Positions 1 through 64,000 of a stretch of DNA of 64,000 nucleotides are shown piece after piece. The notes under the pieces were generated by a model. That model was not told where the DNA came from. It searched no databases and was given only the letters and a program-made list of their open reading frames with translations. How positions within the stretch are numbered: position 1 is the first letter of the stretch; every line of letters starts with the position of its first letter. The stretch is from sequence record PQ330092.1, one strand, 5' to 3'. Position numbers and translations under genes: made by a program.

Positions 1-175
<175 letters not shown>

Positions 176-188
176 TTCACATGATATA

Positions 189-864
<676 letters not shown>

Positions 865-873
865 CGGGTATTA

Positions 874-1422
<549 letters not shown>

Positions 1423-1424
1423 TA

Positions 1425-1481
<57 letters not shown>

Positions 1482-1566
1482 AGTAAGAGTAAAAATGAAA
1501 GTAAGTAAAAAAACTACCAAGCAGCTTGAAGAACTTTGTAGTGCTGCACCTATGCCGACTCTTGGC

Positions 1567-1667
<101 letters not shown>

Positions 1668-1679
1668 TATCTTACTTCT

Positions 1680-1758
<79 letters not shown>

Positions 1759-1775
1759 CAAAATAAAGGTACACT

Positions 1776-2201
1776 ATGAAATACAACATTGTTAAAATGG
1801 TGAACTATGTATTAAAAAACAACGCATGGTCACTGCATGATGTACAAATAGAAGATATTGGTGAAGTTAGAGTATTTTGCTATGATCCAGATTTGAATCA
1901 AACCACAGATTTGAGTAAATGTTTTAATATTTTTCTTGGTTATGAATTCAATAATCATTTTTATTCATTTGATGTGTATTTTGAAAAAGTTATATTCAGA
2001 AGTTATGAATGTGATAATGAAGATTATGATTATGATGACGAATCAATTGAATTGAATGTTAACGATATTGATACAGAAGAAAAATTCTTCCAGTACTGCC
2101 TCGTTAACAACACATTAGGATTAACATTTGATGACATTAGTGCTATCCTTAAAGTTCAAAAATTGATTCCAGAAGAGGTATTAAATCCGTTAAATGACTA
2201 G
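1776..2201 (+). CDS. hypothetical protein, EExxFQ C-terminal motif family
   Basis: AAGGT SD; TEEKFFQYCLVNN. Confidence 0.8.
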   Translation: MKYNIVKMVNYVLKNNAWSLHDVQIEDIGEVRVFCYDPDLNQTTDLSKCFNIFLGYEFNNHFYSFDVYFEKVIFRSYECDNEDYDYDDESIELNVNDIDTEEKFFQYCLVNNTLGLTFDDISAILKVQKLIPEEVLNPLND

Positions 2202-2409
2202 AACAGTTTACAAGCACAATGGTGTGGTGTATCTAGCAGATAATGCTGGAACTTGGATTGTTAATCAAGGTAATCCACCAAATCCATATTCAGTTGGAAG
2301 TGAGTTTTCACTTAAAAGAACATGGCTATCAACTGATAATATGTGTAAGTATGGGGATTTTGATACATATGGAGATGCTATGAATCGTGTTCGTTCTATA
2401 ATTGATTAA
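2194..2409 (+). CDS. hypothetical protein (71 aa)
   Basis: Overlap-coupled ORF. Confidence 0.7.
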   Translation: MTRTVYKHNGVVYLADNAGTWIVNQGNPPNPYSVGSEFSLKRTWLSTDNMCKYGDFDTYGDAMNRVRSIID

Positions 2410-2419
2410 AAGGTACTTG

Positions 2420-2779
2420 ATGGATAGTCTAATAGTACGTATAATGCAAGATGTTCGTAAGAATCTTTATACTGGTAATTTTGATGATCATAACATAAAA
2501 ATATTATGTTATGATGGTTTCACACTGACACATCCATCAGAATCTAATAATATATACATAGCATATACTTCTCCTAATATTTTGTATCAATTTGATTTAT
2601 ATAGTACAATGGCTAAGATAACCTTAGATGTTTCTAATGAGCCGATTTTTATAGCAGTACGTGATGTTGAGTACACAGAAGAGTCATTATTCCAGTACTC
2701 AATGATAAATGACATTGGTGACTTGACATTAGAAGAAATAAATGTTATAGTTGGTATGTGTCGTTTGATTAATCCATAA
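2420..2779 (+). CDS. hypothetical protein, EExxFQ family
   Basis: ATG 2420 after AAGGT; TEESLFQYSMIND; similar to 1776..2201. Confidence 0.78.
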   Translation: MDSLIVRIMQDVRKNLYTGNFDDHNIKILCYDGFTLTHPSESNNIYIAYTSPNILYQFDLYSTMAKITLDVSNEPIFIAVRDVEYTEESLFQYSMINDIGDLTLEEINVIVGMCRLINP

Positions 2780-2792
2780 CTCGGAGCTTAAT

Positions 2793-2984
2793 ATGTTTTG
2801 GAATTTGTTATGCTTATTTGGTCGTACATTGGTTCTTGCTATTATTCATACACCTGGTATTCGTAATTATGTTTCTTATGAATTTAAGAAAAATTATCAT
2901 AACAATACTGAAGTTCGTACAACTAAGATGTGCAAAGACTTCAAGGTAGATGTTCCACCATTCAAGAAGTACGAGGATGAATAA
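2793..2984 (+). CDS. hypothetical protein (63 aa)
   Basis: GGAG SD; TAATG overlap with next gene. Confidence 0.7.
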   Translation: MFWNLLCLFGRTLVLAIIHTPGIRNYVSYEFKKNYHNNTEVRTTKMCKDFKVDVPPFKKYEDE

Positions 2985-3268
2985 TGGAATTCATTGTTGC
3001 ACCTGATGAACTTAAAACATTTACGTTCAGAGATAATAACAATTATCCTTATACAAATCATTCATTGAATTCATTGCATGTTATTTCAATCATTGCATCT
3101 GAATACAGAGATAATCCATGTATTGATTTTAAAACCACTGATGGTGAATATACATGGGTGTTCCCAAAAGATAAATATAGTTATCAAGGGGCAGTAGAAA
3201 TTCGTGACTCGATTCTAAAACAAATCGAAGATGGAAATACTCATCCTAAACTAAACACTCAGTACTGA
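2984..3268 (+). CDS. hypothetical protein (94 aa)
   Basis: GAGGA SD; coupled start. Confidence 0.75.
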   Translation: MEFIVAPDELKTFTFRDNNNYPYTNHSLNSLHVISIIASEYRDNPCIDFKTTDGEYTWVFPKDKYSYQGAVEIRDSILKQIEDGNTHPKLNTQY

Positions 3269-3281
3269 AATCGTTTAACCC

Positions 3282-3336
3282 GATAGCTTCTAGTCAGTAC
3301 TGATTCCTCCTTATGTATAGAAGCTATCACTTTTTT
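3282..3336 (+). terminator. large-loop hairpin with T tract
   Basis: Perfect 11-bp stem GATAGCTTCTA/TAGAAGCTATC then TTTTTT. Confidence 0.55.
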
Positions 3337-3424
3337 ACGTATAATGATATTACCCTCAAATTCATTATATTCGTTACCCTCTAACAGTATCTTTTTATTC
3401 CTCTTGGATGCTGTAATTTAGAAG

Positions 3425-3484
3425 TTGACTTTTTAACTTCTACTGTGTTATACTTAAGGCTGATTCGATGAATCGGCCTTTTTT
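3425..3484 (+). promoter_or_regulatory. promoter overlapping an intrinsic terminator
   Basis: TTGACT-18-TATACT immediately followed by AAGGCTGATTC-GAT-GAATCGGCCTT-TTTT. Confidence 0.6.
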
Positions 3485-3493
3485 CTTATATAG

Positions 3494-3922
3494 GTGAATG
3501 CAATGAGTTATTTGTTTACTTTAATTGATAAGTATGTTGACATTGTATACTGTCAAGTTTGTAGTGATACGTTTGAAACAAAAAACCCAATTAGAGATGG
3601 CTTTTTTGATGTTGTCGTTGGATCATTTTTGAATGGATACACCGAGACATTATACAACAGTAATAATATTTTTATTTCAGTTCAATCCAGACATACATCA
3701 GACTATGCTGTTAGCATTGATATTTGGGAAAATAATATAGAAATAGATATAACGGAACATACTAACATTCATGTTGATGATACATTTAATCAATTAACTG
3801 AAGAAATGTACTTGCAGTTGAATTTTGTACATGATCTTACAAATATCAGTTATGATACATTAAGGAAAATATGTTTTCTTAGTGGGGTGATCCGTAGTAA
3901 TATGAGTAAGGATGGGAAGTGA
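3494..3922 (+). CDS. hypothetical protein, EExxFQ-like family
   Basis: TEEMYLQLNFVHDL. Confidence 0.75.
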   Translation: MNAMSYLFTLIDKYVDIVYCQVCSDTFETKNPIRDGFFDVVVGSFLNGYTETLYNSNNIFISVQSRHTSDYAVSIDIWENNIEIDITEHTNIHVDDTFNQLTEEMYLQLNFVHDLTNISYDTLRKICFLSGVIRSNMSKDGK

Positions 3923-4340
3923 AATGTTAAAAATTCCACCTAAGTCGTTAACACATCTTATTGAATGTGGTGTAATATTTTCCGAAGGTGATACCTCATC
4001 ATACACATTGGTCGATGAACCTTATAATTTTTCATACCAATCTTATAAAAATAATTCTAAAATTTCTTGTAGATATGCTGAAAACATATTAATAGATGTT
4101 TCGTTACATAATGTTCCGAAATTTTACATTGATATCTTTGGTGATTCTTTGACAATTCGAACATATGATTATTTTATTAATAAAGACCTCTTGAGTCTTC
4201 CAATTGAACATGATACTATAGATTCAGAGATGTTCTTTCAACTATCAACAGTTTACGATTTACAGGGTTTAACTGTTGAGCAGTTGAATGGAATATTTGA
4301 GATTTCACGAAACATACGAAGCAGGAATAAAAATGTCTAA
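3912..4340 (+). CDS. hypothetical protein, EExxFQ family
   Basis: DSEMFFQLSTVYDL. Confidence 0.75.
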   Translation: MGSEMLKIPPKSLTHLIECGVIFSEGDTSSYTLVDEPYNFSYQSYKNNSKISCRYAENILIDVSLHNVPKFYIDIFGDSLTIRTYDYFINKDLLSLPIEHDTIDSEMFFQLSTVYDLQGLTVEQLNGIFEISRNIRSRNKNV

Positions 4341-4743
4341 TATTTTAAATGAAAAAACAGTTGATGTTGTTATTGGTGTTCTTAACACCGCAACTTCATT
4401 TCAGAAGAAACACAGTGTTGTATACTTTGGTGAAGATTGTTGGCTGAACTATACTAATAATTCGTTTATAATTCGTGTAGAGGCTGATGATATTGGATTA
4501 ACCGTTCAGGTAGGATGTACCAAAACTGACAAACAAATCACTGTCATTGTTGATAAACTTACGTCTTCTTTTTATGATAGTATAGATGATTGTGAACACT
4601 GTAGTTCAACATTTTATGATACAGAAGAAGAACATTTTATGGAAAGTACTGTTCAAGAGTTAGCTATTCCATATAAGCTAATGAAAGCAGTGAGTGATTT
4701 AATTTTAAAATATAAAAAAATAGGAGTTACTAATGCAATTTAA
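4333..4743 (+). CDS. hypothetical protein, EExxFQ-like family
   Basis: ATG 4333 after AGGA; TEEEHFMESTVQEL. Confidence 0.75.
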   Translation: MSNILNEKTVDVVIGVLNTATSFQKKHSVVYFGEDCWLNYTNNSFIIRVEADDIGLTVQVGCTKTDKQITVIVDKLTSSFYDSIDDCEHCSSTFYDTEEEHFMESTVQELAIPYKLMKAVSDLILKYKKIGVTNAI

Positions 4744-5179
4744 TGGTAAAGTTTCCAAAGTAGGTTTGGTTTTTGAAAACTGTGAATTTGTTGATATTGA
4801 TGTAAAGAATGTTTTATGGATGCATATTGCTGATGAGAAGACTCTTTGTAGCCGTTTTTCAAACGGTCTGACAATTAGTACTGTTATCGGTGAGTTCGGT
4901 ATTGCATTACGCAGCAATACACCATCGGATTTCATGGACAACTCTACACTGTTAGACCGTTTAAAAATGCGTGACGTTACACACGTTTATCTATATGATA
5001 CTAACGGTGTTGAACAGCGTTATGTAGTTGAATGGGCTAATTATAACCTTAGTGATCAATATTCAGTAAACCAGCGTGTTCAAATCACCCCTGGTGGTAA
5101 TATTGTGTTTGTTAGTTCAACTGGTAAATTAATCAGTGTAGATGATAAAAACATTGACCTATTCACAGCATATAACTAA
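4733..5179 (+). CDS. hypothetical protein (148 aa)
   Basis: AGGAG SD; overlap-coupled. Confidence 0.8.
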   Translation: MQFNGKVSKVGLVFENCEFVDIDVKNVLWMHIADEKTLCSRFSNGLTISTVIGEFGIALRSNTPSDFMDNSTLLDRLKMRDVTHVYLYDTNGVEQRYVVEWANYNLSDQYSVNQRVQITPGGNIVFVSSTGKLISVDDKNIDLFTAYN

Positions 5180-5190
5180 TACGAGCTTCC

Positions 5191-5610
5191 ATGAAAACAA
5201 TCAAAATTCATTTCAAAGACACTTGGACAGAAGTAAGTACTGGTAATATTCAGGATATTTTATATAGTACTGAAACTATTCATGTTTATGATGAAGAGAC
5301 TGCTACCGAGCAGTTAAAAGTTTTGCATCGTAGTGTTGGTGTGCACACCGAATATGGCATTAAACATACTCGTGAATTACTTAATACTAATCACATTGAA
5401 ACCCGTAAAGCAAACTTATCAAAAGAAGAAATGTTCGATTTCATCCTGAACCATAAAGTTCATATTGAGCCTGATGGGTCTATATGGGAGAACACTGCTG
5501 GACAAAAAGTGCTGAAAAAATATCATGTTTCAATTGATAATGTAAAAATGTCAGGGTATGATTTGGAAGATGCAATTAATGAATATGTATCTAGGCAGAG
5601 GGCAAATTGA
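5191..5610 (+). CDS. hypothetical protein (139 aa)
   Basis: ORF in + strand run. Confidence 0.75.
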   Translation: MKTIKIHFKDTWTEVSTGNIQDILYSTETIHVYDEETATEQLKVLHRSVGVHTEYGIKHTRELLNTNHIETRKANLSKEEMFDFILNHKVHIEPDGSIWENTAGQKVLKKYHVSIDNVKMSGYDLEDAINEYVSRQRAN

Positions 5611-5981
5611 TGAGCTTGATAACATTTACAATTATTTGTTGCATTACTATTGTACTTTGTCGCCTGATTCATGTATACTCATATCATAAAGCGTTGCGAA
5701 TCGAACAAGAGATTTACAACGAAAACCGAGAACCAGAACCAGTCAAGAAGCCACCATCACCTTATGGGTTGAAACGTGAGATGCATTCTCAAAGTAAAAA
5801 GTGGGGTTATGCAATTACTAAAAATGGCTACATCTATACTGCAAGTAATGGTTATTTTCAAATTCACCACGAATTAGAAGTGGCAGTTCAAATTTTGTGG
5901 GAGATGGAGGACATTGGTGGTTATGAGCGTACTAAGTTTGAATTCATATCAAATGATCCAGGAACTTCACGAGAAACATGA
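5607..5981 (+). CDS. hypothetical membrane-anchored protein
   Basis: N-terminal hydrophobic helix; coupled start. Confidence 0.75.
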   Translation: MMSLITFTIICCITIVLCRLIHVYSYHKALRIEQEIYNENREPEPVKKPPSPYGLKREMHSQSKKWGYAITKNGYIYTASNGYFQIHHELEVAVQILWEMEDIGGYERTKFEFISNDPGTSRET

Positions 5982-6015
5982 TATAATTGTTGATGTGAAG
6001 AAGAAGGAAGTCGTT

Positions 6016-6126
6016 ATGAAAAAGCAAGCATATAGAATTTTAGAAGACTTCCATCTAAAAGCATTTATAATGAAGTTCTGTACAGATGAACATCTTACCG
6101 GACGAGTAATACGTAAGGAGTTGTAA
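6016..6126 (+). CDS. hypothetical peptide (36 aa)
   Basis: AAGGA SD before ATG 6016; abuts next gene. Confidence 0.4.
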   Translation: MKKQAYRILEDFHLKAFIMKFCTDEHLTGRVIRKEL

Positions 6127-6468
6127 ATGAACTTAAGTTCAACAATTCAGTACTTGAGCAGTAACTTCGAGAAAATTATTTCTCGCGGTGGGATGATTGT
6201 ACACCCAGAAACAGAGGAAATGTACATCATTGGATTTGATAAAAATTCTTATGATCAAGTACTTGTAATTTCCAAGTTAGAAAGTTATAATGAAGTTGTT
6301 CAGTTTTGCTGTACCGAATTTGGTATCTATATTAAAGACGCTGAAACTAATACAATTTCGCATTATTTTTACCACACACTGATGGGTACTAAAGACTTCG
6401 GCTTGAAGTTCGATGATTTAGTACAATGTCACTATATGTTTAAAACCTTCCCAGCTAGTGGGCATTAA
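6127..6468 (+). CDS. hypothetical protein (113 aa)
   Basis: AAGGAG SD. Confidence 0.78.
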   Translation: MNLSSTIQYLSSNFEKIISRGGMIVHPETEEMYIIGFDKNSYDQVLVISKLESYNEVVQFCCTEFGIYIKDAETNTISHYFYHTLMGTKDFGLKFDDLVQCHYMFKTFPASGH

Positions 6469-6481
6469 GGAGTATATCAAT

Positions 6482-7270
6482 ATGAGCAACATTTTCTTCA
6501 AAACTATTTCTTTCAAAAAAGCATCTTACTCCTACGCCTACGTTGATGGTAAAGTGCTTAATATTGTACTGGATGGTGTTGACGTACCAGTTGAATTTAA
6601 AACACATGAAGAAGCAGTTGAAGGTGCTAAAGAATTGAATTCAATTCTTAATGGTGAAGTAAGTCAAAAACAACATGTAAAATCTGATTTAGATGTACTT
6701 TTGGAAAAAATCAAAACTGGTGAAGTATTAGAAATTTTAGACAACTGTAATGAAAAACTTCGTAATGTAGTTAATAATGTTCGTGACCAGATTCAAGAAA
6801 AAGCACTAGAGCAAGCATTCAAACATGTATCCAAGAATGCTGAATCTCGTATTGACGGTATGGTTAAAAATCTTGATGATGTACTATCTCATCTCTTTAC
6901 TAAAGAATACGAACAAGAAGTTGAAGAAGAACCAGTAAAAGAAACTAAAAAAGAAAAACGTAGCTTTGGCTCAGGTGATGATGTGTTTGGTTTTACGAAT
7001 GTCCGAACAAGTGCAGATGAACCAAAAGAAATTAGTGAGATGCTCATTGGTGACATGACAACTAAGCAGCTTCGTAATGAAATTGACAAGTTTGTAACTA
7101 GTTGTATCAAATCAGAACGTGCACAAAGTATGTTTAAAAGCATTAGTGAGAACTTTGGTCCAGAAGCAACTGAGCAGGCACTAACTGCATTTAAAGAATT
7201 GATTTATAATGTAGCCATTAGCAATCCAGATAAAACACTTGAAGAAGTTCTACGTGACAATTTCAAATAA
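6482..7270 (+). CDS. hypothetical helical/coiled-coil protein
   Basis: AAGGAG SD before ATG 6482; E/K-rich. Confidence 0.8.
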   Translation: MSNIFFKTISFKKASYSYAYVDGKVLNIVLDGVDVPVEFKTHEEAVEGAKELNSILNGEVSQKQHVKSDLDVLLEKIKTGEVLEILDNCNEKLRNVVNNVRDQIQEKALEQAFKHVSKNAESRIDGMVKNLDDVLSHLFTKEYEQEVEEEPVKETKKEKRSFGSGDDVFGFTNVRTSADEPKEISEMLIGDMTTKQLRNEIDKFVTSCIKSERAQSMFKSISENFGPEATEQALTAFKELIYNVAISNPDKTLEEVLRDNFK

Positions 7271-7282
7271 TTAGATAAAATT

Positions 7283-7310
7283 AAAGCCACTACAATGTAG
7301 TGGCTTTTTT
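7283..7310. terminator. bidirectional terminator between convergent genes
   Basis: AAAGCCACTAC-AAT-GTAGTGGCTTTTTT. Confidence 0.8.
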
Positions 7311-7312
7311 TA

Positions 7313-8467
7313 TTATGCGTTGTAACCAACTATTACGACTGAGCAGTCAAGCGGTTCTACTACTTTAAGAATTACATTATCATCTTCATCCACTTGTATT
7401 TCACTATGAACTACATGATTGTCTGAAGAATATAATTGAACTTGTGGTAGTGCTTTACCATGTTCAGTTACTGGAACTGAGATAGAGTACATAGAGTCTT
7501 CACCGAGAACCCACTCACTTAAAGTATATTCTTTATGGAAAGGAGTAGTATGCAGTGTTTTTCCGATTATACTCAAAGAAACAGGTAAATTATCAGTTTG
7601 ATACACAGTAATATTACCTTCTGCGTCTACAGAAAGATCTACACCAACTTGATATAAGTCACCACTGTATGCTTGAAGTGCTAAGTACTGTCCACGATCA
7701 TGAACATCAAATGGAACAACCGCAGAAAATACACCTTCCGAAACAGGTTCAAATTGGGATAGAAGAACTGATGTAACAAAATCAATATCCTCACCACTTT
7801 CAAGAACATCAAATTCCACCACTTTAGTGTTATAATATGGAGAAGTGAGCGTAGCAGTACCTTTCCCTGATTGTGTGATAACATCAACTGGAATTGTAAA
7901 TGCATCATTAACAAATTGGGTAGTAAAGTATTCTGTCCCGTCTGGTAATACGATTGTTATTACCATACCGTTAGTATCAATTTCTGAACCAGTGTTGAAT
8001 AATTTACCACTAATTGAGTCATTACCAACAAATACTGGTGAAATGAGAATATTATCTATATCACGATCTATAATACCACATTCAGGTGTATACATATGAT
8101 ACAAGGTTTGTGAACTACCTAAAATTGTTTTATGTAGCATAAATTTATATACAAATCCAGTATCAGTTTCTTGTGGCTCTTCAGAATATCCACGAACAAA
8201 GAAACAATTTTTATTAATTTCACTTAATAGTTGGTCATTAGTTTTATTGTAATTTAATAGATAACCTTTATTATCTTTAGTTGTTATTTGTACTTTACGA
8301 TATATTATATTAGTTCTTGGATCAACTAAATCATATAATCTATGGCTTCTTTGGCGATAGATTCTAATATTTTTTAGTCTAGTTCCATCGTTGAGGATTG
8401 CACCATCAACAACATAACCACATTCACCAAACTTATAGCGTCCAGCCGCAGCAATTGACCTTGACAT
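7313..8467 (-). CDS. probable late/virion-associated protein (384 aa)
   Basis: GGAGG SD; TAAATA box upstream; two similar C-terminal ~55-aa modules. Confidence 0.6.
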   Translation of the reverse strand: MSRSIAAAGRYKFGECGYVVDGAILNDGTRLKNIRIYRQRSHRLYDLVDPRTNIIYRKVQITTKDNKGYLLNYNKTNDQLLSEINKNCFFVRGYSEEPQETDTGFVYKFMLHKTILGSSQTLYHMYTPECGIIDRDIDNILISPVFVGNDSISGKLFNTGSEIDTNGMVITIVLPDGTEYFTTQFVNDAFTIPVDVITQSGKGTATLTSPYYNTKVVEFDVLESGEDIDFVTSVLLSQFEPVSEGVFSAVVPFDVHDRGQYLALQAYSGDLYQVGVDLSVDAEGNITVYQTDNLPVSLSIIGKTLHTTPFHKEYTLSEWVLGEDSMYSISVPVTEHGKALPQVQLYSSDNHVVHSEIQVDEDDNVILKVVEPLDCSVVIVGYNA

Positions 8468-8583
8468 TTATCCCTCCATTGGTATAATTATTATAACGTA
8501 TTTATTATGCATATCCAAAAAATGAGCTTGACTGGTGTATGATTTGGTGTTATCATGTAGTGAATGAATAATGAGGTGTTTTT

Positions 8584-9168
8584 ATGAATGTTATTGATAA
8601 TAGATTAGTACTGAAAAATGGAAAAATGACTGTTAAGTTATATAAAGATGAAGCTGATTCTTTTATGGCAAAAGCGATTGAAAAATCAGAACGATATAAA
8701 CTTTTGGCTCCAGCAAGTAAATCGCCATATGGTTTTAATCATGCACATAGTCATTTTGTTGGTATGGTGTGTGAGCACGCATCTTTAGTACTTTTTAATG
8801 AAATTGAAAACAATACTGGTATTAAACTTAATATCGATCCAGCATTCCAAAATGAAGCACGTGACGGTGAATGTGATATTAAGGTAAACAACCTTCGTAT
8901 TGAAGTAAAAGGTATCAAGTATAAATCATGGACTGACTTTGGACCATGTGTTAGTACTCGACAGTTAAAAAATATCCAGAAAAAAGCTGACGTAATACTA
9001 TGGGTATTGTATAATGAGAAAAAACAAGAGTTCACGTTTGAGGGATTCAACTATGTAAAAGATATTAGTTCTATCCCAGTTATCCTCACTGGTGTACCAG
9101 GGCGACCAATGATTGAAAATCACCCAGTACTCGGTATTATGAAACCACTACAGGAGTTACCATTGTGA
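8584..9168 (+). CDS. PD-(D/E)xK nuclease-like protein
   Basis: GAGG SD; CDIKVNNLRIEVKG resembles the D...EVK catalytic motif. Confidence 0.5.
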   Translation: MNVIDNRLVLKNGKMTVKLYKDEADSFMAKAIEKSERYKLLAPASKSPYGFNHAHSHFVGMVCEHASLVLFNEIENNTGIKLNIDPAFQNEARDGECDIKVNNLRIEVKGIKYKSWTDFGPCVSTRQLKNIQKKADVILWVLYNEKKQEFTFEGFNYVKDISSIPVILTGVPGRPMIENHPVLGIMKPLQELPL

Positions 9169-9392
9169 TTACTGCAACTGTATATCAAGATATCAATGAA
9201 GAATTTCATTCTAAAATTGCGTTCTTATCATTTCCTGTACTCCCAGTAGTTGGGTCAACGTTGAATCTTACCATTTGTGGGTTTGAGAAATATTATAAAG
9301 TTCTAGATATTGAGTACTGTGCTGATGTATATTCATGTAATAGTGAAATTGCAATTCCAGTATCAATCGATATTATTGTAAAAGAGGTTTGA
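9165..9392 (+). CDS. hypothetical protein (75 aa)
   Basis: GTGA overlap; AGGAG SD. Confidence 0.7.
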   Translation: MITATVYQDINEEFHSKIAFLSFPVLPVVGSTLNLTICGFEKYYKVLDIEYCADVYSCNSEIAIPVSIDIIVKEV

Positions 9393-9394
9393 TT

Positions 9395-9850
9395 ATGTTT
9401 AAGAATTTTATGGTTATCGTAGCAGTACTGTTTGGTACATCATGTTTTATTTCCCCAGTACACGCAGAAGAACAACGTCAAACTATTAAAACTATTGGGA
9501 CTGGTAAAACTCCCCCTAAACGTACTGCTGACGAATACATGCCTGAAATGCGTGAACGTTATCGTCAGACATACAGGGAAAAACATGCTAATGATAAACC
9601 CATCAAGAAGCATAAATGGGAAGTTGTTAAATCTCCTTCATTTTGTGCTGGATATGCTAAAGTAAAGATTGAGCAGCACAAAAACCAGTACTATAAAGAT
9701 ATGTATTCCTTCTATGACTCCAGAATTTCTGACACAGATATGATGGCAGGGAAGGTTGATAAAGAAGAATTTCTACAAGGCTATGATATGATGGACGATG
9801 ACAAAATCATGGAATGCGTTGAAGTGTATGAAAAATACAGAGGCTTCTGA
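9395..9850 (+). CDS. hypothetical exported protein
   Basis: GAGG SD; signal peptide ending VHA-EE. Confidence 0.75.
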   Translation: MFKNFMVIVAVLFGTSCFISPVHAEEQRQTIKTIGTGKTPPKRTADEYMPEMRERYRQTYREKHANDKPIKKHKWEVVKSPSFCAGYAKVKIEQHKNQYYKDMYSFYDSRISDTDMMAGKVDKEEFLQGYDMMDDDKIMECVEVYEKYRGF

Positions 9851-10326
9851 TGTTAACAATAGTGTTGTTGGTAAGTCCATTTGTGTATTTTGTGCTGTAT
9901 AATATTTTTAGTAATGCTAATCATTTTAAATATGCACAAACAATTGCAAAGCATGAAGGTTTTTGGAATTTTTTCCCAGCATTACTATGCTCATATCTAT
10001 ACCATGAACGCTATTTCATTTTTCCTGAATATAAAAATTATGGTTATGATTCTAAAGTAAATGGTATAATTGAGTACTGTATAAGAAATTATCTTAATAA
10101 TAATGATAACGTCCAAGTAAGAATAGGAAATGGTAATATATCAAGAATAGTTTTCATACCTGATATACAAGATCCAATATACTTATATCCATATGATTAT
10201 AGTATTAGTGTAGGTTGTTCGATACATGGTAGTAAATCTATGTACGATTACTTTATCTTACCACCAACACAAATTAGATTAATAGAAAAATATTTGAGGG
10301 AAAAGTTTGACAACAAAGATTCTTAG
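9850..10326 (+). CDS. hypothetical membrane protein
   Basis: N-terminal hydrophobic segment; TGATG overlap. Confidence 0.72.
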   Translation: MLTIVLLVSPFVYFVLYNIFSNANHFKYAQTIAKHEGFWNFFPALLCSYLYHERYFIFPEYKNYGYDSKVNGIIEYCIRNYLNNNDNVQVRIGNGNISRIVFIPDIQDPIYLYPYDYSISVGCSIHGSKSMYDYFILPPTQIRLIEKYLREKFDNKDS

Positions 10327-10367
10327 TATTATAATTAACACACCAAGTAACCCAAGGGGGATGGAAA

Positions 10368-10826
10368 ATGGATGTATTAGCTACAAATTTCAAACGTAAT
10401 GTTGAAGAGCGTGAAGGTTATTTTAGTATTAGTGAAGTTGTCGATGACAATTTTAAACAATACATTTTTAATAGTGCAATTAAATTAAAATGCACAAAAG
10501 ATTCACCTGATCGTAGCTTTACTAAATGGATTGCGTATTGGGAAGATTCACCAGTTGCAATTGAAATGACTGTGATTACAACAGTACTTGAAACTGGTTA
10601 CATCAAAGCCATTATAGTTGATAAGAAAGTCCGTACTCTTGATGAAATTAATCCATATCCAGCCCGAAATTCTAAAGTTTTTGGTGTGTTGGTTGATGGT
10701 AAATTTATGATAGAAAAAGATGCAAAGGAATATGTAATTAATAAACTTCAAACTACATCAGAAAAAAAGGAAGTAGTGGACCAAAACTCTGTTGATGCAA
10801 TCAAAAAAGCATGGGGACTAAAGTAA
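10368..10826 (+). CDS. hypothetical protein (152 aa)
   Basis: ORF after promoter-like TATTAT. Confidence 0.78.
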   Translation: MDVLATNFKRNVEEREGYFSISEVVDDNFKQYIFNSAIKLKCTKDSPDRSFTKWIAYWEDSPVAIEMTVITTVLETGYIKAIIVDKKVRTLDEINPYPARNSKVFGVLVDGKFMIEKDAKEYVINKLQTTSEKKEVVDQNSVDAIKKAWGLK

Positions 10827-10827
10827 T

Positions 10828-11250
10828 ATGTTCACACTAAGTAATGCAAAATATCTTTTTCTTATTAGTATTATTGGTTGGGTTATGGCTCCAGTGCTAA
10901 ATGCACTGGGGTTTTCCGATGAACATAAACTTGTAAATGTTTCAGGTTTAATTCAGGGTATTTCATGGTATACATTAATTACATTTTCAGTGTGCATCAA
11001 TACATTTGCCCGTGATTATCGACGTTTGTTATATCTGAAAGTATTTGGAACTACACGATATAGTTTTGTTTACACTTTCATTTTAGTACCGTGTATGTTA
11101 TATGCATTTGTATTTGATTACTATACATATCTATGGGTATGTGGAACTATGTTTGTTATGTTGGAATACATCAGAACTGTTCAAAACTCATATGCCGATG
11201 AGTTTCATGATCTAGAAGTTAAACGAAAATTAACGGAGCTAAACAAATGA
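10828..11250 (+). CDS. hypothetical integral membrane protein
   Basis: About 4 hydrophobic helices. Confidence 0.75.
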   Translation: MFTLSNAKYLFLISIIGWVMAPVLNALGFSDEHKLVNVSGLIQGISWYTLITFSVCINTFARDYRRLLYLKVFGTTRYSFVYTFILVPCMLYAFVFDYYTYLWVCGTMFVMLEYIRTVQNSYADEFHDLEVKRKLTELNK

Positions 11251-11672
11251 GAGGCTATAATAAGATTTGTATTTTTGTATTTTTAGTTTGTGCATTCAAT
11301 TCGTTTGGTTACTACTGTACAGAAAATAATATTTCATATGGTTTAAATCCTTTGTGGTTTACAATTTCGAATGTAGCACAAATTGGTATTGCTCTTATGT
11401 CTGCACTTATGTTCTGTCCAATTGTCACTATGGATACTGATCATGAAAGGCTTGGATTTCTCCGTGATACTGGAGACGAACCTTACAGTAGATTGATTGT
11501 GTTGTATCCATTTATTGTTATTTTAGGTACTAACATCCAACTTGGGTCATTATCTAATAGTGTTACATCAGCAGCTATTGCTATATTTGCATTCACATTT
11601 TTTATGGTACACAAATCAGTACTTAATTGGTATATCACAAAAATGGCAGAAGAAGGTACTAAAAATACTTGA
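11247..11672 (+). CDS. hypothetical integral membrane protein
   Basis: About 4 hydrophobic helices; coupled start. Confidence 0.75.
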   Translation: MRGYNKICIFVFLVCAFNSFGYYCTENNISYGLNPLWFTISNVAQIGIALMSALMFCPIVTMDTDHERLGFLRDTGDEPYSRLIVLYPFIVILGTNIQLGSLSNSVTSAAIAIFAFTFFMVHKSVLNWYITKMAEEGTKNT

Positions 11673-11697
11673 CATAATTTAGTATGTTATATATAAT
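11669..11697 (+). promoter_or_regulatory. sigma70-type promoter
   Basis: TTGACA-17-TATAAT. Confidence 0.8.
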
Positions 11698-11731
11698 TAT
11701 TTTGTTAAAAACAAATTAGAGTAAGGAACTT

Positions 11732-11983
11732 ATGAACATCGATAAGGTCAAAGAACTTAGTGCTGCACTAATTAAGAATGAAGAAGTTTGTGAAGAACTT
11801 CGCAGTACTATCAAAGTTGAGTACGCACGACTCCAAGGTATGCTTCAAGAATCAGAATGGGTAGTAACTAAATCTATCGAAGCAATCTATAAGGATATCG
11901 AATCCCTTTTCAACAAGAAAAGTAAGATTGAATCTGATTCATATAACAAACGTAAAGAGTTATCTACTGCACTTGGTATCTAA
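11732..11983 (+). CDS. hypothetical coiled-coil protein
   Basis: AAGGA SD. Confidence 0.78.
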   Translation: MNIDKVKELSAALIKNEEVCEELRSTIKVEYARLQGMLQESEWVVTKSIEAIYKDIESLFNKKSKIESDSYNKRKELSTALGI

Positions 11984-11989
11984 AAGTAT

Positions 11990-12018
11990 TTGACATAACA
12001 AATAATATGGAGTACAAT
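11990..12018 (+). promoter_or_regulatory. sigma70-type promoter
   Basis: TTGACA-17-TACAAT. Confidence 0.75.
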
Positions 12019-12057
12019 GTGCTCCTAATTTAATTATCAGCTAAAAAGGAAAACATT

Positions 12058-12318
12058 ATGAAATCTATTCTCGTTGCAGTTAACCTGGTTGCTTCCCCAT
12101 CTTTCAACTTCAAACAAGTTGTTGCTGATAATCTGAAGAAGATCTGTCCAAACGCTGAATTAACTTTCTGTGTGTTTGATTCAGAAAAAGTAACTAAAGT
12201 TGATCTAAACTATCTTTTGAACGAAGTAAAAAGCGTTTCTGGTGAAAGTAACTTAAAAGTTCTTCATGATATTGCAGAAGATTATGATGACACTCTAGTA
12301 ATTTCGGAGAAATTCTAA
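12058..12318 (+). CDS. hypothetical protein (86 aa)
   Basis: AAGGA SD. Confidence 0.78.
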   Translation: MKSILVAVNLVASPSFNFKQVVADNLKKICPNAELTFCVFDSEKVTKVDLNYLLNEVKSVSGESNLKVLHDIAEDYDDTLVISEKF

Positions 12319-12323
12319 ATCAA

Positions 12324-12743
12324 ATGATTACATTCATTCAGTACTTAATCATTAAATTTTTTGGCTATCATACGATTGAGGGCAAAGCTACGCTTGCACA
12401 TAAAATCTTTGTAGCATTATGTACGGGTGATTATGACGTATTGAATAAGTACTGTAAATCTAAAGCATGTATTGATATAATGGCACTTCGTATCTATGAG
12501 TGCCGTTCCAATAGATACAATTTTTACCAATACAGATTTGATGAAAAAGAATTTGATAGCATCAAAATGCTTAAGAATTTATGTAACAATAAAAAGAATA
12601 TGCATATATCAGAATTTGTTGCTTTGTATTTTTATTTAAAAAGTTCATTGTATATGAACACAATGCAAAGATTCGATACTAGAATTAATGTATTCACCGA
12701 TAAAGAATTTTATATATACGATAAATTCTTAGATAAGGTTTAA
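12324..12743 (+). CDS. hypothetical protein (139 aa)
   Basis: GGAG SD. Confidence 0.72.
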   Translation: MITFIQYLIIKFFGYHTIEGKATLAHKIFVALCTGDYDVLNKYCKSKACIDIMALRIYECRSNRYNFYQYRFDEKEFDSIKMLKNLCNNKKNMHISEFVALYFYLKSSLYMNTMQRFDTRINVFTDKEFYIYDKFLDKV

Positions 12744-12744
12744 T

Positions 12745-13242
12745 ATGACAACTGTTTATATTGATAAACGATTAAATTTATTGATTACCGATTCTAGAGT
12801 TACGTCAACTATACCACGAAACTTATTTGGTTTTTTCCCACTAAGACCAAAATATCAATATGGAGTTGTTAATCAAAAAACTTTATATGTACATGACCGT
12901 TTATTCAGTGCTAGTGGGGTAGTAAGTGAAATTGATAAAGTACTGGATTGGTTAATTAATAAAGTACCAGTTATACCTGACAGAAAGTTAAGTTGCCATT
13001 GTGTGCTTCTTTCTAAAGATTATGTTATTCATATGATTTTAACTAAAGGAAAGTTTATTAAAAAACTTGAATATCTACATGAAGACTACACTTTCTTTAT
13101 GGGAAGTGGTGGAGAATACATGCTAGATGCTGCTATTCATGAAGAACATACAACTTTATATGATAAAGTGTTTAGTACTTTCATGGATGTGCACAACCAT
13201 GATTGCTTCACAGATGATAATATTAATGTATATCGATTTTGA
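12745..13242 (+). CDS. HslV/proteasome-beta-like Ntn hydrolase
   Basis: N-terminal MTT, LITDSRVT, SASG, MGSGGEY. Confidence 0.6.
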   Translation: MTTVYIDKRLNLLITDSRVTSTIPRNLFGFFPLRPKYQYGVVNQKTLYVHDRLFSASGVVSEIDKVLDWLINKVPVIPDRKLSCHCVLLSKDYVIHMILTKGKFIKKLEYLHEDYTFFMGSGGEYMLDAAIHEEHTTLYDKVFSTFMDVHNHDCFTDDNINVYRF

Positions 13243-13263
13243 TTTCGTCATTAGGAGATGTAA

Positions 13264-14229
13264 GTGAAAAAGCTTGATTTAAATACAATTGCCGAAGAAG
13301 TTCTGGATGAATGTTTTGCTAATGAAGAAGTCAACACACTAGAAGCCTTAGATTTCGTTGAAGATAAAGATGATAATGAAGGTAAAGTACAAAGCAGTTT
13401 CAAATATAATATTACACTTAAGCGACCACCAAATGTTTCCAATGAAGATCTAATTCGTGATATTCAAGCTGGTATCAATGTAAAGAAAAACACTGAACTG
13501 TTAGTTCGTTACAATTATGGACTGATTATTGATGTAGCAAGTAAATGTACTTGTTATATCCCATTTGAAGATAAGATTTCATATGGTGTTGAGGGGTTCA
13601 TGAGAGCACTAAAAACCTTTGATCTTAATAAGAATGTTAAGTTCATTACCTATGCTTCTTCTAGTATTTACATGACAGTCTATAACGAAAGTTCTGACGC
13701 TAACTATATGGTACACTTCCCACGTTATATGAGTGTTCATAAGATCAAAGTAAAAAGATTCTGTCAGGAATATATGCGTAAACATGGTGTTCGCCCAACT
13801 CCTGAAATAATCTCAGAGGGTACTGGGATTGAGATTCAGCATGTTAATAATTGTTTGTTATTTCAAAGCGAATACACTTCGCTGGATGCACCATTAGACG
13901 GTGTTACAGATGGTACATTAGGTGACATTATTCATTCACCTGCTTCTGATTTTAACCTCAATGTTGATAGTATCCGTGCACCTTTGCGTTATGCTATCAA
14001 TGAACTGACCAACGAATTGAGTACTAAAGAACGTGAGATTATCCAGCGTGTTCATGGTCTAGGTGAATATGAACCTGAAACGCTTCGTGAGATTGCTGAT
14101 AATGGTTTTGTTGATGATAATGGAAAATATGTTAAATCCCGTTCATCAATACATCGAAAGTACAGTGAAGCTATGCAAAAGCTTAAGAAGTTAGTACTTG
14201 CAAAAGGGTACGAATACGAAGATTTCTAA
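13264..14229 (+). CDS. sigma70-family RNA polymerase sigma factor
   Basis: Region 2 (YNYGLIIDVA..ISYGVEGFMRALKTFD..KFITYA), region 3 (RPTPEIISE..SLDAPL), region 4 (LSTKEREII..ETLREIA). Confidence 0.88.
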   Translation: MKKLDLNTIAEEVLDECFANEEVNTLEALDFVEDKDDNEGKVQSSFKYNITLKRPPNVSNEDLIRDIQAGINVKKNTELLVRYNYGLIIDVASKCTCYIPFEDKISYGVEGFMRALKTFDLNKNVKFITYASSSIYMTVYNESSDANYMVHFPRYMSVHKIKVKRFCQEYMRKHGVRPTPEIISEGTGIEIQHVNNCLLFQSEYTSLDAPLDGVTDGTLGDIIHSPASDFNLNVDSIRAPLRYAINELTNELSTKEREIIQRVHGLGEYEPETLREIADNGFVDDNGKYVKSRSSIHRKYSEAMQKLKKLVLAKGYEYEDF

Positions 14230-14234
14230 AGAAC

Positions 14235-14262
14235 AAGGGTTGGCTTATGCCAACCTTTTTTT
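14235..14262 (+). terminator. intrinsic terminator
   Basis: AAGGGTTGGC-TTAT-GCCAACCTTTTTTT. Confidence 0.85.
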
Positions 14263-14296
14263 ATGGGATGAAGTAAAAGTTTGTGATATAATTATC

Positions 14297-14786
14297 TTGT
14301 ACAATTCTGTTGGCATGATATTCATGTACCTGATCCACTCGAAAACGTAGAGGGCAGTTGAGCAGTCCGACAGTGCGAACAGCAAAAGAAACCCGTTAGA
14401 TGTGGGCATAGTTTGAACCCCTCACGGCAATGCGGCTGTATAAAGAACCACGTTAGGATAGCTGGTGGTTCCTTGATAGACATATAAGGATAACACCTTA
14501 CGAATTATCTAAGGGAGAGTTATCGAATTTTGTACAGGAAAGTTGCGTCCAAAATTTGAGTACTCACATTAAGTATTTGATTGCATAGATACTTAATGAA
14601 GATACACTATGTTTAAAAGTGTAGACCGTCATATGAAACTGAAGTAGAGAGAAACAGGATGACCCGCTTTCGCACTCTTTATGAGTAATCTTCAATGCAA
14701 TAGCTCTGATACCATCAGCGTCAAATTTCCCTCCTTGTGGGGGGAAGAAAAATCCCTTCCTCAAATCCCGTCAATATTAAAAGTCC
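14297..14786 (+). ncRNA. candidate large structured ncRNA (~490 nt, possibly two domains)
   Basis: Extended -10 TGaTATAAT at 14284-14292; closing stem TGTACAA/TTGTACA; many hairpins; no credible ORF. Confidence 0.55.
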
Positions 14787-14815
14787 TTGACAGTTATTAA
14801 TCATTCGCGTAGAAT
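14787..14815 (+). promoter_or_regulatory. sigma70-type promoter
   Basis: TTGACA-17-TAGAAT. Confidence 0.75.
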
Positions 14816-14879
14816 ACGTAGTATTAGAAGCGAACAGACATCTCGAAGAGATGGATGATTAACCATTAAGGAATATCAA

Positions 14880-15089
14880 ATGAATTCAGTAATCTTTTTA
14901 GTAGTCGCTTTCTCTGTTAATTCCGGTGTACAAATAACCCCAATGAATTCCATGAATCAATGCATAGCAGTACGTGATAGTACATACGAACAAGTAAACA
15001 AAGATATTTGGATTACAGTTAGTAAAGAACAAATGTGGTGTTACAATAGTAATACTAACACAAAGCTTATTGTAGGACAAACTCAATGA
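14880..15089 (+). CDS. hypothetical protein (69 aa)
   Basis: AAGGA SD. Confidence 0.75.
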   Translation: MNSVIFLVVAFSVNSGVQITPMNSMNQCIAVRDSTYEQVNKDIWITVSKEQMWCYNSNTNTKLIVGQTQ

Positions 15090-15316
15090 GTTATGGCGTT
15101 CGTTTTGAGATTCGTTCTATTGTCATCAATGCAGAGAAACAAGTATCGTTGGATGGTGATATACGTGAAATTTATCTATCATGTATCCGTGCGAAATCTG
15201 AAGCAGATGCCTTAGTACAAATGTATAGTTTTAACTTTTCAAATGGATTCTATTTGGTACGAGTTATTGAAGTGAAAAAAGTACTTATTGGTTGTAGCAT
15301 AGAAGGATTAATGTAA
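15086..15316 (+). CDS. hypothetical protein (76 aa)
   Basis: ATGA overlap. Confidence 0.72.
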   Translation: MSYGVRFEIRSIVINAEKQVSLDGDIREIYLSCIRAKSEADALVQMYSFNFSNGFYLVRVIEVKKVLIGCSIEGLM

Positions 15317-15317
15317 A

Positions 15318-16106
15318 ATGAGCACTATAGATGAACTGATTCGACGGAATTCAAAATATTACCAACCATCAGAAATTGTAGGTAACATTACCAAATCAGA
15401 GTTTGGTCCAAATACTCGAAAACTCATTCATGTAATGTCACGTGATGGCTTTAAATGTGATTGTTGCGGTGAATCTAATGTAGTATTCACTTTACACAAG
15501 CACAGTACTAAAGATCGTTATAAATTCAGACCTTATGTACTTAAAGGGAAACGCCTTGTACGCATGACGTTAGACCATAATGTACTGGACTGTCTTCAGG
15601 GCGGTAATGATAAAGAGAACATGACTGCACTGTGTGAAGATTGTAACGCATTACGCCAGCATAAGTTTGCTGAATACAGTGAGTTTAAACACTGGTATCA
15701 TAACGCGGATCGTTCAATCGAGCCTGACGTTAACTACTGCTTCATTGAGTACATTAAGAATGCCAAAGATACATACATTCTTAAATCAATGTCACCTATT
15801 ACCGTGTTTCCTGAGAACCTATTCACTACATTAAAGAATAGTTTTATTGTGGGTGATATTGATGCATTCAAGTATTTTGACAAAGGTGCAAAACATTTTG
15901 AAATTCAATGTCTTAGTACTGCACTATGTGAACTCATTAAAATTTACATAAAAGAGTATTTGGGTATTGACAATGTACGTGTACCAGAGTATACTTTTTC
16001 TATTGAATTCGATTGTGAATCAATCAAAGAGTTTGGAATTCTTTTCAATAAACAAATAGAACTTGCAATTCAAAACGAAATCAAGTACTATACTACTAAC
16101 ATTTAA
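15318..16106 (+). CDS. HNH endonuclease-domain protein
   Basis: CDCCG..MTLDH..GGNDKENMTALCEDCN. Confidence 0.72.
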   Translation: MSTIDELIRRNSKYYQPSEIVGNITKSEFGPNTRKLIHVMSRDGFKCDCCGESNVVFTLHKHSTKDRYKFRPYVLKGKRLVRMTLDHNVLDCLQGGNDKENMTALCEDCNALRQHKFAEYSEFKHWYHNADRSIEPDVNYCFIEYIKNAKDTYILKSMSPITVFPENLFTTLKNSFIVGDIDAFKYFDKGAKHFEIQCLSTALCELIKIYIKEYLGIDNVRVPEYTFSIEFDCESIKEFGILFNKQIELAIQNEIKYYTTNI

Positions 16107-16121
16107 TCAGAGGAAATTATC

Positions 16122-16304
16122 ATGCAAATTATCATTCTTATCGTTGGCATCATGCTGGGTGTTTACGGTCACTCCTGGATGAACGAGAAGTTTCCTAATA
16201 CGCGTCCTGAGTATTGCAGTACTAATGTATTCCAGAATGGTGAGAAACCAAAGGAAAGCATTGGTAAAAAGCTGGATAAAGTACTTGATGTGATCAATGA
16301 ATAA
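16122..16304 (+). CDS. small membrane-anchored protein
   Basis: GAGGA SD; N-terminal TM. Confidence 0.72.
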   Translation: MQIIILIVGIMLGVYGHSWMNEKFPNTRPEYCSTNVFQNGEKPKESIGKKLDKVLDVINE

Positions 16305-16515
16305 GGGCCATAAAATGTTTAAACCGAATTCCAATGTTGGTAAGAAAGTTCAATTACTTGAGGATGTATCCACTCTGAGTGGGATTTTCCCAAGAGGTCA
16401 CATCATGACTATTATTGCCGAAACATCCCGTGGTTGGGACTTGGAAGATGCTGATGGTAATCGCATCCTTGAGGCTGGATTCTATGGTCATCGTGAATAT
16501 AAAATCATTGATTAA
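16297..16515 (+). CDS. hypothetical protein
   Basis: Overlap-coupled ORF. Confidence 0.7.
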   Translation: MNKGHKMFKPNSNVGKKVQLLEDVSTLSGIFPRGHIMTIIAETSRGWDLEDADGNRILEAGFYGHREYKIID

Positions 16516-16611
16516 GGATGCAACATGACTTTAGAGATTGTCTTTGGTATTGTTAGCTTAGTCGTCTGTGTGGGTTGGTTTGGGTATCTGATGATTTTTA
16601 GTGATTAATAC

Positions 16612-16639
16612 TTGACATAAGATATCAGTACTGTATAAT
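16612..16639 (+). promoter_or_regulatory. sigma70-type promoter with CAGTACTG abutting -10
   Basis: TTGACA-16-TATAAT. Confidence 0.75.
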
Positions 16640-16684
16640 GTTTATATCAAACGAAATCCACTTTAACAAATGATAGGAAATATT

Positions 16685-16963
16685 ATGTCTTTTTCTAAAG
16701 AAGAACGTGACCTTATTAAAAAAGCAATTTGGTTTTATGCTAATGAAGGGAAGTGCGATGAAGAAAAAGCACGTGAACTGTGTAATATCCTTGAGAAGAA
16801 ACAAGAACTGAAAGTGTATCGTATCCGTGATTTGGATGAAGGGGATCGTATTGTCCTAGCTGAAACAAAAGAAGAAGCAGAACAAATCTTCACTGATAAA
16901 AACGAAAATCCACATTGGATGGAAGAAGTCTGTGATGTTAAAAAAGGTACTTATATCGATTGA
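16685..16963 (+). CDS. hypothetical protein
   Basis: AGGA SD before ATG 16685. Confidence 0.75.
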   Translation: MSFSKEERDLIKKAIWFYANEGKCDEEKARELCNILEKKQELKVYRIRDLDEGDRIVLAETKEEAEQIFTDKNENPHWMEEVCDVKKGTYID

Positions 16964-17060
16964 CAGTACTGAATAATAGCAGTATTATGTTTTATATAAA
17001 AGGGAATGCAGTGAAAGGAAAGACAGCATAATCGTACTCGTCACTGCGTTCCCGCCCTTT
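16960..17060 (+). promoter_or_regulatory. promoter plus structured leader
   Basis: TTGACA-17-TATTAT; 13-bp stem 17002-17014/17041-17053 then TTTT. Confidence 0.6.
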
Positions 17061-17082
17061 TAAATTAAATGAGGAATTAACT

Positions 17083-17391
17083 ATGTTTCAAACTAACACT
17101 CAAGGTTTTGTAATCATCGATTTGAATCAAAACAGCGGTCATTGGATGAAACCTACTGACGCATGTATGCAGTTTGATTTTTTAGGTTACAGGATTAGTG
17201 TAAGTACTGGTGCTTCTGTACTGAGAGGTGGTTGTATCGTTGAACATCTGGTAACTGATCCAGAAGGTCGTGAGTATGAAATCGCAGGTTCAGTACAAGA
17301 TGCCATTATGTTTGTATGTCAGCGTGAAATGAATGGTTCGAATTCAAATGCACTGACTCATGCTCTTTCTCAAGAAGTGGAGGTTCGTTAA
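17083..17391 (+). CDS. hypothetical protein (102 aa)
   Basis: GAGGA SD. Confidence 0.8.
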   Translation: MFQTNTQGFVIIDLNQNSGHWMKPTDACMQFDFLGYRISVSTGASVLRGGCIVEHLVTDPEGREYEIAGSVQDAIMFVCQREMNGSNSNALTHALSQEVEVR

Positions 17392-17636
17392 TGAAATACA
17401 TTGTAGCAGTACTCGTTGCATTTCTACTCACTGCATGTGATGCTTCTACCAAAGAACGTACAAGTGATTTTGTTCTACCTGCTGAATTAAAAGAAGCAGG
17501 GTGTAAGATTTATCGTATGCAACAAGATGGTGCTGGTGCGACTTTATACACTGTGTACTGTCCTAATGCAAATACAAGTACTGGATACACTAGCGGTAAA
17601 ACACGAATCAACACTTCCGTAATTCATGGAGAATAA
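17391..17636 (+). CDS. putative lipoprotein
   Basis: Lipobox LLTAC. Confidence 0.75.
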   Translation: MKYIVAVLVAFLLTACDASTKERTSDFVLPAELKEAGCKIYRMQQDGAGATLYTVYCPNANTSTGYTSGKTRINTSVIHGE

Positions 17637-17638
17637 CA

Positions 17639-18007
17639 ATGAGCCTTGATACAACACGTGCAGCAGATTTATTAACTCGTCTGAATGATGAAGAATATCT
17701 TGCTGAGATAAAGTACAAGCTTGACAAACTTGTTCGAAGTGCTGAAGTAATTGAAGTTGAAGGTCACTTACCGATGGATCAATACCATAGGTTCAAGGAA
17801 GATATGGTTTATTATCCTAATGAAATTTGGATTGAGTGGCAACATTGGACTAACAAAACTCTTCGCATTGAAGGGTATTGTGTGAAGTATGAAAGTTCAC
17901 CTGGTGATGTTACAAAAACTCTATCAATTTGGTGTACAAAAACAAATGAACTCGTTGAGGTGAATTTGAATTATATGAATGGATTCCGTTGGGGTGATGT
18001 TAAATGA
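17639..18007 (+). CDS. hypothetical protein (122 aa)
   Basis: GGAG SD. Confidence 0.78.
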   Translation: MSLDTTRAADLLTRLNDEEYLAEIKYKLDKLVRSAEVIEVEGHLPMDQYHRFKEDMVYYPNEIWIEWQHWTNKTLRIEGYCVKYESSPGDVTKTLSIWCTKTNELVEVNLNYMNGFRWGDVK

Positions 18008-18279
18008 TTAAAAAACTCTTGACTGGAATCATTGTGTGCAGTACAATGTTTCTTACAGCATGTAATGATGACGGCAGGTTTAGTGCAAAAGACTTAGTTC
18101 GTCAGGATTGTACATTCACAGGTAAGTCTTTTATTAACGAGTATGAAATATGTACACAATCAGGTCGTATCTGTGGTGGTTGGGAAAAACGTCAGGAGCG
18201 ATTGTATGTATATGAATGCCCTGGACATCACAACAAAGTATTAAGCACACACAAACTTGTTTATGATAAGGTTGAATAA
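18004..18279 (+). CDS. putative lipoprotein, Cys-rich
   Basis: Lipobox FLTAC. Confidence 0.72.
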   Translation: MIKKLLTGIIVCSTMFLTACNDDGRFSAKDLVRQDCTFTGKSFINEYEICTQSGRICGGWEKRQERLYVYECPGHHNKVLSTHKLVYDKVE

Positions 18280-18494
18280 TGACTACCAATGAAATGATGC
18301 AGGTTATTTGGGATAAAGGTTGTGATATTAAAATCACTAGTACTGATGTTCGTGTATTCAAAACTGAATATATGGAGTACTTGGACCTTGATACTTATAA
18401 TAATATTGTATCAATTGAACACAAAGGTGCAGTACTGGAAACCATTGACGTAGTACTCAAGAAAGCTACCGACCTATTAGGAGTGGCAGTGTGA
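18279..18494 (+). CDS. hypothetical protein (71 aa)
   Basis: TAATG overlap. Confidence 0.72.
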   Translation: MTTNEMMQVIWDKGCDIKITSTDVRVFKTEYMEYLDLDTYNNIVSIEHKGAVLETIDVVLKKATDLLGVAV

Positions 18495-18647
18495 ATAACA
18501 AAGAGTGGGAAGATTACCGCAAGAAGTGCAGGGAGTTTGATAAAGAACTTACTGGTACAGTGAATGCAGTAATGTGGGTATCTGTAATTATTGCAGTTCT
18601 TGCGTTGGGTGCTATTATTATTAATAAATTATTCTAAGGCGAATATC

Positions 18648-18848
18648 ATGTTTACTTTATATCTCGCAGTAGTTCTCACCAATGGTGAAATCACTCGTAC
18701 TATTGGTGAAGGTGTATATAAAACACCAGACCAGTGCTACTCTGCCACTCATTGGCCTCGCGATAGTGGGGATGAAACTCGCACTGAATTCAAATGCATG
18801 AAAGTAAAAGGTGATTTTGTTAACCTTAAGGTTATCGAGGCGAAATAA
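18648..18848 (+). CDS. hypothetical protein (66 aa)
   Basis: ATG 18648 after AAGG; TAATG overlap with next gene. Confidence 0.7.
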   Translation: MFTLYLAVVLTNGEITRTIGEGVYKTPDQCYSATHWPRDSGDETRTEFKCMKVKGDFVNLKVIEAK

Positions 18849-19366
18849 TGGATATTAATGAGTTGTTGAAATTAGTGTTTAATCGTGAACGCCGCGATAC
18901 AAGACCAATTGAATATCAAGATGTGATACGCATTGAAACTGATTTCTGTTATGGTAAAACAACTCATGACCTTTTGAATCTCTCTGGAAAACGCTATGCT
19001 GATGTTTGTTTTTCAGAGAGAAGTGATGGTTCAGAAATAACGAGTACTGATATTGTTTGTTACGCACGCAGTGCTGATAAATCTTATGAAATAGAACTTA
19101 TATATTCCCCTAGTTCTAAAACAAATCATCACCGCCATATTTTATATGATGTTTACACACCACCTGGTATTGCTGAATATTTTGTTATTGATTATAGTAC
19201 TGAAGAAAATGTGTTTCAACAAAGTTTGATTCATAACTTTGAGGTGAATGATCCATTAGTACCAAAGTTGTTCAAACTACTTGACACCATCGATGTTGAT
19301 TTTGAATTTGTTATGTGCATTAGAACTTCTTTATTCAATGAATTCATGGAACTTTTTAATATATGA
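18848..19366 (+). CDS. hypothetical protein, EExxFQ family
   Basis: TEENVFQQSLIHN. Confidence 0.75.
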   Translation: MDINELLKLVFNRERRDTRPIEYQDVIRIETDFCYGKTTHDLLNLSGKRYADVCFSERSDGSEITSTDIVCYARSADKSYEIELIYSPSSKTNHHRHILYDVYTPPGIAEYFVIDYSTEENVFQQSLIHNFEVNDPLVPKLFKLLDTIDVDFEFVMCIRTSLFNEFMELFNI

Positions 19367-19584
19367 ATAGATACTATGTTGTGTATGAACACGTCTCTGA
19401 ATTTAATAACATACGCGGGTTTTCCAGAGTAGTCACCAAGATGGATGTATTCATTCGTGCTCTTAGTGAAGTAGATGCACTGTTTAAATTGTTTGATGAA
19501 ATTACAAAGTATAACACACCCAAAACACACCGCTATGTGGAAGCTGTACATAGCATTATACTAACTGAAAGTGATGAGGAATGA
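19363..19584 (+). CDS. hypothetical protein (73 aa)
   Basis: ATGA overlap. Confidence 0.7.
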   Translation: MNRYYVVYEHVSEFNNIRGFSRVVTKMDVFIRALSEVDALFKLFDEITKYNTPKTHRYVEAVHSIILTESDEE

Positions 19585-19587
19585 TAA

Positions 19588-19806
19588 ATGAATTTATATC
19601 TAGTTGAAGGTTTAGTACAAGTCTATAAACCAGAAGGTGAAGGTCAACGTTTTTCACACGTAGAAGAATTTAAGTACGTTGTACAGGCTGATGGTCAGTA
19701 CGATGCGGAAATTCAAGTAGATGAATCATTCCGTAAGAAAAATGAAATTGGTAAATTTCAATACCAGAACTTACAATATAAAGTATGGCCTAGTATAAAT
19801 GACTAA
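19588..19806 (+). CDS. hypothetical protein (72 aa)
   Basis: GAGGA SD. Confidence 0.72.
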   Translation: MNLYLVEGLVQVYKPEGEGQRFSHVEEFKYVVQADGQYDAEIQVDESFRKKNEIGKFQYQNLQYKVWPSIND

Positions 19807-20014
19807 GATGTGGTGGTGTCATGGTGTATATAACGTGTATGTAAATGGTAGATATAAAATGTCTAGTACCTATGCAAGACGTGTTAATGCGAAAAACCAA
19901 GTTGATGCTGCTTGTGAGATCATTGAGTGGTATGCTGAGTTCAATGCACCTGACTATATGTACGAAATAGTTACAATAAATGTTGTACAAATCGATACAT
20001 CTTTGATACAATAA
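19799..20014 (+). CDS. hypothetical protein (71 aa)
   Basis: Overlap-coupled ORF. Confidence 0.7.
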   Translation: MTKMWWCHGVYNVYVNGRYKMSSTYARRVNAKNQVDAACEIIEWYAEFNAPDYMYEIVTINVVQIDTSLIQ

Positions 20015-20046
20015 CCACATCAAAAAAATTGCATCTGAGGATACTT

Positions 20047-20709
20047 ATGTTAGTTAATCTTAATTTCATCACTTCACCTGACTGGGCATTACGTGGAGTT
20101 TCTTTAAACTTCAAGGAAACTATGTTTGACTACATTGGTGAGTGTACATTGGTAAATGCAACTTTTGATCCAAATCATCCGTTTTGGGCTGAAATTCATG
20201 ATCCAAATGTAAACAACAATACATCTGTTATGACTATTGTCCAGACTAAACATGCAGGTATCCTTGCAGGTTATCGACCTGCACATGCAATTGAACACTT
20301 CACTGATTACGATGTCGTGGATGAATACCCAATGATCCATGAAGATGGAAGTCTATACACATCTGAAGACTTCCGTGCTATCTTTAATAGTACTGATGAT
20401 ATTCTACCAAGTGGACGTCCACGTCCTGAGTCTTATCTTATGCATCCATCTTATGGTGTAGCAGATACGCTTGAACAGATTATGAATAAGTACAAGAACC
20501 TAATTGAAGGTCCAGAAGAAATTGTCCTGTGCTATCACCCAGTACTGAAGTCTGAACAACCAAAGGATGGTGGATGGCGTTGGCATAAGAATGGTGAGTA
20601 TATCGGTACTAAACGAAGTAAAGAACGTTTTGAGTACTTGTATGATGAGCCAGATGTTGATGTGGTTTTGTGTTATAATTTTATTAAGGTGAAAAAGAAA
20701 TGTATCTAG
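20047..20709 (+). CDS. conserved-looking hypothetical phage protein
   Basis: GAGGA SD; motif QPKDGGWRWHKNGEYIG..EYLYDEP. Confidence 0.8.
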   Translation: MLVNLNFITSPDWALRGVSLNFKETMFDYIGECTLVNATFDPNHPFWAEIHDPNVNNNTSVMTIVQTKHAGILAGYRPAHAIEHFTDYDVVDEYPMIHEDGSLYTSEDFRAIFNSTDDILPSGRPRPESYLMHPSYGVADTLEQIMNKYKNLIEGPEEIVLCYHPVLKSEQPKDGGWRWHKNGEYIGTKRSKERFEYLYDEPDVDVVLCYNFIKVKKKCI

Positions 20710-20942
20710 TACTAAGTTTTGTTGTTGCACTATTGTTTATGTTCTATCCTACACTAGTGGCATTAGCCACTAGGCGAACGATGGTAGATCTCACTACTGT
20801 ATTCTTGCTAAACGTGGCATTAGTACTGGTGTCTATTATCATTCCAGTGAGCTTTACAGTTATTGATATTATTTCGGTATTACTCTTCGTGTTAAGTTAT
20901 CTTATGCTTATTGAAGAAACAAATGTTGACAAACGTTCGTAG
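20700..20942 (+). CDS. small membrane protein
   Basis: Nearly all hydrophobic, about 3 TM. Confidence 0.72.
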   Translation: MYLVLSFVVALLFMFYPTLVALATRRTMVDLTTVFLLNVALVLVSIIIPVSFTVIDIISVLLFVLSYLMLIEETNVDKRS

Positions 20943-20953
20943 TACTGTATAAT
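20926..20953 (+). promoter_or_regulatory. sigma70-type promoter with AGTACTG abutting -10
   Basis: TTGACA-16-TATAAT. Confidence 0.75.
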
Positions 20954-21000
20954 GGTTCCTGTAGTCTGAAACTTAACACTTAAACTTGAGGTAAAAAAAT

Positions 21001-21327
21001 ATGTTATCAGTACTAATTTCAATTCCGTCTTTAATTCTGATTTGGCTTCTGGTTTACGAATGCTTTATTACTGATGATAATGATAAAAAAGAGTTCTCTG
21101 AGTTGTTTATGCTTGATTCACCGATTGTGCGTATTTTCTATACAGTCGTTGTGGTTTCAGTAATTGTATGGATTTTGAGTTTTATCTTCCCACTCGGTGC
21201 AGTAGTTAAAACTTTGGATTTAGTTGAGAACTTTGTTGCAATTATGTGGCTAATCAAAGCACTATTTGCAGGAAATGTTAAAATTTGGATTGATATTATC
21301 AAATTCAAGTTCACGAATAAGATGTAA
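21001..21327 (+). CDS. membrane protein
   Basis: GAGG SD; about 3 TM. Confidence 0.75.
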   Translation: MLSVLISIPSLILIWLLVYECFITDDNDKKEFSELFMLDSPIVRIFYTVVVVSVIVWILSFIFPLGAVVKTLDLVENFVAIMWLIKALFAGNVKIWIDIIKFKFTNKM

Positions 21328-21405
21328 CAGTGAAAATATCTCTATAGTATTAAATACTTCTGTACATATATATAGTACAGAAGTATTTCTCGTTAGAGGT
21401 TTGTT

Positions 21406-21765
21406 ATGAAGAGTTATATAAAATTAATAGCACTTGTGTGTGCATTATTTTCATGTTTTAGTTATGGTGCAGCAGCAGAAACATATTGTCGTAGTACTAA
21501 GGGAACGTGGCATGTATTGACTAACGACCCTAGAAATGGTAAAAATATAGTTGTTGATGGTGTGATTTATCGTTTTAAAGTAGAAAGTATTATCGGTAAT
21601 AAAAAAATCTCGACTTATAGAGATGATTCTGGTACATTAGCAAACGTAATATTAATTGTAGACCCAAGAACTGGTAATGGTGATATCTATATAGTAATTT
21701 ACTTGGACTCATCGGTACGCCGTGACCTAGATATAGATAAATTGAACTTACACTGTGAAATATAG
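21406..21765 (+). CDS. exported protein
   Basis: Signal peptide SYG-AAA; GAGG SD. Confidence 0.75.
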   Translation: MKSYIKLIALVCALFSCFSYGAAAETYCRSTKGTWHVLTNDPRNGKNIVVDGVIYRFKVESIIGNKKISTYRDDSGTLANVILIVDPRTGNGDIYIVIYLDSSVRRDLDIDKLNLHCEI

Positions 21766-21776
21766 GACTTAAAAAA

Positions 21777-22154
21777 ATGGTAAACACTATTTTACTTTTG
21801 TTGTTGAATATTCCAATTATTCTGTCTTTTTTAATTTCTATTTTTATGGCAGGATATTGTTTAGTTGCAGTAATTCATTTCATTTTAACAAACAAATATG
21901 TCCTAATTTCTAAGCTTGATTCTATTTTTGCTTGCGATTCGATTGCTTATAACTTGTGGTTAATTTGTTCTTGCATTATGGGAGTAACTTTCCTTCTGTA
22001 TGTATTTGATGTCCTTGACCAAAAGTTCGTATACATCAGTACTGGATTGGCTCTTTATCCTGCTACGTGGTACTTGATTTACGTTGGTGATATATGGTAT
22101 AGTACTTATAAAGAATATCAGTACAAGAAATCACTTAACGTTGGAGGAAAATAA
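21777..22154 (+). CDS. membrane protein
   Basis: About 3 TM. Confidence 0.72.
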   Translation: MVNTILLLLLNIPIILSFLISIFMAGYCLVAVIHFILTNKYVLISKLDSIFACDSIAYNLWLICSCIMGVTFLLYVFDVLDQKFVYISTGLALYPATWYLIYVGDIWYSTYKEYQYKKSLNVGGK

Positions 22155-22156
22155 TC

Positions 22157-22507
22157 ATGAAAATTATTTTATTTTTTGTATGTATGTTAATGTGTGGATT
22201 GTCATATGCTGAACCATTGGAAGGTTTAGTTTGTACAGATGGTAATATTAAACATATCTATCAAGGTGATAGTGACGATCGAGATATTGTATATATTGAT
22301 GGACAATCATATACGTTTGTTAAAGAGCATACAGTAGGCGACATTAGCTTCACTGAGTTTTCTAACGACACAGACCCTAACTTCTTAGCGTTTATTGAAG
22401 TAGATGTATATGAAGATAGTAATGGCACACAATATGCTAAATTAGTTATGATGCGTCGTGGTGCTAAAGAAACTAGTTTTGGTGGCTTGTGTAAATATAA
22501 GGATTGA
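22157..22507 (+). CDS. exported protein
   Basis: Signal peptide SYA-EP; GGAGG SD. Confidence 0.78.
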   Translation: MKIILFFVCMLMCGLSYAEPLEGLVCTDGNIKHIYQGDSDDRDIVYIDGQSYTFVKEHTVGDISFTEFSNDTDPNFLAFIEVDVYEDSNGTQYAKLVMMRRGAKETSFGGLCKYKD

Positions 22508-22511
22508 TATT

Positions 22512-22703
22512 ATGTTGATTTATCAAAGTGATAATATTCGTGTTATGCAGCATCCCTACTTACAAATCTTTGATGTGCAGCAGTATATGGAAGGTGATGA
22601 CCCAAGAACCTATGGTCGTAAGTATGATTACTTCACTGTAAAGCAGTGTAAAAATATTAACGAAGTACGACAATTAGTTCAAGAACTTCAAAACAAAGGT
22701 TGA
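22512..22703 (+). CDS. hypothetical protein (63 aa)
   Basis: AAGGA SD before ATG 22512. Confidence 0.72.
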   Translation: MLIYQSDNIRVMQHPYLQIFDVQQYMEGDDPRTYGRKYDYFTVKQCKNINEVRQLVQELQNKG

Positions 22704-22729
22704 CTTCGGTCAGCCTTTTTTGTTATAAT
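22695..22729 (+). repeat. fused terminator-promoter element, copy 1
   Basis: AAAGGTTGAC-TTCG-GTCAGCCTTTTTT-GT-TATAAT. Confidence 0.85.
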
Positions 22730-22757
22730 TCTCTTAATAAATTAGAGGATTTTAATT

Positions 22758-23198
22758 ATGTATGTATATCGTTTTGAACTTAAATTTAGTTACATTGAAC
22801 CTAACTTAGATCCTGCACGAACTGTAGGTCCGTTTGCACGGTATTCAACTAGATACAGTACTAAAAATGGATTTGACCGTTTGCTTATGACTACACCTTC
22901 TCAATTCCAACCTGAACCAACTGAGGATGGGATCTATTCAATCAAAAGTGGATGGGTATTTGGCTGTCAAAGTTTGAAAGATTTGTTCAGATTCTTCACT
23001 ATGGACTTGGGTAAATTGCATCGTGCTGGGTTTGCTATATCTGTATATGAAGTTCCAGACCACCATGTAGACATTGGTCGTAATCAGGTTCAGTACTATT
23101 GCGGTAGTGCTAAATTAGTTCGTATCATGTCAGTTAAGGAAGCAAAGGATGAGTTCCGACAAAGTAAAAGAGAAACACATGAGGTAATATATGGATAA
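22758..23198 (+). CDS. hypothetical protein, possible ADP-ribosyltransferase-like fold
   Basis: VYRFE..GPF..PEPTEDG..FGCQS..GRNQV; GAGGA SD. Confidence 0.45.
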   Translation: MYVYRFELKFSYIEPNLDPARTVGPFARYSTRYSTKNGFDRLLMTTPSQFQPEPTEDGIYSIKSGWVFGCQSLKDLFRFFTMDLGKLHRAGFAISVYEVPDHHVDIGRNQVQYYCGSAKLVRIMSVKEAKDEFRQSKRETHEVIYG

Positions 23199-23535
23199 AA
23201 CTCAAATAGAATTAAAGAAATTTGTTTCATTCTATTTTCCTGATGACCCACGTAATTCACAAAAAGATATTGAATATTATAATATCCTATCTAAACAGTT
23301 AATGAGAAAGTTTCAACAGTGTTTAACTATATTCAATACAGATGGAAGACGTAGATACCGAATCGTTTCAATGAATGATGAAAACGCAAATTTCTTTGAT
23401 TACGATGTAGTTTTTAGAGCATATAATGATGATCGTATAAAATTAAATTATGATCAAATTATACTTGACCTGAATGTTATATGTGTTATAATCACTCACG
23501 TAGCCGAACTTAATGGTTTTAAAGAATGGTATTGA
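23191..23535 (+). CDS. hypothetical protein (114 aa)
   Basis: GAGG SD. Confidence 0.75.
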   Translation: MDKTQIELKKFVSFYFPDDPRNSQKDIEYYNILSKQLMRKFQQCLTIFNTDGRRRYRIVSMNDENANFFDYDVVFRAYNDDRIKLNYDQIILDLNVICVIITHVAELNGFKEWY

Positions 23536-23549
23536 ATAGAGGATAACAT

Positions 23550-23816
23550 ATGAAGCTTAAATTACAATATAATGGATTTACTTTACGTAATGATACTGAA
23601 TTTATTAATCGTTCTCCTGGTGCTGAACTGTTTTTACGAGAGATGAACATTCCTTTCATCATTACTACAGTGGGCGACCGTGAAGTTCTACAATATGCAG
23701 AGCATCCGATTATTGATGTTCCTTGGTACTCTGAGCATATGTACATGGATATGGCACGTCGCTACAACTGTAAGTTCGTAGTTGAAGGTGATAAAATTAC
23801 AGTCGAATTTAAATAA
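23550..23816 (+). CDS. hypothetical protein (88 aa)
   Basis: GAGGA SD. Confidence 0.78.
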   Translation: MKLKLQYNGFTLRNDTEFINRSPGAELFLREMNIPFIITTVGDREVLQYAEHPIIDVPWYSEHMYMDMARRYNCKFVVEGDKITVEFK

Positions 23817-23828
23817 GGTAAATTAAAA

Positions 23829-24122
23829 ATGATCAGTACTTCAGTTAATGAAAGCATCGTCGCTGACGTAGAAATGGTTAAAGAATGTGCAGATGAAACT
23901 CTTCGTGATATGTACATTAATGATTTAATTACTGAATACGGTAGTCGTGGTGTACACGAATTTATTCGTTTAAGTGGAGAGTTGATGAAAAATCGAATTC
24001 GTATGAAGCTTAACGTACATCCAAAAGCATGGGCATTTACATTAAAATACGCAGAAGATATTGTGAATTTGCGTCGAACTGAAGTATATGAACGTTTGCA
24101 CAATGGTATGTTAGATAAATGA
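23829..24122 (+). CDS. hypothetical protein (97 aa)
   Basis: AAGGT SD. Confidence 0.78.
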   Translation: MISTSVNESIVADVEMVKECADETLRDMYINDLITEYGSRGVHEFIRLSGELMKNRIRMKLNVHPKAWAFTLKYAEDIVNLRRTEVYERLHNGMLDK

Positions 24123-24126
24123 TTGT

Positions 24127-24156
24127 AAAAAAGGAATTCTTAAATGAATTCCTTTT
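24127..24156 (+). terminator. intrinsic terminator
   Basis: AAAAAAGGAATTC-TTAAAT-GAATTCCTTTTT. Confidence 0.75.
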
Positions 24157-24174
24157 TGTTTATAAGGTATAGTA

Positions 24175-24396
24175 ATGAAATATATAGTACTTGTACTGAT
24201 ATTATTCAGTACTGTTGTAAGTGCTAAACAAAAAGAATATGTTAAATGTATAAATTATGAAGAGAAATATGTTGAAACATATAAAAAAAGTATAATTAAA
24301 AACGTTTCGATTACTAACAGAGCAACAATCATTGTACTTAAAAATGGGTTAATTATGCTATATAAACCACACGTTAAATGTGAAATTATTAATTGA
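24175..24396 (+). CDS. small exported protein
   Basis: Signal peptide VSA-K. Confidence 0.68.
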   Translation: MKYIVLVLILFSTVVSAKQKEYVKCINYEEKYVETYKKSIIKNVSITNRATIIVLKNGLIMLYKPHVKCEIIN

Positions 24397-24976
24397 GGAA
24401 ATTATGAATCGTAAAGGTCGTTTTAAAGTATCAAAAAAGAACAAAAGTTCTAGGTTTAAACCTATTGTTTTAACAGTTAAATCTAACAAAGATTTAACTG
24501 CACTTAGTAAAAAGATAATTTCATCTAAGATTGAAGTATCATACGTAAATTCATTAAAATATATGAATGTCAAACCACTGGACCAACTCATTTCACTTAT
24601 ATTTGAACGTAATGATTTTGAGATATCAGTAGATGATTATAGAGCCTATAATGCTGGTTTCATTAATGTTACTTGTAATAAAAAACTAACTGAGTTGGAA
24701 AATTTGTCATGTATAATAAATCTAGATAAAGGTGTTGTGAAGTACCATTTTGTACATTTCACTAATATCAATAATGGAATGGGTGTACAATCCAGACCTA
24801 TAGTGCCTACGTGTGATGTTACTAAATTAGCAAAGCTCAATGATGAAGAATATTTTCAAGAAAGCATTGTAACTGAGCATTTAGATGATATAATAGCTAC
24901 TTACAAAGAATGCATATGGGTGTTGAATGCTATAAAACCTAAATTGTGTTTAATGAATATTGTTCGTGATTTATGA
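24380..24976 (+). CDS. hypothetical protein, EExxFQ family
   Basis: DEEYFQESIV; start may be ATG 24404. Confidence 0.72.
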   Translation: MKLLIEEIMNRKGRFKVSKKNKSSRFKPIVLTVKSNKDLTALSKKIISSKIEVSYVNSLKYMNVKPLDQLISLIFERNDFEISVDDYRAYNAGFINVTCNKKLTELENLSCIINLDKGVVKYHFVHFTNINNGMGVQSRPIVPTCDVTKLAKLNDEEYFQESIVTEHLDDIIATYKECIWVLNAIKPKLCLMNIVRDL

Positions 24977-24989
24977 ATGGGGAATCGTA

Positions 24990-25433
24990 ATGAGTTGGGT
25001 AAATGTTAATAGTATTGAACTTAACGAACAAGATATTTTTGCATTTGTAAATTTAACTAATAACACAGTACTAAAAGGGCGTTTGTTCAGTGCTAGTGAT
25101 GGGTACAAATGGATCTCTTTGATGGATGATAGTGGTGTGATTTATAATGTAATGCAATTACCCCAATGGGTATATAGTAACACTGCTGACGATGTTCTTA
25201 CCGCAGTTATGCGTGAGTTTGAAAAACTCCCAGGTGGTGATATCAAAAACAAAGTTTTTAATGCAGAACGTAAAAATTATACAGCACAGCAATTGGAATC
25301 CCTTGCCATTGCTGCTTATCAAGCTGCTATTAAGAAGCCAGAGTGCGTTATTCTTAAGTATGTACCAGACTTAAAACTTACGTTGGAAGACATGGATGCA
25401 TTCATTTTTACATCTGAACTTGATCAGTACTAA
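24990..25433 (+). CDS. hypothetical protein
   Basis: GGGG SD before ATG 24990. Confidence 0.75.
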   Translation: MSWVNVNSIELNEQDIFAFVNLTNNTVLKGRLFSASDGYKWISLMDDSGVIYNVMQLPQWVYSNTADDVLTAVMREFEKLPGGDIKNKVFNAERKNYTAQQLESLAIAAYQAAIKKPECVILKYVPDLKLTLEDMDAFIFTSELDQY

Positions 25434-25548
25434 TTTAACTTTGGGACAACCATTCTTATTATGATATAATGTTTTATGTCATTCGATATAAATGACAACG
25501 GAACTATAAATATTATAGTAAAATTTATCTCTTATAGGAGTTATAAAA

Positions 25549-25932
25549 ATGGTTGATAAATGGAATAAGAAAGATCCATCACATGATGTTGATATTTCTG
25601 GTCTAGACAATGCACATAAGCACAAGTATCTAGATTCACTAGGTCTTCTAAAACCAGACCAAAGTCTTGCACATGATCGTCCATCCCGTGAAAAAGCATT
25701 TAGCCTAGAATCACTAGGTCATGAGCTTAATCGTGTGTTTGAGGATCACCCAATCTATGTACGTGATATTATCGAGAAACTTAAAGTAACTCCTAAAGAG
25801 CACTTTAAAGCAACTGTACACTCTGCATTCCGTGCATTACATGAATCTCTAAAGAAAACTCACAATCTTCGTAAAATTCATGATGAAATCGTGAATGCAA
25901 TCGAAAGTGAAAAACATAAGTTCAAGAAGTAA
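25549..25932 (+). CDS. probable late protein, paralog of the N-terminal part of 26178..27455
   Basis: TATAAATA upstream; YLDSLGLL and SLES motifs. Confidence 0.7.
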   Translation: MVDKWNKKDPSHDVDISGLDNAHKHKYLDSLGLLKPDQSLAHDRPSREKAFSLESLGHELNRVFEDHPIYVRDIIEKLKVTPKEHFKATVHSAFRALHESLKKTHNLRKIHDEIVNAIESEKHKFKK

Positions 25933-25935
25933 TAA

Positions 25936-25972
25936 AAAGGGGTTGACTAAGGTCAGCCCTTTGTTGTATCAT
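25936..25972 (+). repeat. fused terminator-promoter element, copy 2
   Basis: GGGGTTGAC-TAAG-GTCAGCCCTTT..TATCAT. Confidence 0.8.
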
Positions 25973-26001
25973 AAATTCTCAATATAACTGAGGTATCATA
26001 T

Positions 26002-26115
26002 ATGCAAGGTTTGAAATTTGTAGTTGCTGCACTCATCGCCGCAGTACTGGTTGGTGGTGTATTCTATGTAGTGGATCAAAAAGTAAATCCACCTGCACAA
26101 GAACAATCTAAGTAA
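26002..26115 (+). CDS. small membrane peptide (37 aa, below track threshold)
   Basis: GAGG SD; MQGLKFVVAALIAAVLVGGVFYVVDQK. Confidence 0.65.
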   Translation: MQGLKFVVAALIAAVLVGGVFYVVDQKVNPPAQEQSK

Positions 26116-26121
26116 CAAAAT

Positions 26122-26161
26122 AAGGTTGACTTCGGTCAGCCTTTTCTTTATACTATAAATA
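26122..26161 (+). repeat. fused terminator-promoter element, copy 3, with TATAAATA late box
   Basis: GGTTGAC-TTCG-GTCAGCC; TATACT; TATAAATA 26154-26161. Confidence 0.8.
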
Positions 26162-26177
26162 TAGACATAGAGAAAAA

Positions 26178-27455
26178 ATGAAATCTATGGAGAGAAATCA
26201 AATGCCAAGTAATTTTACTGATAAAAATGGTGGTAACATGGCTGGTCACTCTGATAAATGGAGTGAACGCAACCGCCGTCCAAATAGTTATCAAGCAGGT
26301 CAAGGTTCACGTGGATCACGTAACCAAGGAACTGGTCTAGCTGGTAAAGCAAACGCAGAAGCAGGTGAAGTTAAGAGTACTGAGAACATGACTGAGCTAG
26401 AAAAGCTACGTTATGTTAATTCATTGGGACTTCTTAATGCTACACAAAAACAACGCCTAGCTGATATGGAACGTGAAGAAAAAGAAAAATCTGCTCCTGC
26501 TAAAGAAGAACCAAAACAAGAAGCACCAAAGGCGGTTAACCCTGTCAAAGAACTGTCGGATAAGTTAGGTAAGATTTTTGCTAATAAACCACAACTTATC
26601 CAAGGTATTGTGAAAGAATTGCAATCTGTACCTAAAGAAGAATTAAAAGTCAAAGCACAAGCTGTGCTTGATGCAATGAGTGGAAATACCAGTACTGAAC
26701 CAACTGAAGTATTCAGTACTATAATGCGTGCACTTGAAGGTACGCAACAAGGTGATGTGCCTGCACAAGAGGAAGTAAGTCTTGAAAGCGTACTTAAAAC
26801 ATTTGATAGTATTGGTAAAGAAGACCGTGCTAATGCTCAAAAAGTTAAGAATGTACTAGCTAAGTTAGAAAACCGTCTGGAAGGTAAAGACGATAAGATT
26901 AAATTAGTATCTGATGCAGTTAACGATGCACTTAAATCTTATGTACAAGGTGAAAAGAGTCGTTTTGTAACTGCAATGGATGCTGCATTCAATACTATGA
27001 AAAAGTATGAAGCTGATCATGGTGAGAAGGTTACACGAGATGGTTATCTGATGCGTGATGATGAAGAAGGTGCAGTAGAACAGAACGATGTTCATTCAGA
27101 CGAAGAAATTGATGACATGGAAGCTGAACTGTCACAAGACCGCCAAATGACTGAAAAATCCCATAACGAACTACAGAAATTAATGCAATGGGTTGCAGAT
27201 GTTGGTGAAAAAGCTGGTGCTGATAAGAAGAGTATAAACCGAAATCTTAGTTGGATTAAAGATAAAGTTGGTAACAACGCTCGTAAACTACAAAAAGCGT
27301 GGACTGATGTAGTGAATGGTGCTGTTGATATTGATGTTGAATCCGGTGAGGCATATGATTATGCATTGACTACACTTGATGACTCTTTCCGTGATTACGA
27401 AAATGGAAATGTAACTCCTTGGGAAAAGGACATCATGAGCAAATACGGTAAATGA
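26178..27455 (+). CDS. probable late/virion internal protein (425 aa)
   Basis: Late box upstream; charged helical protein; start may be 26202. Confidence 0.6.
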   Translation: MKSMERNQMPSNFTDKNGGNMAGHSDKWSERNRRPNSYQAGQGSRGSRNQGTGLAGKANAEAGEVKSTENMTELEKLRYVNSLGLLNATQKQRLADMEREEKEKSAPAKEEPKQEAPKAVNPVKELSDKLGKIFANKPQLIQGIVKELQSVPKEELKVKAQAVLDAMSGNTSTEPTEVFSTIMRALEGTQQGDVPAQEEVSLESVLKTFDSIGKEDRANAQKVKNVLAKLENRLEGKDDKIKLVSDAVNDALKSYVQGEKSRFVTAMDAAFNTMKKYEADHGEKVTRDGYLMRDDEEGAVEQNDVHSDEEIDDMEAELSQDRQMTEKSHNELQKLMQWVADVGEKAGADKKSINRNLSWIKDKVGNNARKLQKAWTDVVNGAVDIDVESGEAYDYALTTLDDSFRDYENGNVTPWEKDIMSKYGK

Positions 27456-27461
27456 TAAAAC

Positions 27462-27497
27462 AAAAGGTTGACTTCGGTCAGCCTTTTTTTGTAAATA
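27462..27497 (+). repeat. fused terminator-promoter element, copy 4
   Basis: AAAAGGTTGAC-TTCG-GTCAGCCTTTTTTT-G-TAAATA. Confidence 0.8.
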
Positions 27498-27526
27498 CAA
27501 AAGAGGAATTAAGAAGAGGGATTACA

Positions 27527-27778
27527 ATGAAAAAATATATTATATTTGGAATTGTATTATTTTCCAGTACTGCTTATGGTGCAGATTATCATTGCTCCGT
27601 AGCAAGGCAGGATTTCAGAAATGGGGAGTTCTATACTACCTCATACACAAAAGGAATAATACACGACACCGACAGAACTATTGGATTTAATGCGTTTGAC
27701 AACAAAGATTCATATACTTCAGGTATACTATCTGAGCGTAAGACTGATGTAATGGGAATAGAAAAAGAGTTCCGGTGA
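27527..27778 (+). CDS. exported protein, N-terminal part (possibly frameshift-split)
   Basis: Signal peptide AYG-AD. Confidence 0.65.
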   Translation: MKKYIIFGIVLFSSTAYGADYHCSVARQDFRNGEFYTTSYTKGIIHDTDRTIGFNAFDNKDSYTSGILSERKTDVMGIEKEFR

Positions 27779-27788
27779 TTCAGTAGCA

Positions 27789-28112
27789 ATGTGCAATGGC
27801 ATTGAAAGTACTAAAACAATTTATTATAATAATGAACGTAACTATCGTTTTCATAATTTAACCACAAATAAAAGTTTACTATTTTACAATTGTAAAGAAG
27901 TAATACTCCCATCAGACAATAGCTGTACTCCAACTAATCAACCCCCAGCACAATGTAATACTCCCTCTGAACCTGATAAAAATAAAAAAGACAAAGATAA
28001 AGATAAAAAAGAAGACAAAAAACCTTTAAAAGATAAAAAGAAAGATAAAAAACCTAATCCGTTTAAAAATAATAAACAAGCACAACCCGATATGACGTGT
28101 AAAATAAAATAA
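27789..28112 (+). CDS. hypothetical protein with Pro linker and KD-rich tail (possibly continues 27527)
   Basis: Frame open back to 27762. Confidence 0.6.
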   Translation: MCNGIESTKTIYYNNERNYRFHNLTTNKSLLFYNCKEVILPSDNSCTPTNQPPAQCNTPSEPDKNKKDKDKDKKEDKKPLKDKKKDKKPNPFKNNKQAQPDMTCKIK

Positions 28113-28121
28113 GGATATATA

Positions 28122-28541
28122 ATGAAAAAGATTTTTTTAAGTATTATTTTAGTACTTTTTAGTTTTAATGTATATGCAGCAGATGCTAAACAGGTTGCAA
28201 ATACAGTAAAAGATGTTATAGTAGATAATGCTCCTACATTAGAGGAAATTGGGGTAAAAACTTGTGATATAGTAATATATAATTTAGTTAATGATGAACG
28301 AGTTATGTTGAATACGTATGAACAAGTAGTCCCATTGGTTGAATCTGGTGATGCTTTTAGCTTTACATATAAAGTTAAATTAACAGGAGGGGTTGAAGTT
28401 AATCTTGACATTGATACCGCTTCAGTACTAAAAGATAAACTAGGATATGTGTTCAATCGTATTCGTGAAGAAGGTCATCTTAAGTATGTTTATGAAAGTA
28501 AAATACTAAAACGTGCAATAGTTATAGAAAACTGTAAATGA
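28122..28541 (+). CDS. exported protein
   Basis: Signal peptide VYA-AD; AAGGA SD. Confidence 0.78.
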   Translation: MKKIFLSIILVLFSFNVYAADAKQVANTVKDVIVDNAPTLEEIGVKTCDIVIYNLVNDERVMLNTYEQVVPLVESGDAFSFTYKVKLTGGVEVNLDIDTASVLKDKLGYVFNRIREEGHLKYVYESKILKRAIVIENCK

Positions 28542-28546
28542 TAATA

Positions 28547-28582
28547 AAAGGGTTGACTTCGGTCAGCCTTTTTTGTTATGAT
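28547..28582 (+). repeat. fused terminator-promoter element, copy 5
   Basis: AAAGGGTTGAC-TTCG-GTCAGCCTTTTTT-GT-TATGAT. Confidence 0.85.
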
Positions 28583-28610
28583 GTTGGTATTAACTACAGA
28601 GGATAAAGTA

Positions 28611-29252
28611 ATGACTAAGCAAGACATATTCAAAACTTTAATTGACATTTTGCGTCCATCAAAAACTCGTTGTGCGATGGAGTTTGATATTCCTTATGCT
28701 GAACGCGTAATCTTTCCACAAGTTAAAGCTGCTGGACTTACTTTGCTTGGAATGGGGATGTACTCTGTAGTAGTTGAACATAAAAACTATCCTGGGCGTG
28801 CATTTAAAGTAACCACTTCACGCTGGGATGGTTTTCGTGCTTATGCAAAGTACTGCATTGAAAACGCAGGAACCAAGTTTCTTCCAGTGATCTACAGTGC
28901 AAACGAACAAGGAAACTTTGGATGGTATGAGATGGACAAGTACTATCCTATAATTAAACAAAAAAATAATTATGATGACTTTGTTAGTACTAAAATTGGA
29001 GATTTATATTCTTATGCACATGCTGGTCAGTACGCTACTTCAGTGAATGATATGCGTGGTAATTCTGAAGAGATTGCTATTGCGACGGTCGCTGCTAACA
29101 TCATGAAAGAGTTTCACGGGCGTTTTGTACCAGACATTCATTCCAGTAATGTCATGATGGATAAAGATGGCAATGTATTCATTACTGATCCTCTTTCGTG
29201 TGATGTACGTAGAGAAATACCAGTTACTGAAGAAGATCCAGTTTTTTATTGA
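28611..29252 (+). CDS. T7 gp0.7-like Ser/Thr protein kinase
   Basis: LGMGMYSVV, AFKV, DIHSSNVM, ITDP; GAGGA SD before ATG 28611. Confidence 0.8.
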   Translation: MTKQDIFKTLIDILRPSKTRCAMEFDIPYAERVIFPQVKAAGLTLLGMGMYSVVVEHKNYPGRAFKVTTSRWDGFRAYAKYCIENAGTKFLPVIYSANEQGNFGWYEMDKYYPIIKQKNNYDDFVSTKIGDLYSYAHAGQYATSVNDMRGNSEEIAIATVAANIMKEFHGRFVPDIHSSNVMMDKDGNVFITDPLSCDVRREIPVTEEDPVFY

Positions 29253-29313
29253 CAGAACTGATGTTCTGGTGTATTCTTAATAAACCATAAAAATTGCGGT
29301 AAAGGATAAAATC

Positions 29314-29595
29314 ATGCGTTCATTTGAAAACTTAATAGGTAAGCATCTTTTATCTGAAATTGATGCAGACGTTAAAGAATTATCCAAATCAAAAAGTTAC
29401 ATTCATTTGGATGAACTGTTTATTAAGTACGGTGAGATTGGTTTTAAGTCATTATTTGTTTTTACTATGAAAGTACATAGTTTAAAGTACTTCGATTTGA
29501 GTTCTAAAGATGGTGAACCGAATCTATATTACATGTATTACCTTAAGAACAAAGATGAAGCTAATACATTACTCTCTGAATATATATTGGGGTAA
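29314..29595 (+). CDS. hypothetical protein (93 aa)
   Basis: AAGGA SD. Confidence 0.75.
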   Translation: MRSFENLIGKHLLSEIDADVKELSKSKSYIHLDELFIKYGEIGFKSLFVFTMKVHSLKYFDLSSKDGEPNLYYMYYLKNKDEANTLLSEYILG

Positions 29596-29597
29596 AA

Positions 29598-29936
29598 ATG
29601 GAACAATATTTTGAATTAATAAACAAAGTATCATTTTATGTAGTATCTTTGGTTTGGGTGTATTATATGTTTTGCTACATTATTGCATTCTTCCGATACA
29701 CTACTTTATATGAACGTATCTACTATGATGCCCCAATTTCATTCTTGATGTTTTGTGCATGTACGTGGGGAATATTAGAAGTACTGATATGTGGGTATAG
29801 TACTGATGAATTAAATCTGGTATCGGTCTTGACTGGGTTTTCATTTGTTGTTATGATAGCTGCCGTTCCAGTATGGTTGTTCTTTGGACTAGTTCATCGC
29901 ATTGATATATGGCGTTCTAATATCCCTGAAAAGTAA
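29598..29936 (+). CDS. 3-TM membrane protein, paralog family
   Basis: FFRY..LYERIY; ends WRSNIPEK. Confidence 0.75.
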   Translation: MEQYFELINKVSFYVVSLVWVYYMFCYIIAFFRYTTLYERIYYDAPISFLMFCACTWGILEVLICGYSTDELNLVSVLTGFSFVVMIAAVPVWLFFGLVHRIDIWRSNIPEK

Positions 29937-29945
29937 GGATTGGTA

Positions 29946-30287
29946 ATGATTTATTACACTAACATGTTTGCCTATGCTGTTGCTTGCATTTACATTGTTT
30001 ACTTCTTATTCGGTGGAGTACTGTGCTTCTTTAAGTACAAAACGTTGTTCAACCGAATGTACCCAAATCATCCAATTGTGGTTGTACTTTTGATTCTTTC
30101 AGTTTCTCAAATAATCGTTGAAACTACAATGGGTATCAGTAGTGTACATTATAGTTTTGGTACTATAGTAATTATTACTATGCTTATTGCATACATTTTA
30201 GTACTTGGATATGGTATCTTTGGTAATATTGGTATGAAAATGTATCATCGAATTAAAACATTACGTGATAATCTACCGGAGCGTTGA
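29946..30287 (+). CDS. 3-TM membrane protein, paralog family
   Basis: FFKY..LFNRMY; ends LRDNLPER. Confidence 0.75.
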   Translation: MIYYTNMFAYAVACIYIVYFLFGGVLCFFKYKTLFNRMYPNHPIVVVLLILSVSQIIVETTMGISSVHYSFGTIVIITMLIAYILVLGYGIFGNIGMKMYHRIKTLRDNLPER

Positions 30288-30288
30288 T

Positions 30289-30633
30289 ATGTATAATTTG
30301 AACCTAATCTCATATATTATAACAACACTGTTTACATTCTATGCCTTTGTTGGTATAATCCTACTGTACTTTAAATTTTATAAAGTGTTTAACCGTTTCT
30401 ATCCTTCAATGGAGAATGAGTTTTTCTTTGTGTTGTACGTAGGTTACACATTAATGGCTACATGTTTCACTGTAGCCGATGGTGTCATCGGCATTAAAAC
30501 TGATTCCCCAAATGGTAGTACGCTGGTTGCATTTATTCTTACTGGATTCCTTGCAACTTATATAGCCTTCATTACAACATGGTCAGTGGTTGAATTTCTC
30601 TTGCGACTACGAAAGAATATGCCGAATCGATAG
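30289..30633 (+). CDS. 3-TM membrane protein, paralog family
   Basis: YFKF..VFNRFY; ends LRKNMPNR. Confidence 0.75.
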   Translation: MYNLNLISYIITTLFTFYAFVGIILLYFKFYKVFNRFYPSMENEFFFVLYVGYTLMATCFTVADGVIGIKTDSPNGSTLVAFILTGFLATYIAFITTWSVVEFLLRLRKNMPNR

Positions 30634-30642
30634 GAGACATAT

Positions 30643-30897
30643 ATGTTTGCGTTGCGTAATAAAAACACTAAAGAATTATTATGTATTGATACCGTATGGG
30701 ATTGTGCGGGGTCAACTACAGTTCTTGAAGAAGGAACTGGATATTGCGTGTTTGTTGTACATGATAGGAATGAACTCGAATTATTACTTGCTGAGTTCAA
30801 TGCTGGTGGTAATCCTAACAGTACTGAATACCCTGAGATTATCAATCCAGCACCACCAGGCTCTTATGAAATTCTACAACTGTGGGAGTTGAAGTAA
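30643..30897 (+). CDS. hypothetical protein (84 aa)
   Basis: AGGAG SD; resembles 32474..32743. Confidence 0.78.
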   Translation: MFALRNKNTKELLCIDTVWDCAGSTTVLEEGTGYCVFVVHDRNELELLLAEFNAGGNPNSTEYPEIINPAPPGSYEILQLWELK

Positions 30898-31277
30898 TGC
30901 GTCAAATGCACAAAGTAACCGAGCTAAACAAGCGTCTGGTTAAACAATCAATGTTCGAGGATAAAGAGTCTTATTATAACTTTAAACGTGCTGTAGAGGC
31001 TGCTATCCACATTCAGAAGCTTAAAGAACGTGGTTGTATTATTCTGGAAAATGGGTCGGAAGTTGTAACGGATGACTTTAGTGTAGCGTTTGATGTTTCA
31101 CCTGACGGGACGCTATCAATGCCCCGCTTAGGAACTGGAAACATGACTGTTTGGGTTGGCTTCACTATGGGGAATGTACCTGGTACTGTGTACGTAGATG
31201 ATGCGGAATTGAAAGACAGTTTCAAAAACTTATCTTATCTTGAACCACAATACGCACATGAAATGAATTTATTTTGA
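30897..31277 (+). CDS. hypothetical protein
   Basis: TAATG overlap. Confidence 0.75.
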   Translation: MRQMHKVTELNKRLVKQSMFEDKESYYNFKRAVEAAIHIQKLKERGCIILENGSEVVTDDFSVAFDVSPDGTLSMPRLGTGNMTVWVGFTMGNVPGTVYVDDAELKDSFKNLSYLEPQYAHEMNLF

Positions 31278-31278
31278 G

Positions 31279-31306
31279 TTGACAAACACATTCCGTACTA
31301 TATAAT
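31279..31306 (+). promoter_or_regulatory. sigma70-type promoter
   Basis: TTGACA-16-TATAAT followed by a leader hairpin. Confidence 0.7.
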
Positions 31307-31353
31307 GCTTATCAAGGGGATGAACTTCTCATCCCTACAATCGAGGAACTACC

Positions 31354-31908
31354 ATGATTACTTTTAAGAAAACTGCTAACCACATCCATGAAATCTACAT
31401 TAACGGTCACAAAGCTGGCCTTCTTCGTTTACTCGCCCATCACCCTGATGCTACCGTATCTGATAATGAACCTAAAGATTGGCGTGTCTTTTTCTTTGGA
31501 AAGTACAGTGATTTTCAAGTATCAAACCTGAAGAACATTCGTTCAGTATGCACGTTAACTGAAATTAAAGAAAAGTTAGCACAAGCATTGAAAACTAATC
31601 CAGATGGTGTTCTTCCACCTGATAACTTTGTAGAGAAAGGTTATGCTTTAGCTCATTTCAAAGATGGTACTATTCAATCTATCAGTACTGAATATGAATA
31701 TCATTGGACTGAGTACTTCACTTATGGTTCGAGTAATACATTGATGGATTCACGTAGTAAATTGGAAGAAGTACTGACTCGTATGAATGAACGCGAGCGT
31801 CAGTTATATGACAAACGAGAAATGTGGAGTTCAACTTACATTGACCGTATTGACTATGTTATTATGACTCCAATCTTTGACACTGCTTACTATGATTCTT
31901 TGAAATAA
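31354..31908 (+). CDS. hypothetical protein (184 aa)
   Basis: GAGGA SD. Confidence 0.8.
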   Translation: MITFKKTANHIHEIYINGHKAGLLRLLAHHPDATVSDNEPKDWRVFFFGKYSDFQVSNLKNIRSVCTLTEIKEKLAQALKTNPDGVLPPDNFVEKGYALAHFKDGTIQSISTEYEYHWTEYFTYGSSNTLMDSRSKLEEVLTRMNERERQLYDKREMWSSTYIDRIDYVIMTPIFDTAYYDSLK

Positions 31909-31919
31909 GGATAACTTAT

Positions 31920-32096
31920 ATGAAACTACGTACTCGTAATCGACTGATGGATGCACTGTACCATGAACAGCTTTCACTGAATGAAGTGAAGCGTCAGTTA
32001 ATGTACACATATCAGTTCCCCGCTCGCATTGCAAAACAACGTGCTAAAGAATTGCTGAAAGAAGCAATCGAGTACTGGGAATCTGATTCGTACTAA
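31920..32096 (+). CDS. hypothetical protein (58 aa, below track threshold)
   Basis: AAGGA SD; MKLRTRNRLMDALY..EYWESDSY fills the gap between genes. Confidence 0.7.
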   Translation: MKLRTRNRLMDALYHEQLSLNEVKRQLMYTYQFPARIAKQRAKELLKEAIEYWESDSY

Positions 32097-32100
32097 CATT

Positions 32101-32472
32101 ATGAATATAGATTTGAAAGGTGCAACCCGAACTGTTATCCTCATTGGGGAATATGCTATCAAGATTCCAACCTTTAAAAGTTGGAAGCTATTCTTAACAG
32201 GGATGATAGCTAACCTCAATGAACGTTCGTGGATGCAGTACTCCAATCGTAGTGATAGTAGTATCTGCCCTACGTTGTGGTCATCATGTACTGGACTAGT
32301 AACTGTACAGAAACGTTGTAAGCCAGTACAACATAGGGGTTTATTTTGGGTGGAGTTGTGTGCTTTAGCATTGAATTCAGAGTTAAGTACTGACTTCTTC
32401 TATTCAGATGCGAAGCCAGAAAACTTTGGGTATCTGTGTGGTAAGTTAGTTAAACTTGATTATGGAGATTAA
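32101..32472 (+). CDS. minimal protein-kinase-like protein (123 aa)
   Basis: KGATRTV, YAIKIP, ANLNE, DAKPENFG, LVKLDYG. Confidence 0.6.
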   Translation: MNIDLKGATRTVILIGEYAIKIPTFKSWKLFLTGMIANLNERSWMQYSNRSDSSICPTLWSSCTGLVTVQKRCKPVQHRGLFWVELCALALNSELSTDFFYSDAKPENFGYLCGKLVKLDYGD

Positions 32473-32473
32473 T

Positions 32474-32743
32474 ATGTACGCACTGTATAATAAAGAAAAG
32501 AAACGATTTGCTAAGGTTGAAATTTCGATTGATACATTTGATATGTTGGAGTACTGTATTGTAACGGACCTATATGCTAACTTGTATTACGTTCTTGATG
32601 ACGTATCAGTACTGCAACGATTGCTTGAGAATTCCAAAAGTCAATGCCAAGGCATCCATGATGGTTCATCTTATGAAACACCTGAGTGTTCCTACGGCTA
32701 TCTGGACGGGTATGAGATTGTGAAGTTGGGGATTGTTGAATAA
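32474..32743 (+). CDS. hypothetical protein
   Basis: GGAG SD before ATG 32474. Confidence 0.75.
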   Translation: MYALYNKEKKRFAKVEISIDTFDMLEYCIVTDLYANLYYVLDDVSVLQRLLENSKSQCQGIHDGSSYETPECSYGYLDGYEIVKLGIVE

Positions 32744-32755
32744 ATGGATTAAACA

Positions 32756-33169
32756 ATGAAGAAGTGTATCACGTGTAATATTGAAAAAGACATTAGTGAA
32801 TTTGGTATAAGAAAAGATACTGGGAAACATAGAAATACATGCAAAGGTTGTAGTAATATTACCAGTAAGAAAACCAGAAATAAAAAAACTGATGTCAAAA
32901 AACTTGAAGAAATCAAAAGAAAAAATAAAGATTTCATGACCAGAGTTAAATCATTTTATGGTTGTAGTATTTGTATGATGAAGTATCCAGAATGTTTAGA
33001 CTTTCACCATCTTGACCCTAATACCAAAGAACATACACCAAGTTCTATGTTCAGTAAAAGTCGAGATGTTATAAAAGATGAAATTCGAAAGTGTATGATT
33101 CTTTGTTCTAATCACCATCGCATGGTACATGCTGGTAGACTATGTTTAATTGAAAGAAAAAAGGGTTGA
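32756..33169 (+). CDS. HNH (homing-type) endonuclease
   Basis: CxxC pairs; CSIC..LDFHHLDP..CMILCSNHHRMVH. Confidence 0.85.
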   Translation: MKKCITCNIEKDISEFGIRKDTGKHRNTCKGCSNITSKKTRNKKTDVKKLEEIKRKNKDFMTRVKSFYGCSICMMKYPECLDFHHLDPNTKEHTPSSMFSKSRDVIKDEIRKCMILCSNHHRMVHAGRLCLIERKKG

Positions 33170-33195
33170 CTACGGTCAGCCCTTTTTGCTATAAT
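33160..33195 (+). repeat. fused terminator-promoter element, copy 6
   Basis: AAGGGTTGAC-TACG-GTCAGCCCTTTTT-GC-TATAAT. Confidence 0.85.
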
Positions 33196-33223
33196 CATTT
33201 CATCGAAACGAGAGGATGAATAC

Positions 33224-33739
33224 ATGACACGCATTAACTTAGTACACGTTAAAGAACTTGCTGACCAACATCTGATGGCTGAATATCGTGAACTCCCACG
33301 TGTATTTGGTGCTGTACAAAAACACGTTCAAGCACGTAAGCGTGTACGTGATTTCAAAATTAACAGTACTTACCTGTTGGGTTCAGGTCATGTAACATTC
33401 TTCTACAACAAGTTATTGTACTTACAGAAGCGTCATATTGATATTGTCAACGAATGTCTGCGTCGTGGGATGAAGATTCAAAACACTGAAGTAAACGACA
33501 TTAGCGGCTTCCCTGCTGAGTTTTGTAATGACTACGCACCATCGGAGTCAGAGATTAAAATGTCTCGTGATCGTTTGATTGAGAAGCTCCAGATGAAGCC
33601 TACGTGGTATAAGTTTACTGATGTTGAATGTCCACAGTACGTTAAAGATATGCAGAACGTAAGTAGTAAGAACGAATCTAGTACTGATATGTTCGACGAA
33701 ATTGAAGAACAAATCAAAGATGAAATGAATAATTATTAA
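33224..33739 (+). CDS. denV: pyrimidine-dimer DNA glycosylase (T4 endonuclease V family)
   Basis: [42 protein letters not shown]. Confidence 0.93.
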
Positions 33740-33777
33740 AGGAAAGTGTTGACTTCGGTTACACAAAGGAACATAAC

Positions 33778-33972
33778 ATGTTATTAGTATATTCAAAGCG
33801 TTTCTGGATTTCTTTTATTGTACTATCTCTAATCGGCTTCGGTTTGAGTATACTCTTTTCGTGGGATGAATTGGGTACATGGTATTATGAAGTCCCGTGG
33901 TACATGAAGATAGCTCCTTGTTATGCGGCATTGTTCGTGTCATTCCTTATTGTTGTCTTCAGCGAGGATTAG
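33778..33972 (+). CDS. small 2-TM membrane protein
   Basis: AAGGA SD. Confidence 0.7.
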   Translation: MLLVYSKRFWISFIVLSLIGFGLSILFSWDELGTWYYEVPWYMKIAPCYAALFVSFLIVVFSED

Positions 33973-34078
33973 TTGATGTAGTATATGCTACACCAAAGTA
34001 TTTGGATATTTTAGATATAAACATTGACACCTGTTCTATCTTTCTGTATTATGTACATCACCAAATGAGGAATACAAC

Positions 34079-34438
34079 ATGGCATCTTTAAGTGAAATCG
34101 CAGAATACAACCCACTAACAATCTCAACAATTCAACGTACAAAAACTTTTTATTTCCGTCCTGCTGATGGATGGAAACGTGGAATGAATGGTGACTATCG
34201 AGTACTGGAAGATTCACTCATCGAGCGTATCAACTATGAACTACAGAAGTATGAAGGTGTTAAAGTTGTGCGTTCAACTTCTCGTTATTTTGAGTACTAC
34301 ATTGAGTCTTCAACTGTAAATGAAAACTCATCATTCTCGGTGGACAACACTGATATTCTTCGTAATGCAGTTGGTCTGTTATGCAACATTGCAGAAGAAA
34401 TGGGCTTAACTATTACTACTATGAGTGAATTAGAATAA
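34079..34438 (+). CDS. hypothetical protein (119 aa)
   Basis: GAGGA SD; TTGACA..TATTAT promoter upstream. Confidence 0.8.
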   Translation: MASLSEIAEYNPLTISTIQRTKTFYFRPADGWKRGMNGDYRVLEDSLIERINYELQKYEGVKVVRSTSRYFEYYIESSTVNENSSFSVDNTDILRNAVGLLCNIAEEMGLTITTMSELE

Positions 34439-34484
34439 CATCAAGGATTCACTTCCCCTCCCATATTTTATATAAGGTGTAAGA

Positions 34485-35096
34485 ATGAAATTAGATGCAA
34501 AATTAGAAGAACTATTGAATACCAATAACTATGAACTTATCAATAAAGATGGGTGGAATTACCTAATTAATGATGATAATATCAAGTACAAATACTTATC
34601 AGATGATGTTATTGAATTTAAACTAATCGACAATTTGTTTGAACATAATATTCTTAGATACAACTTCAATAATAACGAATTTTCGATTGCACAAAAAGTA
34701 AATGTTTCACATCCAGTATGTGGTTTATATATGGTCCCTGATGACAGCGACGAAATTTTTAGTATATTTCCAAACTTGCATTTATTGAATCGTAAAAATA
34801 CCATTTCATATATGAATGATTTGTATTCAGGTATAATCTTCTATCCAAACGGTGATTGGGAAGGTACGTTTGATGTGGATGTTAATGATCGTATTTCTTA
34901 TATCGGAGGTGTATACCAGCATCAAACTGTAGAAAGCAATGAAAACGGTCATGTATCTAGTAATAGTGAAATTATTACTAAAAAATTCACTAACTATCAA
35001 GAGTTTGAAGCATATCTATTCCAATTAGAATCGGTTGAATCTTTCTCTGACTCAGTAGGGTCGGTTGTGAATCTATTACGTGACTACCATAAATGA
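34485..35096 (+). CDS. hypothetical protein (203 aa), distant EExxFQ family
   Basis: AAGGT SD; EAYLFQLESV. Confidence 0.75.
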   Translation: MKLDAKLEELLNTNNYELINKDGWNYLINDDNIKYKYLSDDVIEFKLIDNLFEHNILRYNFNNNEFSIAQKVNVSHPVCGLYMVPDDSDEIFSIFPNLHLLNRKNTISYMNDLYSGIIFYPNGDWEGTFDVDVNDRISYIGGVYQHQTVESNENGHVSSNSEIITKKFTNYQEFEAYLFQLESVESFSDSVGSVVNLLRDYHK

Positions 35097-35104
35097 ATAA
35101 AAAT

Positions 35105-35140
35105 AAAGGGTTGACTTCGGTCAGCCTTTTTTGCTATAAT
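35105..35140 (+). repeat. fused terminator-promoter element, copy 7
   Basis: AAAGGGTTGAC-TTCG-GTCAGCCTTTTTT-GC-TATAAT. Confidence 0.85.
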
Positions 35141-35166
35141 TATTTCATAAACTCAAGAGGTAATAC

Positions 35167-35403
35167 ATGAAACTATCTTTTATACGTTTAGCAGAATTCT
35201 TCGGTACTGATATTATTACTTTACAACAAATTGCAGACAATACTTCATTAAGTACACAAGAAGTACTTGACTTGGATGTAATTAAGTGCGATAATACTTC
35301 CATCGATTACAAAGAAGGTCTTGTCGAAAAAGATAAGATTCAGGCTAAGATTAATGGTGCTGGACGGGTTCAGTACTGGAAAGGAGTATTAAGTAATGTT
35401 TGA
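35167..35403 (+). CDS. hypothetical protein (78 aa)
   Basis: GAGG SD. Confidence 0.75.
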   Translation: MKLSFIRLAEFFGTDIITLQQIADNTSLSTQEVLDLDVIKCDNTSIDYKEGLVEKDKIQAKINGAGRVQYWKGVLSNV

Positions 35404-36514
35404 ACAGTATTATTTAAATGAAGATGGTGAAAAAGTTTATTTTCATGAAGAACTTGGTATGCGTTTTGAATGGATGAAGCCTGAAGATATAAAAAGGGTT
35501 TCAAAAGGACTCACTGCTAAGGATCATGTTGATGACATAGAAGCAAAATTAAAAAACAAAGATATTGACAATATTACTATTATTGGATTATCAGTTAAAT
35601 CATCACGTGAGTTTGGTAAAAACGGAAATAGTAATAACAATTTACTGATTATGTATAATGGGGTATTGTATGATAATTATAAAATAACTGGTTTAAAAAC
35701 AAAGCTTGAAAAAATAACAAACAATAAATTCAAGCCATCATTTACCTATACAGATGAAAATTATTATTACTATGTAACCAAATTGGGTTCTCTTGAGGAA
35801 AGAGGATGCTATATATATGAAAATGAACATTTAGACAATGGGATAATGTCATATATTAAATTCACATATTCCGATGGATTTACACAACCACGAAGAATAA
35901 ATGATATAATTACAAAAAAATCAATGAACGTTAGATATTTTATAACACCTGAAATGCGTGAAACAATTGCTAACACACGCTGTAATGAACTAGGATATAC
36001 ATTAAAAGAAGTTTACAAGAAATCAAATGGTCGTTATTATGTAAAATATATATGTGATAAAGGACACGAGTGTAATCAAGACTATTATGCGTTTACTAGT
36101 AAACAAGCACAAAAATGTGGATGCTGTTCCCAATTAGAAACACACTCATTTGGTCATAATGATTGTAAAGAGTTTTTGAGAGGAATGTTTGTTACTGAAA
36201 GAGAGAAAACATTTCCTGATTTAAAAAATAAATCAAAACTTCCATATGATTTTTATATTCGTGATATTAATACGTTATTTGAATATGATGGTAGTAATCA
36301 CTTTGAAGAACGTGAATCAGGATGGGGAAACGGACTTATGAGGAAAAAACACGATAAAATCAAAACAGAATACGCAATAAAAAATGGATATAACTTCATT
36401 CGTATTGCGTATTATGAAGACCATATTGGAGCATTGAAATCTTTCCTTAAACTCATTGAAGAGAATCCAGGAAAGCAAATCGTGCAGATCTATGGTGAAG
36501 TACAAATTATCTAA
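35396..36514 (+). CDS. Vsr/DUF559-like (Hef-type) putative homing endonuclease
   Basis: YxCxxGH..CxxC Zn motif; LPYDFYI..FEYDGSNH..DKIKTEYAIKNGYNFIRI. Confidence 0.7.
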   Translation: MFEQYYLNEDGEKVYFHEELGMRFEWMKPEDIKRVSKGLTAKDHVDDIEAKLKNKDIDNITIIGLSVKSSREFGKNGNSNNNLLIMYNGVLYDNYKITGLKTKLEKITNNKFKPSFTYTDENYYYYVTKLGSLEERGCYIYENEHLDNGIMSYIKFTYSDGFTQPRRINDIITKKSMNVRYFITPEMRETIANTRCNELGYTLKEVYKKSNGRYYVKYICDKGHECNQDYYAFTSKQAQKCGCCSQLETHSFGHNDCKEFLRGMFVTEREKTFPDLKNKSKLPYDFYIRDINTLFEYDGSNHFEERESGWGNGLMRKKHDKIKTEYAIKNGYNFIRIAYYEDHIGALKSFLKLIEENPGKQIVQIYGEVQII

Positions 36515-36518
36515 AACA

Positions 36519-36554
36519 AAAGGGTTGACTTCGGTCAGCCCTTTTTGCTATAAT
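36519..36554 (+). repeat. fused terminator-promoter element, copy 8
   Basis: AAAGGGTTGAC-TTCG-GTCAGCCCTTTTT-GC-TATAAT. Confidence 0.85.
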
Positions 36555-36582
36555 CATTTCATCAACTGAAGAGGGTAAAGAA

Positions 36583-37353
36583 ATGACCAGAGAAGCACGC
36601 AGCATTCAAATTCAGAAAAACTTCAACTCCATGATGGTTGCTCTTGAGTGTTTGCTCGATGATAGCAGTACTGTAAAAAGTATGGTTGTCAGTGGTGCTC
36701 CTGGTGTTGGTAAGACTTACACCTTGTCCCAACGTCTCCAGAAGGCTCATGACGCAGCAGAATGGAACGTAGCTACTATCAGTGGTAAGATGACTACACT
36801 GGCTCTGTACGAAGTTCTGTACAAGAATCGTCACAGCACCAACGTGTTAGTACTGGATGATATGGACAGCATCTTTGATTCTGAAGACGGTATGAACCTG
36901 CTCAAAGCTGTTTTGGATAGTGGTAAGCGTACTGTATCTTATATGACTAGCTCTAAGTACTTGAGCACTAACGGCATTCCTAATAGCTTTGATTTTAATG
37001 GTCGCATCGTATTCATTACTAACAAAGATTTAGCGTTAGATGCTAAAGCTAAAACTAAAATGTCTGCTCATTATGCTGCTCTTATGTCTCGTTCTGTGTA
37101 CGTGGATTTACAGATTCAGACTAAAAGTGATATCATGATTCATATTGAAAATGTAATGACTAAGACTAATATCCTTGCATCTAAAGGTGTTAACAGTAAC
37201 GGTAGTAAAGCAATTCTGAACTGGATGTTAAAACATGAAGATAATCTTCGTGCACCATCCCTGCGTATGCCTTTGTTGATTTCAGCAGTATATAACAACA
37301 ATCCGTATGATTGGGAAGAACAATGTGAAAACTTGTTCCTTGAGAAAATCTAA
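36583..37353 (+). CDS. AAA-type P-loop ATPase
   Basis: Walker A GAPGVGKT; Walker B VLVLDD. Confidence 0.8.
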   Translation: MTREARSIQIQKNFNSMMVALECLLDDSSTVKSMVVSGAPGVGKTYTLSQRLQKAHDAAEWNVATISGKMTTLALYEVLYKNRHSTNVLVLDDMDSIFDSEDGMNLLKAVLDSGKRTVSYMTSSKYLSTNGIPNSFDFNGRIVFITNKDLALDAKAKTKMSAHYAALMSRSVYVDLQIQTKSDIMIHIENVMTKTNILASKGVNSNGSKAILNWMLKHEDNLRAPSLRMPLLISAVYNNNPYDWEEQCENLFLEKI

Positions 37354-37362
37354 TTACATATG

Positions 37363-37391
37363 TTGACAGTACTACCATCGTGTAGTACTAT
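37363..37391 (+). promoter_or_regulatory. sigma70-type promoter for the membrane-protein array
   Basis: TTGACA-17-TACTAT; AGTACT after -35 and overlapping -10. Confidence 0.7.
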
Positions 37392-37420
37392 AACTTAATA
37401 TTCACCACCGGAGATACGAT

Positions 37421-37762
37421 ATGCTTGAGTTTTTTAATTCAGATACAATGCTTGGTATCACGCTAATTTACATGTTTGTATTCTTGTTTTATCATTCAAT
37501 TGTAATTAGTCTTTGGTATTTTAAAAGGAAAGTTGTTTTTAAATTGTATTCGTATGATAATGTACTCTTAGTAGTATATAGCATTATACAAGGTGGGTTT
37601 ATTTTATTTGGTGTGATGACATATGTGATTTACATGTTACAAATTGATAATACACCACACATTACACAATATGTTGTGTTTTCAGGACTAATCGTCTGGT
37701 TATTGGTGTGTACTCTGTATTTTATTATTAAAGCTCGTGATAACTTTAAATGGGGATTCTAA
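37421..37762 (+). CDS. 3-TM membrane protein, paralog family
   Basis: WYFKRK..FKLY; close duplicate of the next gene. Confidence 0.8.
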   Translation: MLEFFNSDTMLGITLIYMFVFLFYHSIVISLWYFKRKVVFKLYSYDNVLLVVYSIIQGGFILFGVMTYVIYMLQIDNTPHITQYVVFSGLIVWLLVCTLYFIIKARDNFKWGF

Positions 37763-38100
37763 TGTTAGAATTTTTTAAATCAGATACAATGATTAGTATT
37801 ACTTTGATTTATCTGTTTGGTTTTTTCTTTTATCATGCACTAGTTGTAGTACTATGGTATTTTAAAAAGAAAATTGTTTTTAAACTGTATCCAGTGAGGA
37901 ATTCATCACTAGTTCTTTACACACTTGTTCAAGGTTTGTTTGCAATTGTTGGTCTTATGGCACACTTAATTTATTGTGCCAATCCTCACTTGAACTCAAT
38001 CTCACAATATATTGTATTCTTTGGGTTGTTCATTTGGTTAGTTGTATACTTAATCCATCTCATTATTCATGGTAGAGATAAAATTCGCGGAGACTTCTAA
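37762..38100 (+). CDS. 3-TM membrane protein, paralog family
   Basis: MLEFFKSDTM; TAATG coupling. Confidence 0.8.
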   Translation: MLEFFKSDTMISITLIYLFGFFFYHALVVVLWYFKKKIVFKLYPVRNSSLVLYTLVQGLFAIVGLMAHLIYCANPHLNSISQYIVFFGLFIWLVVYLIHLIIHGRDKIRGDF

Positions 38101-38447
38101 TGTTTGAAGCTTATCTTGAGTTTTTAAGGAGTAGTCCAGTTGCACATTCACTTGCAGGGATTATTCTAACAACTTATGTATCATTTTGGGTAGTTATGTT
38201 TCTAGGATGGTATTTTAAACGACAATTCTATAAACGTAATGGTGAAGATTTTATGAATTCTGTCATTAATCAATCGTTGTTTGCATCAACATTGATTGCA
38301 TGTATTGTAGCAACACTCACAGGAAAGGTACTACCAGCTTTTTCCGCAGTTTACGGCACACTTGGGATGATATGTTTAACTTTTATATTGACCATTAAAA
38401 TTTGTTGTGTTATGATTGAACTTCGAAATAAGATACCGGAGGAATGA
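38100..38447 (+). CDS. 3-TM membrane protein, paralog family
   Basis: WYFKR; ends LRNKIPEE. Confidence 0.78.
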   Translation: MFEAYLEFLRSSPVAHSLAGIILTTYVSFWVVMFLGWYFKRQFYKRNGEDFMNSVINQSLFASTLIACIVATLTGKVLPAFSAVYGTLGMICLTFILTIKICCVMIELRNKIPEE

Positions 38448-38782
38448 TGGAGTACTTTATTGATTTACTGCCGTGGTATATGAAAGTTAGTACCATGTAC
38501 TATATTATTAGTGCTGGATTCTACTTTCTGATGTGGTTCTTTAAACGACCAATTTCAGTATTCATCGCTGATAACATGTTGCAATTAAAATTACACGCAT
38601 GGTTTGGTATGGCGATGATTATGCCTATTATTCACTACTCAATGATTAGTAGAGGTTTCCATTCTAATGGTGAACCAATTGTATTAGTATTCTATTGGGG
38701 TTCAACTATTGCATATGTAAGTTTGTTGTTGTTCCCAGTCGTTCATAAGTTACGTGCTAAAGTTCCTGATGCGAGGTACTAA
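38444..38782 (+). CDS. 3-TM membrane protein, paralog family
   Basis: WFFKR; ends LRAKVPDARY. Confidence 0.78.
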   Translation: MMEYFIDLLPWYMKVSTMYYIISAGFYFLMWFFKRPISVFIADNMLQLKLHAWFGMAMIMPIIHYSMISRGFHSNGEPIVLVFYWGSTIAYVSLLLFPVVHKLRAKVPDARY

Positions 38783-39096
38783 TGGATATAGTAACATTGA
38801 TTTACACGTTGTATTCATTCTATTTCATTATGTGTTGGGTTGGATTTTTATTTGTACTCAAGATGTTTGATTATGTTGAAAAACAGATAAAAGAATTTTG
38901 TATTCCTTTTATCGGTTCAACCATTATTAGTGTTTCTTGTGTGTATTTTTTGGTTTTTGATCCACCAGATAACACTGCAATGATTGACTTGATGTTACTA
39001 CCAACAACTGTTACTTTTTTATGTAGTCTGATGCCGCCGATTAGCCGTGGGCTAACCGAATTTAGACGCAATCAAAAGCGTAAACGAGGGATGTAA
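38782..39096 (+). CDS. 3-TM membrane protein, paralog family
   Basis: TAATG coupling; basic tail. Confidence 0.75.
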   Translation: MDIVTLIYTLYSFYFIMCWVGFLFVLKMFDYVEKQIKEFCIPFIGSTIISVSCVYFLVFDPPDNTAMIDLMLLPTTVTFLCSLMPPISRGLTEFRRNQKRKRGM

Positions 39097-39464
39097 TGGA
39101 AATTGCTCTTATTATCTTAACTGCTATGCTGTTTATTAGTACTGTGGTTATAATTGGTAAATTCTTTTGTGTATCATTTTTAGAAACGGTATACGATGAA
39201 ATTTCTGATGATTATGAATTACAAGCCGGATTTTTCATTACGTATTGGCTTAGTTTATTTTGTCTAGTCATTGCTTGGATTTTACATATCTTTAAATGGG
39301 GTATGGTAGACGGTGATCCTATTATGGCAATTATTGTTCTAGTGTTTGGTATCCTTGGTGGTGCAGTGCATAATCTAATGGTTATCTGGCAAACTGTTCA
39401 ATATGTTTTGGTTCCCTATTTCGAAAAGATGCACAGTACAATTAAAAAACGTAAACGAGGTTAG
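39096..39464 (+). CDS. 3-TM membrane protein, paralog family
   Basis: GKFF..VYD; basic tail. Confidence 0.75.
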   Translation: MEIALIILTAMLFISTVVIIGKFFCVSFLETVYDEISDDYELQAGFFITYWLSLFCLVIAWILHIFKWGMVDGDPIMAIIVLVFGILGGAVHNLMVIWQTVQYVLVPYFEKMHSTIKKRKRG

Positions 39465-39465
39465 T

Positions 39466-39828
39466 ATGAACGGGATAGAATTATCTTTCGTTGGTCAATT
39501 ACTAGTAATGGCGTATACATTTATCTTCTCACTGAATGCATTCGTGTGCATTGGGAAGTACTTCCATAAGCGACCATTATCAAATATATATGATGTAATC
39601 CAAAAGAGATATAGTCCAGCATATACTGTGTTGGGTACAGTATTCAATTTTGGTTTTATTGTATTAATAATTGGACTGTTCACATCCTCTTTGAATACAA
39701 TAACCTTCGGTCTTATGATATGTTCATTGGTATTAGCCGTAATTATATGTTGTTTAGTACTACACCTTGTGATACTATTATATATAAAGATCTCTGAAAT
39801 CCACCAACGTTTGGGTATGAGGAAATAA
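39466..39828 (+). CDS. 3-TM membrane protein, paralog family
   Basis: GAGG SD before ATG 39466; GKYFHKR..IYD. Confidence 0.75.
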   Translation: MNGIELSFVGQLLVMAYTFIFSLNAFVCIGKYFHKRPLSNIYDVIQKRYSPAYTVLGTVFNFGFIVLIIGLFTSSLNTITFGLMICSLVLAVIICCLVLHLVILLYIKISEIHQRLGMRK

Positions 39829-39829
39829 T

Positions 39830-40201
39830 ATGAGTTACCGTGAGATATTTTCCATTATTTCAATTATTATGTTCAGTACTGGAACACTGGTATGGTTATT
39901 ATATTTCTTCTGTATTAATCCAGTGTATAATATGTTATGTAATATTAAATCAAGTGCCGGATATATCACTTTTATGGTCTTTATGGGATATTATTGTCTA
40001 AGCATTTTAGGTGTTGTTTTGGTTGTTATATTTGATGTGGGGCCAAATAGTGATGGTATGGAAATACATGAATTAATAACCATGTTTGGATGTATGATAC
40101 CAACAGCACTACTGTTTGTAGCTACTGGTAGTGGATTGATAAAATTATATAATTATTTAAAATCCATTCATAATTCCATTCATAATAAGCGTATGTCATA
40201 A
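39830..40201 (+). CDS. 3-TM membrane protein, paralog family
   Basis: YFF..VYN. Confidence 0.75.
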   Translation: MSYREIFSIISIIMFSTGTLVWLLYFFCINPVYNMLCNIKSSAGYITFMVFMGYYCLSILGVVLVVIFDVGPNSDGMEIHELITMFGCMIPTALLFVATGSGLIKLYNYLKSIHNSIHNKRMS

Positions 40202-40243
40202 TAAAAAATCCAGTACTATTAAGTACTGGATGTATAAGGAGTT

Positions 40244-40906
40244 ATGATGAAATCAAAATTAGGTTTGTTTTATAAAAACTATTTTGTTAAACAACGTAAA
40301 TTTATAAAAAAATATTTCTCTGGTGAGAAGTCTAGTCCTATAATTTTTAAAAGACCAAGTTATAATACTTACTTAGCTGGTGCTAAACAGTCTAAGAAAT
40401 TTATTACTCTTTTAAATAAAAACAAAATTAAAGCTTCTTATGTTGAAACGAGAAGAAACTCATCAATAACTCCTGGTGATTTTATTGAGTACGGATGTTT
40501 CAATATTAAGTATAATGATAATACATACTTTATGGATATTGATTGTAATACATCCAATCTTTTTAACATTGTAGTAAATCCATTAAAACAATATAATGTT
40601 TATGGTGATTCTATTATCAAATTAATCAAAAACAAAGATGGCTTTGATTTTGAAATAAATGTTTTAGATGATAATTTTGACGAAGTACCCGTAAACCCTG
40701 AAATCTGTGATATTTTAAACAGTTTAAAAGGTAGTACCTACAATATATCATCTGATTTAATGTTTCAGTACTCATTAATCCATAAAGATATTGAAAAGTA
40801 TATTGAATGCTCCAGAATTTTGAATTTTCTCTATGATGAATTTAAAAAGAGTTCTAAAATAACCGCATACACTTTGTACAATATTCCTAAAATGGTGAAT
40901 CTTTGA
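40244..40906 (+). CDS. basic hypothetical protein, EExxFQ family
   Basis: AAGGAG SD; LMFQYSLIH; resembles 57770..58429. Confidence 0.75.
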   Translation: MMKSKLGLFYKNYFVKQRKFIKKYFSGEKSSPIIFKRPSYNTYLAGAKQSKKFITLLNKNKIKASYVETRRNSSITPGDFIEYGCFNIKYNDNTYFMDIDCNTSNLFNIVVNPLKQYNVYGDSIIKLIKNKDGFDFEINVLDDNFDEVPVNPEICDILNSLKGSTYNISSDLMFQYSLIHKDIEKYIECSRILNFLYDEFKKSSKITAYTLYNIPKMVNL

Positions 40907-41310
40907 CAAATACAGTACTGGCAACTCCACCGTCTGTAATATATTGTCCAGTACTGTAAATTTGTATACCATCGGTTAAGTAAGTTCTGTATAAAGTTGC
41001 TGTAACATATACGTTATTCATATTCATCTCTATTGGTAGTACACATTTGGTATAGGCTGAGACATCTGTTTGTGTACCTATACCTAATTGACCTGCGTTA
41101 TCGCCTGTGTTATAACCAGTTGCGTAAACACCTAATGAAGTTATAATATGATTAGAAAAATATGAATAACCCAAACTCTTGAGATTCTCTACTGTACAAC
41201 GTACCATCTGACATAAGGGCAAAAACTGTCGTATCAGATGAAGCTATTTTTGTAACAGAAGGTTGTATGTTCTTTTTTGATGATGTGATAATTCTTCGAA
41301 AGGGTAGCAT
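40887..41310 (-). pseudogene. internally deleted RCC1-like cassette
   Basis: MLPFRRII.. N-terminus (stops at 41152) joined out of frame to a C-terminal blade ending DSPF like 49566..50729. Confidence 0.7.
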
Positions 41311-41381
41311 TGTATCCTCCAAATGTAAATCGTTATTATATTTAGGACAAAAAAATGCCAGTACAAAATACTGGCTTTATT

Positions 41382-42587
41382 TTATATACCACGACTGGGT
41401 ATTTTATATAATTGAAATTTAGTGTAATAATCAGAAACTGTTGTACCTGTCGCTTGTGGGATATAGCCACTCAAATAAACATCCCCTTGATTATCCATAT
41501 ACACATTTGTACATTCACTTGGACAGAATAACTCGATGCTGCCAACTTTAGGTGCATCAACTGGAACTACAAATGTAGTACTTGATGTGGTATTACCGCG
41601 ACCGAGCCTACCATATGTGTTTATACCACACATATAAAGTGAATTGTTAGTTTTAACCGTAAGCCCACCATATGTTAATGAATTTGATTTCATTTCCATA
41701 TTATCTGATATTGGTAGAGTGGAGATTGTAGATAATACTGTCCCTGATGAAGCGGCTGAACTATTACCCAAGTTACCTTCCGATTGAATCCCACTTGCAC
41801 GAACTGTATATGTATTATTCGTGTTGTGTTTAGATACAACCCATGATGCACTCCCACCAAGTTCATAATGTATAACAGTATTGTTGGCTAATGCACCCAT
41901 TTGTGTCCATACTCTAATGTTAGTTTCACCATTACTTATACCAAGTGAACCCCATGTGTTTTGACCAGTGACCCAAAGTGTTTTATCAATTTTCTGCACA
42001 ATCACTGCACTTGAACCTGTTTTTACACTATCCACATTCGTATTAATTGAAGTAAATGTTGATAATCTTGTGGTTGTGTTATTACCAAAATATCCCTGTG
42101 TATTGGCCCCCATTCCATATAGCGTACCATTTTGAAGTAAAACAAAAATACCCTCCCCTACAATTTGAATGTCCTTAATTTGCGACAATTGTGTTGCATT
42201 GAATACTGATGTAAAATATGAAGTACAATCAGTATAAGTACTGACAGTACTTAATCCTGTACCAATAGCTCTACCTACGCCACTGTAATAAAATTTATTA
42301 TCTTCGGTTTGGATTAAATTAAAAGAACCTTGGGCTGTTCTAAAACGTTTTACATTTTGGTATATTAAAGCCCACTCTTTTACTTTCGCATTAGGTACAC
42401 CATTTCCGAATCCATAGTTTTGTGAACTAGTTCCACCTATACCCATTAAGTCTCCATTTTTATATAATAGTAAGAGTGCTGTTGCTGGAATAACTGACGC
42501 ACTATAACCATTGTAAATAAAGATTTCTTTCACTTCAGGAACTTTCATTTTATTTGCGTATTTTATCATCCTTGGAAAAGGTAACAT
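41382..42587 (-). CDS. RCC1/BLIP-II-like beta-propeller, MLPF cassette (401 aa)
   Basis: GxNxxGxLG repeats; MLPFPRMIKY. Confidence 0.8.
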   Translation of the reverse strand: MLPFPRMIKYANKMKVPEVKEIFIYNGYSASVIPATALLLLYKNGDLMGIGGTSSQNYGFGNGVPNAKVKEWALIYQNVKRFRTAQGSFNLIQTEDNKFYYSGVGRAIGTGLSTVSTYTDCTSYFTSVFNATQLSQIKDIQIVGEGIFVLLQNGTLYGMGANTQGYFGNNTTTRLSTFTSINTNVDSVKTGSSAVIVQKIDKTLWVTGQNTWGSLGISNGETNIRVWTQMGALANNTVIHYELGGSASWVVSKHNTNNTYTVRASGIQSEGNLGNSSAASSGTVLSTISTLPISDNMEMKSNSLTYGGLTVKTNNSLYMCGINTYGRLGRGNTTSSTTFVVPVDAPKVGSIELFCPSECTNVYMDNQGDVYLSGYIPQATGTTVSDYYTKFQLYKIPSRGI

Positions 42588-42658
42588 AAAATCCTCCTTT
42601 ATTCATTATACTATATTTAATCAAAAAGAAAAGCCAGTGTTAAGTACTGGCATAAAAT

Positions 42659-43828
42659 CTAAGCAGAAGGCATATTCTTCATCTTAATAAATGAAAATTG
42701 TGTACCAGTATTTGTGGTTTGATCAGTAAAATATGAATTACTCCCAGCCCAGTACAATTCATTATTGACTATACAATATATAACAGAACTCGAACTCTGT
42801 GAATACACACGACTTATATTTGATTGTTCTACTCCAGTACTGAACTGAACTACCCCCAACTGTGAACTTGGTATTACATTAGTTGGTCTACCTAAACCGT
42901 TAACACCCGCACCACCACCACATGTATATACTCCAGTACTATCAGTTGATATATTAACATAACCATTTCCGGCATTTTCAAATAGTATTTCACTGGGAAC
43001 AACACCAAATCCTGTAAGATCTATTTTCCTGAATGTAGTATAAACCGTAGAACCGCCAACACCTCTTCCACCATAATCATTCGAACCAGCCATATAGATA
43101 CTATATCCAGAACTTCCTAAACATAATAACTGTACGTTGTCATATAATATTTGCATAGATATAACGTTATCAGGAATACTCAATACCGTAAAAGTAGTTA
43201 AAGAAGAACTTCCAATATTACTACCAACCGATGTTCCACATCTGTAGTACTTACCGCCTTTTATATAATGGAACGATGAACCGCCTAACTTATGTGCTCC
43301 TATTTCACTTACCCCAGTATCTATAAGAATGGGAGATACAACTTTGTTATTAACACCTAACTCAGATCTACTGTTCATACCGAACCCATATAAACGACCA
43401 TCTAACATCAATATTAGTGTACTACCTGACGTACCTGCTGACGTAAATTCTATATTCTTTATTTGCGACACGTCAATACCTACAAATAATGAAGTTACTT
43501 CAGTCCAGTTAACATATGAACCACTAGCCCCAAAATATCCACCCATGTATAGTCCGGCACAATATAACTTATTATCAACAGTCTTTATTAATGTACCGGA
43601 TACACACGCCCAAAAATCATCAACTTCATAGGGTACATGTACCCAACCACCTAATACATCACTAGCATCCCCTGTACCTAATTTATAGTTCGAACCAGAA
43701 CCACGCATGTACATATTCCCTGTACTATAAAGTAATCCGACATGTAATTGACTACCATCCAATTTCTTTATTTCAGGAAGAGTTGGTTTAATATTTCCGT
43801 ACTTTAACATTCTTCCAAAAGGTAACAT
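42659..43828 (-). CDS. RCC1-like beta-propeller, MLPF cassette (389 aa)
   Basis: MLPFGRMLKYGNI; GxNxxxxLG repeats. Confidence 0.8.
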   Translation of the reverse strand: MLPFGRMLKYGNIKPTLPEIKKLDGSQLHVGLLYSTGNMYMRGSGSNYKLGTGDASDVLGGWVHVPYEVDDFWACVSGTLIKTVDNKLYCAGLYMGGYFGASGSYVNWTEVTSLFVGIDVSQIKNIEFTSAGTSGSTLILMLDGRLYGFGMNSRSELGVNNKVVSPILIDTGVSEIGAHKLGGSSFHYIKGGKYYRCGTSVGSNIGSSSLTTFTVLSIPDNVISMQILYDNVQLLCLGSSGYSIYMAGSNDYGGRGVGGSTVYTTFRKIDLTGFGVVPSEILFENAGNGYVNISTDSTGVYTCGGGAGVNGLGRPTNVIPSSQLGVVQFSTGVEQSNISRVYSQSSSSVIYCIVNNELYWAGSNSYFTDQTTNTGTQFSFIKMKNMPSA

Positions 43829-43838
43829 AATTTTCTCC

Positions 43839-45018
43839 TTAAATTTGTGGCAATTGGTATTCAGTTAAAGTCCATGTACCAACAACTGTCCCTACTGGAG
43901 ACATACCAGTGTAGTATAATTTCCCATTCACATATGCAAATAATGCATTGTCATTCGCAGCAACCAACGATGTTGACGGATCATAAACTACAGAATTTGG
44001 AAATTGTGCTTGGACGAAAATTGAAGCATTATTAGATGAATTGTTACCAAGCTGTCCATAATTATTATACCCTGTTCCAAAAATACGACTTCCATTTCTA
44101 TATAATAATCCCCTAGGATTTTGTGAATATGTTTGTATAAATTCAAAATCGGAAACATTAGTTAATTGTAAATAAGTACTTTGTGGAGTTAAAGATATCT
44201 TATTAGTATTAGATAGAACACCATTTCCTAATTGTCCGTGAATTTTGTGACCCTACACCATATAGCGGATAAGTATTATCTACATTAAGAACTATACCCA
44301 ACATATTGTTATATGAAATTATATCAACGGGGTACTGGCCTGTAGGAAAACTATACTTTGTCCAACTCGTCAAAGTATCAGTAGCAGAACCAGTTAACAA
44401 TGTACCAGTACTAGTTTTACCACATCTCCATGCTGAATTATCATTTTTAATTATCCAAGTTGGACTATTGAAAAATGAACTAACCTTTTTAACATTAATA
44501 TTAACCTGTGTAAATGATGTAAGTGTAGATGAACTACTACCCAACTCATAGGTTGAATTATCACCTATTGCGTAAAGAACACTATCATTTGTTAGTAAAA
44601 ACATATTACGAACATTTGGATATATCTCCTTGATATTATCCACATTAAAACCTGAAAAATAAGACGTACAATCAACAAATGTAGTACTTTGAACTGCACT
44701 AGATGTACCAGTCCAAAGGTTCCAACCTGCATAATAAAATTTATTATCATTGGTCTGAACTAAGCTATATGAAGCATTCCTTGTGCACCAAAAATTTTTC
44801 ACATTTTGCATTAAGCGAACCCATTTGGTCTGTGTTGTCGTATTGCCTAGTCCGAAAATACCAGCATTGTTGCCGCCTATACCCCACAAATCACCGTTAC
44901 TATACTGTAGCATCAATGTATTGTTGGTGAACGCCGATGGTGCTTGCATTTTAATTACATTAGCTGATGGTGCAGGTGCTATATTCCCGTACTTAACCAT
45001 TCTTGCAAAAGGTAACAT
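43839..45018 (-). pseudogene. RCC1-like cassette gene with a +1 frameshift at about 44243-44246
   Basis: Removing one A gives GSQIHGQLGN.. to TAA 43839 (392 aa), colinear with 52046..53233. Confidence 0.8.
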
Positions 45019-45099
45019 AAATCCCTCCTTTATTCATTATACTATATTTAATCAAAAAGAAAAGCCAGCACTCGGTACTGGCTTTTTGATATACATACT

Positions 45100-46287
45100 T
45101 CATATACCCAATTTAATTGGCTCATATTGAAATAGTGTAGGATTGGAGTCAGGGTAGTTCACCACTTCTGTTCCTGGATATGCACCATACCCGTTGAATG
45201 CACCTGAACCATATACTATACCATCGGTGCTAATTAATGCAGAATAATTGTTTCCCATACCAACTGACAGTACTGTCATCGTTGATGTACCTTCTGGTAG
45301 GTTTATAACCTGCTCTCTGAAACTATTACCAGAAGCTGTCGGAACACTAAATCCTAATCTGCCATTGCTACTATTAGTAGAACCAGTTGCATAACGTGTA
45401 CCTGTACTCAAATCCTGAATCCAACACGATGGTCCTTGACCCTCTGGATCAGTCCAGTATCTAAAATTAGCACTATCGTATGTAAAGGGAAGAACTGCTA
45501 ATCTGTTAGTTCCCTGGGAACCTGAAGTATACGTCAATCCATACAATGGAGTAAGCAAACCACGAACATATAATCCAGTACTCTTGGTGTATAACAATGA
45601 GCCGCCTGAACCATCCGAATTGATTGAAAGGATATCAGTATCACCTATATTTGTGAATACCTTAATATCAGATGATCCAGATGTTAATCCATAATTACCA
45701 CAGAACCAAGCTGTGTTATCGTTCTTTAACACAACAACTGTTTCATAAGAACAGGTTACCACATCTTTACAGTTAGTATTGATTTGTACAAATTCACCTA
45801 TCTTCCCCGTTAGGGTATTATTACCAAACTGTCCACGGTTATTTGAACCCATAGCATATAATATTCCAGTACTATTCAATGCGTATATTGTACTAGTTCC
45901 TGGTGTTTCACGGCGTGTAATTGCAATCTTTGTAATAGTTCCTAATGTGCTGAAAAATGAACTCACATCAACGAAACTTGTTTGTGAACCTAATCCAAAT
46001 TGACTTAAATTCCCCGCCGCCATATATCTTCCATCATTCATTAGACATATAGTATATGCTGGATGACAGTATATCATAGCTACATTTATAAGAACTAAGC
46101 TAGGCACTCCACCAACAATCGAAGTGTTGGGTGTACCAAAACGATATTCATTGTTTGACCCATATGCAAATAACTTACCATCAGTAGTTAAAAATAAATG
46201 CCCTAATCCATAAGTATTAATCTTGCGGATACCAGCGGGTGGTGGTATCTTATTCCCGTACGTTAACATTCTCCCAAAAGGTAACAT
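45100..46287 (-). CDS. RCC1-like beta-propeller, MLPF cassette (395 aa)
   Basis: MLPFGRMLTYGNK; GSNNRGQFG. Confidence 0.8.
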   Translation of the reverse strand: MLPFGRMLTYGNKIPPPAGIRKINTYGLGHLFLTTDGKLFAYGSNNEYRFGTPNTSIVGGVPSLVLINVAMIYCHPAYTICLMNDGRYMAAGNLSQFGLGSQTSFVDVSSFFSTLGTITKIAITRRETPGTSTIYALNSTGILYAMGSNNRGQFGNNTLTGKIGEFVQINTNCKDVVTCSYETVVVLKNDNTAWFCGNYGLTSGSSDIKVFTNIGDTDILSINSDGSGGSLLYTKSTGLYVRGLLTPLYGLTYTSGSQGTNRLAVLPFTYDSANFRYWTDPEGQGPSCWIQDLSTGTRYATGSTNSSNGRLGFSVPTASGNSFREQVINLPEGTSTMTVLSVGMGNNYSALISTDGIVYGSGAFNGYGAYPGTEVVNYPDSNPTLFQYEPIKLGI

Positions 46288-46295
46288 ATTCCCTC

Positions 46296-47471
46296 CTATT
46301 CCGGTAAAATCATTTTCTTCATTTTAACTTGTTGTGTACCTGCACTCTGTTCCTGGAACATAGAACCACTACCACACCAGTACACCTCATTTGCCCCCAC
46401 TAATGCGTATAACACACCGGAACTACCCTGAACTGAAAACGCCTGAACAGCCGGTGCAGTAACGGAATCCTCAAATAGTACTGGGTAGTACGCAGTTCTA
46501 GGTGTCGATGAAGTTATTTCTCTACCAAGAGCAACACCATTACCACAAGTATATAATTTGCCACCCTGAGTCATCGCAATCATATGAGCATTAATACAAG
46601 AATTATTCAGCGAACCCACATCTGGTACAATACCATAAATTGTAGGTGTCATACTAAATGGACTCATTATTATACTGGTGTCTCCATAACCAATACCTAA
46701 AGTATAATCCGTGTTTTGTCCAGCACTATACACTCTAATAGTACCATTATATGAAGTTAGTACTGACGTCGCATTTGTCGTACATGCAATACCCAGTACT
46801 GAACCAAATATATCTGAACTTACTGTGAATGTAGATAAACTAGAAGAGCTTGTTCCTAGGTTGTATCTAGCATTGCTACCACATCTGTAGTACTGACCGT
46901 TTTTCACATAATGAAACGCCGCTGCACGGTCTGTGCCTGCAATTAAAGTAACTCCGGTGTCAATCTTAATAGGTGTTGATTGGATTCCAGAAACGCCTAA
47001 TACACCAGCACCATTACGACCTATACCATATAAGTCCCCGCTACTTAACAAAATTAATATAGCACCATTGGTAGTTGTAGACTCGGTAGAAGCTATATTT
47101 TGTATAGTACTAAGTCCTGGAATTGAAGATAATATTGTTGTAATATTAGTCCACCCAGGACCGCTGGTTGCAACTACACCAACATAACCCATCTGACCAG
47201 CTAAGTATAATTCACCACTTGTAGTAAGTATAATAGTCGCGTAAGTTAAGCACCAAACATCAGCAACACTATATGGACATTTAATCCACCTATCCTGAAC
47301 GAATCCAGTACTGTCATTTCCTAACTTATATTCCACACCAGCACCACGTAGATATAAATTCCCATTATCGAATAACATACCAACGTGACTAATGGAAGTA
47401 CTAATCTTTCGCACTACACTGGGAGCAGGTGCAATATTCCCGTACTTAACCATTCTTGCAAAAGGTAACAT
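46296..47471 (-). CDS. RCC1-like beta-propeller, MLPF cassette (391 aa)
   Basis: True start 47471; closest to 42659..43828. Confidence 0.8.
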   Translation of the reverse strand: MLPFARMVKYGNIAPAPSVVRKISTSISHVGMLFDNGNLYLRGAGVEYKLGNDSTGFVQDRWIKCPYSVADVWCLTYATIILTTSGELYLAGQMGYVGVVATSGPGWTNITTILSSIPGLSTIQNIASTESTTTNGAILILLSSGDLYGIGRNGAGVLGVSGIQSTPIKIDTGVTLIAGTDRAAAFHYVKNGQYYRCGSNARYNLGTSSSSLSTFTVSSDIFGSVLGIACTTNATSVLTSYNGTIRVYSAGQNTDYTLGIGYGDTSIIMSPFSMTPTIYGIVPDVGSLNNSCINAHMIAMTQGGKLYTCGNGVALGREITSSTPRTAYYPVLFEDSVTAPAVQAFSVQGSSGVLYALVGANEVYWCGSGSMFQEQSAGTQQVKMKKMILPE

Positions 47472-47541
47472 ATTCCCTCCTTTATTCATTATACTATATT
47501 TAATACAAATAAGAAAGCCAGTACTTTGTACTGGCATAATT

Positions 47542-48684
47542 TCAATAAACATCCCAAGGTAATGGTGTCTTCCTAAATCCATACCTGGTTGTGCTCGCAC
47601 CATCGCCAGCAATGTATCGACCGATGCCACATTGGTATAACTCTGTACTACTACATATAGCACCACCAATAGTACCACTACCCCACTGAATTATATTAGA
47701 ATATGTTATTGGTAAATCACTACATTTAGTATATACACCAACGGTAGCAGCACCACTAATACCACCAAACATGCTTCGGTTAGCACCAGTGTAATATATA
47801 CCATCTGGACTCATAAATGCAGAGGTGTACGTTGTACTACAATCCACTGGACTTCTTATAGTATTAAGATCGCCAGGGTATGTTCTAGCAGCATATACGT
47901 AAACATTACCATCAGTAGTAATACCATTACCCAACTGACCACTGTTCTGACCACCACACGTAACTAACGATGCAGAACCAGAAACAATTGCAGTAGCATT
48001 ATACGAAGTACCCATTGCAATAGAAGCACCAGACAATAGTTTTGGTGTAACGATAGCTGTTGTATTACCCTGGCCTAATTCACCATTTGTGTTTCGTCCC
48101 CATGCGTATATAGAAGTCGTATCCAATCGACATAGTACTGAACCATAACTAAACGTATATCGCATGTCATTTACAGCAGAAGGCAAATTAACCTTAGTTG
48201 CAACACTAATAACACCACCAGTAACACCACTGTTTGCGTTCATGTTACGACCATATGCATATAAAGAACCATCTGAAGTTTTAATATGCATCATACCATC
48301 TGTGCAATATAATGCATCGATGCTATCCACCGCAACCGGACCCATACTGGCAGTTATATCGGTCCACCCCAGAGTAGTAGTACTAGAAATTAAGTTATTT
48401 CCTGCGTAAAGGATTCTATTATTATTAGTAACTACCACTGTATATCTAGCAGTAACTCCAATTAATCGAACATCAGTATATATCTTAGACCACGCACCTA
48501 GTGAATTGGTATTTGCATCCAAAAAGCCTAACTGCCCATCTGTATTGTATCCAATACCCCATGCATCACCTGCACTGTCCAATAACACTTCATGTGAAAA
48601 GCCAATCTTAAAATCTTTTATTGTAGGAACTACCGGAACTGGTGCAATATTCCCGTACTTAACCATTCTTCCAAAAGGTAACAT
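47542..48684 (-). CDS. RCC1-like beta-propeller, MLPF cassette (380 aa)
   Basis: True start 48684; GYNTDGQLG, WGRNTNGELGQG. Confidence 0.82.
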   Translation of the reverse strand: MLPFGRMVKYGNIAPVPVVPTIKDFKIGFSHEVLLDSAGDAWGIGYNTDGQLGFLDANTNSLGAWSKIYTDVRLIGVTARYTVVVTNNNRILYAGNNLISSTTTLGWTDITASMGPVAVDSIDALYCTDGMMHIKTSDGSLYAYGRNMNANSGVTGGVISVATKVNLPSAVNDMRYTFSYGSVLCRLDTTSIYAWGRNTNGELGQGNTTAIVTPKLLSGASIAMGTSYNATAIVSGSASLVTCGGQNSGQLGNGITTDGNVYVYAARTYPGDLNTIRSPVDCSTTYTSAFMSPDGIYYTGANRSMFGGISGAATVGVYTKCSDLPITYSNIIQWGSGTIGGAICSSTELYQCGIGRYIAGDGASTTRYGFRKTPLPWDVY

Positions 48685-48755
48685 AATTCCCTCCTTATTC
48701 ATTATACTATATTTAATACAAATAAGAAAGCCAGTATCAAGTACTGGCCTATATT

Positions 48756-49493
48756 TTAGACTGAATTGTTAGGATAATATCTCCCACGTCCCCATATTAT
48801 TCGCACAGCACCACCACCAGCAGCCGTATAAGAAAAATTATCCCATATACTACCACCACCACCATACATCTTACCAGCACCACCACTACCAGCACCACCA
48901 TTATATGAACCATCGTATCTACCGCCAATACCATTAGCACCTTGAACAATGATACCAGTACCACCACCCGTACCAATGAACGAGGTATTATAGAATGCAC
49001 CACCACCACCGCCGCCGCCAGCACCATTTTCACCAGTGATTGCATCTCCGTTACCACCTTTACCAGTGTAGCCACCAGCACCACCACCAATGACTGCACC
49101 ACCACTTACACCAGCGTTGCCCCCATTACCACCACCATCATTAATAGCGTTAGCAGCTTTCCCACCTAGTCCACCAACCCTATATTCACCAGTGAAGCTA
49201 ACACATAGTTTTTCAGTTCCACGATATAAACCGTTTTCAACTGCTGTAGTAGTGTTGGGATGTGTAAGAGAAACACTTAAGTACTCACCACCAGAAACCG
49301 GAATATTATTACGCCACGATAAGCCGCCACCAGCACCACGTTGACCACCCGGCGAAATAACACATACTGATATTTCGGTAACGCCAGCAGGAACTGTAAA
49401 TTGTGTTGTTCCTATTGTCGTGATTAATTGTTCACCATGTGGCTTATATTCAATTTTATTCCCGAACTTAACCATTCTTCCAAAAGGTAACAT
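48756..49493 (-). CDS. glycine-rich protein carrying the MLPF leader (245 aa)
   Basis: FTVPAGVTEISV..GGGG..GGGAVRIIWG; no RCC1 repeats. Confidence 0.75.
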   Translation of the reverse strand: MLPFGRMVKFGNKIEYKPHGEQLITTIGTTQFTVPAGVTEISVCVISPGGQRGAGGGLSWRNNIPVSGGEYLSVSLTHPNTTTAVENGLYRGTEKLCVSFTGEYRVGGLGGKAANAINDGGGNGGNAGVSGGAVIGGGAGGYTGKGGNGDAITGENGAGGGGGGGAFYNTSFIGTGGGTGIIVQGANGIGGRYDGSYNGGAGSGGAGKMYGGGGSIWDNFSYTAAGGGAVRIIWGRGRYYPNNSV

Positions 49494-49565
49494 AATTCCC
49501 TCCTTTATTCATTATACTATATTTAATACAAAAAGAAATGCCAGTATCAAGTACTGGCATTCTTT

Positions 49566-50729
49566 TTAAAATGGTGAATCTATTACAAATACTAAGCTAT
49601 TAATACCACCATATGTGATATCTGCCCCAGTACTATATACAAAATTACCATCAGTTATATAAGTACGGTTATACCCACCTGACATTTGTGATTTACTATA
49701 ATCAAAACCATCAGGTACGATTGCTTTGGTATATACTAATGCGTTAGTAGATGTACCAACACCTAACATACCAGCTTGTGTTGATTGGTTGTAGCCACAA
49801 CAATATATACCATCTGTTGTAGCAATAACTTGGTTATAATATGAAGTATTATGGGCCATACTGAGTACATCACCTGGTGGCATTAGGGAAGCAGTTTGAA
49901 CAGCAAATGCTCTTATATCAGTACTATTCACTCCATCTGCCTGTGCACCAAATCTTTTCGCCCCACCATTGGCAATTATGGTTTTTCCATTTGGATCAGT
50001 ACCAATAGCCATCGCCATTGAATTGTTATTATTTACATAGTACTCGATATTAATTACACTCCTTAGACTAGTAGGAGCACTAGTGTATACTGTATATAGA
50101 GAAGTACCACTAGTGCTAATTGCATTGACACGGCCTGTATAGTATAACCAACCGTTAGCAGTAACATAACCATGCATTAGATTACTTGCAAACAATTTAA
50201 ATGGTAATTGGTCTTCTTCAGTAGAGACTGTGCTCTGGACGAATTTAGTACTAACGTTGTTAGTTGTTGTCCCATTACCTAACTGACCTTCTGCCCCTGC
50301 CCCAGTACTCCATATTGTTCGATCTGAAAGTAATACACTTGTAGTCTGATTACTAACTGCCATATCTAATATTGGTAATGTTAATGTATTGAATGTTGGC
50401 ATAGCAGAAGTCCACACTGATACGGCTGCCCCTGTCATACCAACAGTAGTTGACGAACCACTGTACCATATTTCATTGTTGAATTTCTTAATAACCAAAG
50501 AAGTGGTACTTAACCAAAAATCTTCAACACCAGAAGTACTTAACGTCCATGTAGTAACGGTTTCTTTGTGACCTAAACCCAAAAGACCATTTGAATTCTG
50601 ACCACGTACATATAAATCCCCACTGCTTGTTAAAACTGCAACGTTGTAGTTATTGGCGAGTATTTTTTTAAATTTCGGTGGTGCTGGTGCAATATTCCCG
50701 TACTTAACAATTCTTGCAAAAGGTAACAT
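49566..50729 (-). CDS. RCC1-like beta-propeller, MLPF cassette (387 aa)
   Basis: GQNSNGLLG, GAGAEGQLGNG. Confidence 0.82.
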   Translation of the reverse strand: MLPFARIVKYGNIAPAPPKFKKILANNYNVAVLTSSGDLYVRGQNSNGLLGLGHKETVTTWTLSTSGVEDFWLSTTSLVIKKFNNEIWYSGSSTTVGMTGAAVSVWTSAMPTFNTLTLPILDMAVSNQTTSVLLSDRTIWSTGAGAEGQLGNGTTTNNVSTKFVQSTVSTEEDQLPFKLFASNLMHGYVTANGWLYYTGRVNAISTSGTSLYTVYTSAPTSLRSVINIEYYVNNNNSMAMAIGTDPNGKTIIANGGAKRFGAQADGVNSTDIRAFAVQTASLMPPGDVLSMAHNTSYYNQVIATTDGIYCCGYNQSTQAGMLGVGTSTNALVYTKAIVPDGFDYSKSQMSGGYNRTYITDGNFVYSTGADITYGGINSLVFVIDSPF

Positions 50730-50801
50730 ATTTCCCTCCTTTATTCATTATACTATATTTAATACAAAAAGAAAAGCCAGTATTAAGTACTGGCGAAATT
50801 A

Positions 50802-51992
50802 TTACAATTGTCTAGGTGTATCCAGAACATATCTATTTGTACTAGGACCACCATCATCATAAGTTCCGGTTGAATATATATTTTTCATATCCGCAGTTAG
50901 AAAAGTACGATACGAACCGCGATATATTTTTATTTTATCATACATAGAATATGATATTTCTGCTGGCATTGGACATATAGTAAATCTACCAATAGTAACA
51001 TTAGAACCAACACCCAACGAACCAGCATAACTACTCGCATTTAAACCAGTTGCATATACACCTGTACTCGTAACTAGTATACTAGATTGTGCTGGGTATC
51101 CTGTATGAATTGAATACAAAGTTCCAGTTGGTAATGTCGTACTATTGCTCCCTAATACAGCAAGTGCCGAACTGGTTGTGGTATTGTTACCCCATGCACC
51201 ATTACTCGCTAAACCACCAACTAGAAACTGACGTGCACCAGTACTTGGATTCTCAACCAAAGCACTGACTGAACCCATTGAGCATCCAGTGTATTGTAAC
51301 GTTTTTGTGTATGTTGTACTTGGTTTATATAAAGTATATTCATTAAATGGTGTCCATGTGGTACTGGTACTTATACCTGACGTACCACCACCAATATATA
51401 AATTATTTTGTGTATCAAAAAACATTACACAGTTATTTGTTGACAGTATTTGTGCAATATCAACATTAGGCGTGACAGCTTTTACAAATGATCCATCTGT
51501 TATTTGTTGAGTACTACCAGTACCATCAGCGAATTGTCTAGCCCCACTCCAACCAGTACTCCATATTGTATTATTATCCATTAAGAAAGTAAACCACGTA
51601 GTACCTGCATACATCTGTTTAATTGAAGTACTTGAACTTTGTGTGTATAAATTTTCAATATATTGGTTATAACTTAAAAATGATGTAGTACTAGTTGGTA
51701 AACCAATATAATCACCGTATCCACAATAAAAATAATTTAAGTCATTATCTTGTACTAACAAAGTTCCTTGTGACACCCAGAAATCTTTAACATTTTCTCT
51801 AATTAAGGTCCATGACTTTACTGCATTACTATTTCCTCTACCAAACTTCCCAAAACTATTATTTCCACGTGCGTATAGTTGACCATCCGTATAAAGAACG
51901 ACAACATCTAAATCAGTTGGTGTTATTTTCTTAATTTGTAGTGGTACAGGCACAATATTCCCATAATTCATCATTCTTGCAAAAGGTAACAT
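50802..51992 (-). CDS. RCC1-like beta-propeller, MLPF cassette (396 aa)
   Basis: GNNSFGKFG; similar to 49566..50729. Confidence 0.8.
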   Translation of the reverse strand: MLPFARMMNYGNIVPVPLQIKKITPTDLDVVVLYTDGQLYARGNNSFGKFGRGNSNAVKSWTLIRENVKDFWVSQGTLLVQDNDLNYFYCGYGDYIGLPTSTTSFLSYNQYIENLYTQSSSTSIKQMYAGTTWFTFLMDNNTIWSTGWSGARQFADGTGSTQQITDGSFVKAVTPNVDIAQILSTNNCVMFFDTQNNLYIGGGTSGISTSTTWTPFNEYTLYKPSTTYTKTLQYTGCSMGSVSALVENPSTGARQFLVGGLASNGAWGNNTTTSSALAVLGSNSTTLPTGTLYSIHTGYPAQSSILVTSTGVYATGLNASSYAGSLGVGSNVTIGRFTICPMPAEISYSMYDKIKIYRGSYRTFLTADMKNIYSTGTYDDGGPSTNRYVLDTPRQL

Positions 51993-52045
51993 AATTCCCT
52001 CCTTTATTCATTATACTATATTTAATACAAATAAGAATACCAGTA

Positions 52046-53233
52046 TCAAGTACTGGCATTGATTGTTGGAAGTGGGAACTCTTTCATGACAGATGAACTA
52101 CTTGCTGAAATATTATCAGGGGATTTCCCCGCGTAGTATAATTTATTATTAATGTACATATACAACGTTGCATCGTTCCCAGCTACAAGTGATTCACTTT
52201 TCTTAAAATTAACACCATCAGGTAAAATTGCTTCAACAAATGAACCAGAATTAATTGTACTGTTATTTGCCAATTGACCATTGTTATTATAACCAGTACT
52301 ATAAATTTTACCAGAGCTATAATATACCAGGCCACGGGATGAGATGTTTTCAATTCGAATGAATTCACTATCATCTGGAACGGTTTTCGATAACGTTGGC
52401 GTTAATTTATAACCCCCTGCTGTAGTATTATTACCCAACTGACCATCAGCTTGATAGCCCATTGTATACATAGGACATGATTCTGGTGTACCTTTAGTTA
52501 TAATACCAATATAACTCGCACTACAAAAAACGTCTATAGCTTCGGTAACAGGTGTGCCCTTATATTGAACCCAAGGAAATATATATGTGTTTTGAACTCC
52601 ATTTCCCAACGTTCCATGAGATGTTGTCCCAGTACGCCATATTGTATTATCTAGTTTAATAATCCAGTTAGAGGGTGTGATGGATGAACAGAATTTTTTA
52701 ACATTATCGACTAAAAATGTAAATTTATTAAAATATGATGCAGTGTTTAAACCAAACTTTGAATTTTTATTATCACCTAACAAATATAAACTATTATCAG
52801 TACCTAAAATCAAAGCATAATCAAGACCTACATATATCTCTTTGATTTTTGAAATACCAAATTGTGTAAAATAACTCGTACATTCAGTGAATGTTGTTAC
52901 AGTATTTGTTGTATTATTACCTAGCCATTTATCTAAACCACTATAAAAGAATCTATCATCATTTGTTCGTATTAGACAAAACCCATTCCCTGTACTGCAC
53001 CAAAAATCTTTAACATTACTATATATTTTTGTCCATTCAGTAACCTGTGTGGTATTACCTAACCCAAAAATTCCACCATTTTGAAGACCCATAGCCCATA
53101 CTGTTCCATTTACATCAAGTAGCATTGTACATGTAAATGAATAACCAACTGCTGGTGTTACTAATTTAGTAAAATTGGGAACATATGGAATGACTTTATT
53201 CCCGTACTTAACCATTCTTGCAAAAGGTAACAT
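52046..53233 (-). CDS. RCC1-like beta-propeller, MLPF cassette (395 aa)
   Basis: True start 53233; GYNNNGQLA. Confidence 0.82.
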   Translation of the reverse strand: MLPFARMVKYGNKVIPYVPNFTKLVTPAVGYSFTCTMLLDVNGTVWAMGLQNGGIFGLGNTTQVTEWTKIYSNVKDFWCSTGNGFCLIRTNDDRFFYSGLDKWLGNNTTNTVTTFTECTSYFTQFGISKIKEIYVGLDYALILGTDNSLYLLGDNKNSKFGLNTASYFNKFTFLVDNVKKFCSSITPSNWIIKLDNTIWRTGTTSHGTLGNGVQNTYIFPWVQYKGTPVTEAIDVFCSASYIGIITKGTPESCPMYTMGYQADGQLGNNTTAGGYKLTPTLSKTVPDDSEFIRIENISSRGLVYYSSGKIYSTGYNNNGQLANNSTINSGSFVEAILPDGVNFKKSESLVAGNDATLYMYINNKLYYAGKSPDNISASSSSVMKEFPLPTINAST

Positions 53234-53302
53234 AATTCCTCCTTTATTCATTATACTATATTTAGCACAAAAGAAAAGCCAGTATCAAGTACTGGCCTTA
53301 TG

Positions 53303-54412
53303 TTATTTTGGTAAATCAATTTTAGTAAAGACCGCAACATCTTCACTTGCTCCTGGTATGGCGTAATAAGAACCAGTACTATACACATCTCCATTTTTGG
53401 TTAATATCGATGTCAAACCATCACTAAAAAGAACATCCCTAATCTCACTAACTTCAACGGGTAATTGTAAATTGGTAGCACTATATATAGCACCAGTTTG
53501 AGAATTGTTTAATCCCAAACCACGGTTCGCCCCAACACCCTTCTGATATGTACTAGTAATTACCATTTGTGTAGCAGTATTTAAGGCAGGTGAATTCGTC
53601 ATAAACAACGGAGAACTATTAGGCAAAGTACTTACAGGAACTGCACGGAATGTAGTCGTACTTGAACTAAGAAAGTTTGGAGTTTGACCACATACGAAAT
53701 ATGATGTACCATTATAGTAATTTAATGCATTACCACCAATGGCTGCATCGATTACACCAGAACTACGCAATCCCCAAGTGTTAATTTGTGTTTGGTTCCC
53801 CGTACCATGCTGCCCACTACTATTCCATCCAGAACTATATAGCTTATTATCTAATGTAAGATACATACTATCATTCGCATTGGTCATTACTTTACGAACG
53901 TTCGTAGCACATTGAGTTAATGTATAAATTGATGATGAACCAATACCCAAAGAACCACGATATCCATTATCTCCTGCACCATAGAGTACTGAATTAGTGC
54001 TAAGTACAAATATTAAACCATTTGTACATACAATATTAGCAATTTCACTTACTGGTATAGCATTGGTAAACCAATTAGTCCTTTCAACTAATACAGTACT
54101 GTAAGAAGTAGTCGTAGAAGATGAGAACCAGTACGTTTGACCTGATGTCCATATAGTATTATCATTTTTAATAATAACAAGTGTACGATCACCCACGAAA
54201 AAATTAGAAACATCGGCACTTACTAATATCCATGAAGATACCGTGTTGGTATTACCATTTCCAGATTCACCACCTTGATTTCTACCTATGTAATATAAAT
54301 CATGTGAATCAGTCAATAAGAATTGACCTTGTGTAGAAGCACCAACTTTAATTATATTTTTAGGACCAGGTACAATATTTCCGTACTTAACCATTCTTCC
54401 AAAAGGTAACAT
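53303..54412 (-). CDS. RCC1-like beta-propeller, MLPF cassette (369 aa)
   Basis: True start 54412; GWNSSGQHG. Confidence 0.82.
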   Translation of the reverse strand: MLPFGRMVKYGNIVPGPKNIIKVGASTQGQFLLTDSHDLYYIGRNQGGESGNGNTNTVSSWILVSADVSNFFVGDRTLVIIKNDNTIWTSGQTYWFSSSTTTSYSTVLVERTNWFTNAIPVSEIANIVCTNGLIFVLSTNSVLYGAGDNGYRGSLGIGSSSIYTLTQCATNVRKVMTNANDSMYLTLDNKLYSSGWNSSGQHGTGNQTQINTWGLRSSGVIDAAIGGNALNYYNGTSYFVCGQTPNFLSSSTTTFRAVPVSTLPNSSPLFMTNSPALNTATQMVITSTYQKGVGANRGLGLNNSQTGAIYSATNLQLPVEVSEIRDVLFSDGLTSILTKNGDVYSTGSYYAIPGASEDVAVFTKIDLPK

Positions 54413-54485
54413 AAATCCCTCCTTATTCATTATACTATATTTAATACAAATAAGAAAAGCCAGTATCAAGTACTGGCATATCAAA

Positions 54486-55634
54486 TCACTGCAAAAATGA
54501 CATATCGACTTCGGTATAATTAAGAACGTTCTGTCCAGCAATACCTCCCATTACTACAATTGAAGCCCCACAATAATATAACTTCGAAGTATCAGTAAGT
54601 ATAAGTGAACCAGATGGGGTGCGTACCAAATTACACGAAGTATTAAACGAAGTATATGAAGGGGTATAAGAGTACTGATTAATATTATTACCAACACCTA
54701 ATTGACCAGACGAGTTGCTTCCAGATGCATAAAGTACTTCATCACCTTTAACTATATGTGACGCCATGTTACCAACACAAGTATATAAACTATAAACTCC
54801 TGAACTCAATAATGTTGGAGTTTTGTATTGTATATCTGTAGATGAAGAAGTACCACCTGTGCCAAATTCGTTCCCGTATTGTGCACCGAACTGTTTACCA
54901 CATGCGTACAAATTATTATCTGATTTAATAAAAAATGTACTCTGATAACTTACATCAAAATCTATAACATCCGAAGCAATCATCGTCACCCCAGTAATAG
55001 AAGTTTGATTACCTGTACCTAACTGATAGTAATAGTTAAAACCACAACCCCATAAAGTATTATCTTCTTTTAGGTATATGTTACCAACTGCCTTTTTAAC
55101 CGAAGTTATAGTATCTACCCTTTTGAATGTGTTAAAAGAATTAATGTTTGTACCATCACCAAATGATGATAGGTTAGAGTTATTGTTAGCTCCACAACAA
55201 TACAATGTACCATCGTTTGTTATCAAATTTACCTTCATATCATTAAAACTACTCATGTATTTTATATCAGAAACATTAATACCACTGGATGTTATCCACG
55301 TAGTACATTCCGTCCACAAAGTTTTTCTATCAGTTACACCAGTGAATGCCTTCGTGTTACCAGTGATAAAAACTTTTCCAGTACCTTTCTCTTCATACAA
55401 TTGACAATCACTACTGTTATTTTCCAATAGAACTCGTTTAACATTCTCCGCACTAAGAATAAATTTACTCGACGCTACACCAGTTCCAGTACCCCAATTC
55501 GTCGCAGAAGATGCATACAACTTATCAGTATAAGTATCATGAAGATACATGGAATCACTGGAATATATTTTAAAACGTCCATCATCACCAGGGGCAATAT
55601 TCCCGTAATTCATCATTCTAACAAAAGGTAACAT
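54486..55634 (-). CDS. RCC1-like beta-propeller, MLPF cassette (382 aa)
   Basis: True start 55634; GFNYYYQLG, GSNSSGQLG. Confidence 0.82.
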   Translation of the reverse strand: MLPFVRMMNYGNIAPGDDGRFKIYSSDSMYLHDTYTDKLYASSATNWGTGTGVASSKFILSAENVKRVLLENNSSDCQLYEEKGTGKVFITGNTKAFTGVTDRKTLWTECTTWITSSGINVSDIKYMSSFNDMKVNLITNDGTLYCCGANNNSNLSSFGDGTNINSFNTFKRVDTITSVKKAVGNIYLKEDNTLWGCGFNYYYQLGTGNQTSITGVTMIASDVIDFDVSYQSTFFIKSDNNLYACGKQFGAQYGNEFGTGGTSSSTDIQYKTPTLLSSGVYSLYTCVGNMASHIVKGDEVLYASGSNSSGQLGVGNNINQYSYTPSYTSFNTSCNLVRTPSGSLILTDTSKLYYCGASIVVMGGIAGQNVLNYTEVDMSFLQ

Positions 55635-55682
55635 AAATCCCTCCTTATTCATTATATCATATTTACCCCATAAAGAAAACCC

Positions 55683-55711
55683 TTGACATCCTTTCAGTAC
55701 TGGTGTACTAT
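55683..55711 (+). promoter_or_regulatory. sigma70-type promoter for the microprotein array
   Basis: TTGACA-17-TACTAT with CAGTACTG in the spacer. Confidence 0.72.
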
Positions 55712-55736
55712 AGAAGGAATATAAGGAGAACTACAC

Positions 55737-55964
55737 ATGACAAATACTCTTAAGTACTACCTCAATACTCTAAATGAACTAGAGTACGGGGAATTTCTCG
55801 CGGATAGTTCGTGGCTAATTGAGCTAAAAAATTATAATAGTCCAGGATGCACCCTTATGATGAACAATGCAATTGATACCCTCATTGTGAGTATTTTACA
55901 CAGCAACATCTGCGGGGATAGCAATAAACAATTATCAAAAATCTTAGTACTGCTATCTATATGA
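55737..55964 (+). CDS. array microprotein 1 (divergent)
   Basis: AAGGAG SD; YYL..; hydrophobic C-terminus. Confidence 0.65.
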   Translation: MTNTLKYYLNTLNELEYGEFLADSSWLIELKNYNSPGCTLMMNNAIDTLIVSILHSNICGDSNKQLSKILVLLSI

Positions 55965-56164
55965 ATATCGAACAGTACTACATCGATGCACTACCAACAA
56001 AAGGTCTACGTGAAAGCCTACTGCATACACAAACTAATTTCAAACACCTCAAACGTAGCCCTAAACTCCTGAACTCGTACAGGAATAATAACATAAGAAA
56101 TGCTTTACAAGGGGTAGAATGTATGCAATACTATTACATCCTTACCCTATTAATCGAGTACTAA
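55961..56164 (+). CDS. array microprotein 2
   Basis: YY..L..I..A..YYILTLLIEY. Confidence 0.72.
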   Translation: MNIEQYYIDALPTKGLRESLLHTQTNFKHLKRSPKLLNSYRNNNIRNALQGVECMQYYYILTLLIEY

Positions 56165-56165
56165 T

Positions 56166-56375
56166 ATGAATACTGAACATAAAGAATTCTACACCAAATA
56201 CCTTAGCAACGAAGAACAATTGTTTCTAAGGAGTGTATCACCTGTAAGTACCAATACTCAATTCGGTAGAGATTGCTTTAATAATTGTATACGTAGTACT
56301 CTAGAAGCAATCGAATGCAATAACAAAAATATTATGTACTCAGGTTTAATAGGACTAATATATTTCTATGAATAA
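56166..56375 (+). CDS. array microprotein 3
   Basis: HKEFY; near-duplicate of 59747..59956. Confidence 0.78.
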   Translation: MNTEHKEFYTKYLSNEEQLFLRSVSPVSTNTQFGRDCFNNCIRSTLEAIECNNKNIMYSGLIGLIYFYE

Positions 56376-56562
56376 TCATAAAGATTTCTATTGTAGTAAA
56401 CTACCCAAACAAGAACAGCTATCATTCTCTTTAGCACCACCTATGAGAAAGGATAATCTGTATTATAATTACGATTTCAGGATGGTGACACGTTATGCAA
56501 TAGAACATCAGTTCCCTGAAACTAAGTACCGCTCTATCCTGAACCTCATCTTTAAGTTCTAA
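56368..56562 (+). CDS. array microprotein 4
   Basis: HKDFY..YRSILNLIFKF. Confidence 0.75.
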   Translation: MNNHKDFYCSKLPKQEQLSFSLAPPMRKDNLYYNYDFRMVTRYAIEHQFPETKYRSILNLIFKF

Positions 56563-56614
56563 AAGGTACACCAGGGACCGAGTACTTTAATATAGTAAGG
56601 CTAATTACATTATA

Positions 56615-56800
56615 ATGAATCATATAAGCTACTACTACCAACAACTATCCGACAGAGACAAGTACAGTCACAACTCCCATGTGTGGTACTACAAACGCGG
56701 CAGTATAAGAGACAAACAACATTACTTCTGTATTTCTATTAAAGAAGCACTGACAACTAAGTACACGTACCGAGCAGTACTTAAACTTATTGAAATGTAA
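56615..56800 (+). CDS. array microprotein 5
   Basis: KYTYRAVLKLIEM. Confidence 0.72.
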   Translation: MNHISYYYQQLSDRDKYSHNSHVWYYKRGSIRDKQHYFCISIKEALTTKYTYRAVLKLIEM

Positions 56801-56810
56801 AGAGAATACT

Positions 56811-56993
56811 ATGAACATTGAATTGTACTTAAGTAAATTACAGCCTGGCGATAGATTCATCTACAATAAGTTCGAATTCAACTACAAGAACGGGAGCAAC
56901 AAATATCGTCGAGGATACCTATATACAAGCACAAGAGATGCACAAAACGAAAAGTACACATACAGAGAAGTACTTAAACTAATCTCTATTTGA
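56811..56993 (+). CDS. array microprotein 6
   Basis: ATG 56811; AQNEKYTYREVLKLISI. Confidence 0.75.
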   Translation: MNIELYLSKLQPGDRFIYNKFEFNYKNGSNKYRRGYLYTSTRDAQNEKYTYREVLKLISI

Positions 56994-57001
56994 GGTAATA
57001 T

Positions 57002-57187
57002 ATGAATACATTTGAGTACTATACCAATAAACTATCTATGCCTGAAAGATCTCATCTCTATGTGTGGAGAAATGCGTATAAAAGCGGCAATAAACTTATA
57101 CAAAGAAATTCCCTTACAGTGTGTACAAATTTAATTAAAGCAGAGTACCGCACATATATTGAAGTACTCAAACTGATAGCAATATAA
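57002..57187 (+). CDS. array microprotein 7
   Basis: MNTFEYY..YIEVLKLIAI. Confidence 0.75.
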   Translation: MNTFEYYTNKLSMPERSHLYVWRNAYKSGNKLIQRNSLTVCTNLIKAEYRTYIEVLKLIAI

Positions 57188-57195
57188 GGTACTCT

Positions 57196-57375
57196 ATGCA
57201 AGAATTCTATATCTATAACCTCCAGCACAAAGATAGATACAACTATAATAAATTCCAAAGGTACTACACAGTCGGGAACAAAAGAGATAAAAAACGTTAT
57301 CTACTCTCGTGTACAGTAGAAGCACAAAACGAAAAGTACACGTACAGAGAAGTACTTAAACTAATCTCAATCTAA
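57196..57375 (+). CDS. array microprotein 8 (59 aa, below track threshold)
   Basis: MQEFY..AQNEKYTYREVLKLISI. Confidence 0.75.
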   Translation: MQEFYIYNLQHKDRYNYNKFQRYYTVGNKRDKKRYLLSCTVEAQNEKYTYREVLKLISI

Positions 57376-57382
57376 GGTAGAC

Positions 57383-57571
57383 ATGAACACTTTTGAGTAC
57401 TACTTCAATAAACTAAACCACATAGAACAAAGTATGCACCACACATTTATTCAGAACCATCAATCATCTTCACCTCTAATTAAAAACATATCGATTGAGA
57501 TTATCACTACCCGTGTACAGTCATCTGAACGTTATATGTATATTGATGTACTGAAACTCATCTCTATGTAA
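57383..57571 (+). CDS. array microprotein 9
   Basis: MNTFEYY..YIDVLKLISM. Confidence 0.75.
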   Translation: MNTFEYYFNKLNHIEQSMHHTFIQNHQSSSPLIKNISIEIITTRVQSSERYMYIDVLKLISM

Positions 57572-57579
57572 GGAATACT

Positions 57580-57759
57580 ATGCAACAATTCTATAGAGAA
57601 CACATAAGCATTAAAGACCGTTTCATGTACGACACCTTCGTGAAGTACTACAAACTAGGAACAAAAAGTACTAAAAATATTAATCTCAATAGCTGCATTT
57701 ATGCTGTACTAACACAAGATAATCCCTACAGGGAAATCATTGCCCTGGCATCTATATAA
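57580..57759 (+). CDS. array microprotein 10 (59 aa, below track threshold)
   Basis: MQQFY..PYREIIALASI. Confidence 0.72.
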   Translation: MQQFYREHISIKDRFMYDTFVKYYKLGTKSTKNINLNSCIYAVLTQDNPYREIIALASI

Positions 57760-57769
57760 AGGAAACCAA

Positions 57770-58429
57770 ATGAAACTTAATCCACACAGCAAACAATACC
57801 TTAAGCACTTTAAATACCTCAACAGTATTCAAGCAGAATCTTTTACACCAGCATATACGTATCACCCAAATGTACTAAAGAAACGAAATAAAAAGAAAAA
57901 ATCCAGAAATGTTCTCGTATCTAAGAACCTCAAATCGTACTTGAAGAAAAATAATATAGCTCTTGCTTTTATTAATATCTATAATACTGATTTAAAAGTA
58001 TTGAGTACTAATACCAGCACAAAAGCACTAAAGAATGCATCTATCTATATACACATGGATAATATCCCGTGCACTATAATTCTATCTTTCGGGAATGTAT
58101 ACTTCTTCGGGAATTGTAATAGCACCCATGATATCAGTACTGCACAATTCCAAATCGGCGATATGTACTGCATGGGTTCAGAAAAAATACACGATAACAT
58201 GCACTTCTTCCAAAAGCAACGTACTAACGAAACTGATACAGTACTGCAATTCCTAAAAGAACTACAAAACAAAGAATTAACACCAGAAGAAGAATTCATG
58301 TACAGTACTGTAATCGATAATCCAGAACTCTATAAAAACGCGTACAATCTAACAAAACATGTACAGGAACTTATCAGTACTGATAAGAAATTTCATCACC
58401 TCATTACGTATATTTCAAACTATGTATAA
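57770..58429 (+). CDS. basic hypothetical protein interrupting the array, EExxF family
   Basis: AAGGA SD before ATG 57770; PEEEFMYSTVID. Confidence 0.75.
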   Translation: MKLNPHSKQYLKHFKYLNSIQAESFTPAYTYHPNVLKKRNKKKKSRNVLVSKNLKSYLKKNNIALAFINIYNTDLKVLSTNTSTKALKNASIYIHMDNIPCTIILSFGNVYFFGNCNSTHDISTAQFQIGDMYCMGSEKIHDNMHFFQKQRTNETDTVLQFLKELQNKELTPEEEFMYSTVIDNPELYKNAYNLTKHVQELISTDKKFHHLITYISNYV

Positions 58430-58604
58430 AGAATACTACAAAGATAAAATCCCAATGCATCTACAACACCATATACCAAACGTTGCATTGGGTATCAAAG
58501 ATCACGCAAAGATAATGTTCCAACAATGTACTAAGTACACGCTCATATACGATGATAATCCATATATGCTGTACTACGTAGTAATGCTAACATTCAGGTA
58601 CTAA
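58422..58604 (+). CDS. array microprotein 11
   Basis: ATG 58422; MYKEYY..LTFRY. Confidence 0.75.
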   Translation: MYKEYYKDKIPMHLQHHIPNVALGIKDHAKIMFQQCTKYTLIYDDNPYMLYYVVMLTFRY

Positions 58605-58605
58605 T

Positions 58606-58785
58606 ATGAATACTTATAAAGAATTCTACCTCTCGTACCTTAATTCCGATATAGTAACATCCAATACATTCAGTACTAAAATTATCTATAATGAATTAAT
58701 GAAAGAATGTATTAAAGGTGCTATTAACCCTAAAGATACGTATGACTTGTACTATGCAGTACTAACCCTTGTTTTCACGAAATAA
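58606..58785 (+). CDS. array microprotein 12 (59 aa, below track threshold)
   Basis: YKEFY..ECI..LYYAVLTLVFTK. Confidence 0.72.
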   Translation: MNTYKEFYLSYLNSDIVTSNTFSTKIIYNELMKECIKGAINPKDTYDLYYAVLTLVFTK

Positions 58786-58793
58786 CACATAAT

Positions 58794-58985
58794 ATGAATA
58801 ACCACAAAGAATACTACATAGAGAAACTCCCAATGTATCTCCAACACCTTGTACCAACAGTACCATTGGGTATAGAAAAAAACTACGAAAAAGACTACTT
58901 CATTCAGTGCACTAAATCCTCGATATATATTGAAGACTATAATCGAGTACTGTATCACATCCTTTTACTAATATATAGGTACTAA
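58794..58985 (+). CDS. array microprotein 13
   Basis: HKEYY..LLLIYRY; close to no. 11. Confidence 0.78.
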   Translation: MNNHKEYYIEKLPMYLQHLVPTVPLGIEKNYEKDYFIQCTKSSIYIEDYNRVLYHILLLIYRY

Positions 58986-58986
58986 T

Positions 58987-59169
58987 ATGCACAAAGAATA
59001 CTACACACAATTTCTCCCCAGCATTTTTGAACACTACGCCAGATACAAAGTCCCTATGGATAACGATTTGGCAGTACTGGGATTCAATAACTGCATAGAA
59101 CGAAGTATAGAAAATAGTAGTAGTTATGACCAGCTATATAACACTATCCTACTTATATTCAGGTACTAA
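58987..59169 (+). CDS. array microprotein 14
   Basis: MHKEYY..ILLIFRY. Confidence 0.78.
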   Translation: MHKEYYTQFLPSIFEHYARYKVPMDNDLAVLGFNNCIERSIENSSSYDQLYNTILLIFRY

Positions 59170-59170
59170 T

Positions 59171-59359
59171 ATGCATAAAGAATACTACACAAAATATTTC
59201 CCAATGTACCTCAGTACTAATCTATTAGATAAACCTCGCGGTATCAATGCACAAAACGATAAAGTGTACTTTACTATGTGCACTAAAGCATGTATACTAG
59301 ATCATGACAGCTACCATCGAGTACTGTATCATACCCTGTACCTAGCTTTCGTATTCTAA
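59171..59359 (+). CDS. array microprotein 15
   Basis: ATG 59171; MHKEYY. Confidence 0.78.
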   Translation: MHKEYYTKYFPMYLSTNLLDKPRGINAQNDKVYFTMCTKACILDHDSYHRVLYHTLYLAFVF

Positions 59360-59368
59360 GAGAACAAT

Positions 59369-59554
59369 ATGCATAAAGAATTCTACTTAAGCCATCTCGA
59401 TCTAAACTCCCAAATGCTTATACCACTAATCCCAATAGATATCAAGGATAAGAAAAATACCGAACAATTCATTTACCATACACAGTGTGCGATCACCCCA
59501 AATTACATTCCATATGAATTGTACTACATTATCGCCCTAATATATAGGTACTAA
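59369..59554 (+). CDS. array microprotein 16
   Basis: MHKEFY..ALIYRY. Confidence 0.78.
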   Translation: MHKEFYLSHLDLNSQMLIPLIPIDIKDKKNTEQFIYHTQCAITPNYIPYELYYIIALIYRY

Positions 59555-59555
59555 T

Positions 59556-59741
59556 ATGCATAGAGAATACTACACACAATTTGTTAAAGGGAACTACAAA
59601 TGTGCCGTACCCAGAACCCCTTTAAATTCTCATGACCCAAGTACTATATTCTTGTTTAATGACGCAATACGTACAGTACTCAATACTAAAGATGAAGATG
59701 TGCAGTACGTATTCTTACTATTACTTATATACAGACACTAA
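59556..59741 (+). CDS. array microprotein 17
   Basis: MHREYY..LLIYRH. Confidence 0.78.
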   Translation: MHREYYTQFVKGNYKCAVPRTPLNSHDPSTIFLFNDAIRTVLNTKDEDVQYVFLLLLIYRH

Positions 59742-59746
59742 CTAAT

Positions 59747-59956
59747 ATGAATAAAGAACATAAAGAATTCTACTCCAAATACATAAGCCCCTCAGAACAA
59801 ATGTTTCTAAGGACTACTCCACCTTTAAGTACTAATACATTTTTCGGCAGAGTATGCTACAATAATTGTATTCAAATGACTTTAAACGCAAATGAAGATG
59901 GTAACAGTACTAACCTGTACTCAGGTATCATAGGTATACTATTCCTGTATGAATAA
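59747..59956 (+). CDS. array microprotein 18
   Basis: Near-duplicate of 56166..56375. Confidence 0.78.
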   Translation: MNKEHKEFYSKYISPSEQMFLRTTPPLSTNTFFGRVCYNNCIQMTLNANEDGNSTNLYSGIIGILFLYE

Positions 59957-60137
59957 TTACAAAGACTTCTATTTGAATACACTACCTACTGTACTTTCTC
60001 TAAGTGCTCAATGTAAAATCCCGCTGGATAATGCTTACGCCAGATATAGCTATTCCATAACTGTTAATCGATGTATAGAGAATCATTGCAGTACTAACCA
60101 GTACTATAACATAATCCTACTTATATTCAGGTACTAA
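59949..60137 (+). CDS. array microprotein 19
   Basis: YKDFY..ILLIFRY. Confidence 0.78.
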   Translation: MNNYKDFYLNTLPTVLSLSAQCKIPLDNAYARYSYSITVNRCIENHCSTNQYYNIILLIFRY

Positions 60138-60138
60138 T

Positions 60139-60321
60139 ATGAATACTGAACATAAAGAATTCTATATACGAAAACTAACATTCGTCCCCGTAAGAATATA
60201 TAAAGAATGCGACCCAAGATTATACCTATGGCACTTCAATGAGTGCATAAAAGATTCTATATACCATAAGAACTATAAAGAACAATTGTGCTCAGTACTA
60301 ACACTAGTACTATCATATTAA
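60139..60321 (+). CDS. array microprotein 20
   Basis: HKEFY..FNECI. Confidence 0.75.
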   Translation: MNTEHKEFYIRKLTFVPVRIYKECDPRLYLWHFNECIKDSIYHKNYKEQLCSVLTLVLSY

Positions 60322-60336
60322 TTAATAGAGAATACT

Positions 60337-60528
60337 ATGTATAAAAACTTCTATATAAGTAAACTAAAAGAAAATGAACAAGTATGGATTAGATCTATAA
60401 TTCCACTGGCATTTAATAGATATGCATTTAACAGATGTACCGAGATTGCTATAGACCCTTATAATATCAAAGAGAATGTACAGTATAATCAGTACTACTA
60501 TATCTTAATGCTTATATATAGGAAGTAA
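60337..60528 (+). CDS. array microprotein 21
   Basis: YKNFY..FNRC..LMLIYRK. Confidence 0.75.
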   Translation: MYKNFYISKLKENEQVWIRSIIPLAFNRYAFNRCTEIAIDPYNIKENVQYNQYYYILMLIYRK

Positions 60529-60545
60529 TTAAACACAAGTAGACA

Positions 60546-60630
60546 GGGGAAGCTCCTAGTGAACAACCTTTATGTACAGGCGAATTGTTAAAATTCAGCC
60601 TGGACAAATGCGATCACTAGGATTCTCCCC
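60546..60630 (+). ncRNA. candidate structured RNA / long hairpin
   Basis: GGGGA..TCCTAGTGA / TCACTAGGA..TCCCC with inner CAGGCGAATT / AATTCAGCCTG. Confidence 0.4.
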
Positions 60631-61156
60631 AGGCTAAACCCAGTAATCATAGGTAGTCATAAGTAATCATATATAAACATTTATATGAGCACCGTAGAAT
60701 CACAGAATGATTATATATGATTCAGTACTGATTAGTATAGACAAGAATGCTCAAGAATGCACGGGAAGGATTCAGTACTGATATGCCACTAAGTAGGCAG
60801 AGGAAGTCTGCCGTACTTTGTAGTTTCCAAGCTCCTTTTCCATTTTGCAAATTACATCAAATGTAATCAAAAGTAATCACGCAATGATTAGTACTGAATT
60901 ATTACTTTCACCTTAATTACAATTACCCTTTTACCCTTCGGGGTAAAATTCAATTACCCCTTGAGGCTCCAGCAAAAAGTTGGTTAGTACTCCATCCTAA
61001 ATCTCGATCCTAAAAATTTTGGAGTACCTATGAAATAAAAGTTGGATCTTCGAAAGTTGAAATTTACGTTGGGACGTTTATGATTTGTGGGATATAATGA
61101 TGTTTGTAGACGGGTAGTTCTCAAGAATATCAGTACTGAATGGTGAAAGAAAGTTA

Positions 61157-61290
61157 TTGACATTATGATTCAGTACTGTATAATGTTCTACATAGAGAGA
61201 TGAGTTGCTGCGAACAATTCATTTACTCTACCTCCTGTCGTGAGACAGTACAGAAAAGATAGTTCCTCCTGTGGTGGTACATCTTTTTGA
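61157..61290 (+). ncRNA. promoter-driven candidate sRNA
   Basis: TTGACA-16-TATAAT; three hairpins incl. GTGA tetraloop; two CCTCCTGT; no ORF. Confidence 0.5.
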
Positions 61291-61574
61291 ACCTCATATG
61301 AAAATTGTAATAACAGTACTGATATTAACAGAATGGTGTCAGTACTGATTTTAATCTAAAGCATTATGCCACCAGCACAAGCTGGTGGATTCCCTCTAAC
61401 AGTATTCAGTACTACATGATAGTCTTCATCCTCCTAGGGTAACATAGTGAGGGCTATGATGGCAGTACTGAATACTCCCTTTCAAAAGATAGATCTATGG
61501 TATAGTACTGACGGATTTTGGGTGTAGTTACCCTGGATGGATTTTGGACGTAGATATGTCTAGCCCTCCAGAAG

Positions 61575-61700
61575 TCTGGAAGTAAAGATGGCTATCCATC
61601 TAGACGGCTAAACGGCTAGATTTCTGGATGGCTGGATGGCTAGACGTTTGGACGGCTAAACGGCTAGATGGTTACACGTCTGGAAGTATAGACGGCTAAA
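61575..61700. repeat. iteron-like short repeats
   Basis: GACGGCTAAACGGCTAGA at 61603 and 61651; eight (C/T)GGCT units. Confidence 0.75.
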
Positions 61701-62315
61701 TCAAAATTTTATTTTGTTTTTCCAATAGTTCCCCTACCGCGTGGGGATAGTTTCCCCGCAGTATCTGTAGTTAGATTTTTCTGAATCTGGAATCATTATC
61801 TTATAAACTGGGGGCAATGTCAACGACCTGGCCGGATATTTTTAAAAATTTTTTCAGTACTGAATTTTGGGCGTAACTATGCACCCGGTGGGCTTGAGTC
61901 TTTCTCGACTTGATGGAACTATTATACAGTACTGGAAAAATAAAGCAATACCCTGGATGAAAAAAGTTTTAATTAATTTGCTTGCCATCCTGGGCCGGAC
62001 TATGGTACTATATTTCAGTACTGAGAAAGTGCGTTTACCTGCTAGGGTGCGGGAGTGTATCCTTTTTTTATATCTTGAATTTTGGGCGTAATTCCGCACC
62101 CTCTGGGGTTTCCGCTTTCTCGCGTCTATGTAGTAATTATACGCTTTTTCAGGATCAAGTCAATACCTAAAAACAAAATAATTGAAAATAATTTAACGCG
62201 TTTAAACGGCCTGTAAAGCCCTGGAATGATTGGAATGGTGCAAATGTATAGCTTATGTGTATTAATGCGTTAGAATGCGTCTGAGGCCGTTTTATGGGGT
62301 GTAGTAGTGATTTGG

Positions 62316-62408
62316 TTGATTCAGTACTGAATAATAGTACTCCTATATAGAAAGATAGTTCCCCTGGATTGATTCAGTACTGAATAATAGTACTCCTATA
62401 TAGAAAGA
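62316..62408. repeat. perfect 40-bp direct repeat (two copies)
   Basis: TTGATTCAGTACTGAATAATAGTACTCCTATATAGAAAGA at 62316 and 62369. Confidence 0.9.
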
Positions 62409-62432
62409 AAACTATTTTAAAAGTATTTGTAG

Positions 62433-62498
62433 AAAGTACTTGCACCGTACTGATAAAAGCGTATAATGTTTTACATCGAGAGCGGGAACACTTCCCGC
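62433..62498 (+). promoter_or_regulatory. early promoter-leader cassette, copy 1
   Basis: AAAGTACTTGCA..GCGTATAATGTTTTACATC + GCGGGAA-cac-TTCCCGC. Confidence 0.8.
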
Positions 62499-62522
62499 TA
62501 CACATTAAGAGAGATTAAAACG

Positions 62523-62885
62523 ATGGCGACTCAAATCAATAAAATCATGCTTAACCTGGTAAACTTCCGCGAAGAGATGAAAGGTCTTCCGGCTGAAACT
62601 GTAAAAATTCACATTGCAGCTTATCGGGAACTTATTGCAATGTTGCCGCTTAAGCGTGAACAATACGCCGCTACTTTGATGCTTGATTCAATGATCCATA
62701 TAATGATCTCAAATGATTTAACGATGGTTTATCAGTACATGGGCGAAAATTTCGCGGTGTGTAGTAAGCCAGTACCAGGGATGGCAACTACTGAGGAATT
62801 GCACGGTTTAAATTTAAAGCAAGATGCATGGGATAATATGCCTCGTTTCCTGGTATGGGCTGACAGTGGCAAAATTTACAAATAA
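62523..62885 (+). CDS. early hypothetical protein
   Basis: ATG 62523 after GAGAG; MATQINK. Confidence 0.78.
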   Translation: MATQINKIMLNLVNFREEMKGLPAETVKIHIAAYRELIAMLPLKREQYAATLMLDSMIHIMISNDLTMVYQYMGENFAVCSKPVPGMATTEELHGLNLKQDAWDNMPRFLVWADSGKIYK

Positions 62886-62892
62886 GTTTAAT

Positions 62893-62958
62893 AAAGTACT
62901 TGCAAACTAAGTTTAAAAGCGTATAATGTTTTACATCAGGTGGGGAATAGTTCCCCAC
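62893..62958 (+). promoter_or_regulatory. early promoter-leader cassette, copy 2
   Basis: TTGCAA-16-TATAAT, GTTTTACATC, GTGGGGAA-tag-TTCCCCAC. Confidence 0.8.
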
Positions 62959-62977
62959 TATATAAGAGGATTAAAAA

Positions 62978-63217
62978 ATGGCTAAATCAAAAATGTTCTT
63001 AGGTCACAAAAACAAAACTCATTGGAATGTAAGCCTTTGGATTAATAACGATGAATCATTATACCGGTTGGCCCAGGACTTTATTAACGATAGCACTAAT
63101 CGCAATGATGCGGCCCGTCATATGATGTTATTTTTAGAACAGACTGGACAAGATAAAACACCGGACGGATTCAAATATAGCACTACTGCGATCCGTGCGG
63201 CGATGGTTGGAATGTAA
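62978..63217 (+). CDS. early hypothetical protein
   Basis: GAGGA SD; WNVSLWINND..TPDG motif resembles small phage early proteins (from memory). Confidence 0.8.
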   Translation: MAKSKMFLGHKNKTHWNVSLWINNDESLYRLAQDFINDSTNRNDAARHMMLFLEQTGQDKTPDGFKYSTTAIRAAMVGM

Positions 63218-63305
63218 TAGAATAGAATTTATTTAAAGTACTATTGCACGCTGATAGTACTTTATAATAGTGTTTTATTCATACACCAACGATAAGGGCA
63301 ACAGC

Positions 63306-63572
63306 ATGAATATTAAGTATTTTGCGACGCGTGAACAAGCTCGGATCGCCGCACGCCAGGACGGGGCAACGTTTAAAGATATGGGCGTACAATCGGAACG
63401 TGGTAAACGTTGGGCCATTGTAAAGCGTAGTACCGCCAGATCATTACAGTACTGGTTAGCGGCCTTAAAAAGTCCCGATAGTGTATCGCGTCGAGTGGTA
63501 GAAATAAAGCTCGACCGAAAGGGCAACCGCGTGACCGTGTACCGTACTAAAAAGATTGCAGTACTTGAATAA
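63306..63572 (+). CDS. early hypothetical basic protein
   Basis: ATG 63306 after AAGGG; MNIKYFATRE. Confidence 0.75.
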   Translation: MNIKYFATREQARIAARQDGATFKDMGVQSERGKRWAIVKRSTARSLQYWLAALKSPDSVSRRVVEIKLDRKGNRVTVYRTKKIAVLE

Positions 63573-63638
63573 AAAGTACTTGCAAACTATGTTTAAAGGC
63601 GTATAATGTTTTACATCGAGAGCGGGAACTCTTCCCGC
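63573..63638 (+). promoter_or_regulatory. early promoter-leader cassette, copy 3
   Basis: TTGCAA-16-TATAAT, GTTTTACATC, GCGGGAA-ctc-TTCCCGC. Confidence 0.8.
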
Positions 63639-63659
63639 CTATAACCTGGAGTAATAAAA

Positions 63660-63890
63660 ATGACTAATATGTATATGACTGAAGTTAAAACCGTAAAAGA
63701 TACTACCACGAATAAAACTACTTACTTACAGCGGATCTGTGGTGTATGGCAACGTATCAGCAAATCAAAGTACTTTAAATTAACATCATATGCCAATCGT
63801 TCGGATTCATTCAGTACTGAAATAAAAGGTAATAAAGTACACCAATACGGCACTTATTATTATTATAGCCTGGACGCGATTGTAGTATAA
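63660..63890 (+). CDS. early hypothetical protein (76 aa)
   Basis: GGAG SD. Confidence 0.78.
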   Translation: MTNMYMTEVKTVKDTTTNKTTYLQRICGVWQRISKSKYFKLTSYANRSDSFSTEIKGNKVHQYGTYYYYSLDAIVV

Positions 63891-63920
63891 GTAGTTTACA
63901 AATCTTTACAATTGCCAGTA

Positions 63921-63949
63921 TTGACTTATTTTGTCAGTACTGGCATAAT
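63921..63949 (+). promoter_or_regulatory. sigma70-type promoter
   Basis: TTGACT-17-CATAAT with CAGTACTG in the spacer. Confidence 0.7.
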
Positions 63950-64000
63950 GTATTCATTGGCAGATAAGCCGTAGCCCATAGGGTGCGGAAGTGTATCTAT

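Follow-up and report, generated by a model that had tools for sequence, protein, structure and literature searches.

A doubly pseudoknotted non-coding RNA of roughly 500 nt, from an apparently undescribed family, is predicted in RaK2/121Q-type jumbo phages and in some enterobacterial prophages and islands

The stretch of DNA analysed here (the window, 64,000 nt from record PQ330092.1) comes from an Asteriusvirus, i.e. a jumbo coliphage of the 121Q/PBECO4 type. The gap behind its sigma-factor gene begins with the intrinsic terminator of that gene, which is followed by an extended -10 promoter and then by a region with no conserved open reading frame (Table 1). The G+C content is 0.40-0.455 across 14200-14500, as opposed to about 0.32 in the flanks. 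The first-pass annotation had proposed a structured RNA of about 490 nt at this position, and this observation is confirmed: on sequence evidence, positions 14284-14860 of the + strand are a non-coding RNA gene with a promoter of its own. The conserved unit extends beyond the end proposed earlier (14786), to about 14857, which adds two conserved hairpins.

Table 1. Features of the RNA locus and its surroundings (window coordinates; paired strands are separated by a slash)
Feature	Position	Strand	Description
Sigma-factor gene	13264-14229		
Terminator of the sigma-factor gene	14235-14265	+	10-bp stem (14235-14258) followed by a T-run; upstream limit of the RNA unit; annotated as a terminator in phages G17 and UE-S1
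Promoter	14265-14292	+	GGGATG box followed by the extended -10 TGTGATATAAT (TGn at 14284-86, TATAAT at 14287-92; TGATATAAT at 14284-14292); predicted start near 14299
5' leader	14297-14327	+	TTGTACAA (14297-14304, can pair with 14530-14536), conserved ..CTGnTTGG motif, hairpin CATGA/TCATG (14314-18/14322-26)
Domain 1	14328-14520	+	Invariant joining strands include GAAACCCGUUAG, CACGGCAAUGCGGC, UAUAAAG, GAUAGACAUAUAAGG and CUAAGGGAG
P1	14335-40/14350-54	+	
P2	14362-66/14372-76	+	
P3	14379-83/14435-39	+	
P4	14393-96/14424-27	+	
P5	14445-50/14466-71	+	GAACCAC/GTGGTTC
P6	14485-88/14497-500	+	TAAGG/CCTTA
Movable peripheral module	14525-14560	+	..UUUGUACA-GGAAAG-UUGCGUCC-AAAAUUUGAG
Domain 2 (pseudoknotted core)	14565-14726	+	P7 to P11, PK1 and PK2, then ..AUCAGCGUCAAA
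P7	14567-79/14586-98	+	Hairpin whose 6-nt loop forms PK1
PK1	14580-86/14695-701	+	
P8	14603-07/14619-23	+	
PK2	14628-32/14659-63	+	Crosses P9 and P10
P9	14640-44/14690-94	+	TGAAG/CTTCA
P10	14647-51/14667-71	+	
P11	14674-76/14684-86	+	
3' hairpin and tail	14727-14786	+	P12, UUCCCUCC/GGGGGGAA (14729-35/14740-47); conserved tail CAAAUCCCGUCAAUAUUAAA with a second CGUCAR box
Consensus promoter	14787-14815	+	TTGACA-17-TAGAAT; overlapped by the 3' extension in this copy
3' extension	14804-14857	+	Hairpins A and B
Hairpin A	14804-08/14830-34	+	Inner stem 14813-17/14821-25, ACGUAGU loop (family loop AACGnAGUGA)
Hairpin B	14839-44/14848-53	+	CAUCUC-GAA-GAGAUG
HNH endonuclease gene	15318-16106		
Promoter of the same extended -10 type	25441-25470		Precedes a protein gene
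tRNA genes	94-168 and 1686-1759		Nearest is 12.5 kb from the RNA

Ninety distinct full-length homologues were collected, 60-72% identical to the window copy; in their alignment 84 columns are invariant, mostly in the joining strands, and 144 are at least 90% conserved. The longest ATG open reading frame in these 90 sequences has a median length of about 42 aa (17-98 aa), lies on either strand and at varying positions, and the insertions and deletions are not in multiples of three, which speaks against a protein-coding gene. A TGnTATAAT-type extended -10 element was found upstream of nearly all of the 45 copies inspected (40 of 45 by the pattern, and near-variants such as TGTCCTATAAT in the rest), usually preceded by GGGAC, GGAAC or GAAAC, and the prophage copies read TGTCCTATACT. 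As a general promoter motif of the phage, AACGAAGTGA was rejected, since six near-matches occur in the 64 kb against 4.2 expected; in other words, it is specific to the cassette.

The secondary structure was derived with RNAalifold and by counting pairs in an alignment of 31 sequences. A pairwise covariation scan without a helix requirement was swamped by correlations between paralogue clades and was replaced by a stacked-helix scan. The resulting model has 14 helices and 65 pairs, including two pseudoknots, and is 98.7% paired, as opposed to 38.8-45.5% when the partners are slid. Forty-two pairs change on both sides, against 6-14 in the slid controls, and the covariation score is 0.517 against at most 0.093, a value that 0 of 500 shuffles reach. 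The six helices of domain 1 are 91-100% paired and 20 of their 28 pairs change on both sides. In domain 2, PK1, PK2 and P9 are paired in 88-90 of the 90 sequences, with 2-5 pair types per varying position (the two outer PK2 pairs never vary). PK1 joins a hairpin loop to a strand about 110 nt downstream, a pairing that could be within one molecule or between two, and PK2 is a 5-bp helix that crosses two others. We note that single-sequence folding is not better than chance (z = -1.5 on both strands), i.e. the statistical weight comes from the covariation. Conserved G-U pairs occur in P7, P8 and P10. Conserved G-U pairs (UG:25, GU:26, UG:22 and UG:22 of 31) would be A-C mismatches on the other strand, and the promoters, the internal terminators and the terminal terminators all lie on the + strand as well.

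Of the ten stems proposed in the first-pass annotation, seven have covariation support, one is only partly supported, one is mis-paired and one is unproven. The stems upheld are the leader hairpin GCATGA/TCATGT (14313-18/14322-27), P5, P6, the 12-13-bp hairpin P7 (present in 31 of 31 copies), GTCAT/ATGAC, which is a pseudoknot strand, and TTCCCTCC/GGGGGGAA (P12). Every copy has the leader motif AAyyCTGnTTGr followed by a hairpin whose sequence varies, although this was judged by eye and not counted. The pairing of P12 is kept only through G-U/G-C swaps, with no pair changing on both sides; GGGGGGAUGAAA is nearly invariant while its 5' arm varies through G-U pairs. The proposed closing stem TTGTACAA/TTGTACA is plausible, as it reads TTGTAAAA/TTTTACAA in the 121Q copy-3 paralogues (homologues L003 and L057) and TGTACAAC/GTTGTA in homologue L095, but it is not general across the family, and a global RNAduplex test of pairing between leader and module was uninformative (z near 0), so that only these individual compensated examples stand. 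TGAAGAT/ATCTTCA was not upheld, since the covarying partner of CTTCA lies in P9. In ATTTGAG/CTCAAAT only TTT/AAA is widely kept, with no compensatory change seen. The two-domain picture is broadly right, but domain 2 is pseudoknotted rather than closed by the stems proposed earlier.

The copies also differ in their peripheral parts. The movable module lies between the two domains in some paralogues, whereas in others it lies inside the P11 hairpin after ACCCGCUUUCG, and homologues L003 and L065 have it in both places. The two CGUCAR boxes change in step with each other: they read CGUCAA/CGUCAA here, CGUCAG/CGUCAG in most copies and CUUCAA/CUUCAA in RaK2. The 5' CCUGAU, GAUGAG and GACCGUUG were tried as pairing partners of these boxes, and none fits across the clades. 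An intrinsic terminator is inserted after the first box in roughly a third to a half of the copies (31 or more of 89), but not in the window copy. Conservation continues beyond this terminator, which a simple single-product gene does not explain. Hairpins A and B follow most of the 83 distinct downstream flanks, bacterial ones included, with stems that look compensated by eye (CATTC/GAATG, CATAC/GTATG, CAATC/GATTG; not counted). Some copies end at their own terminator about 60 nt after hairpin B.

The family does not match any catalogued RNA. A scan of the whole window against Rfam 15 at gathering score returned only two tRNAs, and a scan of positions 14100-15000 at E<=10 returned eight chance-level hits of at most 19.7 bits, mostly on the terminator; ARAGORN found no tmRNA. 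RNase P was considered because, by eye, ACAGAGCAACCCGCUUUCG resembles CR-V and GGAAAGUUGCGUCC resembles CR-I, but the order of the elements differs, GGAAAG is not conserved in the family, the P4-like pairing does not form and no model matches. A hammerhead ribozyme, whose invariant core is CUGANGA ... GAAA flanking stem II, was also rejected: the lookalike (C)AGAUGAG-P2-CGAA reads GTTGAG in this copy and in four others, i.e. the essential A is not conserved, and the U is absent as well. A K-turn (box C/D-like) reading of CUGA...GAUGAG fails because the required bases vary between copies. No description of the element was found in the searchable literature. The related jumbo phage PA5oct has four ORF-free, promoter-driven regions of 236-619 nt that were defined as lncRNAs by RNA-seq, two of them highly expressed throughout infection (PMC7318152), but ncRNA001 and ncRNA002, the two that were compared, show no similarity to this family under nhmmer at maximum sensitivity (best E = 1.1).

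Each RaK2/121Q-type jumbo genome carries four dispersed, co-oriented and diverged copies at conserved map positions; in 121Q they sit at 90.3, 192.8, 247.5 and 326.7 kb. Only the copy described here follows the sigma gene, 55 nt behind its terminator in Asteriusvirus. The other three lie upstream of a DNA methyltransferase, after a structural-protein gene, and between endonuclease VII and minus-strand baseplate-hub genes. Full-length copies are also found in bacterial chromosomes, i.e. in an island at ffs of E. coli strain LR-29-1 (nhmmer E = 1e-109) and in nine GTDB genome contigs (E = 1e-70 to 1e-86), of which eight are assigned to Enterobacterales and one, of 2.8 kb, is binned as Clostridium sp. 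The hosts of the prophage-like elements, in which the RNA occupies the region from integrase to cI, include Citrobacter, Enterobacter, Serratia and others. In the two elements examined (Citrobacter, homologue L077, and Enterobacter, homologue L087) the RNA lies between a large serine recombinase and a cI-like repressor; a search for records encoding two of the ORFs of such elements found none. In the E. coli island only the RNA is shared with the phages. On the tree the bacterial copies fall in at least three places, some of them inside jumbo-phage clades, and the pairing is kept in all of them.

These data only partly support the earlier interpretation. A novel phage RNA on the + strand, starting at the extended -10 promoter, is supported, but the suggested link to the sigma switch is not. 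The phage group does encode its own sigma factor, next to which this copy lies, and the RNA could in principle act like 6S by titrating a polymerase holoenzyme during the early-to-late switch. However, no sigma gene was found among the annotated or scanned neighbours of the other three copies in the same genome, of the syntenic copies in other genera or of the bacterial copies whose surroundings were examined. Moreover, the consensus is multi-branched and pseudoknotted, not the mostly double-stranded rod with a central open-promoter-like bubble that defines 6S, and no 6S model matches. We consider this reading very unlikely.

A cis-acting leader is another reading, which we regard as unlikely too. 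In this view the RNA would modify the polymerase that makes it, like the processive antiterminators HK022 put and EAR, or otherwise control the genes downstream, so that four such elements would head four long transcription units. All jumbo copies point in the same direction as most genes, each follows a promoter, conserved sequence continues past the internal terminator, which sits directly after the folded core where an antiterminator would be needed, and in many jumbo copies the downstream ORF starts 10-30 nt after the 3' extension, so that read-through into it is possible. On the other hand, copy 4 lies between, and is followed by, minus-strand genes, the prophage copies examined converge on cI or are followed by unrelated ORFs, and the E. 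coli island copy is followed by 700 nt without an ORF. No downstream gene family is shared between copies, unlike the single co-oriented gene family or pathway expected of a riboswitch, and some copies end at their own terminator. The put and EAR elements are likewise promoter-proximal folded phage or operon RNAs, with a comparable placement of an intrinsic terminator just downstream, but they are 70-120 nt long and always head an operon, whereas this RNA is five times larger and pseudoknotted, and several of its copies face convergent genes.

A role at replication origins is likewise improbable on present evidence. Here the folded transcript would form a persistent RNA-DNA hybrid that primes leading-strand synthesis, in the manner of ColE1 RNA II or T4 oriF/oriG, which are promoter-driven RNAs of about 0.5 kb whose fold decides a DNA-level event; the four copies would be four origins, T4 also having several per genome, and the bacterial islands would be satellites that borrow the origin of the helper phage. 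The four co-oriented copies at conserved positions in genomes of about 350 kb, their promoters, an invariant G6 run, the position of one copy beside baseplate-hub genes (as in T4 oriE) and the small integrative island that carries only this cassette from the phage are in accordance with this view. Against it, no GC-skew inflection was seen at the element in the window, which is a weak test, and no iterons were noticed and no AT-rich unwinding element lies next to it. Ordinary prophage-like elements with integrase, cI and cro carry the RNA in the accessory region and not in a replication module, and an R-loop model does not require the covarying tertiary pseudoknots.

It is also improbable that the cassette is a selfish mobile RNA, i.e. 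a ribozyme-bearing or intron-like element whose structure is conserved for its own mobility. The cassette alone moves between unrelated replicons, is multi-copy, contains the CGUCAR box as a direct repeat and has HNH endonuclease genes near two copies (one in the window, and 121Q gp513). Nevertheless, it is not inserted in a gene, so that there are no exons to restore, it matches neither the group I nor the group II intron models of Rfam, it has its own promoter, and the copy number is fixed at four, at syntenic sites across genera, which shows no ongoing spread.

What the comparison establishes, in our view, is an independent gene for a large non-coding RNA of a previously uncatalogued family, with a core of about 490 nt (14299-14786) or about 560 nt with the 3' extension, a promoter of the type read by host sigma-70 RNA polymerase that is placed to start + strand transcription near 14299, and a sequence constrained to fold into two domains. 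Expression, the ends of the RNA, its abundance and its function are inferred, as there are no transcript data for this phage group and no partner, ligand or activity has been identified. Somewhat more likely than not, the RNA acts in trans as a stable, compactly folded structural RNA, i.e. a protein- or ligand-binding particle, a decoy or possibly a catalyst, and not through antisense pairing or as a switch for a neighbouring gene; its position behind the sigma gene would be incidental. In this view it is an accessory cassette of roughly 0.6 kb that has moved several times between lytic RaK2/121Q-type phages, which keep four diverged copies, and temperate elements and islands of Enterobacterales, which keep one, in the integrase-proximal 'moron' region. 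Such a distribution is typical of genes used in host takeover or in phage-host and phage-phage conflict, and an accessory factor in phage-host conflict is the probable role. We note, however, that four paralogues kept at fixed positions across genera would also suit a position-dependent, cis-acting role.

The closest comparison is with the ROOL and GOLLD RNAs, as a general kind and not as homologues. The size class is the same (about 0.5-0.8 kb), many unpaired nucleotides are conserved, there are pseudoknot-type long-range pairings, and both are carried by phages and prophages as stand-alone genes with no dedicated protein partner. However, there is no match to their Rfam models, they occur mainly in Firmicutes and others as opposed to Enterobacterales and their jumbo phages, and they are frequently adjacent to tRNA genes, whereas the RNA in the window is not and no tRNA gene is annotated beside the other three 121Q copies. 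The four paralogues per genome are a further difference. OLE RNA is likewise a highly conserved, complex bacterial RNA of roughly 600 nt, which works as a ribonucleoprotein, but it is chromosomal, restricted to anaerobic Firmicutes and has dedicated protein partners encoded beside it, and its model does not match here. More tentatively, the family may be a new class of large pseudoknotted RNA that works without a dedicated protein, either as a self-assembling RNA particle or as a catalytic or ligand-sequestering RNA. Lytic jumbo phages, with four specialised paralogues, and temperate elements would then trade it as a weapon or shield in phage-host conflict, and the chromosomal copies might act as decoys against the jumbo phages that carry the same RNA.

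New bacterial or phage RNA classes of about 500 nt with this much conserved tertiary structure are rare. Earlier examples such as RNase P, tmRNA, OLE and the IscB guide RNA (first catalogued as the HEARO motif) turned out to be catalysts, RNP cores or guides, while for ROOL and GOLLD only the structure is known so far. The present family makes an attractive subject, since it occurs in E. coli phages that grow on K-12 (Sharanji, slurp01), the four natural paralogues and the prophage versions provide built-in comparisons, and the exchange between lytic and temperate elements points to a portable function. The RNA also fills four of the largest unannotated gaps in every RaK2/121Q-type genome, across which several GenBank records annotate spurious 'hypothetical proteins'.

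The sequence under study belongs to an Asteriusvirus, a jumbo coliphage of roughly 350 kb and of the 121Q/PBECO4 type, and the region is 100% identical to phages vB_EcoM_E9.1 and JP4 and 99% identical to 121Q. The gene preceding the region is annotated as the phage sigma-70-family factor in phages G17 and UE-S1, and it is followed by an intrinsic terminator. Between this terminator and the next ORF there are 650 nt without a credible ORF. Several deposited GenBank genomes (E9.1, JP4, ELP-22, SHEFM2K, the SD-series and WPEC3/5) nevertheless annotate 3-5 "hypothetical proteins" across this non-coding RNA, and these are very likely false gene calls.

The first-pass annotation had proposed a structured non-coding RNA in this gap, and this observation holds. 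The extended -10 element is where it was described, the region is richer in G+C (0.40-0.455) than its flanks (about 0.32), and a consensus promoter lies at its downstream side (see table). On the other hand, folding of this single sequence is not informative, as the MFE z-score is -1.47 on the + strand and -1.57 on the - strand. In other words, the case rests on comparative data.

Positions of the features in the window and of the RNA copies in other genomes
Sequence	Position	Feature
Window	94-168 and 1686-1759	Two phage tRNA genes, Asn-GTT and Thr-TGT, 12.5 kb upstream of the RNA
Window	13264-14229	Gene annotated as sigma-70-family factor in G17 and UE-S1
Window	14235-14258	Intrinsic terminator
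Window	14284-14292	Extended -10 element TGATATAAT
Window	14628-32/14659-63	PK2, helix that crosses two others
Window	14640-44	TGAAG, the partner of CTTCA
Window	14695-14701	Strand paired with the P7 loop (PK1)
Window	14787-14815	Consensus promoter TTGACA-17-TAGAAT
Window	14804-34	3' hairpin of the type with the loop AACGnAGUGA
Window	14839-53	3' hairpin of the CAUUC-GAA-GAAUG type
Window	14880	ATG of the next ORF
Window	15318-16106	ORF corresponding to the gene whose 121Q homologue is called an HNH endonuclease, about 460 nt downstream of the RNA cassette
Window	22680-22729, 33146-33195, 35091-35140, 36505-36554	Recurring cassette AAGGGTTGACTTCGGTCAGCCCTTTT-TGyTATAAT
Window	25441-25470	Promoter of the same type in front of a protein gene
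Window	25930-25965 and 26112-26140	Hairpins similar to those of the recurring cassette
Window	about 41000-60000	GC skew turns negative
121Q	90.3, 192.8, 247.5, 326.7 kb	RNA copies; the copy at 90.3 kb is the orthologue of the window copy
Serratia BF	30, 175, 259, 335 kb	RNA copies
CBB	32, 174, 258, 336 kb	RNA copies
GAP32	35, 178, 262, 341 kb	RNA copies
Yen9-04	25, 174, 260, 335 kb	RNA copies
L065 (E. coli LR-29-1, NZ_AP027515.1)	8000-8548	RNA copy with its promoter
L065	8550-9257	About 700 nt more without any annotated gene, following the RNA in the E. coli island

A blastn search at low stringency found the region in 62-71 phage records, exclusively in the RaK2/121Q clade. The hosts are Escherichia, Salmonella, Serratia, Erwinia, Pectobacterium, Cronobacter, Yersinia, Xanthomonas and Klebsiella. 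Each record has 3-5 matching places, except the Klebsiella (RaK2-type) records, in which blastn finds a single 35-nt place. Homologues were then collected by three pattern scans of IMG/VR, one of GTDB genomes and one of metagenomes, and were filtered with an nhmmer profile. This resulted in 113 full-length hits and 90 distinct sequences of 402-591 nt, which, outside the orthologues of the window copy, are 60-72% identical to it. In the alignment 84 columns are invariant and 144 are at least 90% conserved. RaK2 itself has a diverged full-length copy (E = 1.7e-37) at a site syntenic with 121Q copy 2.

The structure was investigated by applying RNAalifold to 31 sequences, which predicted 63 pairs, 37 of them with compensatory changes. 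We added three elements, i.e. the local P7 hairpin (12-13 bp in 31 of 31 copies), the crossing helix PK2 and the pairing of the P7 loop with a downstream strand (PK1), and counted the resulting model of 14 helices and 65 pairs. In this model 98.7% of the cells are paired, as compared to 38.8-45.5% when the partners are slid by 1-3 columns. Forty-two pairs change on both sides, against 6-14 in the slid controls, and the covariation score is 0.517, against at most 0.093 in the slid controls; 0 of 500 shuffles reached the observed score. In the alignment of 90 sequences PK1, PK2 and P9 are paired in 88-90 of the 90, and varying positions show two to five pair types, whereas the two outer pairs of PK2 never vary. 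Four positions hold a conserved G-U pair which would be an A-C mismatch on the other strand, and together with the promoters and terminators this fixes the + strand.

Of the stems listed in the first-pass annotation, six are confirmed by comparison with the homologues. The proposed closing stem TTGTACAA/TTGTACA is plausible, as it is compensated in three homologues, the 121Q copy-3 paralogues L003 and L057 and the sequence L095. TGAAGAT/ATCTTCA is the wrong pairing, since the true partner of CTTCA is a TGAAG elsewhere in the RNA, and ATTTGAG/CTCAAAT is unproven.

On the 5' side, nearly every copy has an extended -10 element of the TGnTATAAT type (TGTCCTATACT in the bacterial copies), usually behind a GGGAC, GGAAC or GAAAC box. 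The same promoter type drives a protein gene in the window, so that it is an ordinary promoter class of this phage. In the whole window TGnTATAAT occurs 19 times against 10.2 expected, 16 of these on the + strand, and several sites are preceded by GGGACA- or GGAAC-like boxes, which suggests a phage-specific upstream promoter element. A further arrangement recurs in the window, in which a terminator hairpin carries a TTGAC (-35-like) sequence in its stem and is followed directly by an extended -10; it looks like a combined terminator and promoter between genes. In the RNA cassette the promoter is followed by a conserved leader, made of AAyyCUGnUUGr and a variable hairpin.

On the 3' side, the conserved unit continues beyond the end proposed in the first-pass annotation and includes two more hairpins. 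Between a third and a half of the copies, but not the one in the window, carry an intrinsic terminator that is inserted between the first CGUCAR box and the C/G hairpin, and some copies also have a terminator about 60 nt after the last hairpin. The internal terminator and the abutting ORFs favour an alternative reading in which the RNA would be a cis-acting leader or a processive antiterminator; we consider this unlikely, although it is the strongest of the alternatives. The two CGUCAR boxes change together, i.e. they read CGUCAA/CGUCAA in the window copy, CGUCAG/CGUCAG in most copies and CUUCAA/CUUCAA in RaK2, and no partner was found for them. Finally, a peripheral module occupies either of two positions in different paralogues.

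Each jumbo genome has four copies, on the same strand and at conserved map positions. The flanking genes of the four are unrelated to each other: the window copy is next to the sigma factor, and the others lie by hypothetical proteins, upstream of a DNA methyltransferase; by a structural protein, upstream of a Dps-like protein; and between endonuclease VII and minus-strand baseplate-hub genes. The sigma-gene neighbourhood is therefore one of four and is incidental. The first-pass interpretation is thus only partly supported: the RNA is novel, but the suggested functional link to the sigma factor is not supported, and we regard it as very improbable. The four dispersed and co-oriented copies would also suit an origin-priming RNA. 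The prophage location speaks against this reading, as does the GC skew, a weak test, which shows no change at the RNA locus, so that this possibility remains doubtful. One HNH endonuclease-like gene lies downstream of the window copy and another (121Q gp513) upstream of copy 3, but this is probably coincidence because these genomes carry many such genes.

An unexpected finding was a full-length copy with its own promoter in two of 5,426 complete E. coli genomes (NZ_AP027515.1, strain LR-29-1, and NZ_CM130020.1; nhmmer E = 1e-109 for the LR-29-1 copy). In LR-29-1 it is found in a roughly 10-kb island between ffs and ybaA, which also carries a tyrosine integrase split by IS3, hypothetical genes, an mSLOG-DUF4326 / DUF488 / dual-OB trio and a resolvase. 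Only the RNA cassette of this island resembles phage DNA, and it is 80.6% identical to the 174.5-kb copy of Serratia phage BF. Nine GTDB genome contigs also hold full-length copies; they come from Citrobacter amalonaticus, Enterobacter chinensis, Serratia fonticola, Serratia sp., Silvania, Buttiauxella, two other Enterobacteriaceae and one probably mis-binned contig. In the Citrobacter and Enterobacter elements the order is ppdD/hofB host genes, a large serine recombinase, the RNA, a cI-like HTH-S24 repressor on the opposite strand and then a Ner/Cro-like wHTH protein, which places the RNA in the accessory "moron" position of a temperate element. The Serratia fonticola copy instead lies next to ParB-like nuclease genes.

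The RNA is not protein-coding, it matches no Rfam family, and it is not a tmRNA. It is not a hammerhead either, because core bases vary between copies. It is not homologous to ncRNA001 or ncRNA002 of phage PA5oct, the only experimentally seen lncRNAs in a related phage. No description of it was found in the literature searched, although a large catalogue of unnamed viral RNA candidates (PMC10690425) could include it anonymously. We conclude that this is a new, widespread family of large pseudoknotted RNAs, which is more than the first-pass annotation had supposed.

What the analysis establishes is a promoter-equipped + strand RNA gene under strong structural constraint, as read from sequence, and the mobility of the cassette; expression and function are inferred. 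The RNA probably acts in trans, as a folded particle that would bind a protein or ligand, or as a decoy or a catalyst. This is suggested by the facts that it has no constant neighbour, that it sometimes faces convergent genes, that it sometimes has its own terminator, and that it is carried in accessory regions of very different elements. Its kind is closest to ROOL and GOLLD. We hold this reading to be somewhat more likely than not.

On a tree of the 90 sequences the bacterial copies fall in at least three places, two of them inside jumbo-phage clades, and one 349-kb phage contig has copies inside the mainly bacterial clade. The cassette has therefore moved repeatedly, and base pairing is kept wherever it landed. 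A selfish RNA element was also considered but seems improbable. On the same tree the four Asteriusvirus paralogues cluster together, whereas in the Eneladusvirus, CBB, GAP32 and Yersinia phages the copies cluster by map position, which implies gene conversion or re-amplification in the 121Q lineage.

What the first reader, a model, noticed from the sequence alone, without database searches (positions are those of the whole stretch)
40887..55665. Plug-in cassette array: 13 genes share a DNA cassette and a constant MLPFxRMxKYGN leader on variable beta-propellers
Seen: 13 tandem - strand genes start MLPF(A/G/V/P/R)R(M/I)xxY(G)N. Ten are preceded by a near-identical ~110-bp block made of an AGTACT-stem terminator, a TAAATA box, AAGGAGG and the first ~15 codons. 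Beyond the leader the ~370-400-aa bodies are highly diverged RCC1/BLIP-II-like propellers falling into subfamilies (42659~46296; 43839~52046~41382; 49566~50802). Two junctions (43828, 46287) keep only an RBS. Established: TATAAATA is the T4 gp55 late promoter; RCC1 propellers are binding scaffolds; paralog arrays have been reported in related jumbo phages (from memory, so the array itself may not be new). Inference: the constant peptide is a docking or packaging tag for displaying interchangeable binding modules, and the DNA repeat drives accordion-like gain, loss and swapping.
Basis: partly seen in the sequence, partly recalled or inferred. Interest (0 to 1): 0.8.

Follow-up and report, generated by a model that had tools for sequence, protein, structure and literature searches.

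The report
Tagged, shuffled virion-protein gene array
A giant E. coli phage carries 13 tandem genes that share a 12-residue N-terminal peptide and a repeated terminator-promoter block; relatives put the same peptide on four unrelated binding folds found in virions and swap genes at the repeat, so it looks like a plug-in system for virion-borne binding modules.

Summary
The window is an Asteriusvirus jumbo coliphage, 99.6% identical to phage JP4. Thirteen minus-strand genes start with MLPFxR. Nine have the full block of terminator, TAAATA box and Shine-Dalgarno site; the first lacks the terminator, the last has a diverged copy, and two have only a ribosome-binding site.

- One member is a glycine-rich protein, not a propeller.
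- One needs a +1 frame change.
- One is a deleted remnant.

New evidence:
- The leader is conserved as a peptide across at least five phage genera, with synonymous codon changes.
- It sits on four unrelated folds: RCC1 propeller, Kelch propeller, LamG lectin and Gly-rich domain.
- AlphaFold2 predicts it to be disordered.
- Cellular RCC1 homologues lack it.
- Published virion mass spectrometry on five phage groups, JP4 included, detects these proteins.
- Nine related arrays hold at least 26 body types in different orders. Homology breakpoints fall inside the cassette and leader, from about -75 to +44 around the ATG.

Best reading: a virion-addressing tag plus a late-gene shuffling cassette, akin to PeSL cassettes and T-even internal-protein loci. 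The tag's function and where the proteins sit in the virion remain untested. No recent duplication was seen, so "accordion" is not supported.

The parts
54486..55634 (-). Gene 1 (type E), 382 aa, MLPFVRMMNYGN leader on an RCC1-like propeller
   Evidence: Pfam RCC1/RCC1_2
55635..55665 (-). First-slot cassette: gggTAAATATGATATAATGAATAAGGAGG, with no terminator stem. The same upstream sequence drives body types E, T, J, U and Y in different phages.
53303..54412 (-). Gene 2 (type A), 369 aa, leader on an RCC1-like propeller
54413..54477 (-). Cassette: stem-loop 54459-54477, T-run, TAAATA box 54423-54443, SD
52046..53233 (-). Gene 3 (type K), 395 aa, leader on an RCC1-like propeller
53234..53299 (-). 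Cassette: stem-loop 53275-53299, box 53244-53264, SD
50802..51992 (-). Gene 4 (type B), 396 aa, leader on an RCC1-like propeller
51993..52060 (-). Cassette: stem-loop 52036-52060, box 52004-52024, SD
49566..50729 (-). Gene 5 (type L), 387 aa, leader on an RCC1-like propeller. The whole unit is absent between B and C in 121Q.
50730..50794 (-). Cassette: stem-loop 50776-50794, box 50741-50761, SD
48756..49493 (-). Gene 6 (type C), 245 aa, leader on a glycine-rich domain (homologues carry PF21722). Not a propeller.
49494..49562 (-). Cassette: stem-loop 49536-49562, box 49505-49525, SD
47542..48684 (-). Gene 7 (type D), 380 aa. AF2 gives a 7-blade RCC1-like propeller with a disordered leader. Detected in JP4 virions as JP4_582.
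48685..48750 (-). Cassette: stem-loop 48728-48750, box 48695-48715, SD
46296..47471 (-). Gene 8 (type S), 391 aa, RCC1-like propeller. Detected in JP4 virions as JP4_581.
47472..47535 (-). Cassette: stem-loop 47517-47535, box 47482-47502, SD
45100..46287 (-). Gene 9 (type P), 395 aa, RCC1-like propeller. Its junction with gene 8 has only an RBS.
43839..45018 (-). Gene 10 (type F). Frame 0 gives 269 aa (44209-45018). A single +1 frame change near 44245-44252 opens about 133 further codons running to 43839. The same split occurs in all six phages compared.
   Evidence: the 269-aa product is phAPEC6 gp007, found in virions
45019..45086 (-). Cassette: stem-loop 45060-45086, box 45030-45050, SD
42659..43828 (-). 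Gene 11 (type G), 389 aa, RCC1-like propeller. Its junction with gene 10 has only an RBS.
41382..42587 (-). Gene 12 (type M), 401 aa, RCC1-like propeller. Detected in JP4 virions as JP4_577.
42588..42651 (-). Cassette: stem-loop 42633-42651, box 42599-42619, SD
40887..41310 (-). Gene 13 (type I). A remnant with diverged leader MLPFRRIITSSK. It is the N-type last gene of relatives with about 870 nt deleted, leaving it out of frame.
41311..41375 (-). Diverged last-slot cassette: stem-loop 41357-41375, tccTAAATATAATAAC, GGAGG

Best explanation
The locus is a late-expressed array of low-copy virion proteins built on one plan: a roughly 12-residue N-terminal address peptide (M-[LI]-P-F-x-R-[MI]-x-x-Y-G-N), a short proline-rich linker, and an interchangeable binding domain.

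Inferred: the peptide docks each protein onto one shared partner in the particle, so any body that carries it is incorporated.

Shown by comparison: each gene is flanked by the same block, about 65 nt of terminator, TAAATA late-type box and SD, followed by about 40 nt of leader codons. This roughly 110-nt repeat is where relatives differ, so homologous recombination within it deletes, inserts, replaces and reorders whole genes while keeping expression signals and tag intact.

Unresolved: where the modules sit in the virion. I favour the outside (tail or capsid fibres), where they would bind host surface structures. Carriage inside the head is the main alternative.
For: Virion association. Mass spectrometry detects array members in five phage groups:
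- JP4, 99.6% identical to the window: JP4_577, 581 and 582.
- phAPEC6: gp003, 005, 006, 007, 009, 010, 549 and 551. gp003-010 map to the array by coordinates; gp549 and gp551 are inferred to continue it across the record start.
- GAP32: gp001, with gp002 annotated as a virion structural protein.
- CBB: CBB_551 and 552.
- Erwinia Eneladusvirus ghosts: RCC1-like and Gly-rich ('PE-PGRS') proteins.

Selection acts on the peptide. M-[LI]-P-F is invariant in 62 leaders from five genera. Pro3 and Gly11 each use all four codons.

The tag is portable. It occurs on RCC1, Kelch, Laminin_G_3 and Gly-rich bodies. Cellular RCC1 homologues lack it. Gly-rich homologues in rV5-like phages carry a different N-terminus on the same body.

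The tag is free of the fold. Mean pLDDT for residues 1-10 is 40-49, against about 91 for the rest of both models.

Shuffling. There are at least 26 body types in different orders across nine arrays. Homology ends at a median of +39 after the ATG (125 pairs) or begins at a median of -56 (128 pairs). There is one clean one-unit indel, and leader variants are exchanged within one body type.

Late type. The genus's structural genes carry ATAAATA upstream. Relatives are annotated with, or predicted to have, a gp55-like late sigma factor.

External location. The Gly-rich model best matches the Pam3 fibre and the Bxb1 tail tip. LamG and Kelch are typical surface binding folds.
Against: - No experiment links the leader to incorporation.
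- MS signals are weak: 1-5 unique peptides per protein.
- The partner protein is unknown.
- Within a genus, leader similarity could be partly maintained by gene conversion.
- The box is only a 6-of-7 match to the late motif, and no transcript data exist.
- The fold matches for the Gly-rich model have low TM-scores (0.30).
- Ghost preparations do not separate internal from external proteins.
Confidence: 0.6

Rival explanations
1. The leader is a capsid-targeting sequence of the T4 internal-protein kind. The proteins would be loaded into the prohead through the scaffold core and injected with the DNA. There they would act as a variable battery of inhibitors of host defence or other host proteins, in the way the BLIP-II propeller inhibits its target enzyme.
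For: - T-even internal proteins are diverse bodies that share only a conserved CTS.
- The array is hypervariable between close relatives.
- The proteins are in virions at low abundance.
- phAPEC6 has an inner body of unknown composition, and its authors pointed to the RCC1-like proteins as candidates.
- Relatives encode a T4-type prohead protease.
Against: - There is no Glu and no conserved L/I-x-E cleavage motif in residues 1-12 of the Asteriusvirus leaders.
- The Gly-rich body resembles fibre and tail-tip proteins.
- LamG lectin and Kelch bodies fit surface binding better.
- The proteins are still found in DNA-released ghosts. That is a crude preparation, so this argument is weak.
Confidence: 0.25
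2. The leader has no role as a peptide. The conserved stretch would be a DNA or RNA element, such as a recombination repeat, a translation-initiation region or an operator for a translational regulator. The peptide would be a by-product, kept uniform by gene conversion.
For: - Within Asteriusvirus the first 36 nt are 86% identical and most codons are identical.
- The U-tract after the terminator can pair with the SD in folded cassettes.
Against: - Across genera the amino acids hold while the codons change: Pro is CCT, CCA, CCG or CCC, and Gly uses all four codons.
- In Eneladusvirus and in most Munch junctions the DNA cassette is absent but the peptide remains.
- The folding z-scores are only -1.3 to -1.5.
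Confidence: 0.07
3. The proteins condense or organise the phage DNA, as their database names say ('regulator of chromosome condensation', 'DNA condensation protein').
For: - Pfam and PHROG names.
- Speculation in the phAPEC6 paper.
Against: - The name comes from fold-level similarity only. The best structural matches are UVR8, RPGR and HERC2 as much as RCC1.
- The same slots hold Kelch, lectin and Gly-rich proteins.
- Extreme divergence and turnover are unlike a core packaging function. CBB lacks RCC1 types altogether.
Confidence: 0.05
4. The leader is simply a structural part of the propeller, for example the closing 'velcro' strand.
For: RCC1-type propellers often close the ring with a terminal strand (established knowledge).
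Against: - Residues 1-20 have low pLDDT, and the first blade strand starts at residue 22.
- The leader also sits on non-propeller folds.
- Cellular RCC1 proteins lack it.
Confidence: 0.02

Closest known systems
T-even phage internal-protein loci with a capsid-targeting sequence (IPI, IPII, IPIII, Alt)
   Same: - A short conserved N-terminal peptide sits on otherwise unrelated, fast-evolving proteins that end up in the virion.
- The genes lie in a plastic locus.
   Different: - There is no sequence similarity to the T4 CTS and no L/I-x-E protease site.
- The bodies are large binding folds of 210-400 aa, not small basic proteins.
- Location inside the head is not shown.
- Up to 13 genes stand in one array.
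PeSL cassettes (promoter-early stem-loop) of T4-like phages (Arbiol et al. 2010; Comeau et al. 2014)
   Same: - A repeated intergenic composite of stem-loop terminator, promoter and SD.
- Indels and replacements between close relatives are bounded by the repeats (searches compared with 66, 108).
   Different: - The promoter part matches the phage's late motif, not a sigma-70 early consensus.
- The repeat extends about 40 nt into the coding region, so a protein tag is exchanged with it.
- The cargo is virion proteins rather than early ORFans.
- Mini-circles were not tested.
N-terminal adaptor domains of branched tailspike or fibre systems (e.g. CBA120, G7C, RaK2/K64-1; from memory)
   Same: A conserved N-terminal part anchors exchangeable receptor-binding bodies to the particle.
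   Different: - Those anchors are folded domains of about 100 aa or more on trimeric spikes.
- Here the tag is a 12-residue, probably disordered peptide on monomer-type propeller or lectin folds.
RCC1-like repeat propellers (RCC1, UVR8, RPGR, HERC2, BLIP-II)
   Same: - Pfam RCC1 repeats are present.
- The predicted fold is a 7-bladed propeller, with TM about 0.75 to UVR8.
   Different: - There is no evidence of Ran-GEF or chromatin function.
- The phage clade adds an N-terminal leader that cellular members lack.

Membership tests
RCC1-like repeat beta-propeller (PF00415, PF13540, PF25390) | RCC1 repeat profile hits above Pfam's cut-off | tested here: met
   Ten of the 11 intact members score above the RCC1 or RCC1_2 gathering cut-off. 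Member 42662-43828 matches only below it (RCC1 18.9 vs 21.7 bits; WD40_RLD E=1.7e-15). The Gly-rich member has no hit.
RCC1-like repeat beta-propeller (PF00415, PF13540, PF25390) | Seven-bladed propeller fold | tested here: met
   The AF2 model has pLDDT 91 and pTM 0.87. Foldseek's top hits are UVR8, RPGR, RCC1 and HERC2, with TM 0.65-0.77.
RCC1-like repeat beta-propeller (PF00415, PF13540, PF25390) | Chromatin or Ran-GEF activity, as implied by the name 'regulator of chromosome condensation' | not testable with these tools
   Only name transfer supports it. Nothing found here does.
PeSL regulatory cassettes | Repeated intergenic composite of stem-loop terminator, promoter and SD | tested here: met
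   Nine full copies plus two variants. G17's annotators also called the stems terminators.
PeSL regulatory cassettes | Promoter of sigma-70 early type (-35 and -10 at 16-18 nt spacing) | tested here: not met
   TATAAT is present but has no -35 at the right spacing. The sigma-70 scan is not enriched (87 sites against 84.7 expected). The box resembles the late motif ATAAATA.
PeSL regulatory cassettes | Indel and replacement breakpoints between relatives lie in the cassettes | tested here: met
PeSL regulatory cassettes | Excised mini-circles formed between neighbouring cassettes | not testable with these tools
   This needs PCR or long reads from infected cells.
T4-type capsid-targeting-sequence proteins | Short conserved N-terminal peptide on unrelated bodies | tested here: met
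T4-type capsid-targeting-sequence proteins | Proteins present in purified virions | tested here: met
   Published MS tables were read.
T4-type capsid-targeting-sequence proteins | Removal of the tag by the prohead protease at L/I-x-E | tested here: not met
   No Glu in residues 1-12 of the Asteriusvirus leaders (one Munch leader has Glu at position 9), and no conserved motif after the leader. This was tested by sequence only.
T4-type capsid-targeting-sequence proteins | Location inside the head and ejection into the host | not testable with these tools
   No data.
T4-type (gp55) late promoter | TATAAATA-like element about 10 nt before the transcription start | tested here: inconclusive
   The cassette has aTTAAATAt. 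The genus's structural genes have (c/t)ATAAATA. The core TAAATA is shared, but no transcription-start data exist.
Gly_rich_2 (PF21722) phage proteins, for gene 48756-49493 | Profile match to PF21722 | tested here: inconclusive
   The window protein itself has no Pfam hit. Its homologues, Munch 544 and BF gp379 do. BFVD's top hits are Gly-rich domain proteins.

The most novel reading that the evidence does not exclude
The 12-residue leader is a portable virion-address tag. Any protein that carries it would be mounted on the outside of Rak2-like jumbo phages, for example on their hair-like tail and capsid fibres. The tagged cassette array would then be a recombination-driven, exchangeable repertoire of host-binding modules: a natural plug-and-play display system that could also be used to load chosen cargo onto giant phage particles.
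Probability: 0.35. Interest if true: 0.85.

Novelty: new variant of a known kind. Interest (0 to 1): 0.72.

Why it matters
These genes are annotated in dozens of jumbo-phage genomes as 'chromosome condensation' proteins, and that name is probably misleading.

If the leader is an address tag, four things follow:
- It explains how giant phages carry a dozen fast-changing binding proteins.
- It gives a handle on the unexplained hair-like fibres or inner body of these particles.
- It shows a late-gene counterpart of PeSL shuffling in which a protein tag travels with the regulatory cassette.
- It offers a simple peptide for loading cargo onto a 350-kb phage.

All of this can be tested directly in laboratory E. 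coli with existing phages, for example Sharanji on K-12.

Tried and rejected
- Velcro-strand idea. Rejected by low pLDDT in the leader and by the non-propeller bodies.
- Sigma-70 promoter reading of the cassette. No usable -35, and the scan is not enriched.
- Rfam. Only two tRNAs at the start of the window and nothing in the array.
- RNA structure of the cassette. U-tract/SD pairing appears, but the z-scores are only about -1.4.
- Sequence search of the Gly-rich family against the PDB. Nothing found.
- Whether rV5-like phages have an array with their own M[LI]E[LM][LM] tag. PVP-SE1 gene 19 is solitary, so I dropped this.
- The GAP32 paper is not held. Its MS result is taken second-hand from the CBB paper.
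- Literature searches for a structural study that places RCC1-like proteins in a jumbo virion found only the phAPEC6 paper.
- CMSTMSU was left out of the array comparison because its record is fragmented by frameshifts.

Full report
**Identity and observation.** The window is an Asteriusvirus (121Q/PBECO4-like, 'Rak2-like') jumbo coliphage. Bases 45000-52000 are 99.6% identical to Escherichia phage JP4. Thirteen minus-strand genes begin with ATG-YTA-CCN-TTT (MLPF). Their start codons lie at 55634, 54412, 53233, 51992, 50729, 49493, 48684, 47471, 46287, 45018, 43828, 42587 and 41310. That start pattern occurs nowhere else in the window, in the flanks of nine related loci, or in 50 kb of the phAPEC6 structural module.

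**The cassette.** Nine genes are preceded by the same block:
- a GCCAGTAC...GTACTGGC stem-loop with a T-run;
- the exact 21-mer TAAATATAGTATAATGAATAA (9 exact copies plus 1 with two mismatches, against 0.03 expected);
- AAGGAGG;
- the ATG.

The first gene has the box but no stem. The last has a diverged copy. Genes 43828 and 46287 keep only an RBS.

**Leader against body.** Leader residues 1-12 are 75% identical and nt 1-36 are 86% identical. The bodies are only 24-40% identical at the amino-acid level. Six of the 11 invariant columns in a 20-sequence alignment are M1, P3, F4, R6, Y10 and N12.

**What the bodies are.** Ten members are RCC1-repeat proteins; Pfam scores nine of them above its cut-off and matches 42662-43828 only below it. 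An AlphaFold2 model of 47545-48684 (pLDDT 91, pTM 0.87) is a seven-bladed propeller. Its best matches are UVR8, RPGR, RCC1 and HERC2, with TM about 0.75 for the best, UVR8.

- 48756-49493 is a 245-aa glycine-rich protein. It is homologous to Gly_rich_2 (PF21722) phage proteins. Its model (pLDDT 90.5) best matches the cyanophage Pam3 fibre and a Bxb1 tail-tip chain, though with low TM-scores.
- 43839-45018 needs one +1 frame change.
- 40887-41310 is a remnant of the 'N-type' last gene of relatives, with about 870 nt deleted.

**The leader is a peptide, it is portable, and it is not part of the fold.**
- The same N-terminus heads tandem genes in Salmonella phage Munch (MIPFxRILxYGN, 12 genes), Cronobacter phage GAP32, Yersinia fHe-Yen9-04 and Serratia BF (MLPFPIIS...), with different codons.
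- Over 62 leaders, M-[LI]-P-F is invariant, while Pro3 and Gly11 each use all four codons.
- A degenerate leader pattern scanned over IMG/VR hit seven contigs. Six are 348-378 kb jumbo phages and one is a 109-kb contig.
- In those contigs the leader also heads Kelch propellers and Laminin_G_3 (ConA-like lectin) proteins as well as Gly-rich ones.
- Cellular RCC1 homologues lack the leader.
- Gly-rich homologues from rV5-like phages carry a different N-terminus, M[LI]E[LM][LM], on the same body.
- In both AF2 models, residues 1-10 have pLDDT 40-49 and the first blade strand starts at residue 22.
- A nearly invariant Pro15 follows, in an IAPxP-type linker.

**Virion association.** Published virion proteomes contain these proteins:

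| Phage | Members detected |
|---|---|
| JP4 (essentially this genome) | JP4_577, 581, 582, which are window genes 41382-42587, 46296-47471 and 47542-48684 |
| phAPEC6 | gp003, 005, 006, 007, 009, 010, 549, 551. gp003-010 map to the array; 549 and 551 are inferred across the record start. gp007 is the 269-aa frame-0 product of the F type. |
| GAP32 | gp001, with gp002 annotated as a virion structural protein |
| CBB | Seven tandem leader genes CBB_548-554 (three Kelch, four LamG-type, two of them with a Pfam hit). Five are annotated structural; 551 and 552 are MS-identified. |
| Erwinia Eneladusvirus ghosts | 'DNA condensation' and 'PE-PGRS' proteins |

Peptide counts are low, which fits low copy number.

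**Shuffling.** I clustered the gene slots of nine phages and found at least 26 body types. Gene orders include:
- window: E A K B L C D S P F G M I
- G17: T J A L E Q B C H V F G I
- 121Q: E Q A O B C W D H F R N
- PBECO4: J A O E B Z D K M N

No array has one type twice. The constant first-slot promoter drives E, T, J, U or Y in different phages, and one body type can carry different leader variants. When two phages share the upstream gene but not the downstream one, homology ends at a median of +39 after the ATG (IQR 37-44, n=125). In the reverse case it begins at a median of -56 (n=128). Window B-L-C against 121Q B-C is a clean one-unit indel bounded by cassettes.

This is the behaviour described for PeSL cassettes in T4-like phages. 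There are two differences. The promoter part resembles the genus's late motif: structural genes of phAPEC6 carry (c/t)ATAAATA, and the cassette carries TTAAATA. The repeat also runs into the coding leader. Because no recent duplicates exist, 'accordion' amplification is not supported.

**Mechanism and rivals.** My best reading (confidence 0.6) is a virion-address tag on interchangeable binding modules, expressed late and shuffled by recombination at the cassette.
- Shown: the anatomy, peptide-level conservation, the range of body folds, breakpoint positions and the MS presence.
- Inferred: that the tag mediates incorporation, that expression is late, and the location.

The main rival (0.25) is a T4-like capsid-targeting function with injection of the proteins. 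Against it are the missing protease motif and the fibre- and lectin-like bodies. A purely nucleic-acid role for the conserved stretch (0.07), a DNA-condensation role (0.05) and a structural velcro strand (0.02) are poorly supported.

**Novelty.** The multi-copy RCC1-like genes were noted before. I found no description of the shared leader, of its spread over four folds and five genera, or of the cassette breakpoints. The phAPEC6 authors suggested DNA condensation. I rate the finding a new variant of known kinds (CTS-type tags and PeSL-type shuffling).

Noticed in passing
window 43839-45018 (shift near 44245-44252); 121Q genes 234/235 in L004: Two array members need a +1 frame change, and the frame downstream of the shift is still under purifying selection. 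In the N type, variable sites by codon position are 6/3/31, with 32 synonymous against 7 amino-acid-changing codons. In the F type they are 0/0/3. This points to programmed +1 frameshifting or separate translation, not decay.
   Followed up: partly
window 37421-40201 (+): Eight tandem small membrane-protein paralogues (104-141 aa) face the array. The same block lies beside the leader array in CBB (CBB_543-547), fHe-Yen9-04 and Serratia BF, so the whole locus is syntenic across genera.
   Followed up: partly
window 55737-60528 (+): About 23 tandem genes of roughly 60 aa form another paralogue family (starts MN..HKEFY, ends LKLISI or LLIYRY) on the other side of the array.
   Followed up: no
proteins P0025-P0106; L015: Gly-rich domain proteins of rV5-like phages of about 150 kb start with a different conserved N-terminus, M[LI]E[LM][LM], on a body homologous to window gene 48756-49493. 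This may be a second lineage-specific tag. PVP-SE1 gene 19 is solitary.
   Followed up: partly
window cassettes, e.g. 48685-48750: The pyrimidine tract after each terminator is complementary to the AAGGAGG of the next gene, so read-through RNA could mask the SD. The folding z-scores are only about -1.4.
   Followed up: partly
window 47472-47678, 54413-54541, 55635-55652: An in-frame ATG inside the cassette (ATGAATAAAGGAGG..., MNKGG.M) and longer upstream ORFs cause over-extended gene calls, for example JP4_581 at 418 aa instead of 391.
   Followed up: yes
window 94-165 and 1686-1758 (+): Two tRNA genes.
   Followed up: no
window 40208-40231: A CCAGTACT...AGTACTGG stem-loop of the same style as the array terminators lies between two plus-strand genes. 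G17 annotates the equivalent site as a terminator.
   Followed up: no

What the first reader, a model, noticed from the sequence alone, without database searches (positions are those of the whole stretch)
55737..60528. Tandem array of 21 paralogous ~60-aa microproteins whose last codons double as the next RBS
Seen: 21 ORFs of 59-75 aa (three below the track threshold: 57196, 57580, 58606) share (H/Y)KE(F/Y)Y..L..(F)xxC(I/T)..Y..(I/V)L.LI(F/Y)RY. Several junctions are AGG TAC TAA T ATG (near 58597, 58978, 59161, 59547, 60129), so the conserved Arg-Tyr-stop also forms the AGGT SD and couples translation. Sub-blocks are recent duplicates (56166 vs 59747; 56811 vs 57196). One TTGACA/TACTAT promoter (55683) heads the array. 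Inference: a diversifying battery of small host- or defence-interacting proteins, for example anti-defence or decoy proteins.
Basis: partly seen in the sequence, partly recalled or inferred. Interest (0 to 1): 0.7.

Follow-up and report, generated by a model that had tools for sequence, protein, structure and literature searches.

The report
Tandem microprotein gene array, jumbo coliphage
A giant E. coli phage carries a tightly packed operon of about twenty related genes for 60-residue helical proteins of unknown function; relatives gain and lose copies by recombination between the copies' similar starts, a typical though unusually tidy case of accessory-gene expansion in a large phage.

Summary
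The array is real and protein-coding. The window comes from an Asteriusvirus-type jumbo coliphage (99.8% identical to phage JP4). Nineteen small genes are demonstrable paralogues in two subfamilies (13 'A', 6 'B'), linked by profile comparison (88% probability). One more (g02) is a possible member; g01 is not shown to be one. Both subfamilies give confident four-helix models (pLDDT about 91) with no relatives in PDB, Pfam or NCBIfam. A profile search of 1.84 billion proteins finds only 28 clusters; the three divergent ones traced map to Asteriusvirus. A sigma-70-type promoter and strong ribosome-binding site head the array and are conserved in nine phages. Orthologues show purifying selection (dN/dS 0.35-0.59). 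Cassette content differs between relatives, and two differences are crossovers inside the shared gene-start block. The 'recent duplicates' are old (dS 0.6-0.76). The array ends 264 bp before the direct terminal repeat. Function is unknown. Early-expressed, host-directed binding proteins remain the best guess, but this is untested. Side finding: AGTACT is about ten-fold over-represented, with synonymous codon choice favouring the site.

The parts
55683..55711 (+). Sigma-70-type promoter (TTGACA, 17-nt spacer, TACTAT) heading the array. The spacer holds one copy of the TCAGTACTG palindrome.
   Evidence: (10 of 12 matches). The -35 element is identical and the -10 is TACTAT or TACAAT in nine Asteriusvirus phages.
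55723..55728 (+). Shine-Dalgarno AAGGAG, 8 nt upstream of the g01 start codon.
   Evidence: Conserved as AAGGAG or TAGGAG in nine phages.
55737..55964 (+). g01, 75 aa, acidic (pI 4.7). First gene of the operon. Family membership not shown.
   Evidence: hhalign against A and B gives 2.8% and 0.7% probability. An orthologue is present in all 7 closely related phages compared.
55961..56164 (+). g02, 67 aa. Overlaps the g01 stop (ATGA). Possible divergent family member.
   Evidence: hhalign against A gives 37% probability, P 3.6e-4, over the C-terminal 25 columns.
56166..56375 (+). g03, 69 aa, subfamily A. Forms a two-gene unit with g04, paralogous to g19/g20.
   Evidence: PHROG 11711 at E 1.7e-12. 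BLASTP against g19 at 1e-30, 59% aa identity.
56368..56562 (+). g04, 64 aa, subfamily A. Its start overlaps the g03 stop by 8 nt (ATGAATAA).
   Evidence: A profile, 83 bits.
56563..56614 (+). 52-nt spacer that aligns with the 3' tail of an extra cassette present in slurp01, BF17 and WPEC5.
56615..56800 (+). g05, 61 aa, subfamily B, basic (pI 9.4).
   Evidence: (B profile, 103 bits).
56811..56993 (+). g06, 60 aa, subfamily B. Paralogue of g08 (56% aa identity).
57002..57187 (+). g07, 61 aa, subfamily B. Paralogue of g09 (41% aa identity).
57196..57375 (+). g08, 59 aa, subfamily B. This is the member modelled by AlphaFold2.
   Evidence: Model pLDDT 90.5, pTM 0.72, four helices.
57383..57571 (+). 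g09, 62 aa, subfamily B. The only member with omega above 1 in orthologue comparisons, but on few substitutions.
57580..57759 (+). g10, 59 aa, subfamily B.
57770..58429 (+). g11, 219 aa, basic (pI 9.3) with a lysine-rich stretch. A single-copy gene found in the middle of the array in every relative. Not a family member.
   Evidence: PHROG 29152 at E 3e-113, function unknown. hhalign against A and B gives 0.7% and 1.4% probability. Homologues occur only on contigs of this phage type.
58422..58604 (+). g12, 60 aa, subfamily A. Its start overlaps the g11 stop by 8 nt. It ends AGG TAC TAA.
58606..58785 (+). g13, 59 aa, subfamily A.
58794..58985 (+). g14, 63 aa, subfamily A. This is the member modelled by AlphaFold2. 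It ends AGG TAC TAA.
   Evidence: PHROG 11711 at E 1.2e-27. Model pLDDT 91.2, pTM 0.75. Junction.
58987..59169 (+). g15, 60 aa, subfamily A. It ends AGG TAC TAA.
59171..59359 (+). g16, 62 aa, subfamily A.
59369..59554 (+). g17, 61 aa, subfamily A. It ends AGG TAC TAA.
59556..59741 (+). g18, 61 aa, subfamily A.
59747..59956 (+). g19, 69 aa, subfamily A. Paralogue of g03. Absent, together with g20, from 121Q and UE-S1.
59949..60137 (+). g20, 62 aa, subfamily A. Its start overlaps the g19 stop by 8 nt. It ends AGG TAC TAA.
60139..60321 (+). g21, 60 aa, subfamily A.
60337..60528 (+). g22, 63 aa, subfamily A. Last gene of the array, 264 nt before the terminal-repeat boundary at 60792.
   Evidence: PHROG 11711 at E 7e-24. 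Boundary mapped.

Best explanation
This is one polycistronic operon of a genus-restricted family of ~60-residue, four-helix cytoplasmic proteins. It sits at the right end of the unique region of an Asteriusvirus jumbo coliphage, immediately before the direct terminal repeat.

Shown:
- 19 genes belong to one superfamily with two subfamilies.
- They are packed stop-to-start, with overlaps or gaps of at most 15 nt at 20 of 21 junctions.
- A ribosome-binding site is embedded in or next to the upstream stop codon, an arrangement suited to coupled translation.
- A single conserved sigma-70-type promoter lies upstream.
- Each cassette is held by purifying selection.
- Cassette number and order change between close relatives through unequal homologous recombination. 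Two of the three differences examined are crossovers inside the block shared by gene starts (the junction plus the codons of the conserved N-terminal Lys-Glu-aromatic-Tyr motif).

Inferred:
- The host RNA polymerase reads the promoter, so the array is expressed early.
- The proteins are non-virion, soluble binding modules on a constant helical scaffold.
- Each cassette keeps its own specificity for a host target (takeover or counter-defence) or a phage target.
- The array works as an 'accordion' whose content is reshuffled between lineages.

The molecular targets are unknown.
For: - Identity of the phage.
- Paralogy: BLASTP matrix; PHROG 11711; A-B hhalign 88% probability, E 3e-6.
- Real proteins: AlphaFold2 pLDDT 91.2 and 90.5, pTM 0.75 and 0.72, with the same four-helix order in both. 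Pooled orthologue dN/dS is 0.35-0.59 in five phage comparisons; the neighbouring RCC1-like gene gives 0.23.
- Operon and coupling: junction table; the 13-mer junction occurs 5 times against 0.21 expected; the promoter and SD are conserved in nine phages; promoter- and terminator-like site counts over 55000-63000 are at chance level, and no internal site scores above the head promoter.
- Accordion: cassette maps differ among 8 phages; chimeric junctions are seen in 121Q and WPEC5; a cassette remnant remains in the window.
- Restricted range: 28 clusters among 1.84 billion representatives; about 36 Escherichia/Salmonella phage records; the three divergent clusters traced (P0084, P0090, P0091) map to the Asteriusvirus phages JNE01 and Turkey5.
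- Not in virions: absent from the JP4 list of 49 proteins and from the phAPEC6 list of 62, both of which contain RCC1-like neighbours.
- Position next to the terminal repeat.
- Analogy for early expression: in the related phage CBB, RpoD-like promoters cluster in a region of short hypothetical ORFs that the authors regard as the early host-takeover region (PMC5259590).
Against: - There are no expression data for any Asteriusvirus, so early timing rests only on a promoter-like sequence. In this AT-rich DNA, promoter-like sites occur at chance frequency overall (35 found, 38.7 expected).
- No member resembles any known anti-defence, host-takeover or other characterised protein.
- Orthologues show no positive selection on the columns that vary among paralogues (omega 0.45 against 0.36). 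This fits an active arms race poorly.
- A four-base AGGT is a weak Shine-Dalgarno, and several members have no recognisable SD.
- Small proteins are easily missed by virion mass spectrometry.
- Omega of 0.35-0.59 indicates rather relaxed constraint.
Confidence: 0.55

Rival explanations
1. The proteins are small nucleic-acid-binding factors that serve the phage's own programme, for example transcription timing or DNA organisation, rather than acting on host proteins. They might bind the abundant AGTACT palindromes.
For: - Five of six subfamily B members, g11 and several A members are basic (pI 8.5-9.6).
- The genome is saturated with AGTACT, under DNA-level selection.
- The array has the highest coding-region density of the site (7.1 per kb against 2.5-2.9 per kb).
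- The array promoter and other strong promoter-like sites carry the extended palindrome.
Against: - Foldseek finds no helix-turn-helix or other DNA-binding fold, although such folds are very abundant in the PDB.
- About half of the A members are acidic or neutral.
- AGTACT enrichment extends to phage CBB. No family relative was detected outside Asteriusvirus in the searches run, so the motif does not depend on this family.
Confidence: 0.15
2. The proteins are partners (assembly factors, chaperones or adaptors) of the adjacent, divergently oriented array of about 12 RCC1-like paralogues, and the two arrays expanded together.
For: - The two arrays share one intergenic region in every relative examined.
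- Both are tandem expansions specific to this genus. phAPEC6 has eleven RCC1-like genes while GAP32 has one (PMC7247149).
- RCC1-like proteins are virion-associated.
Against: - The promoter is of the host sigma-70 type, whereas virion proteins are expected late. This timing argument is an inference.
- The microproteins were not detected in virions.
- Copy numbers do not match (19-21 against about 12).
- No co-variation between the two arrays was tested.
Confidence: 0.1
3. The array is largely dispensable duplicated material: real ORFs under weak constraint, kept by recombination and genome-size slack in a jumbo phage, with no distinct function for each copy.
For: - Omega of 0.35-0.59 is high for functional proteins.
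- Whole cassettes are missing from viable relatives. 121Q has 16 small genes against 22 here.
- The function is unknown.
Against: - Omega is clearly below 1: 205 synonymous differences on 2072 sites against 372 non-synonymous on 8650 sites.
- The ten cassettes present in all seven close relatives are found as uninterrupted ORFs in each of them.
- Paralogues with saturated dS still keep a confident common fold.
- The promoter and SD are strictly conserved.
Confidence: 0.12
4. The region is not protein-coding: it is a DNA-level repeat array, for example of AGTACT-bearing binding sites, whose ORFs are incidental.
For: AGTACT density is highest here among coding regions, and the conserved protein motifs (Glu/Gln-Tyr-Tyr, Val-Leu) coincide with possible AGTACT sites.
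Against: - dN/dS is below 1.
- Every unit has an ATG, and all junctions but one leave at most 15 nt between genes.
- Confident, alignment-supported folds are obtained.
- Tandem Repeats Finder sees no DNA-level periodicity.
- Paralogues are recognisable as proteins (E down to 1e-30) while their synonymous sites are saturated.
Confidence: 0.03

Closest known systems
PHROG 11711, i.e. the 'hypothetical proteins' 121Q gp251-265 and phAPEC6 gp542c
   Same: Subfamily A members match this phage orthologous group at E 1e-12 to 1e-27 over their full length. The same genes have been annotated in GenBank since the 121Q record.
   Different: The group has no function, structure or description. Subfamily B, g01 and g02 have no PHROG match at E 0.01. 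I found no paper that describes the two-subfamily structure, the coupling junctions or the cassette turnover.
Lineage-specific tandem expansions in jumbo phages, such as the ~35-copy zinc-ribbon family of Bacillus phage G and the RCC1-like array of this same phage genus
   Same: These are many tandem paralogues of a small domain confined to one phage lineage. They are taken as evidence that jumbo genomes grow by tandem duplication (PMC7824862; PMC7247149).
   Different: This is a different fold with no detectable relatives. The units are far smaller (about 60 aa, whole proteins). Here the recombination junctions that change copy number can be read directly.
Early host-takeover regions of short ORFs behind host-type promoters: the CBB_390-546 region (PMC5259590), and T4 early and T5 pre-early genes (my own knowledge)
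   Same: Both are runs of short genes of unknown function behind RpoD-like promoters, near or in the terminal repeat.
   Different: Those regions are mixtures of unrelated small genes. Here nearly all genes are paralogues of one family, and early timing has not been measured.
Terminal multigene families and 'genomic accordions' of large eukaryotic DNA viruses such as poxviruses and African swine fever virus (my own knowledge, used as an analogy only)
   Same: Both are tandem paralogous accessory genes next to the genome's terminal repeats, whose copy number changes by unequal recombination between lineages.
   Different: There is no homology. The host-interaction role is established there and unknown here. 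No recent amplification is seen here: the closest paralogues have dS of at least 0.6.
Anti-defence gene clusters of phages, such as anti-CRISPR and anti-restriction loci (my own knowledge)
   Same: Both encode small, fast-turning-over, lineage-restricted proteins expressed from early promoters.
   Different: Such loci usually hold unrelated genes and often a helix-turn-helix regulator. No similarity to any characterised protein was found, and no anti-defence profile library was available to test.

Membership tests
PHROG 11711 (phage orthologous group, unknown function) | Full-length match to the group's profile | tested here: met
   g03, g14, g15 and g22 match at E 1.7e-12, 1.2e-27, 2e-24 and 7e-24, covering the whole 62-position profile. 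The other nine A members are linked to these by BLASTP and the A profile.
PHROG 11711 (phage orthologous group, unknown function) | Subfamily B, g01 and g02 also match the profile | tested here: not met
   g01, g02, g05, g07 and g08 have no PHROG hit at E 0.01. B is joined to A only by profile-profile comparison (88% probability).
Tandem multigene family evolving by unequal recombination ('accordion') | Head-to-tail paralogues on one strand | tested here: met
   19 paralogues in 4.8 kb, all on the + strand.
Tandem multigene family evolving by unequal recombination ('accordion') | Copy number and content differ between close relatives | tested here: met
   The array holds 15-23 genes (counting the 219-aa g11), with different cassette orders, in 8 phages.
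Tandem multigene family evolving by unequal recombination ('accordion') | Breakpoints lie in sequence shared by the paralogues | tested here: met
   The chimeric junctions in 121Q and WPEC5 have their crossover inside the shared start block. A third indel leaves a cassette tail.
Tandem multigene family evolving by unequal recombination ('accordion') | Copy-number change is adaptive | not testable with these tools
   This needs phenotype or population data.
Translationally coupled operon | Stop and start codons overlap or lie within a few nucleotides | tested here: met
   4 overlaps, 6 junctions with a 1-nt gap, 10 with 5-15 nt and 1 with 52 nt.
Translationally coupled operon | Ribosome-binding site lies within or abutting the upstream coding sequence | tested here: inconclusive
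   AGGT, AGGA, GAGG or GAGA lies 4-6 nt before the ATG at 12 of 21 internal junctions. None is recognisable at the other 9.
Translationally coupled operon | Downstream translation depends on upstream translation | not testable with these tools
   This needs expression data.
Known anti-defence or host-takeover proteins | Sequence or fold similarity to a characterised member | tested here: not met
   No hit in Pfam, NCBIfam, PDB sequences or PDB folds. In BFVD only the family's own members match. PADLOC, which covers defence rather than anti-defence, also gave nothing. No dedicated anti-defence library was on hand.
Known anti-defence or host-takeover proteins | Demonstrated inhibition of a host system | not testable with these tools
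   No experimental data exist for this family.
Helix-turn-helix / Cro-like small DNA-binding proteins | HTH fold | tested here: not met
   Foldseek of both models against 350,542 PDB chains gave a best E of 3.3 and 6.3, with no HTH protein among the hits.
Virion (structural or packaged) proteins | Detected in purified particles | tested here: not met
   None of the family motifs occurs in the JP4 virion LC-MS/MS table of 49 proteins. No array gene is in the phAPEC6 list of 62. Caveat: 7-kDa proteins are easily missed.

The most novel reading that the evidence does not exclude
The array is a phage counterpart of the terminal multigene families of large eukaryotic DNA viruses. It would be a terminal-repeat-proximal accordion of a previously unseen four-helix scaffold, in which each cassette neutralises a different host immunity or takeover target. 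Cassette content, reshuffled by recombination at the shared gene-start block, would then help set which E. coli and Salmonella strains each Asteriusvirus can exploit.
Probability: 0.25. Interest if true: 0.7.

Novelty: new member of a known kind. Interest (0 to 1): 0.45.

Why it matters
Jumbo phages are being characterised as therapy candidates, yet most of their genes have no known function. This array makes up about 3% of the genes of an Asteriusvirus. It is among the parts of the genome that differ most between otherwise near-identical isolates, so it is a plausible contributor to differences in how they perform on different strains.

It is also a clean natural example of how a tandem family of whole microproteins is kept, expressed and reshuffled. 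The crossover points are legible in the sequence, and the same short block serves as stop codon, ribosome-binding site, start codon and recombination homology.

If the proteins prove to be host-directed inhibitors, they would add about twenty small binders on a new, confidently modelled scaffold. If not, the finding remains a well-documented but ordinary lineage-specific expansion.

Tried and rejected
- Pfam, NCBIfam, PADLOC, PDB-sequence and Foldseek (PDB, BFVD) searches with single members, with profiles and with both models gave nothing beyond the family itself.
- I tested whether the C-terminal third of the central 219-aa gene (g11) is a fused family domain, as it looks by eye. hhalign rejects this at 0.7% and 1.4% probability.
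- g01 as a family member is not supported.
- The search for relatives in IMG/VR failed.
- A split of dN/dS into the columns that are conserved and those that vary among paralogues was meant to reveal a diversifying surface. The difference is small (0.36 against 0.45).
- My first ortholog-finder reported 'counterpart frame differs' for several genes. That comes from extrapolating the start through indels and is not evidence of broken genes. The ORF-based map finds uninterrupted counterparts wherever one is listed.
- One dN/dS script timed out, and one script failed on file names.
- A literature search for expression data on this genus found none. One of those searches was badly framed and wasted.
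- Rfam and Tandem Repeats Finder found no RNA family and no DNA-level periodicity in the array.
- A transmembrane tail was considered for the hydrophobic C-terminal helix and rejected. The stretch is only 10-14 residues, and in both models it packs as the last helix of the bundle.

Full report
**What the window is.**
The 5-kb region is 99.8% identical to Escherichia phage JP4, 99.4% to vB_EcoM_E9.1 and about 93-94% to phage 121Q. All 34 matching GenBank phage records are Escherichia or Salmonella jumbo phages of 310-386 kb. The taxonomy given for 121Q, BF17, slurp01, JNE01 and UE-S1 is genus Asteriusvirus. In those records the region is annotated as a run of 'hypothetical protein' genes next to 'regulator of chromosome condensation' (RCC1-like) genes.

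**The observation.**
- ORF listing and the E9.1 annotation agree on 22 small genes of 59-75 aa between 55737 and 60528, here called g01-g22. All are on the + strand. One 219-aa gene, g11 (57770-58429), lies in the middle.
- All-vs-all BLASTP splits the small genes into two subfamilies. Subfamily A is g03, g04 and g12-g22 (13 genes). Subfamily B is g05-g10 (6 genes). E-values within a subfamily reach 1e-30 and 1e-19.
- A matches PHROG 11711, a group of unknown function, at up to 1e-27. B has no PHROG match.
- With alignments enriched by database homologues (72 A and 33 B sequences), hhalign links A and B end to end: 54 columns, 88% probability, E 3e-6. I therefore treat them as one superfamily.
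- g02 is a weak candidate (37% probability, P 3.6e-4, C-terminal helix only). g01 and g11 are not related by this test.
- In the 72-sequence A alignment one tyrosine (g14 residue 8) is invariant. Lys5 is the commonest residue in 90% of sequences. The commonest residue reaches 75-88% at positions 6, 12, 25, 53, 59 and 60. The stretch 18-35 mostly stays below 45%.

**Junctions and promoter.**
- The 13-mer AGGTACTAATATG occurs exactly five times in the 64 kb, against 0.21 expected. The sites are the g12/g13, g14/g15, g15/g16, g17/g18 and g20/g21 junctions. There Arg-Tyr-stop, a four-base AGGT 6 nt upstream of the ATG, and the next start are one block.
- Of the 21 junctions, four are overlaps (ATGA or ATGNNTAA), six leave 1 nt, ten leave 5-15 nt and one leaves 52 nt.
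- In subfamily B the purine-rich motif sits on or just after the stop codon (TAAGGT, TGAGGT, TAAGGA).
- This is the anatomy of translational coupling, although 9 of the 21 internal junctions have no recognisable SD.
- The 84-nt gap upstream of g01 holds TTGACA-17-TACTAT and AAGGAG. Both are conserved in nine phages. They include JNE01, whose cassettes are all below 75% identical to the window's.
- Promoter-like sites in general are no more frequent here than in shuffled sequence (35 against 38.7). It is the conservation, not the match, that carries weight.

**Are they real proteins?**
- AlphaFold2 on the A alignment (g14) gives mean pLDDT 91.2 and pTM 0.75, with helices at 4-9, 14-17, 30-45 and 49-62.
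- On the B alignment (g08) it gives pLDDT 90.5 and pTM 0.72, with helices at 2-7, 11-26, 29-43 and 46-58.
- Nei-Gojobori dN/dS, pooled over the small genes, is 0.49, 0.38, 0.59, 0.35 and 0.35 against 121Q, BF17, slurp01, WPEC5 and UE-S1. The neighbouring RCC1-like gene gives 0.23, and g11 gives 0.34-0.66.
- Pooled counts are 205 synonymous differences on 2072 sites against 372 non-synonymous on 8650 sites.
- Tandem Repeats Finder sees no DNA periodicity, and Rfam finds nothing.
- The region is therefore protein-coding under moderate purifying selection. The refutation condition named in the finding (neutral evolution) is not met.
- Columns that vary among paralogues are hardly less constrained in orthologues (omega 0.45 against 0.36). 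Each cassette looks like a settled gene rather than a target of ongoing diversification.

**Age and turnover.**
- The closest paralogue pairs are 73% (g03/g19) and 69% (g06/g08) identical in DNA, with dS 0.60 and 0.76. Their right-hand neighbours (g04/g20, g07/g09) are paralogous too, so two-gene units were duplicated.
- These duplications are older than the splits among the sampled species (pooled dS 0.06-0.19). 'Recent' is therefore wrong.
- Turnover is nevertheless visible. I labelled cassettes by 75% identity. The window and E9.1 then read A-V. 121Q lacks F-I, M, S and T. BF17 and WPEC5 replace C and D with two others and carry extra cassettes. slurp01 has an extra one. UE-S1 has 15. JNE01 shares no label.
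- Identity per gene between the same two phages ranges from 72% to 100%, which is a mosaic pattern.
- Three differences were read at the base level:
  1. The 121Q junction where the window has g19 and g20 is a chimera. Its left part equals the window's g18/g19 junction and its right part equals g21. The switch lies inside the roughly 30 nt that g19 and g21 share at their starts.
  2. WPEC5 has one gene where the window has g12 and g13. Its first bases equal g12 and the rest equals g13. The switch lies inside the shared Tyr-Lys-Glu-x-Tyr codons.
  3. The window's only long spacer (56563-56614) aligns with the tail of a cassette present in slurp01.
- Unequal homologous recombination at the conserved start block is thus shown to be how the array changes.

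**Range.**
- A word-indexed search of 5.8 billion proteins found 73 A clusters and 32 B clusters. Every hit that carries a source name is from an Escherichia or Salmonella phage or from E. coli, and the long contigs are about 310-384 kb.
- An exhaustive profile search of 1.84 billion representatives found 28 clusters, all 59-69 aa.
- Three of the divergent clusters (P0084, P0090, P0091) map to JNE01 and Turkey5.
- tblastn against 50,697 phage records finds about 36 records, all Escherichia or Salmonella phages.
- The family looks confined to this genus-level lineage.

**Function.**
- Nothing known resembles these proteins. There are no Pfam, NCBIfam or PADLOC hits. No PDB sequence hit falls below E 0.3. 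No Foldseek PDB hit falls below E 3. In BFVD only members of the same family match.
- They are tyrosine-rich (4-10 Tyr each). Five of the six B members are basic, while A ranges from pI 5.3 to 9.4.
- None is in the virion proteomes of JP4 (49 proteins) or phAPEC6 (62 proteins), although RCC1-like neighbours are.
- The physical left end of fEgEco12 was determined by PhageTerm and restriction digests, with a 20,993-bp direct terminal repeat (PMC13070987). It maps to window base 60792 at 96.9% identity over 3.2 kb. The array is therefore the last gene block of the unique region, 264 bp from the repeat.
- In the related phage CBB, RpoD-like promoters cluster in a region of short hypothetical ORFs next to the terminal repeat, which the authors regard as the early host-takeover region (PMC5259590).
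- From these facts I infer, but have not shown, early expression by host RNA polymerase and a role as small cytoplasmic binding proteins, most likely directed at host functions.
- The rivals cannot be excluded: DNA-binding factors, partners of the RCC1-like array, or largely dispensable duplicates. They are scored in the report sections.

**Comparison and novelty.**
- The genes are already in GenBank and PHROGs as hypothetical proteins. [quoted passage not shown]
- I found no paper that describes this family, its two subfamilies, its junctions or its turnover.
- Tandem lineage-specific expansions are a known feature of jumbo phages.
- I therefore file this as a new member of a known kind. It is well documented and mechanistically legible at the DNA level, but its function is unknown.

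**Side finding.**
- AGTACT occurs 225 times in the window, against about 22 expected from base composition. It is the top 6-mer even against a maximal-order Markov model.
- Codon choice shows that the DNA itself favours the site. Tyr is TAC in 85-100% of AG_T contexts but in 27-30% elsewhere outside the array (59% inside it). Ser-Thr is written AGTACT in 38-75% of cases, where 4% is expected if codons were used equally.
- The excess is also present in JNE01 (88 against 4) and in Pectobacterium phage CBB of another genus (48 against 7). Other AT-rich palindromes are at expectation, and GGTACC and CGTACG are depleted.
- The extended palindrome TCAGTACTGA clusters in the gene-poor start of the terminal repeat. 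It also sits in the spacers of the array promoter and of several perfect TTGACA promoters.
- No paper in the library pairs 'AGTACT' with jumbo phages.
- This may deserve a finding of its own.

My scripts built profiles (hmmbuild) only for searching.

Noticed in passing
whole window; densest at 55737-64000: The 6-bp palindrome AGTACT is about 10-fold over-represented (225 sites against about 22). Synonymous codon choice favours it in all three reading phases. The excess is shared with JNE01 and with Pectobacterium phage CBB of a different genus. GGTACC and CGTACG are depleted. No paper in the library pairs the motif with jumbo phages.
   Followed up: partly
window 60722-62383; also 1114-1244, 3259-3303, 63811-63942: The extended palindrome TCAGTACTG(A) gives 48 strand-matches against 0.65 expected, clustered in gene-poor DNA. 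It lies in the -35/-10 spacer of the array promoter (55694) and directly before the -10 of perfect TTGACA promoters at 16612 and 61157. It is a candidate operator or early-promoter element.
   Followed up: partly
window 60792-64000: Window base 60792 corresponds to the experimentally determined left end of phage fEgEco12, so the rest of the window lies in the roughly 21-kb direct terminal repeat. A hairpin (60793-60812) sits exactly at the boundary. The JP4 paper instead reports cos ends from PhageTerm, which conflicts with the fEgEco12 result.
   Followed up: partly
window 40887-55652, minus strand: A second tandem array of about 12 RCC1-like beta-propeller paralogues (about 390 aa each) is oriented divergently from the microprotein array. 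Two such proteins are virion-associated in both JP4 and phAPEC6.
   Followed up: partly
window 57770-58429: A conserved single-copy 219-aa basic gene with a lysine-rich stretch (PHROG 29152, unknown function) sits in the middle of the array in every relative examined, between an upstream block that holds all the B cassettes and a downstream block of A cassettes only. It is unrelated to the family.
   Followed up: partly
window 61599-61698: A degenerate short tandem repeat (periods of 16, 24, 32 and 48 nt, 66-78% matches) lies inside the terminal repeat.
   Followed up: no
window 60529-62465: About 1.9 kb with no + strand ORF of 60 aa or more, spanning the unique/repeat boundary. The same stretch is unannotated in 121Q. 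No Rfam family matches.
   Followed up: partly
window 1776-2779, 29598-30287, 37421-38100: Three further adjacent paralogue pairs of about 112-141 aa, showing that tandem duplication is common in this genome.
   Followed up: no
window 94-168 and 1686-1759: tRNA-Asn (GTT) and tRNA-Thr (TGT) genes lie at the start of the window.
   Followed up: no
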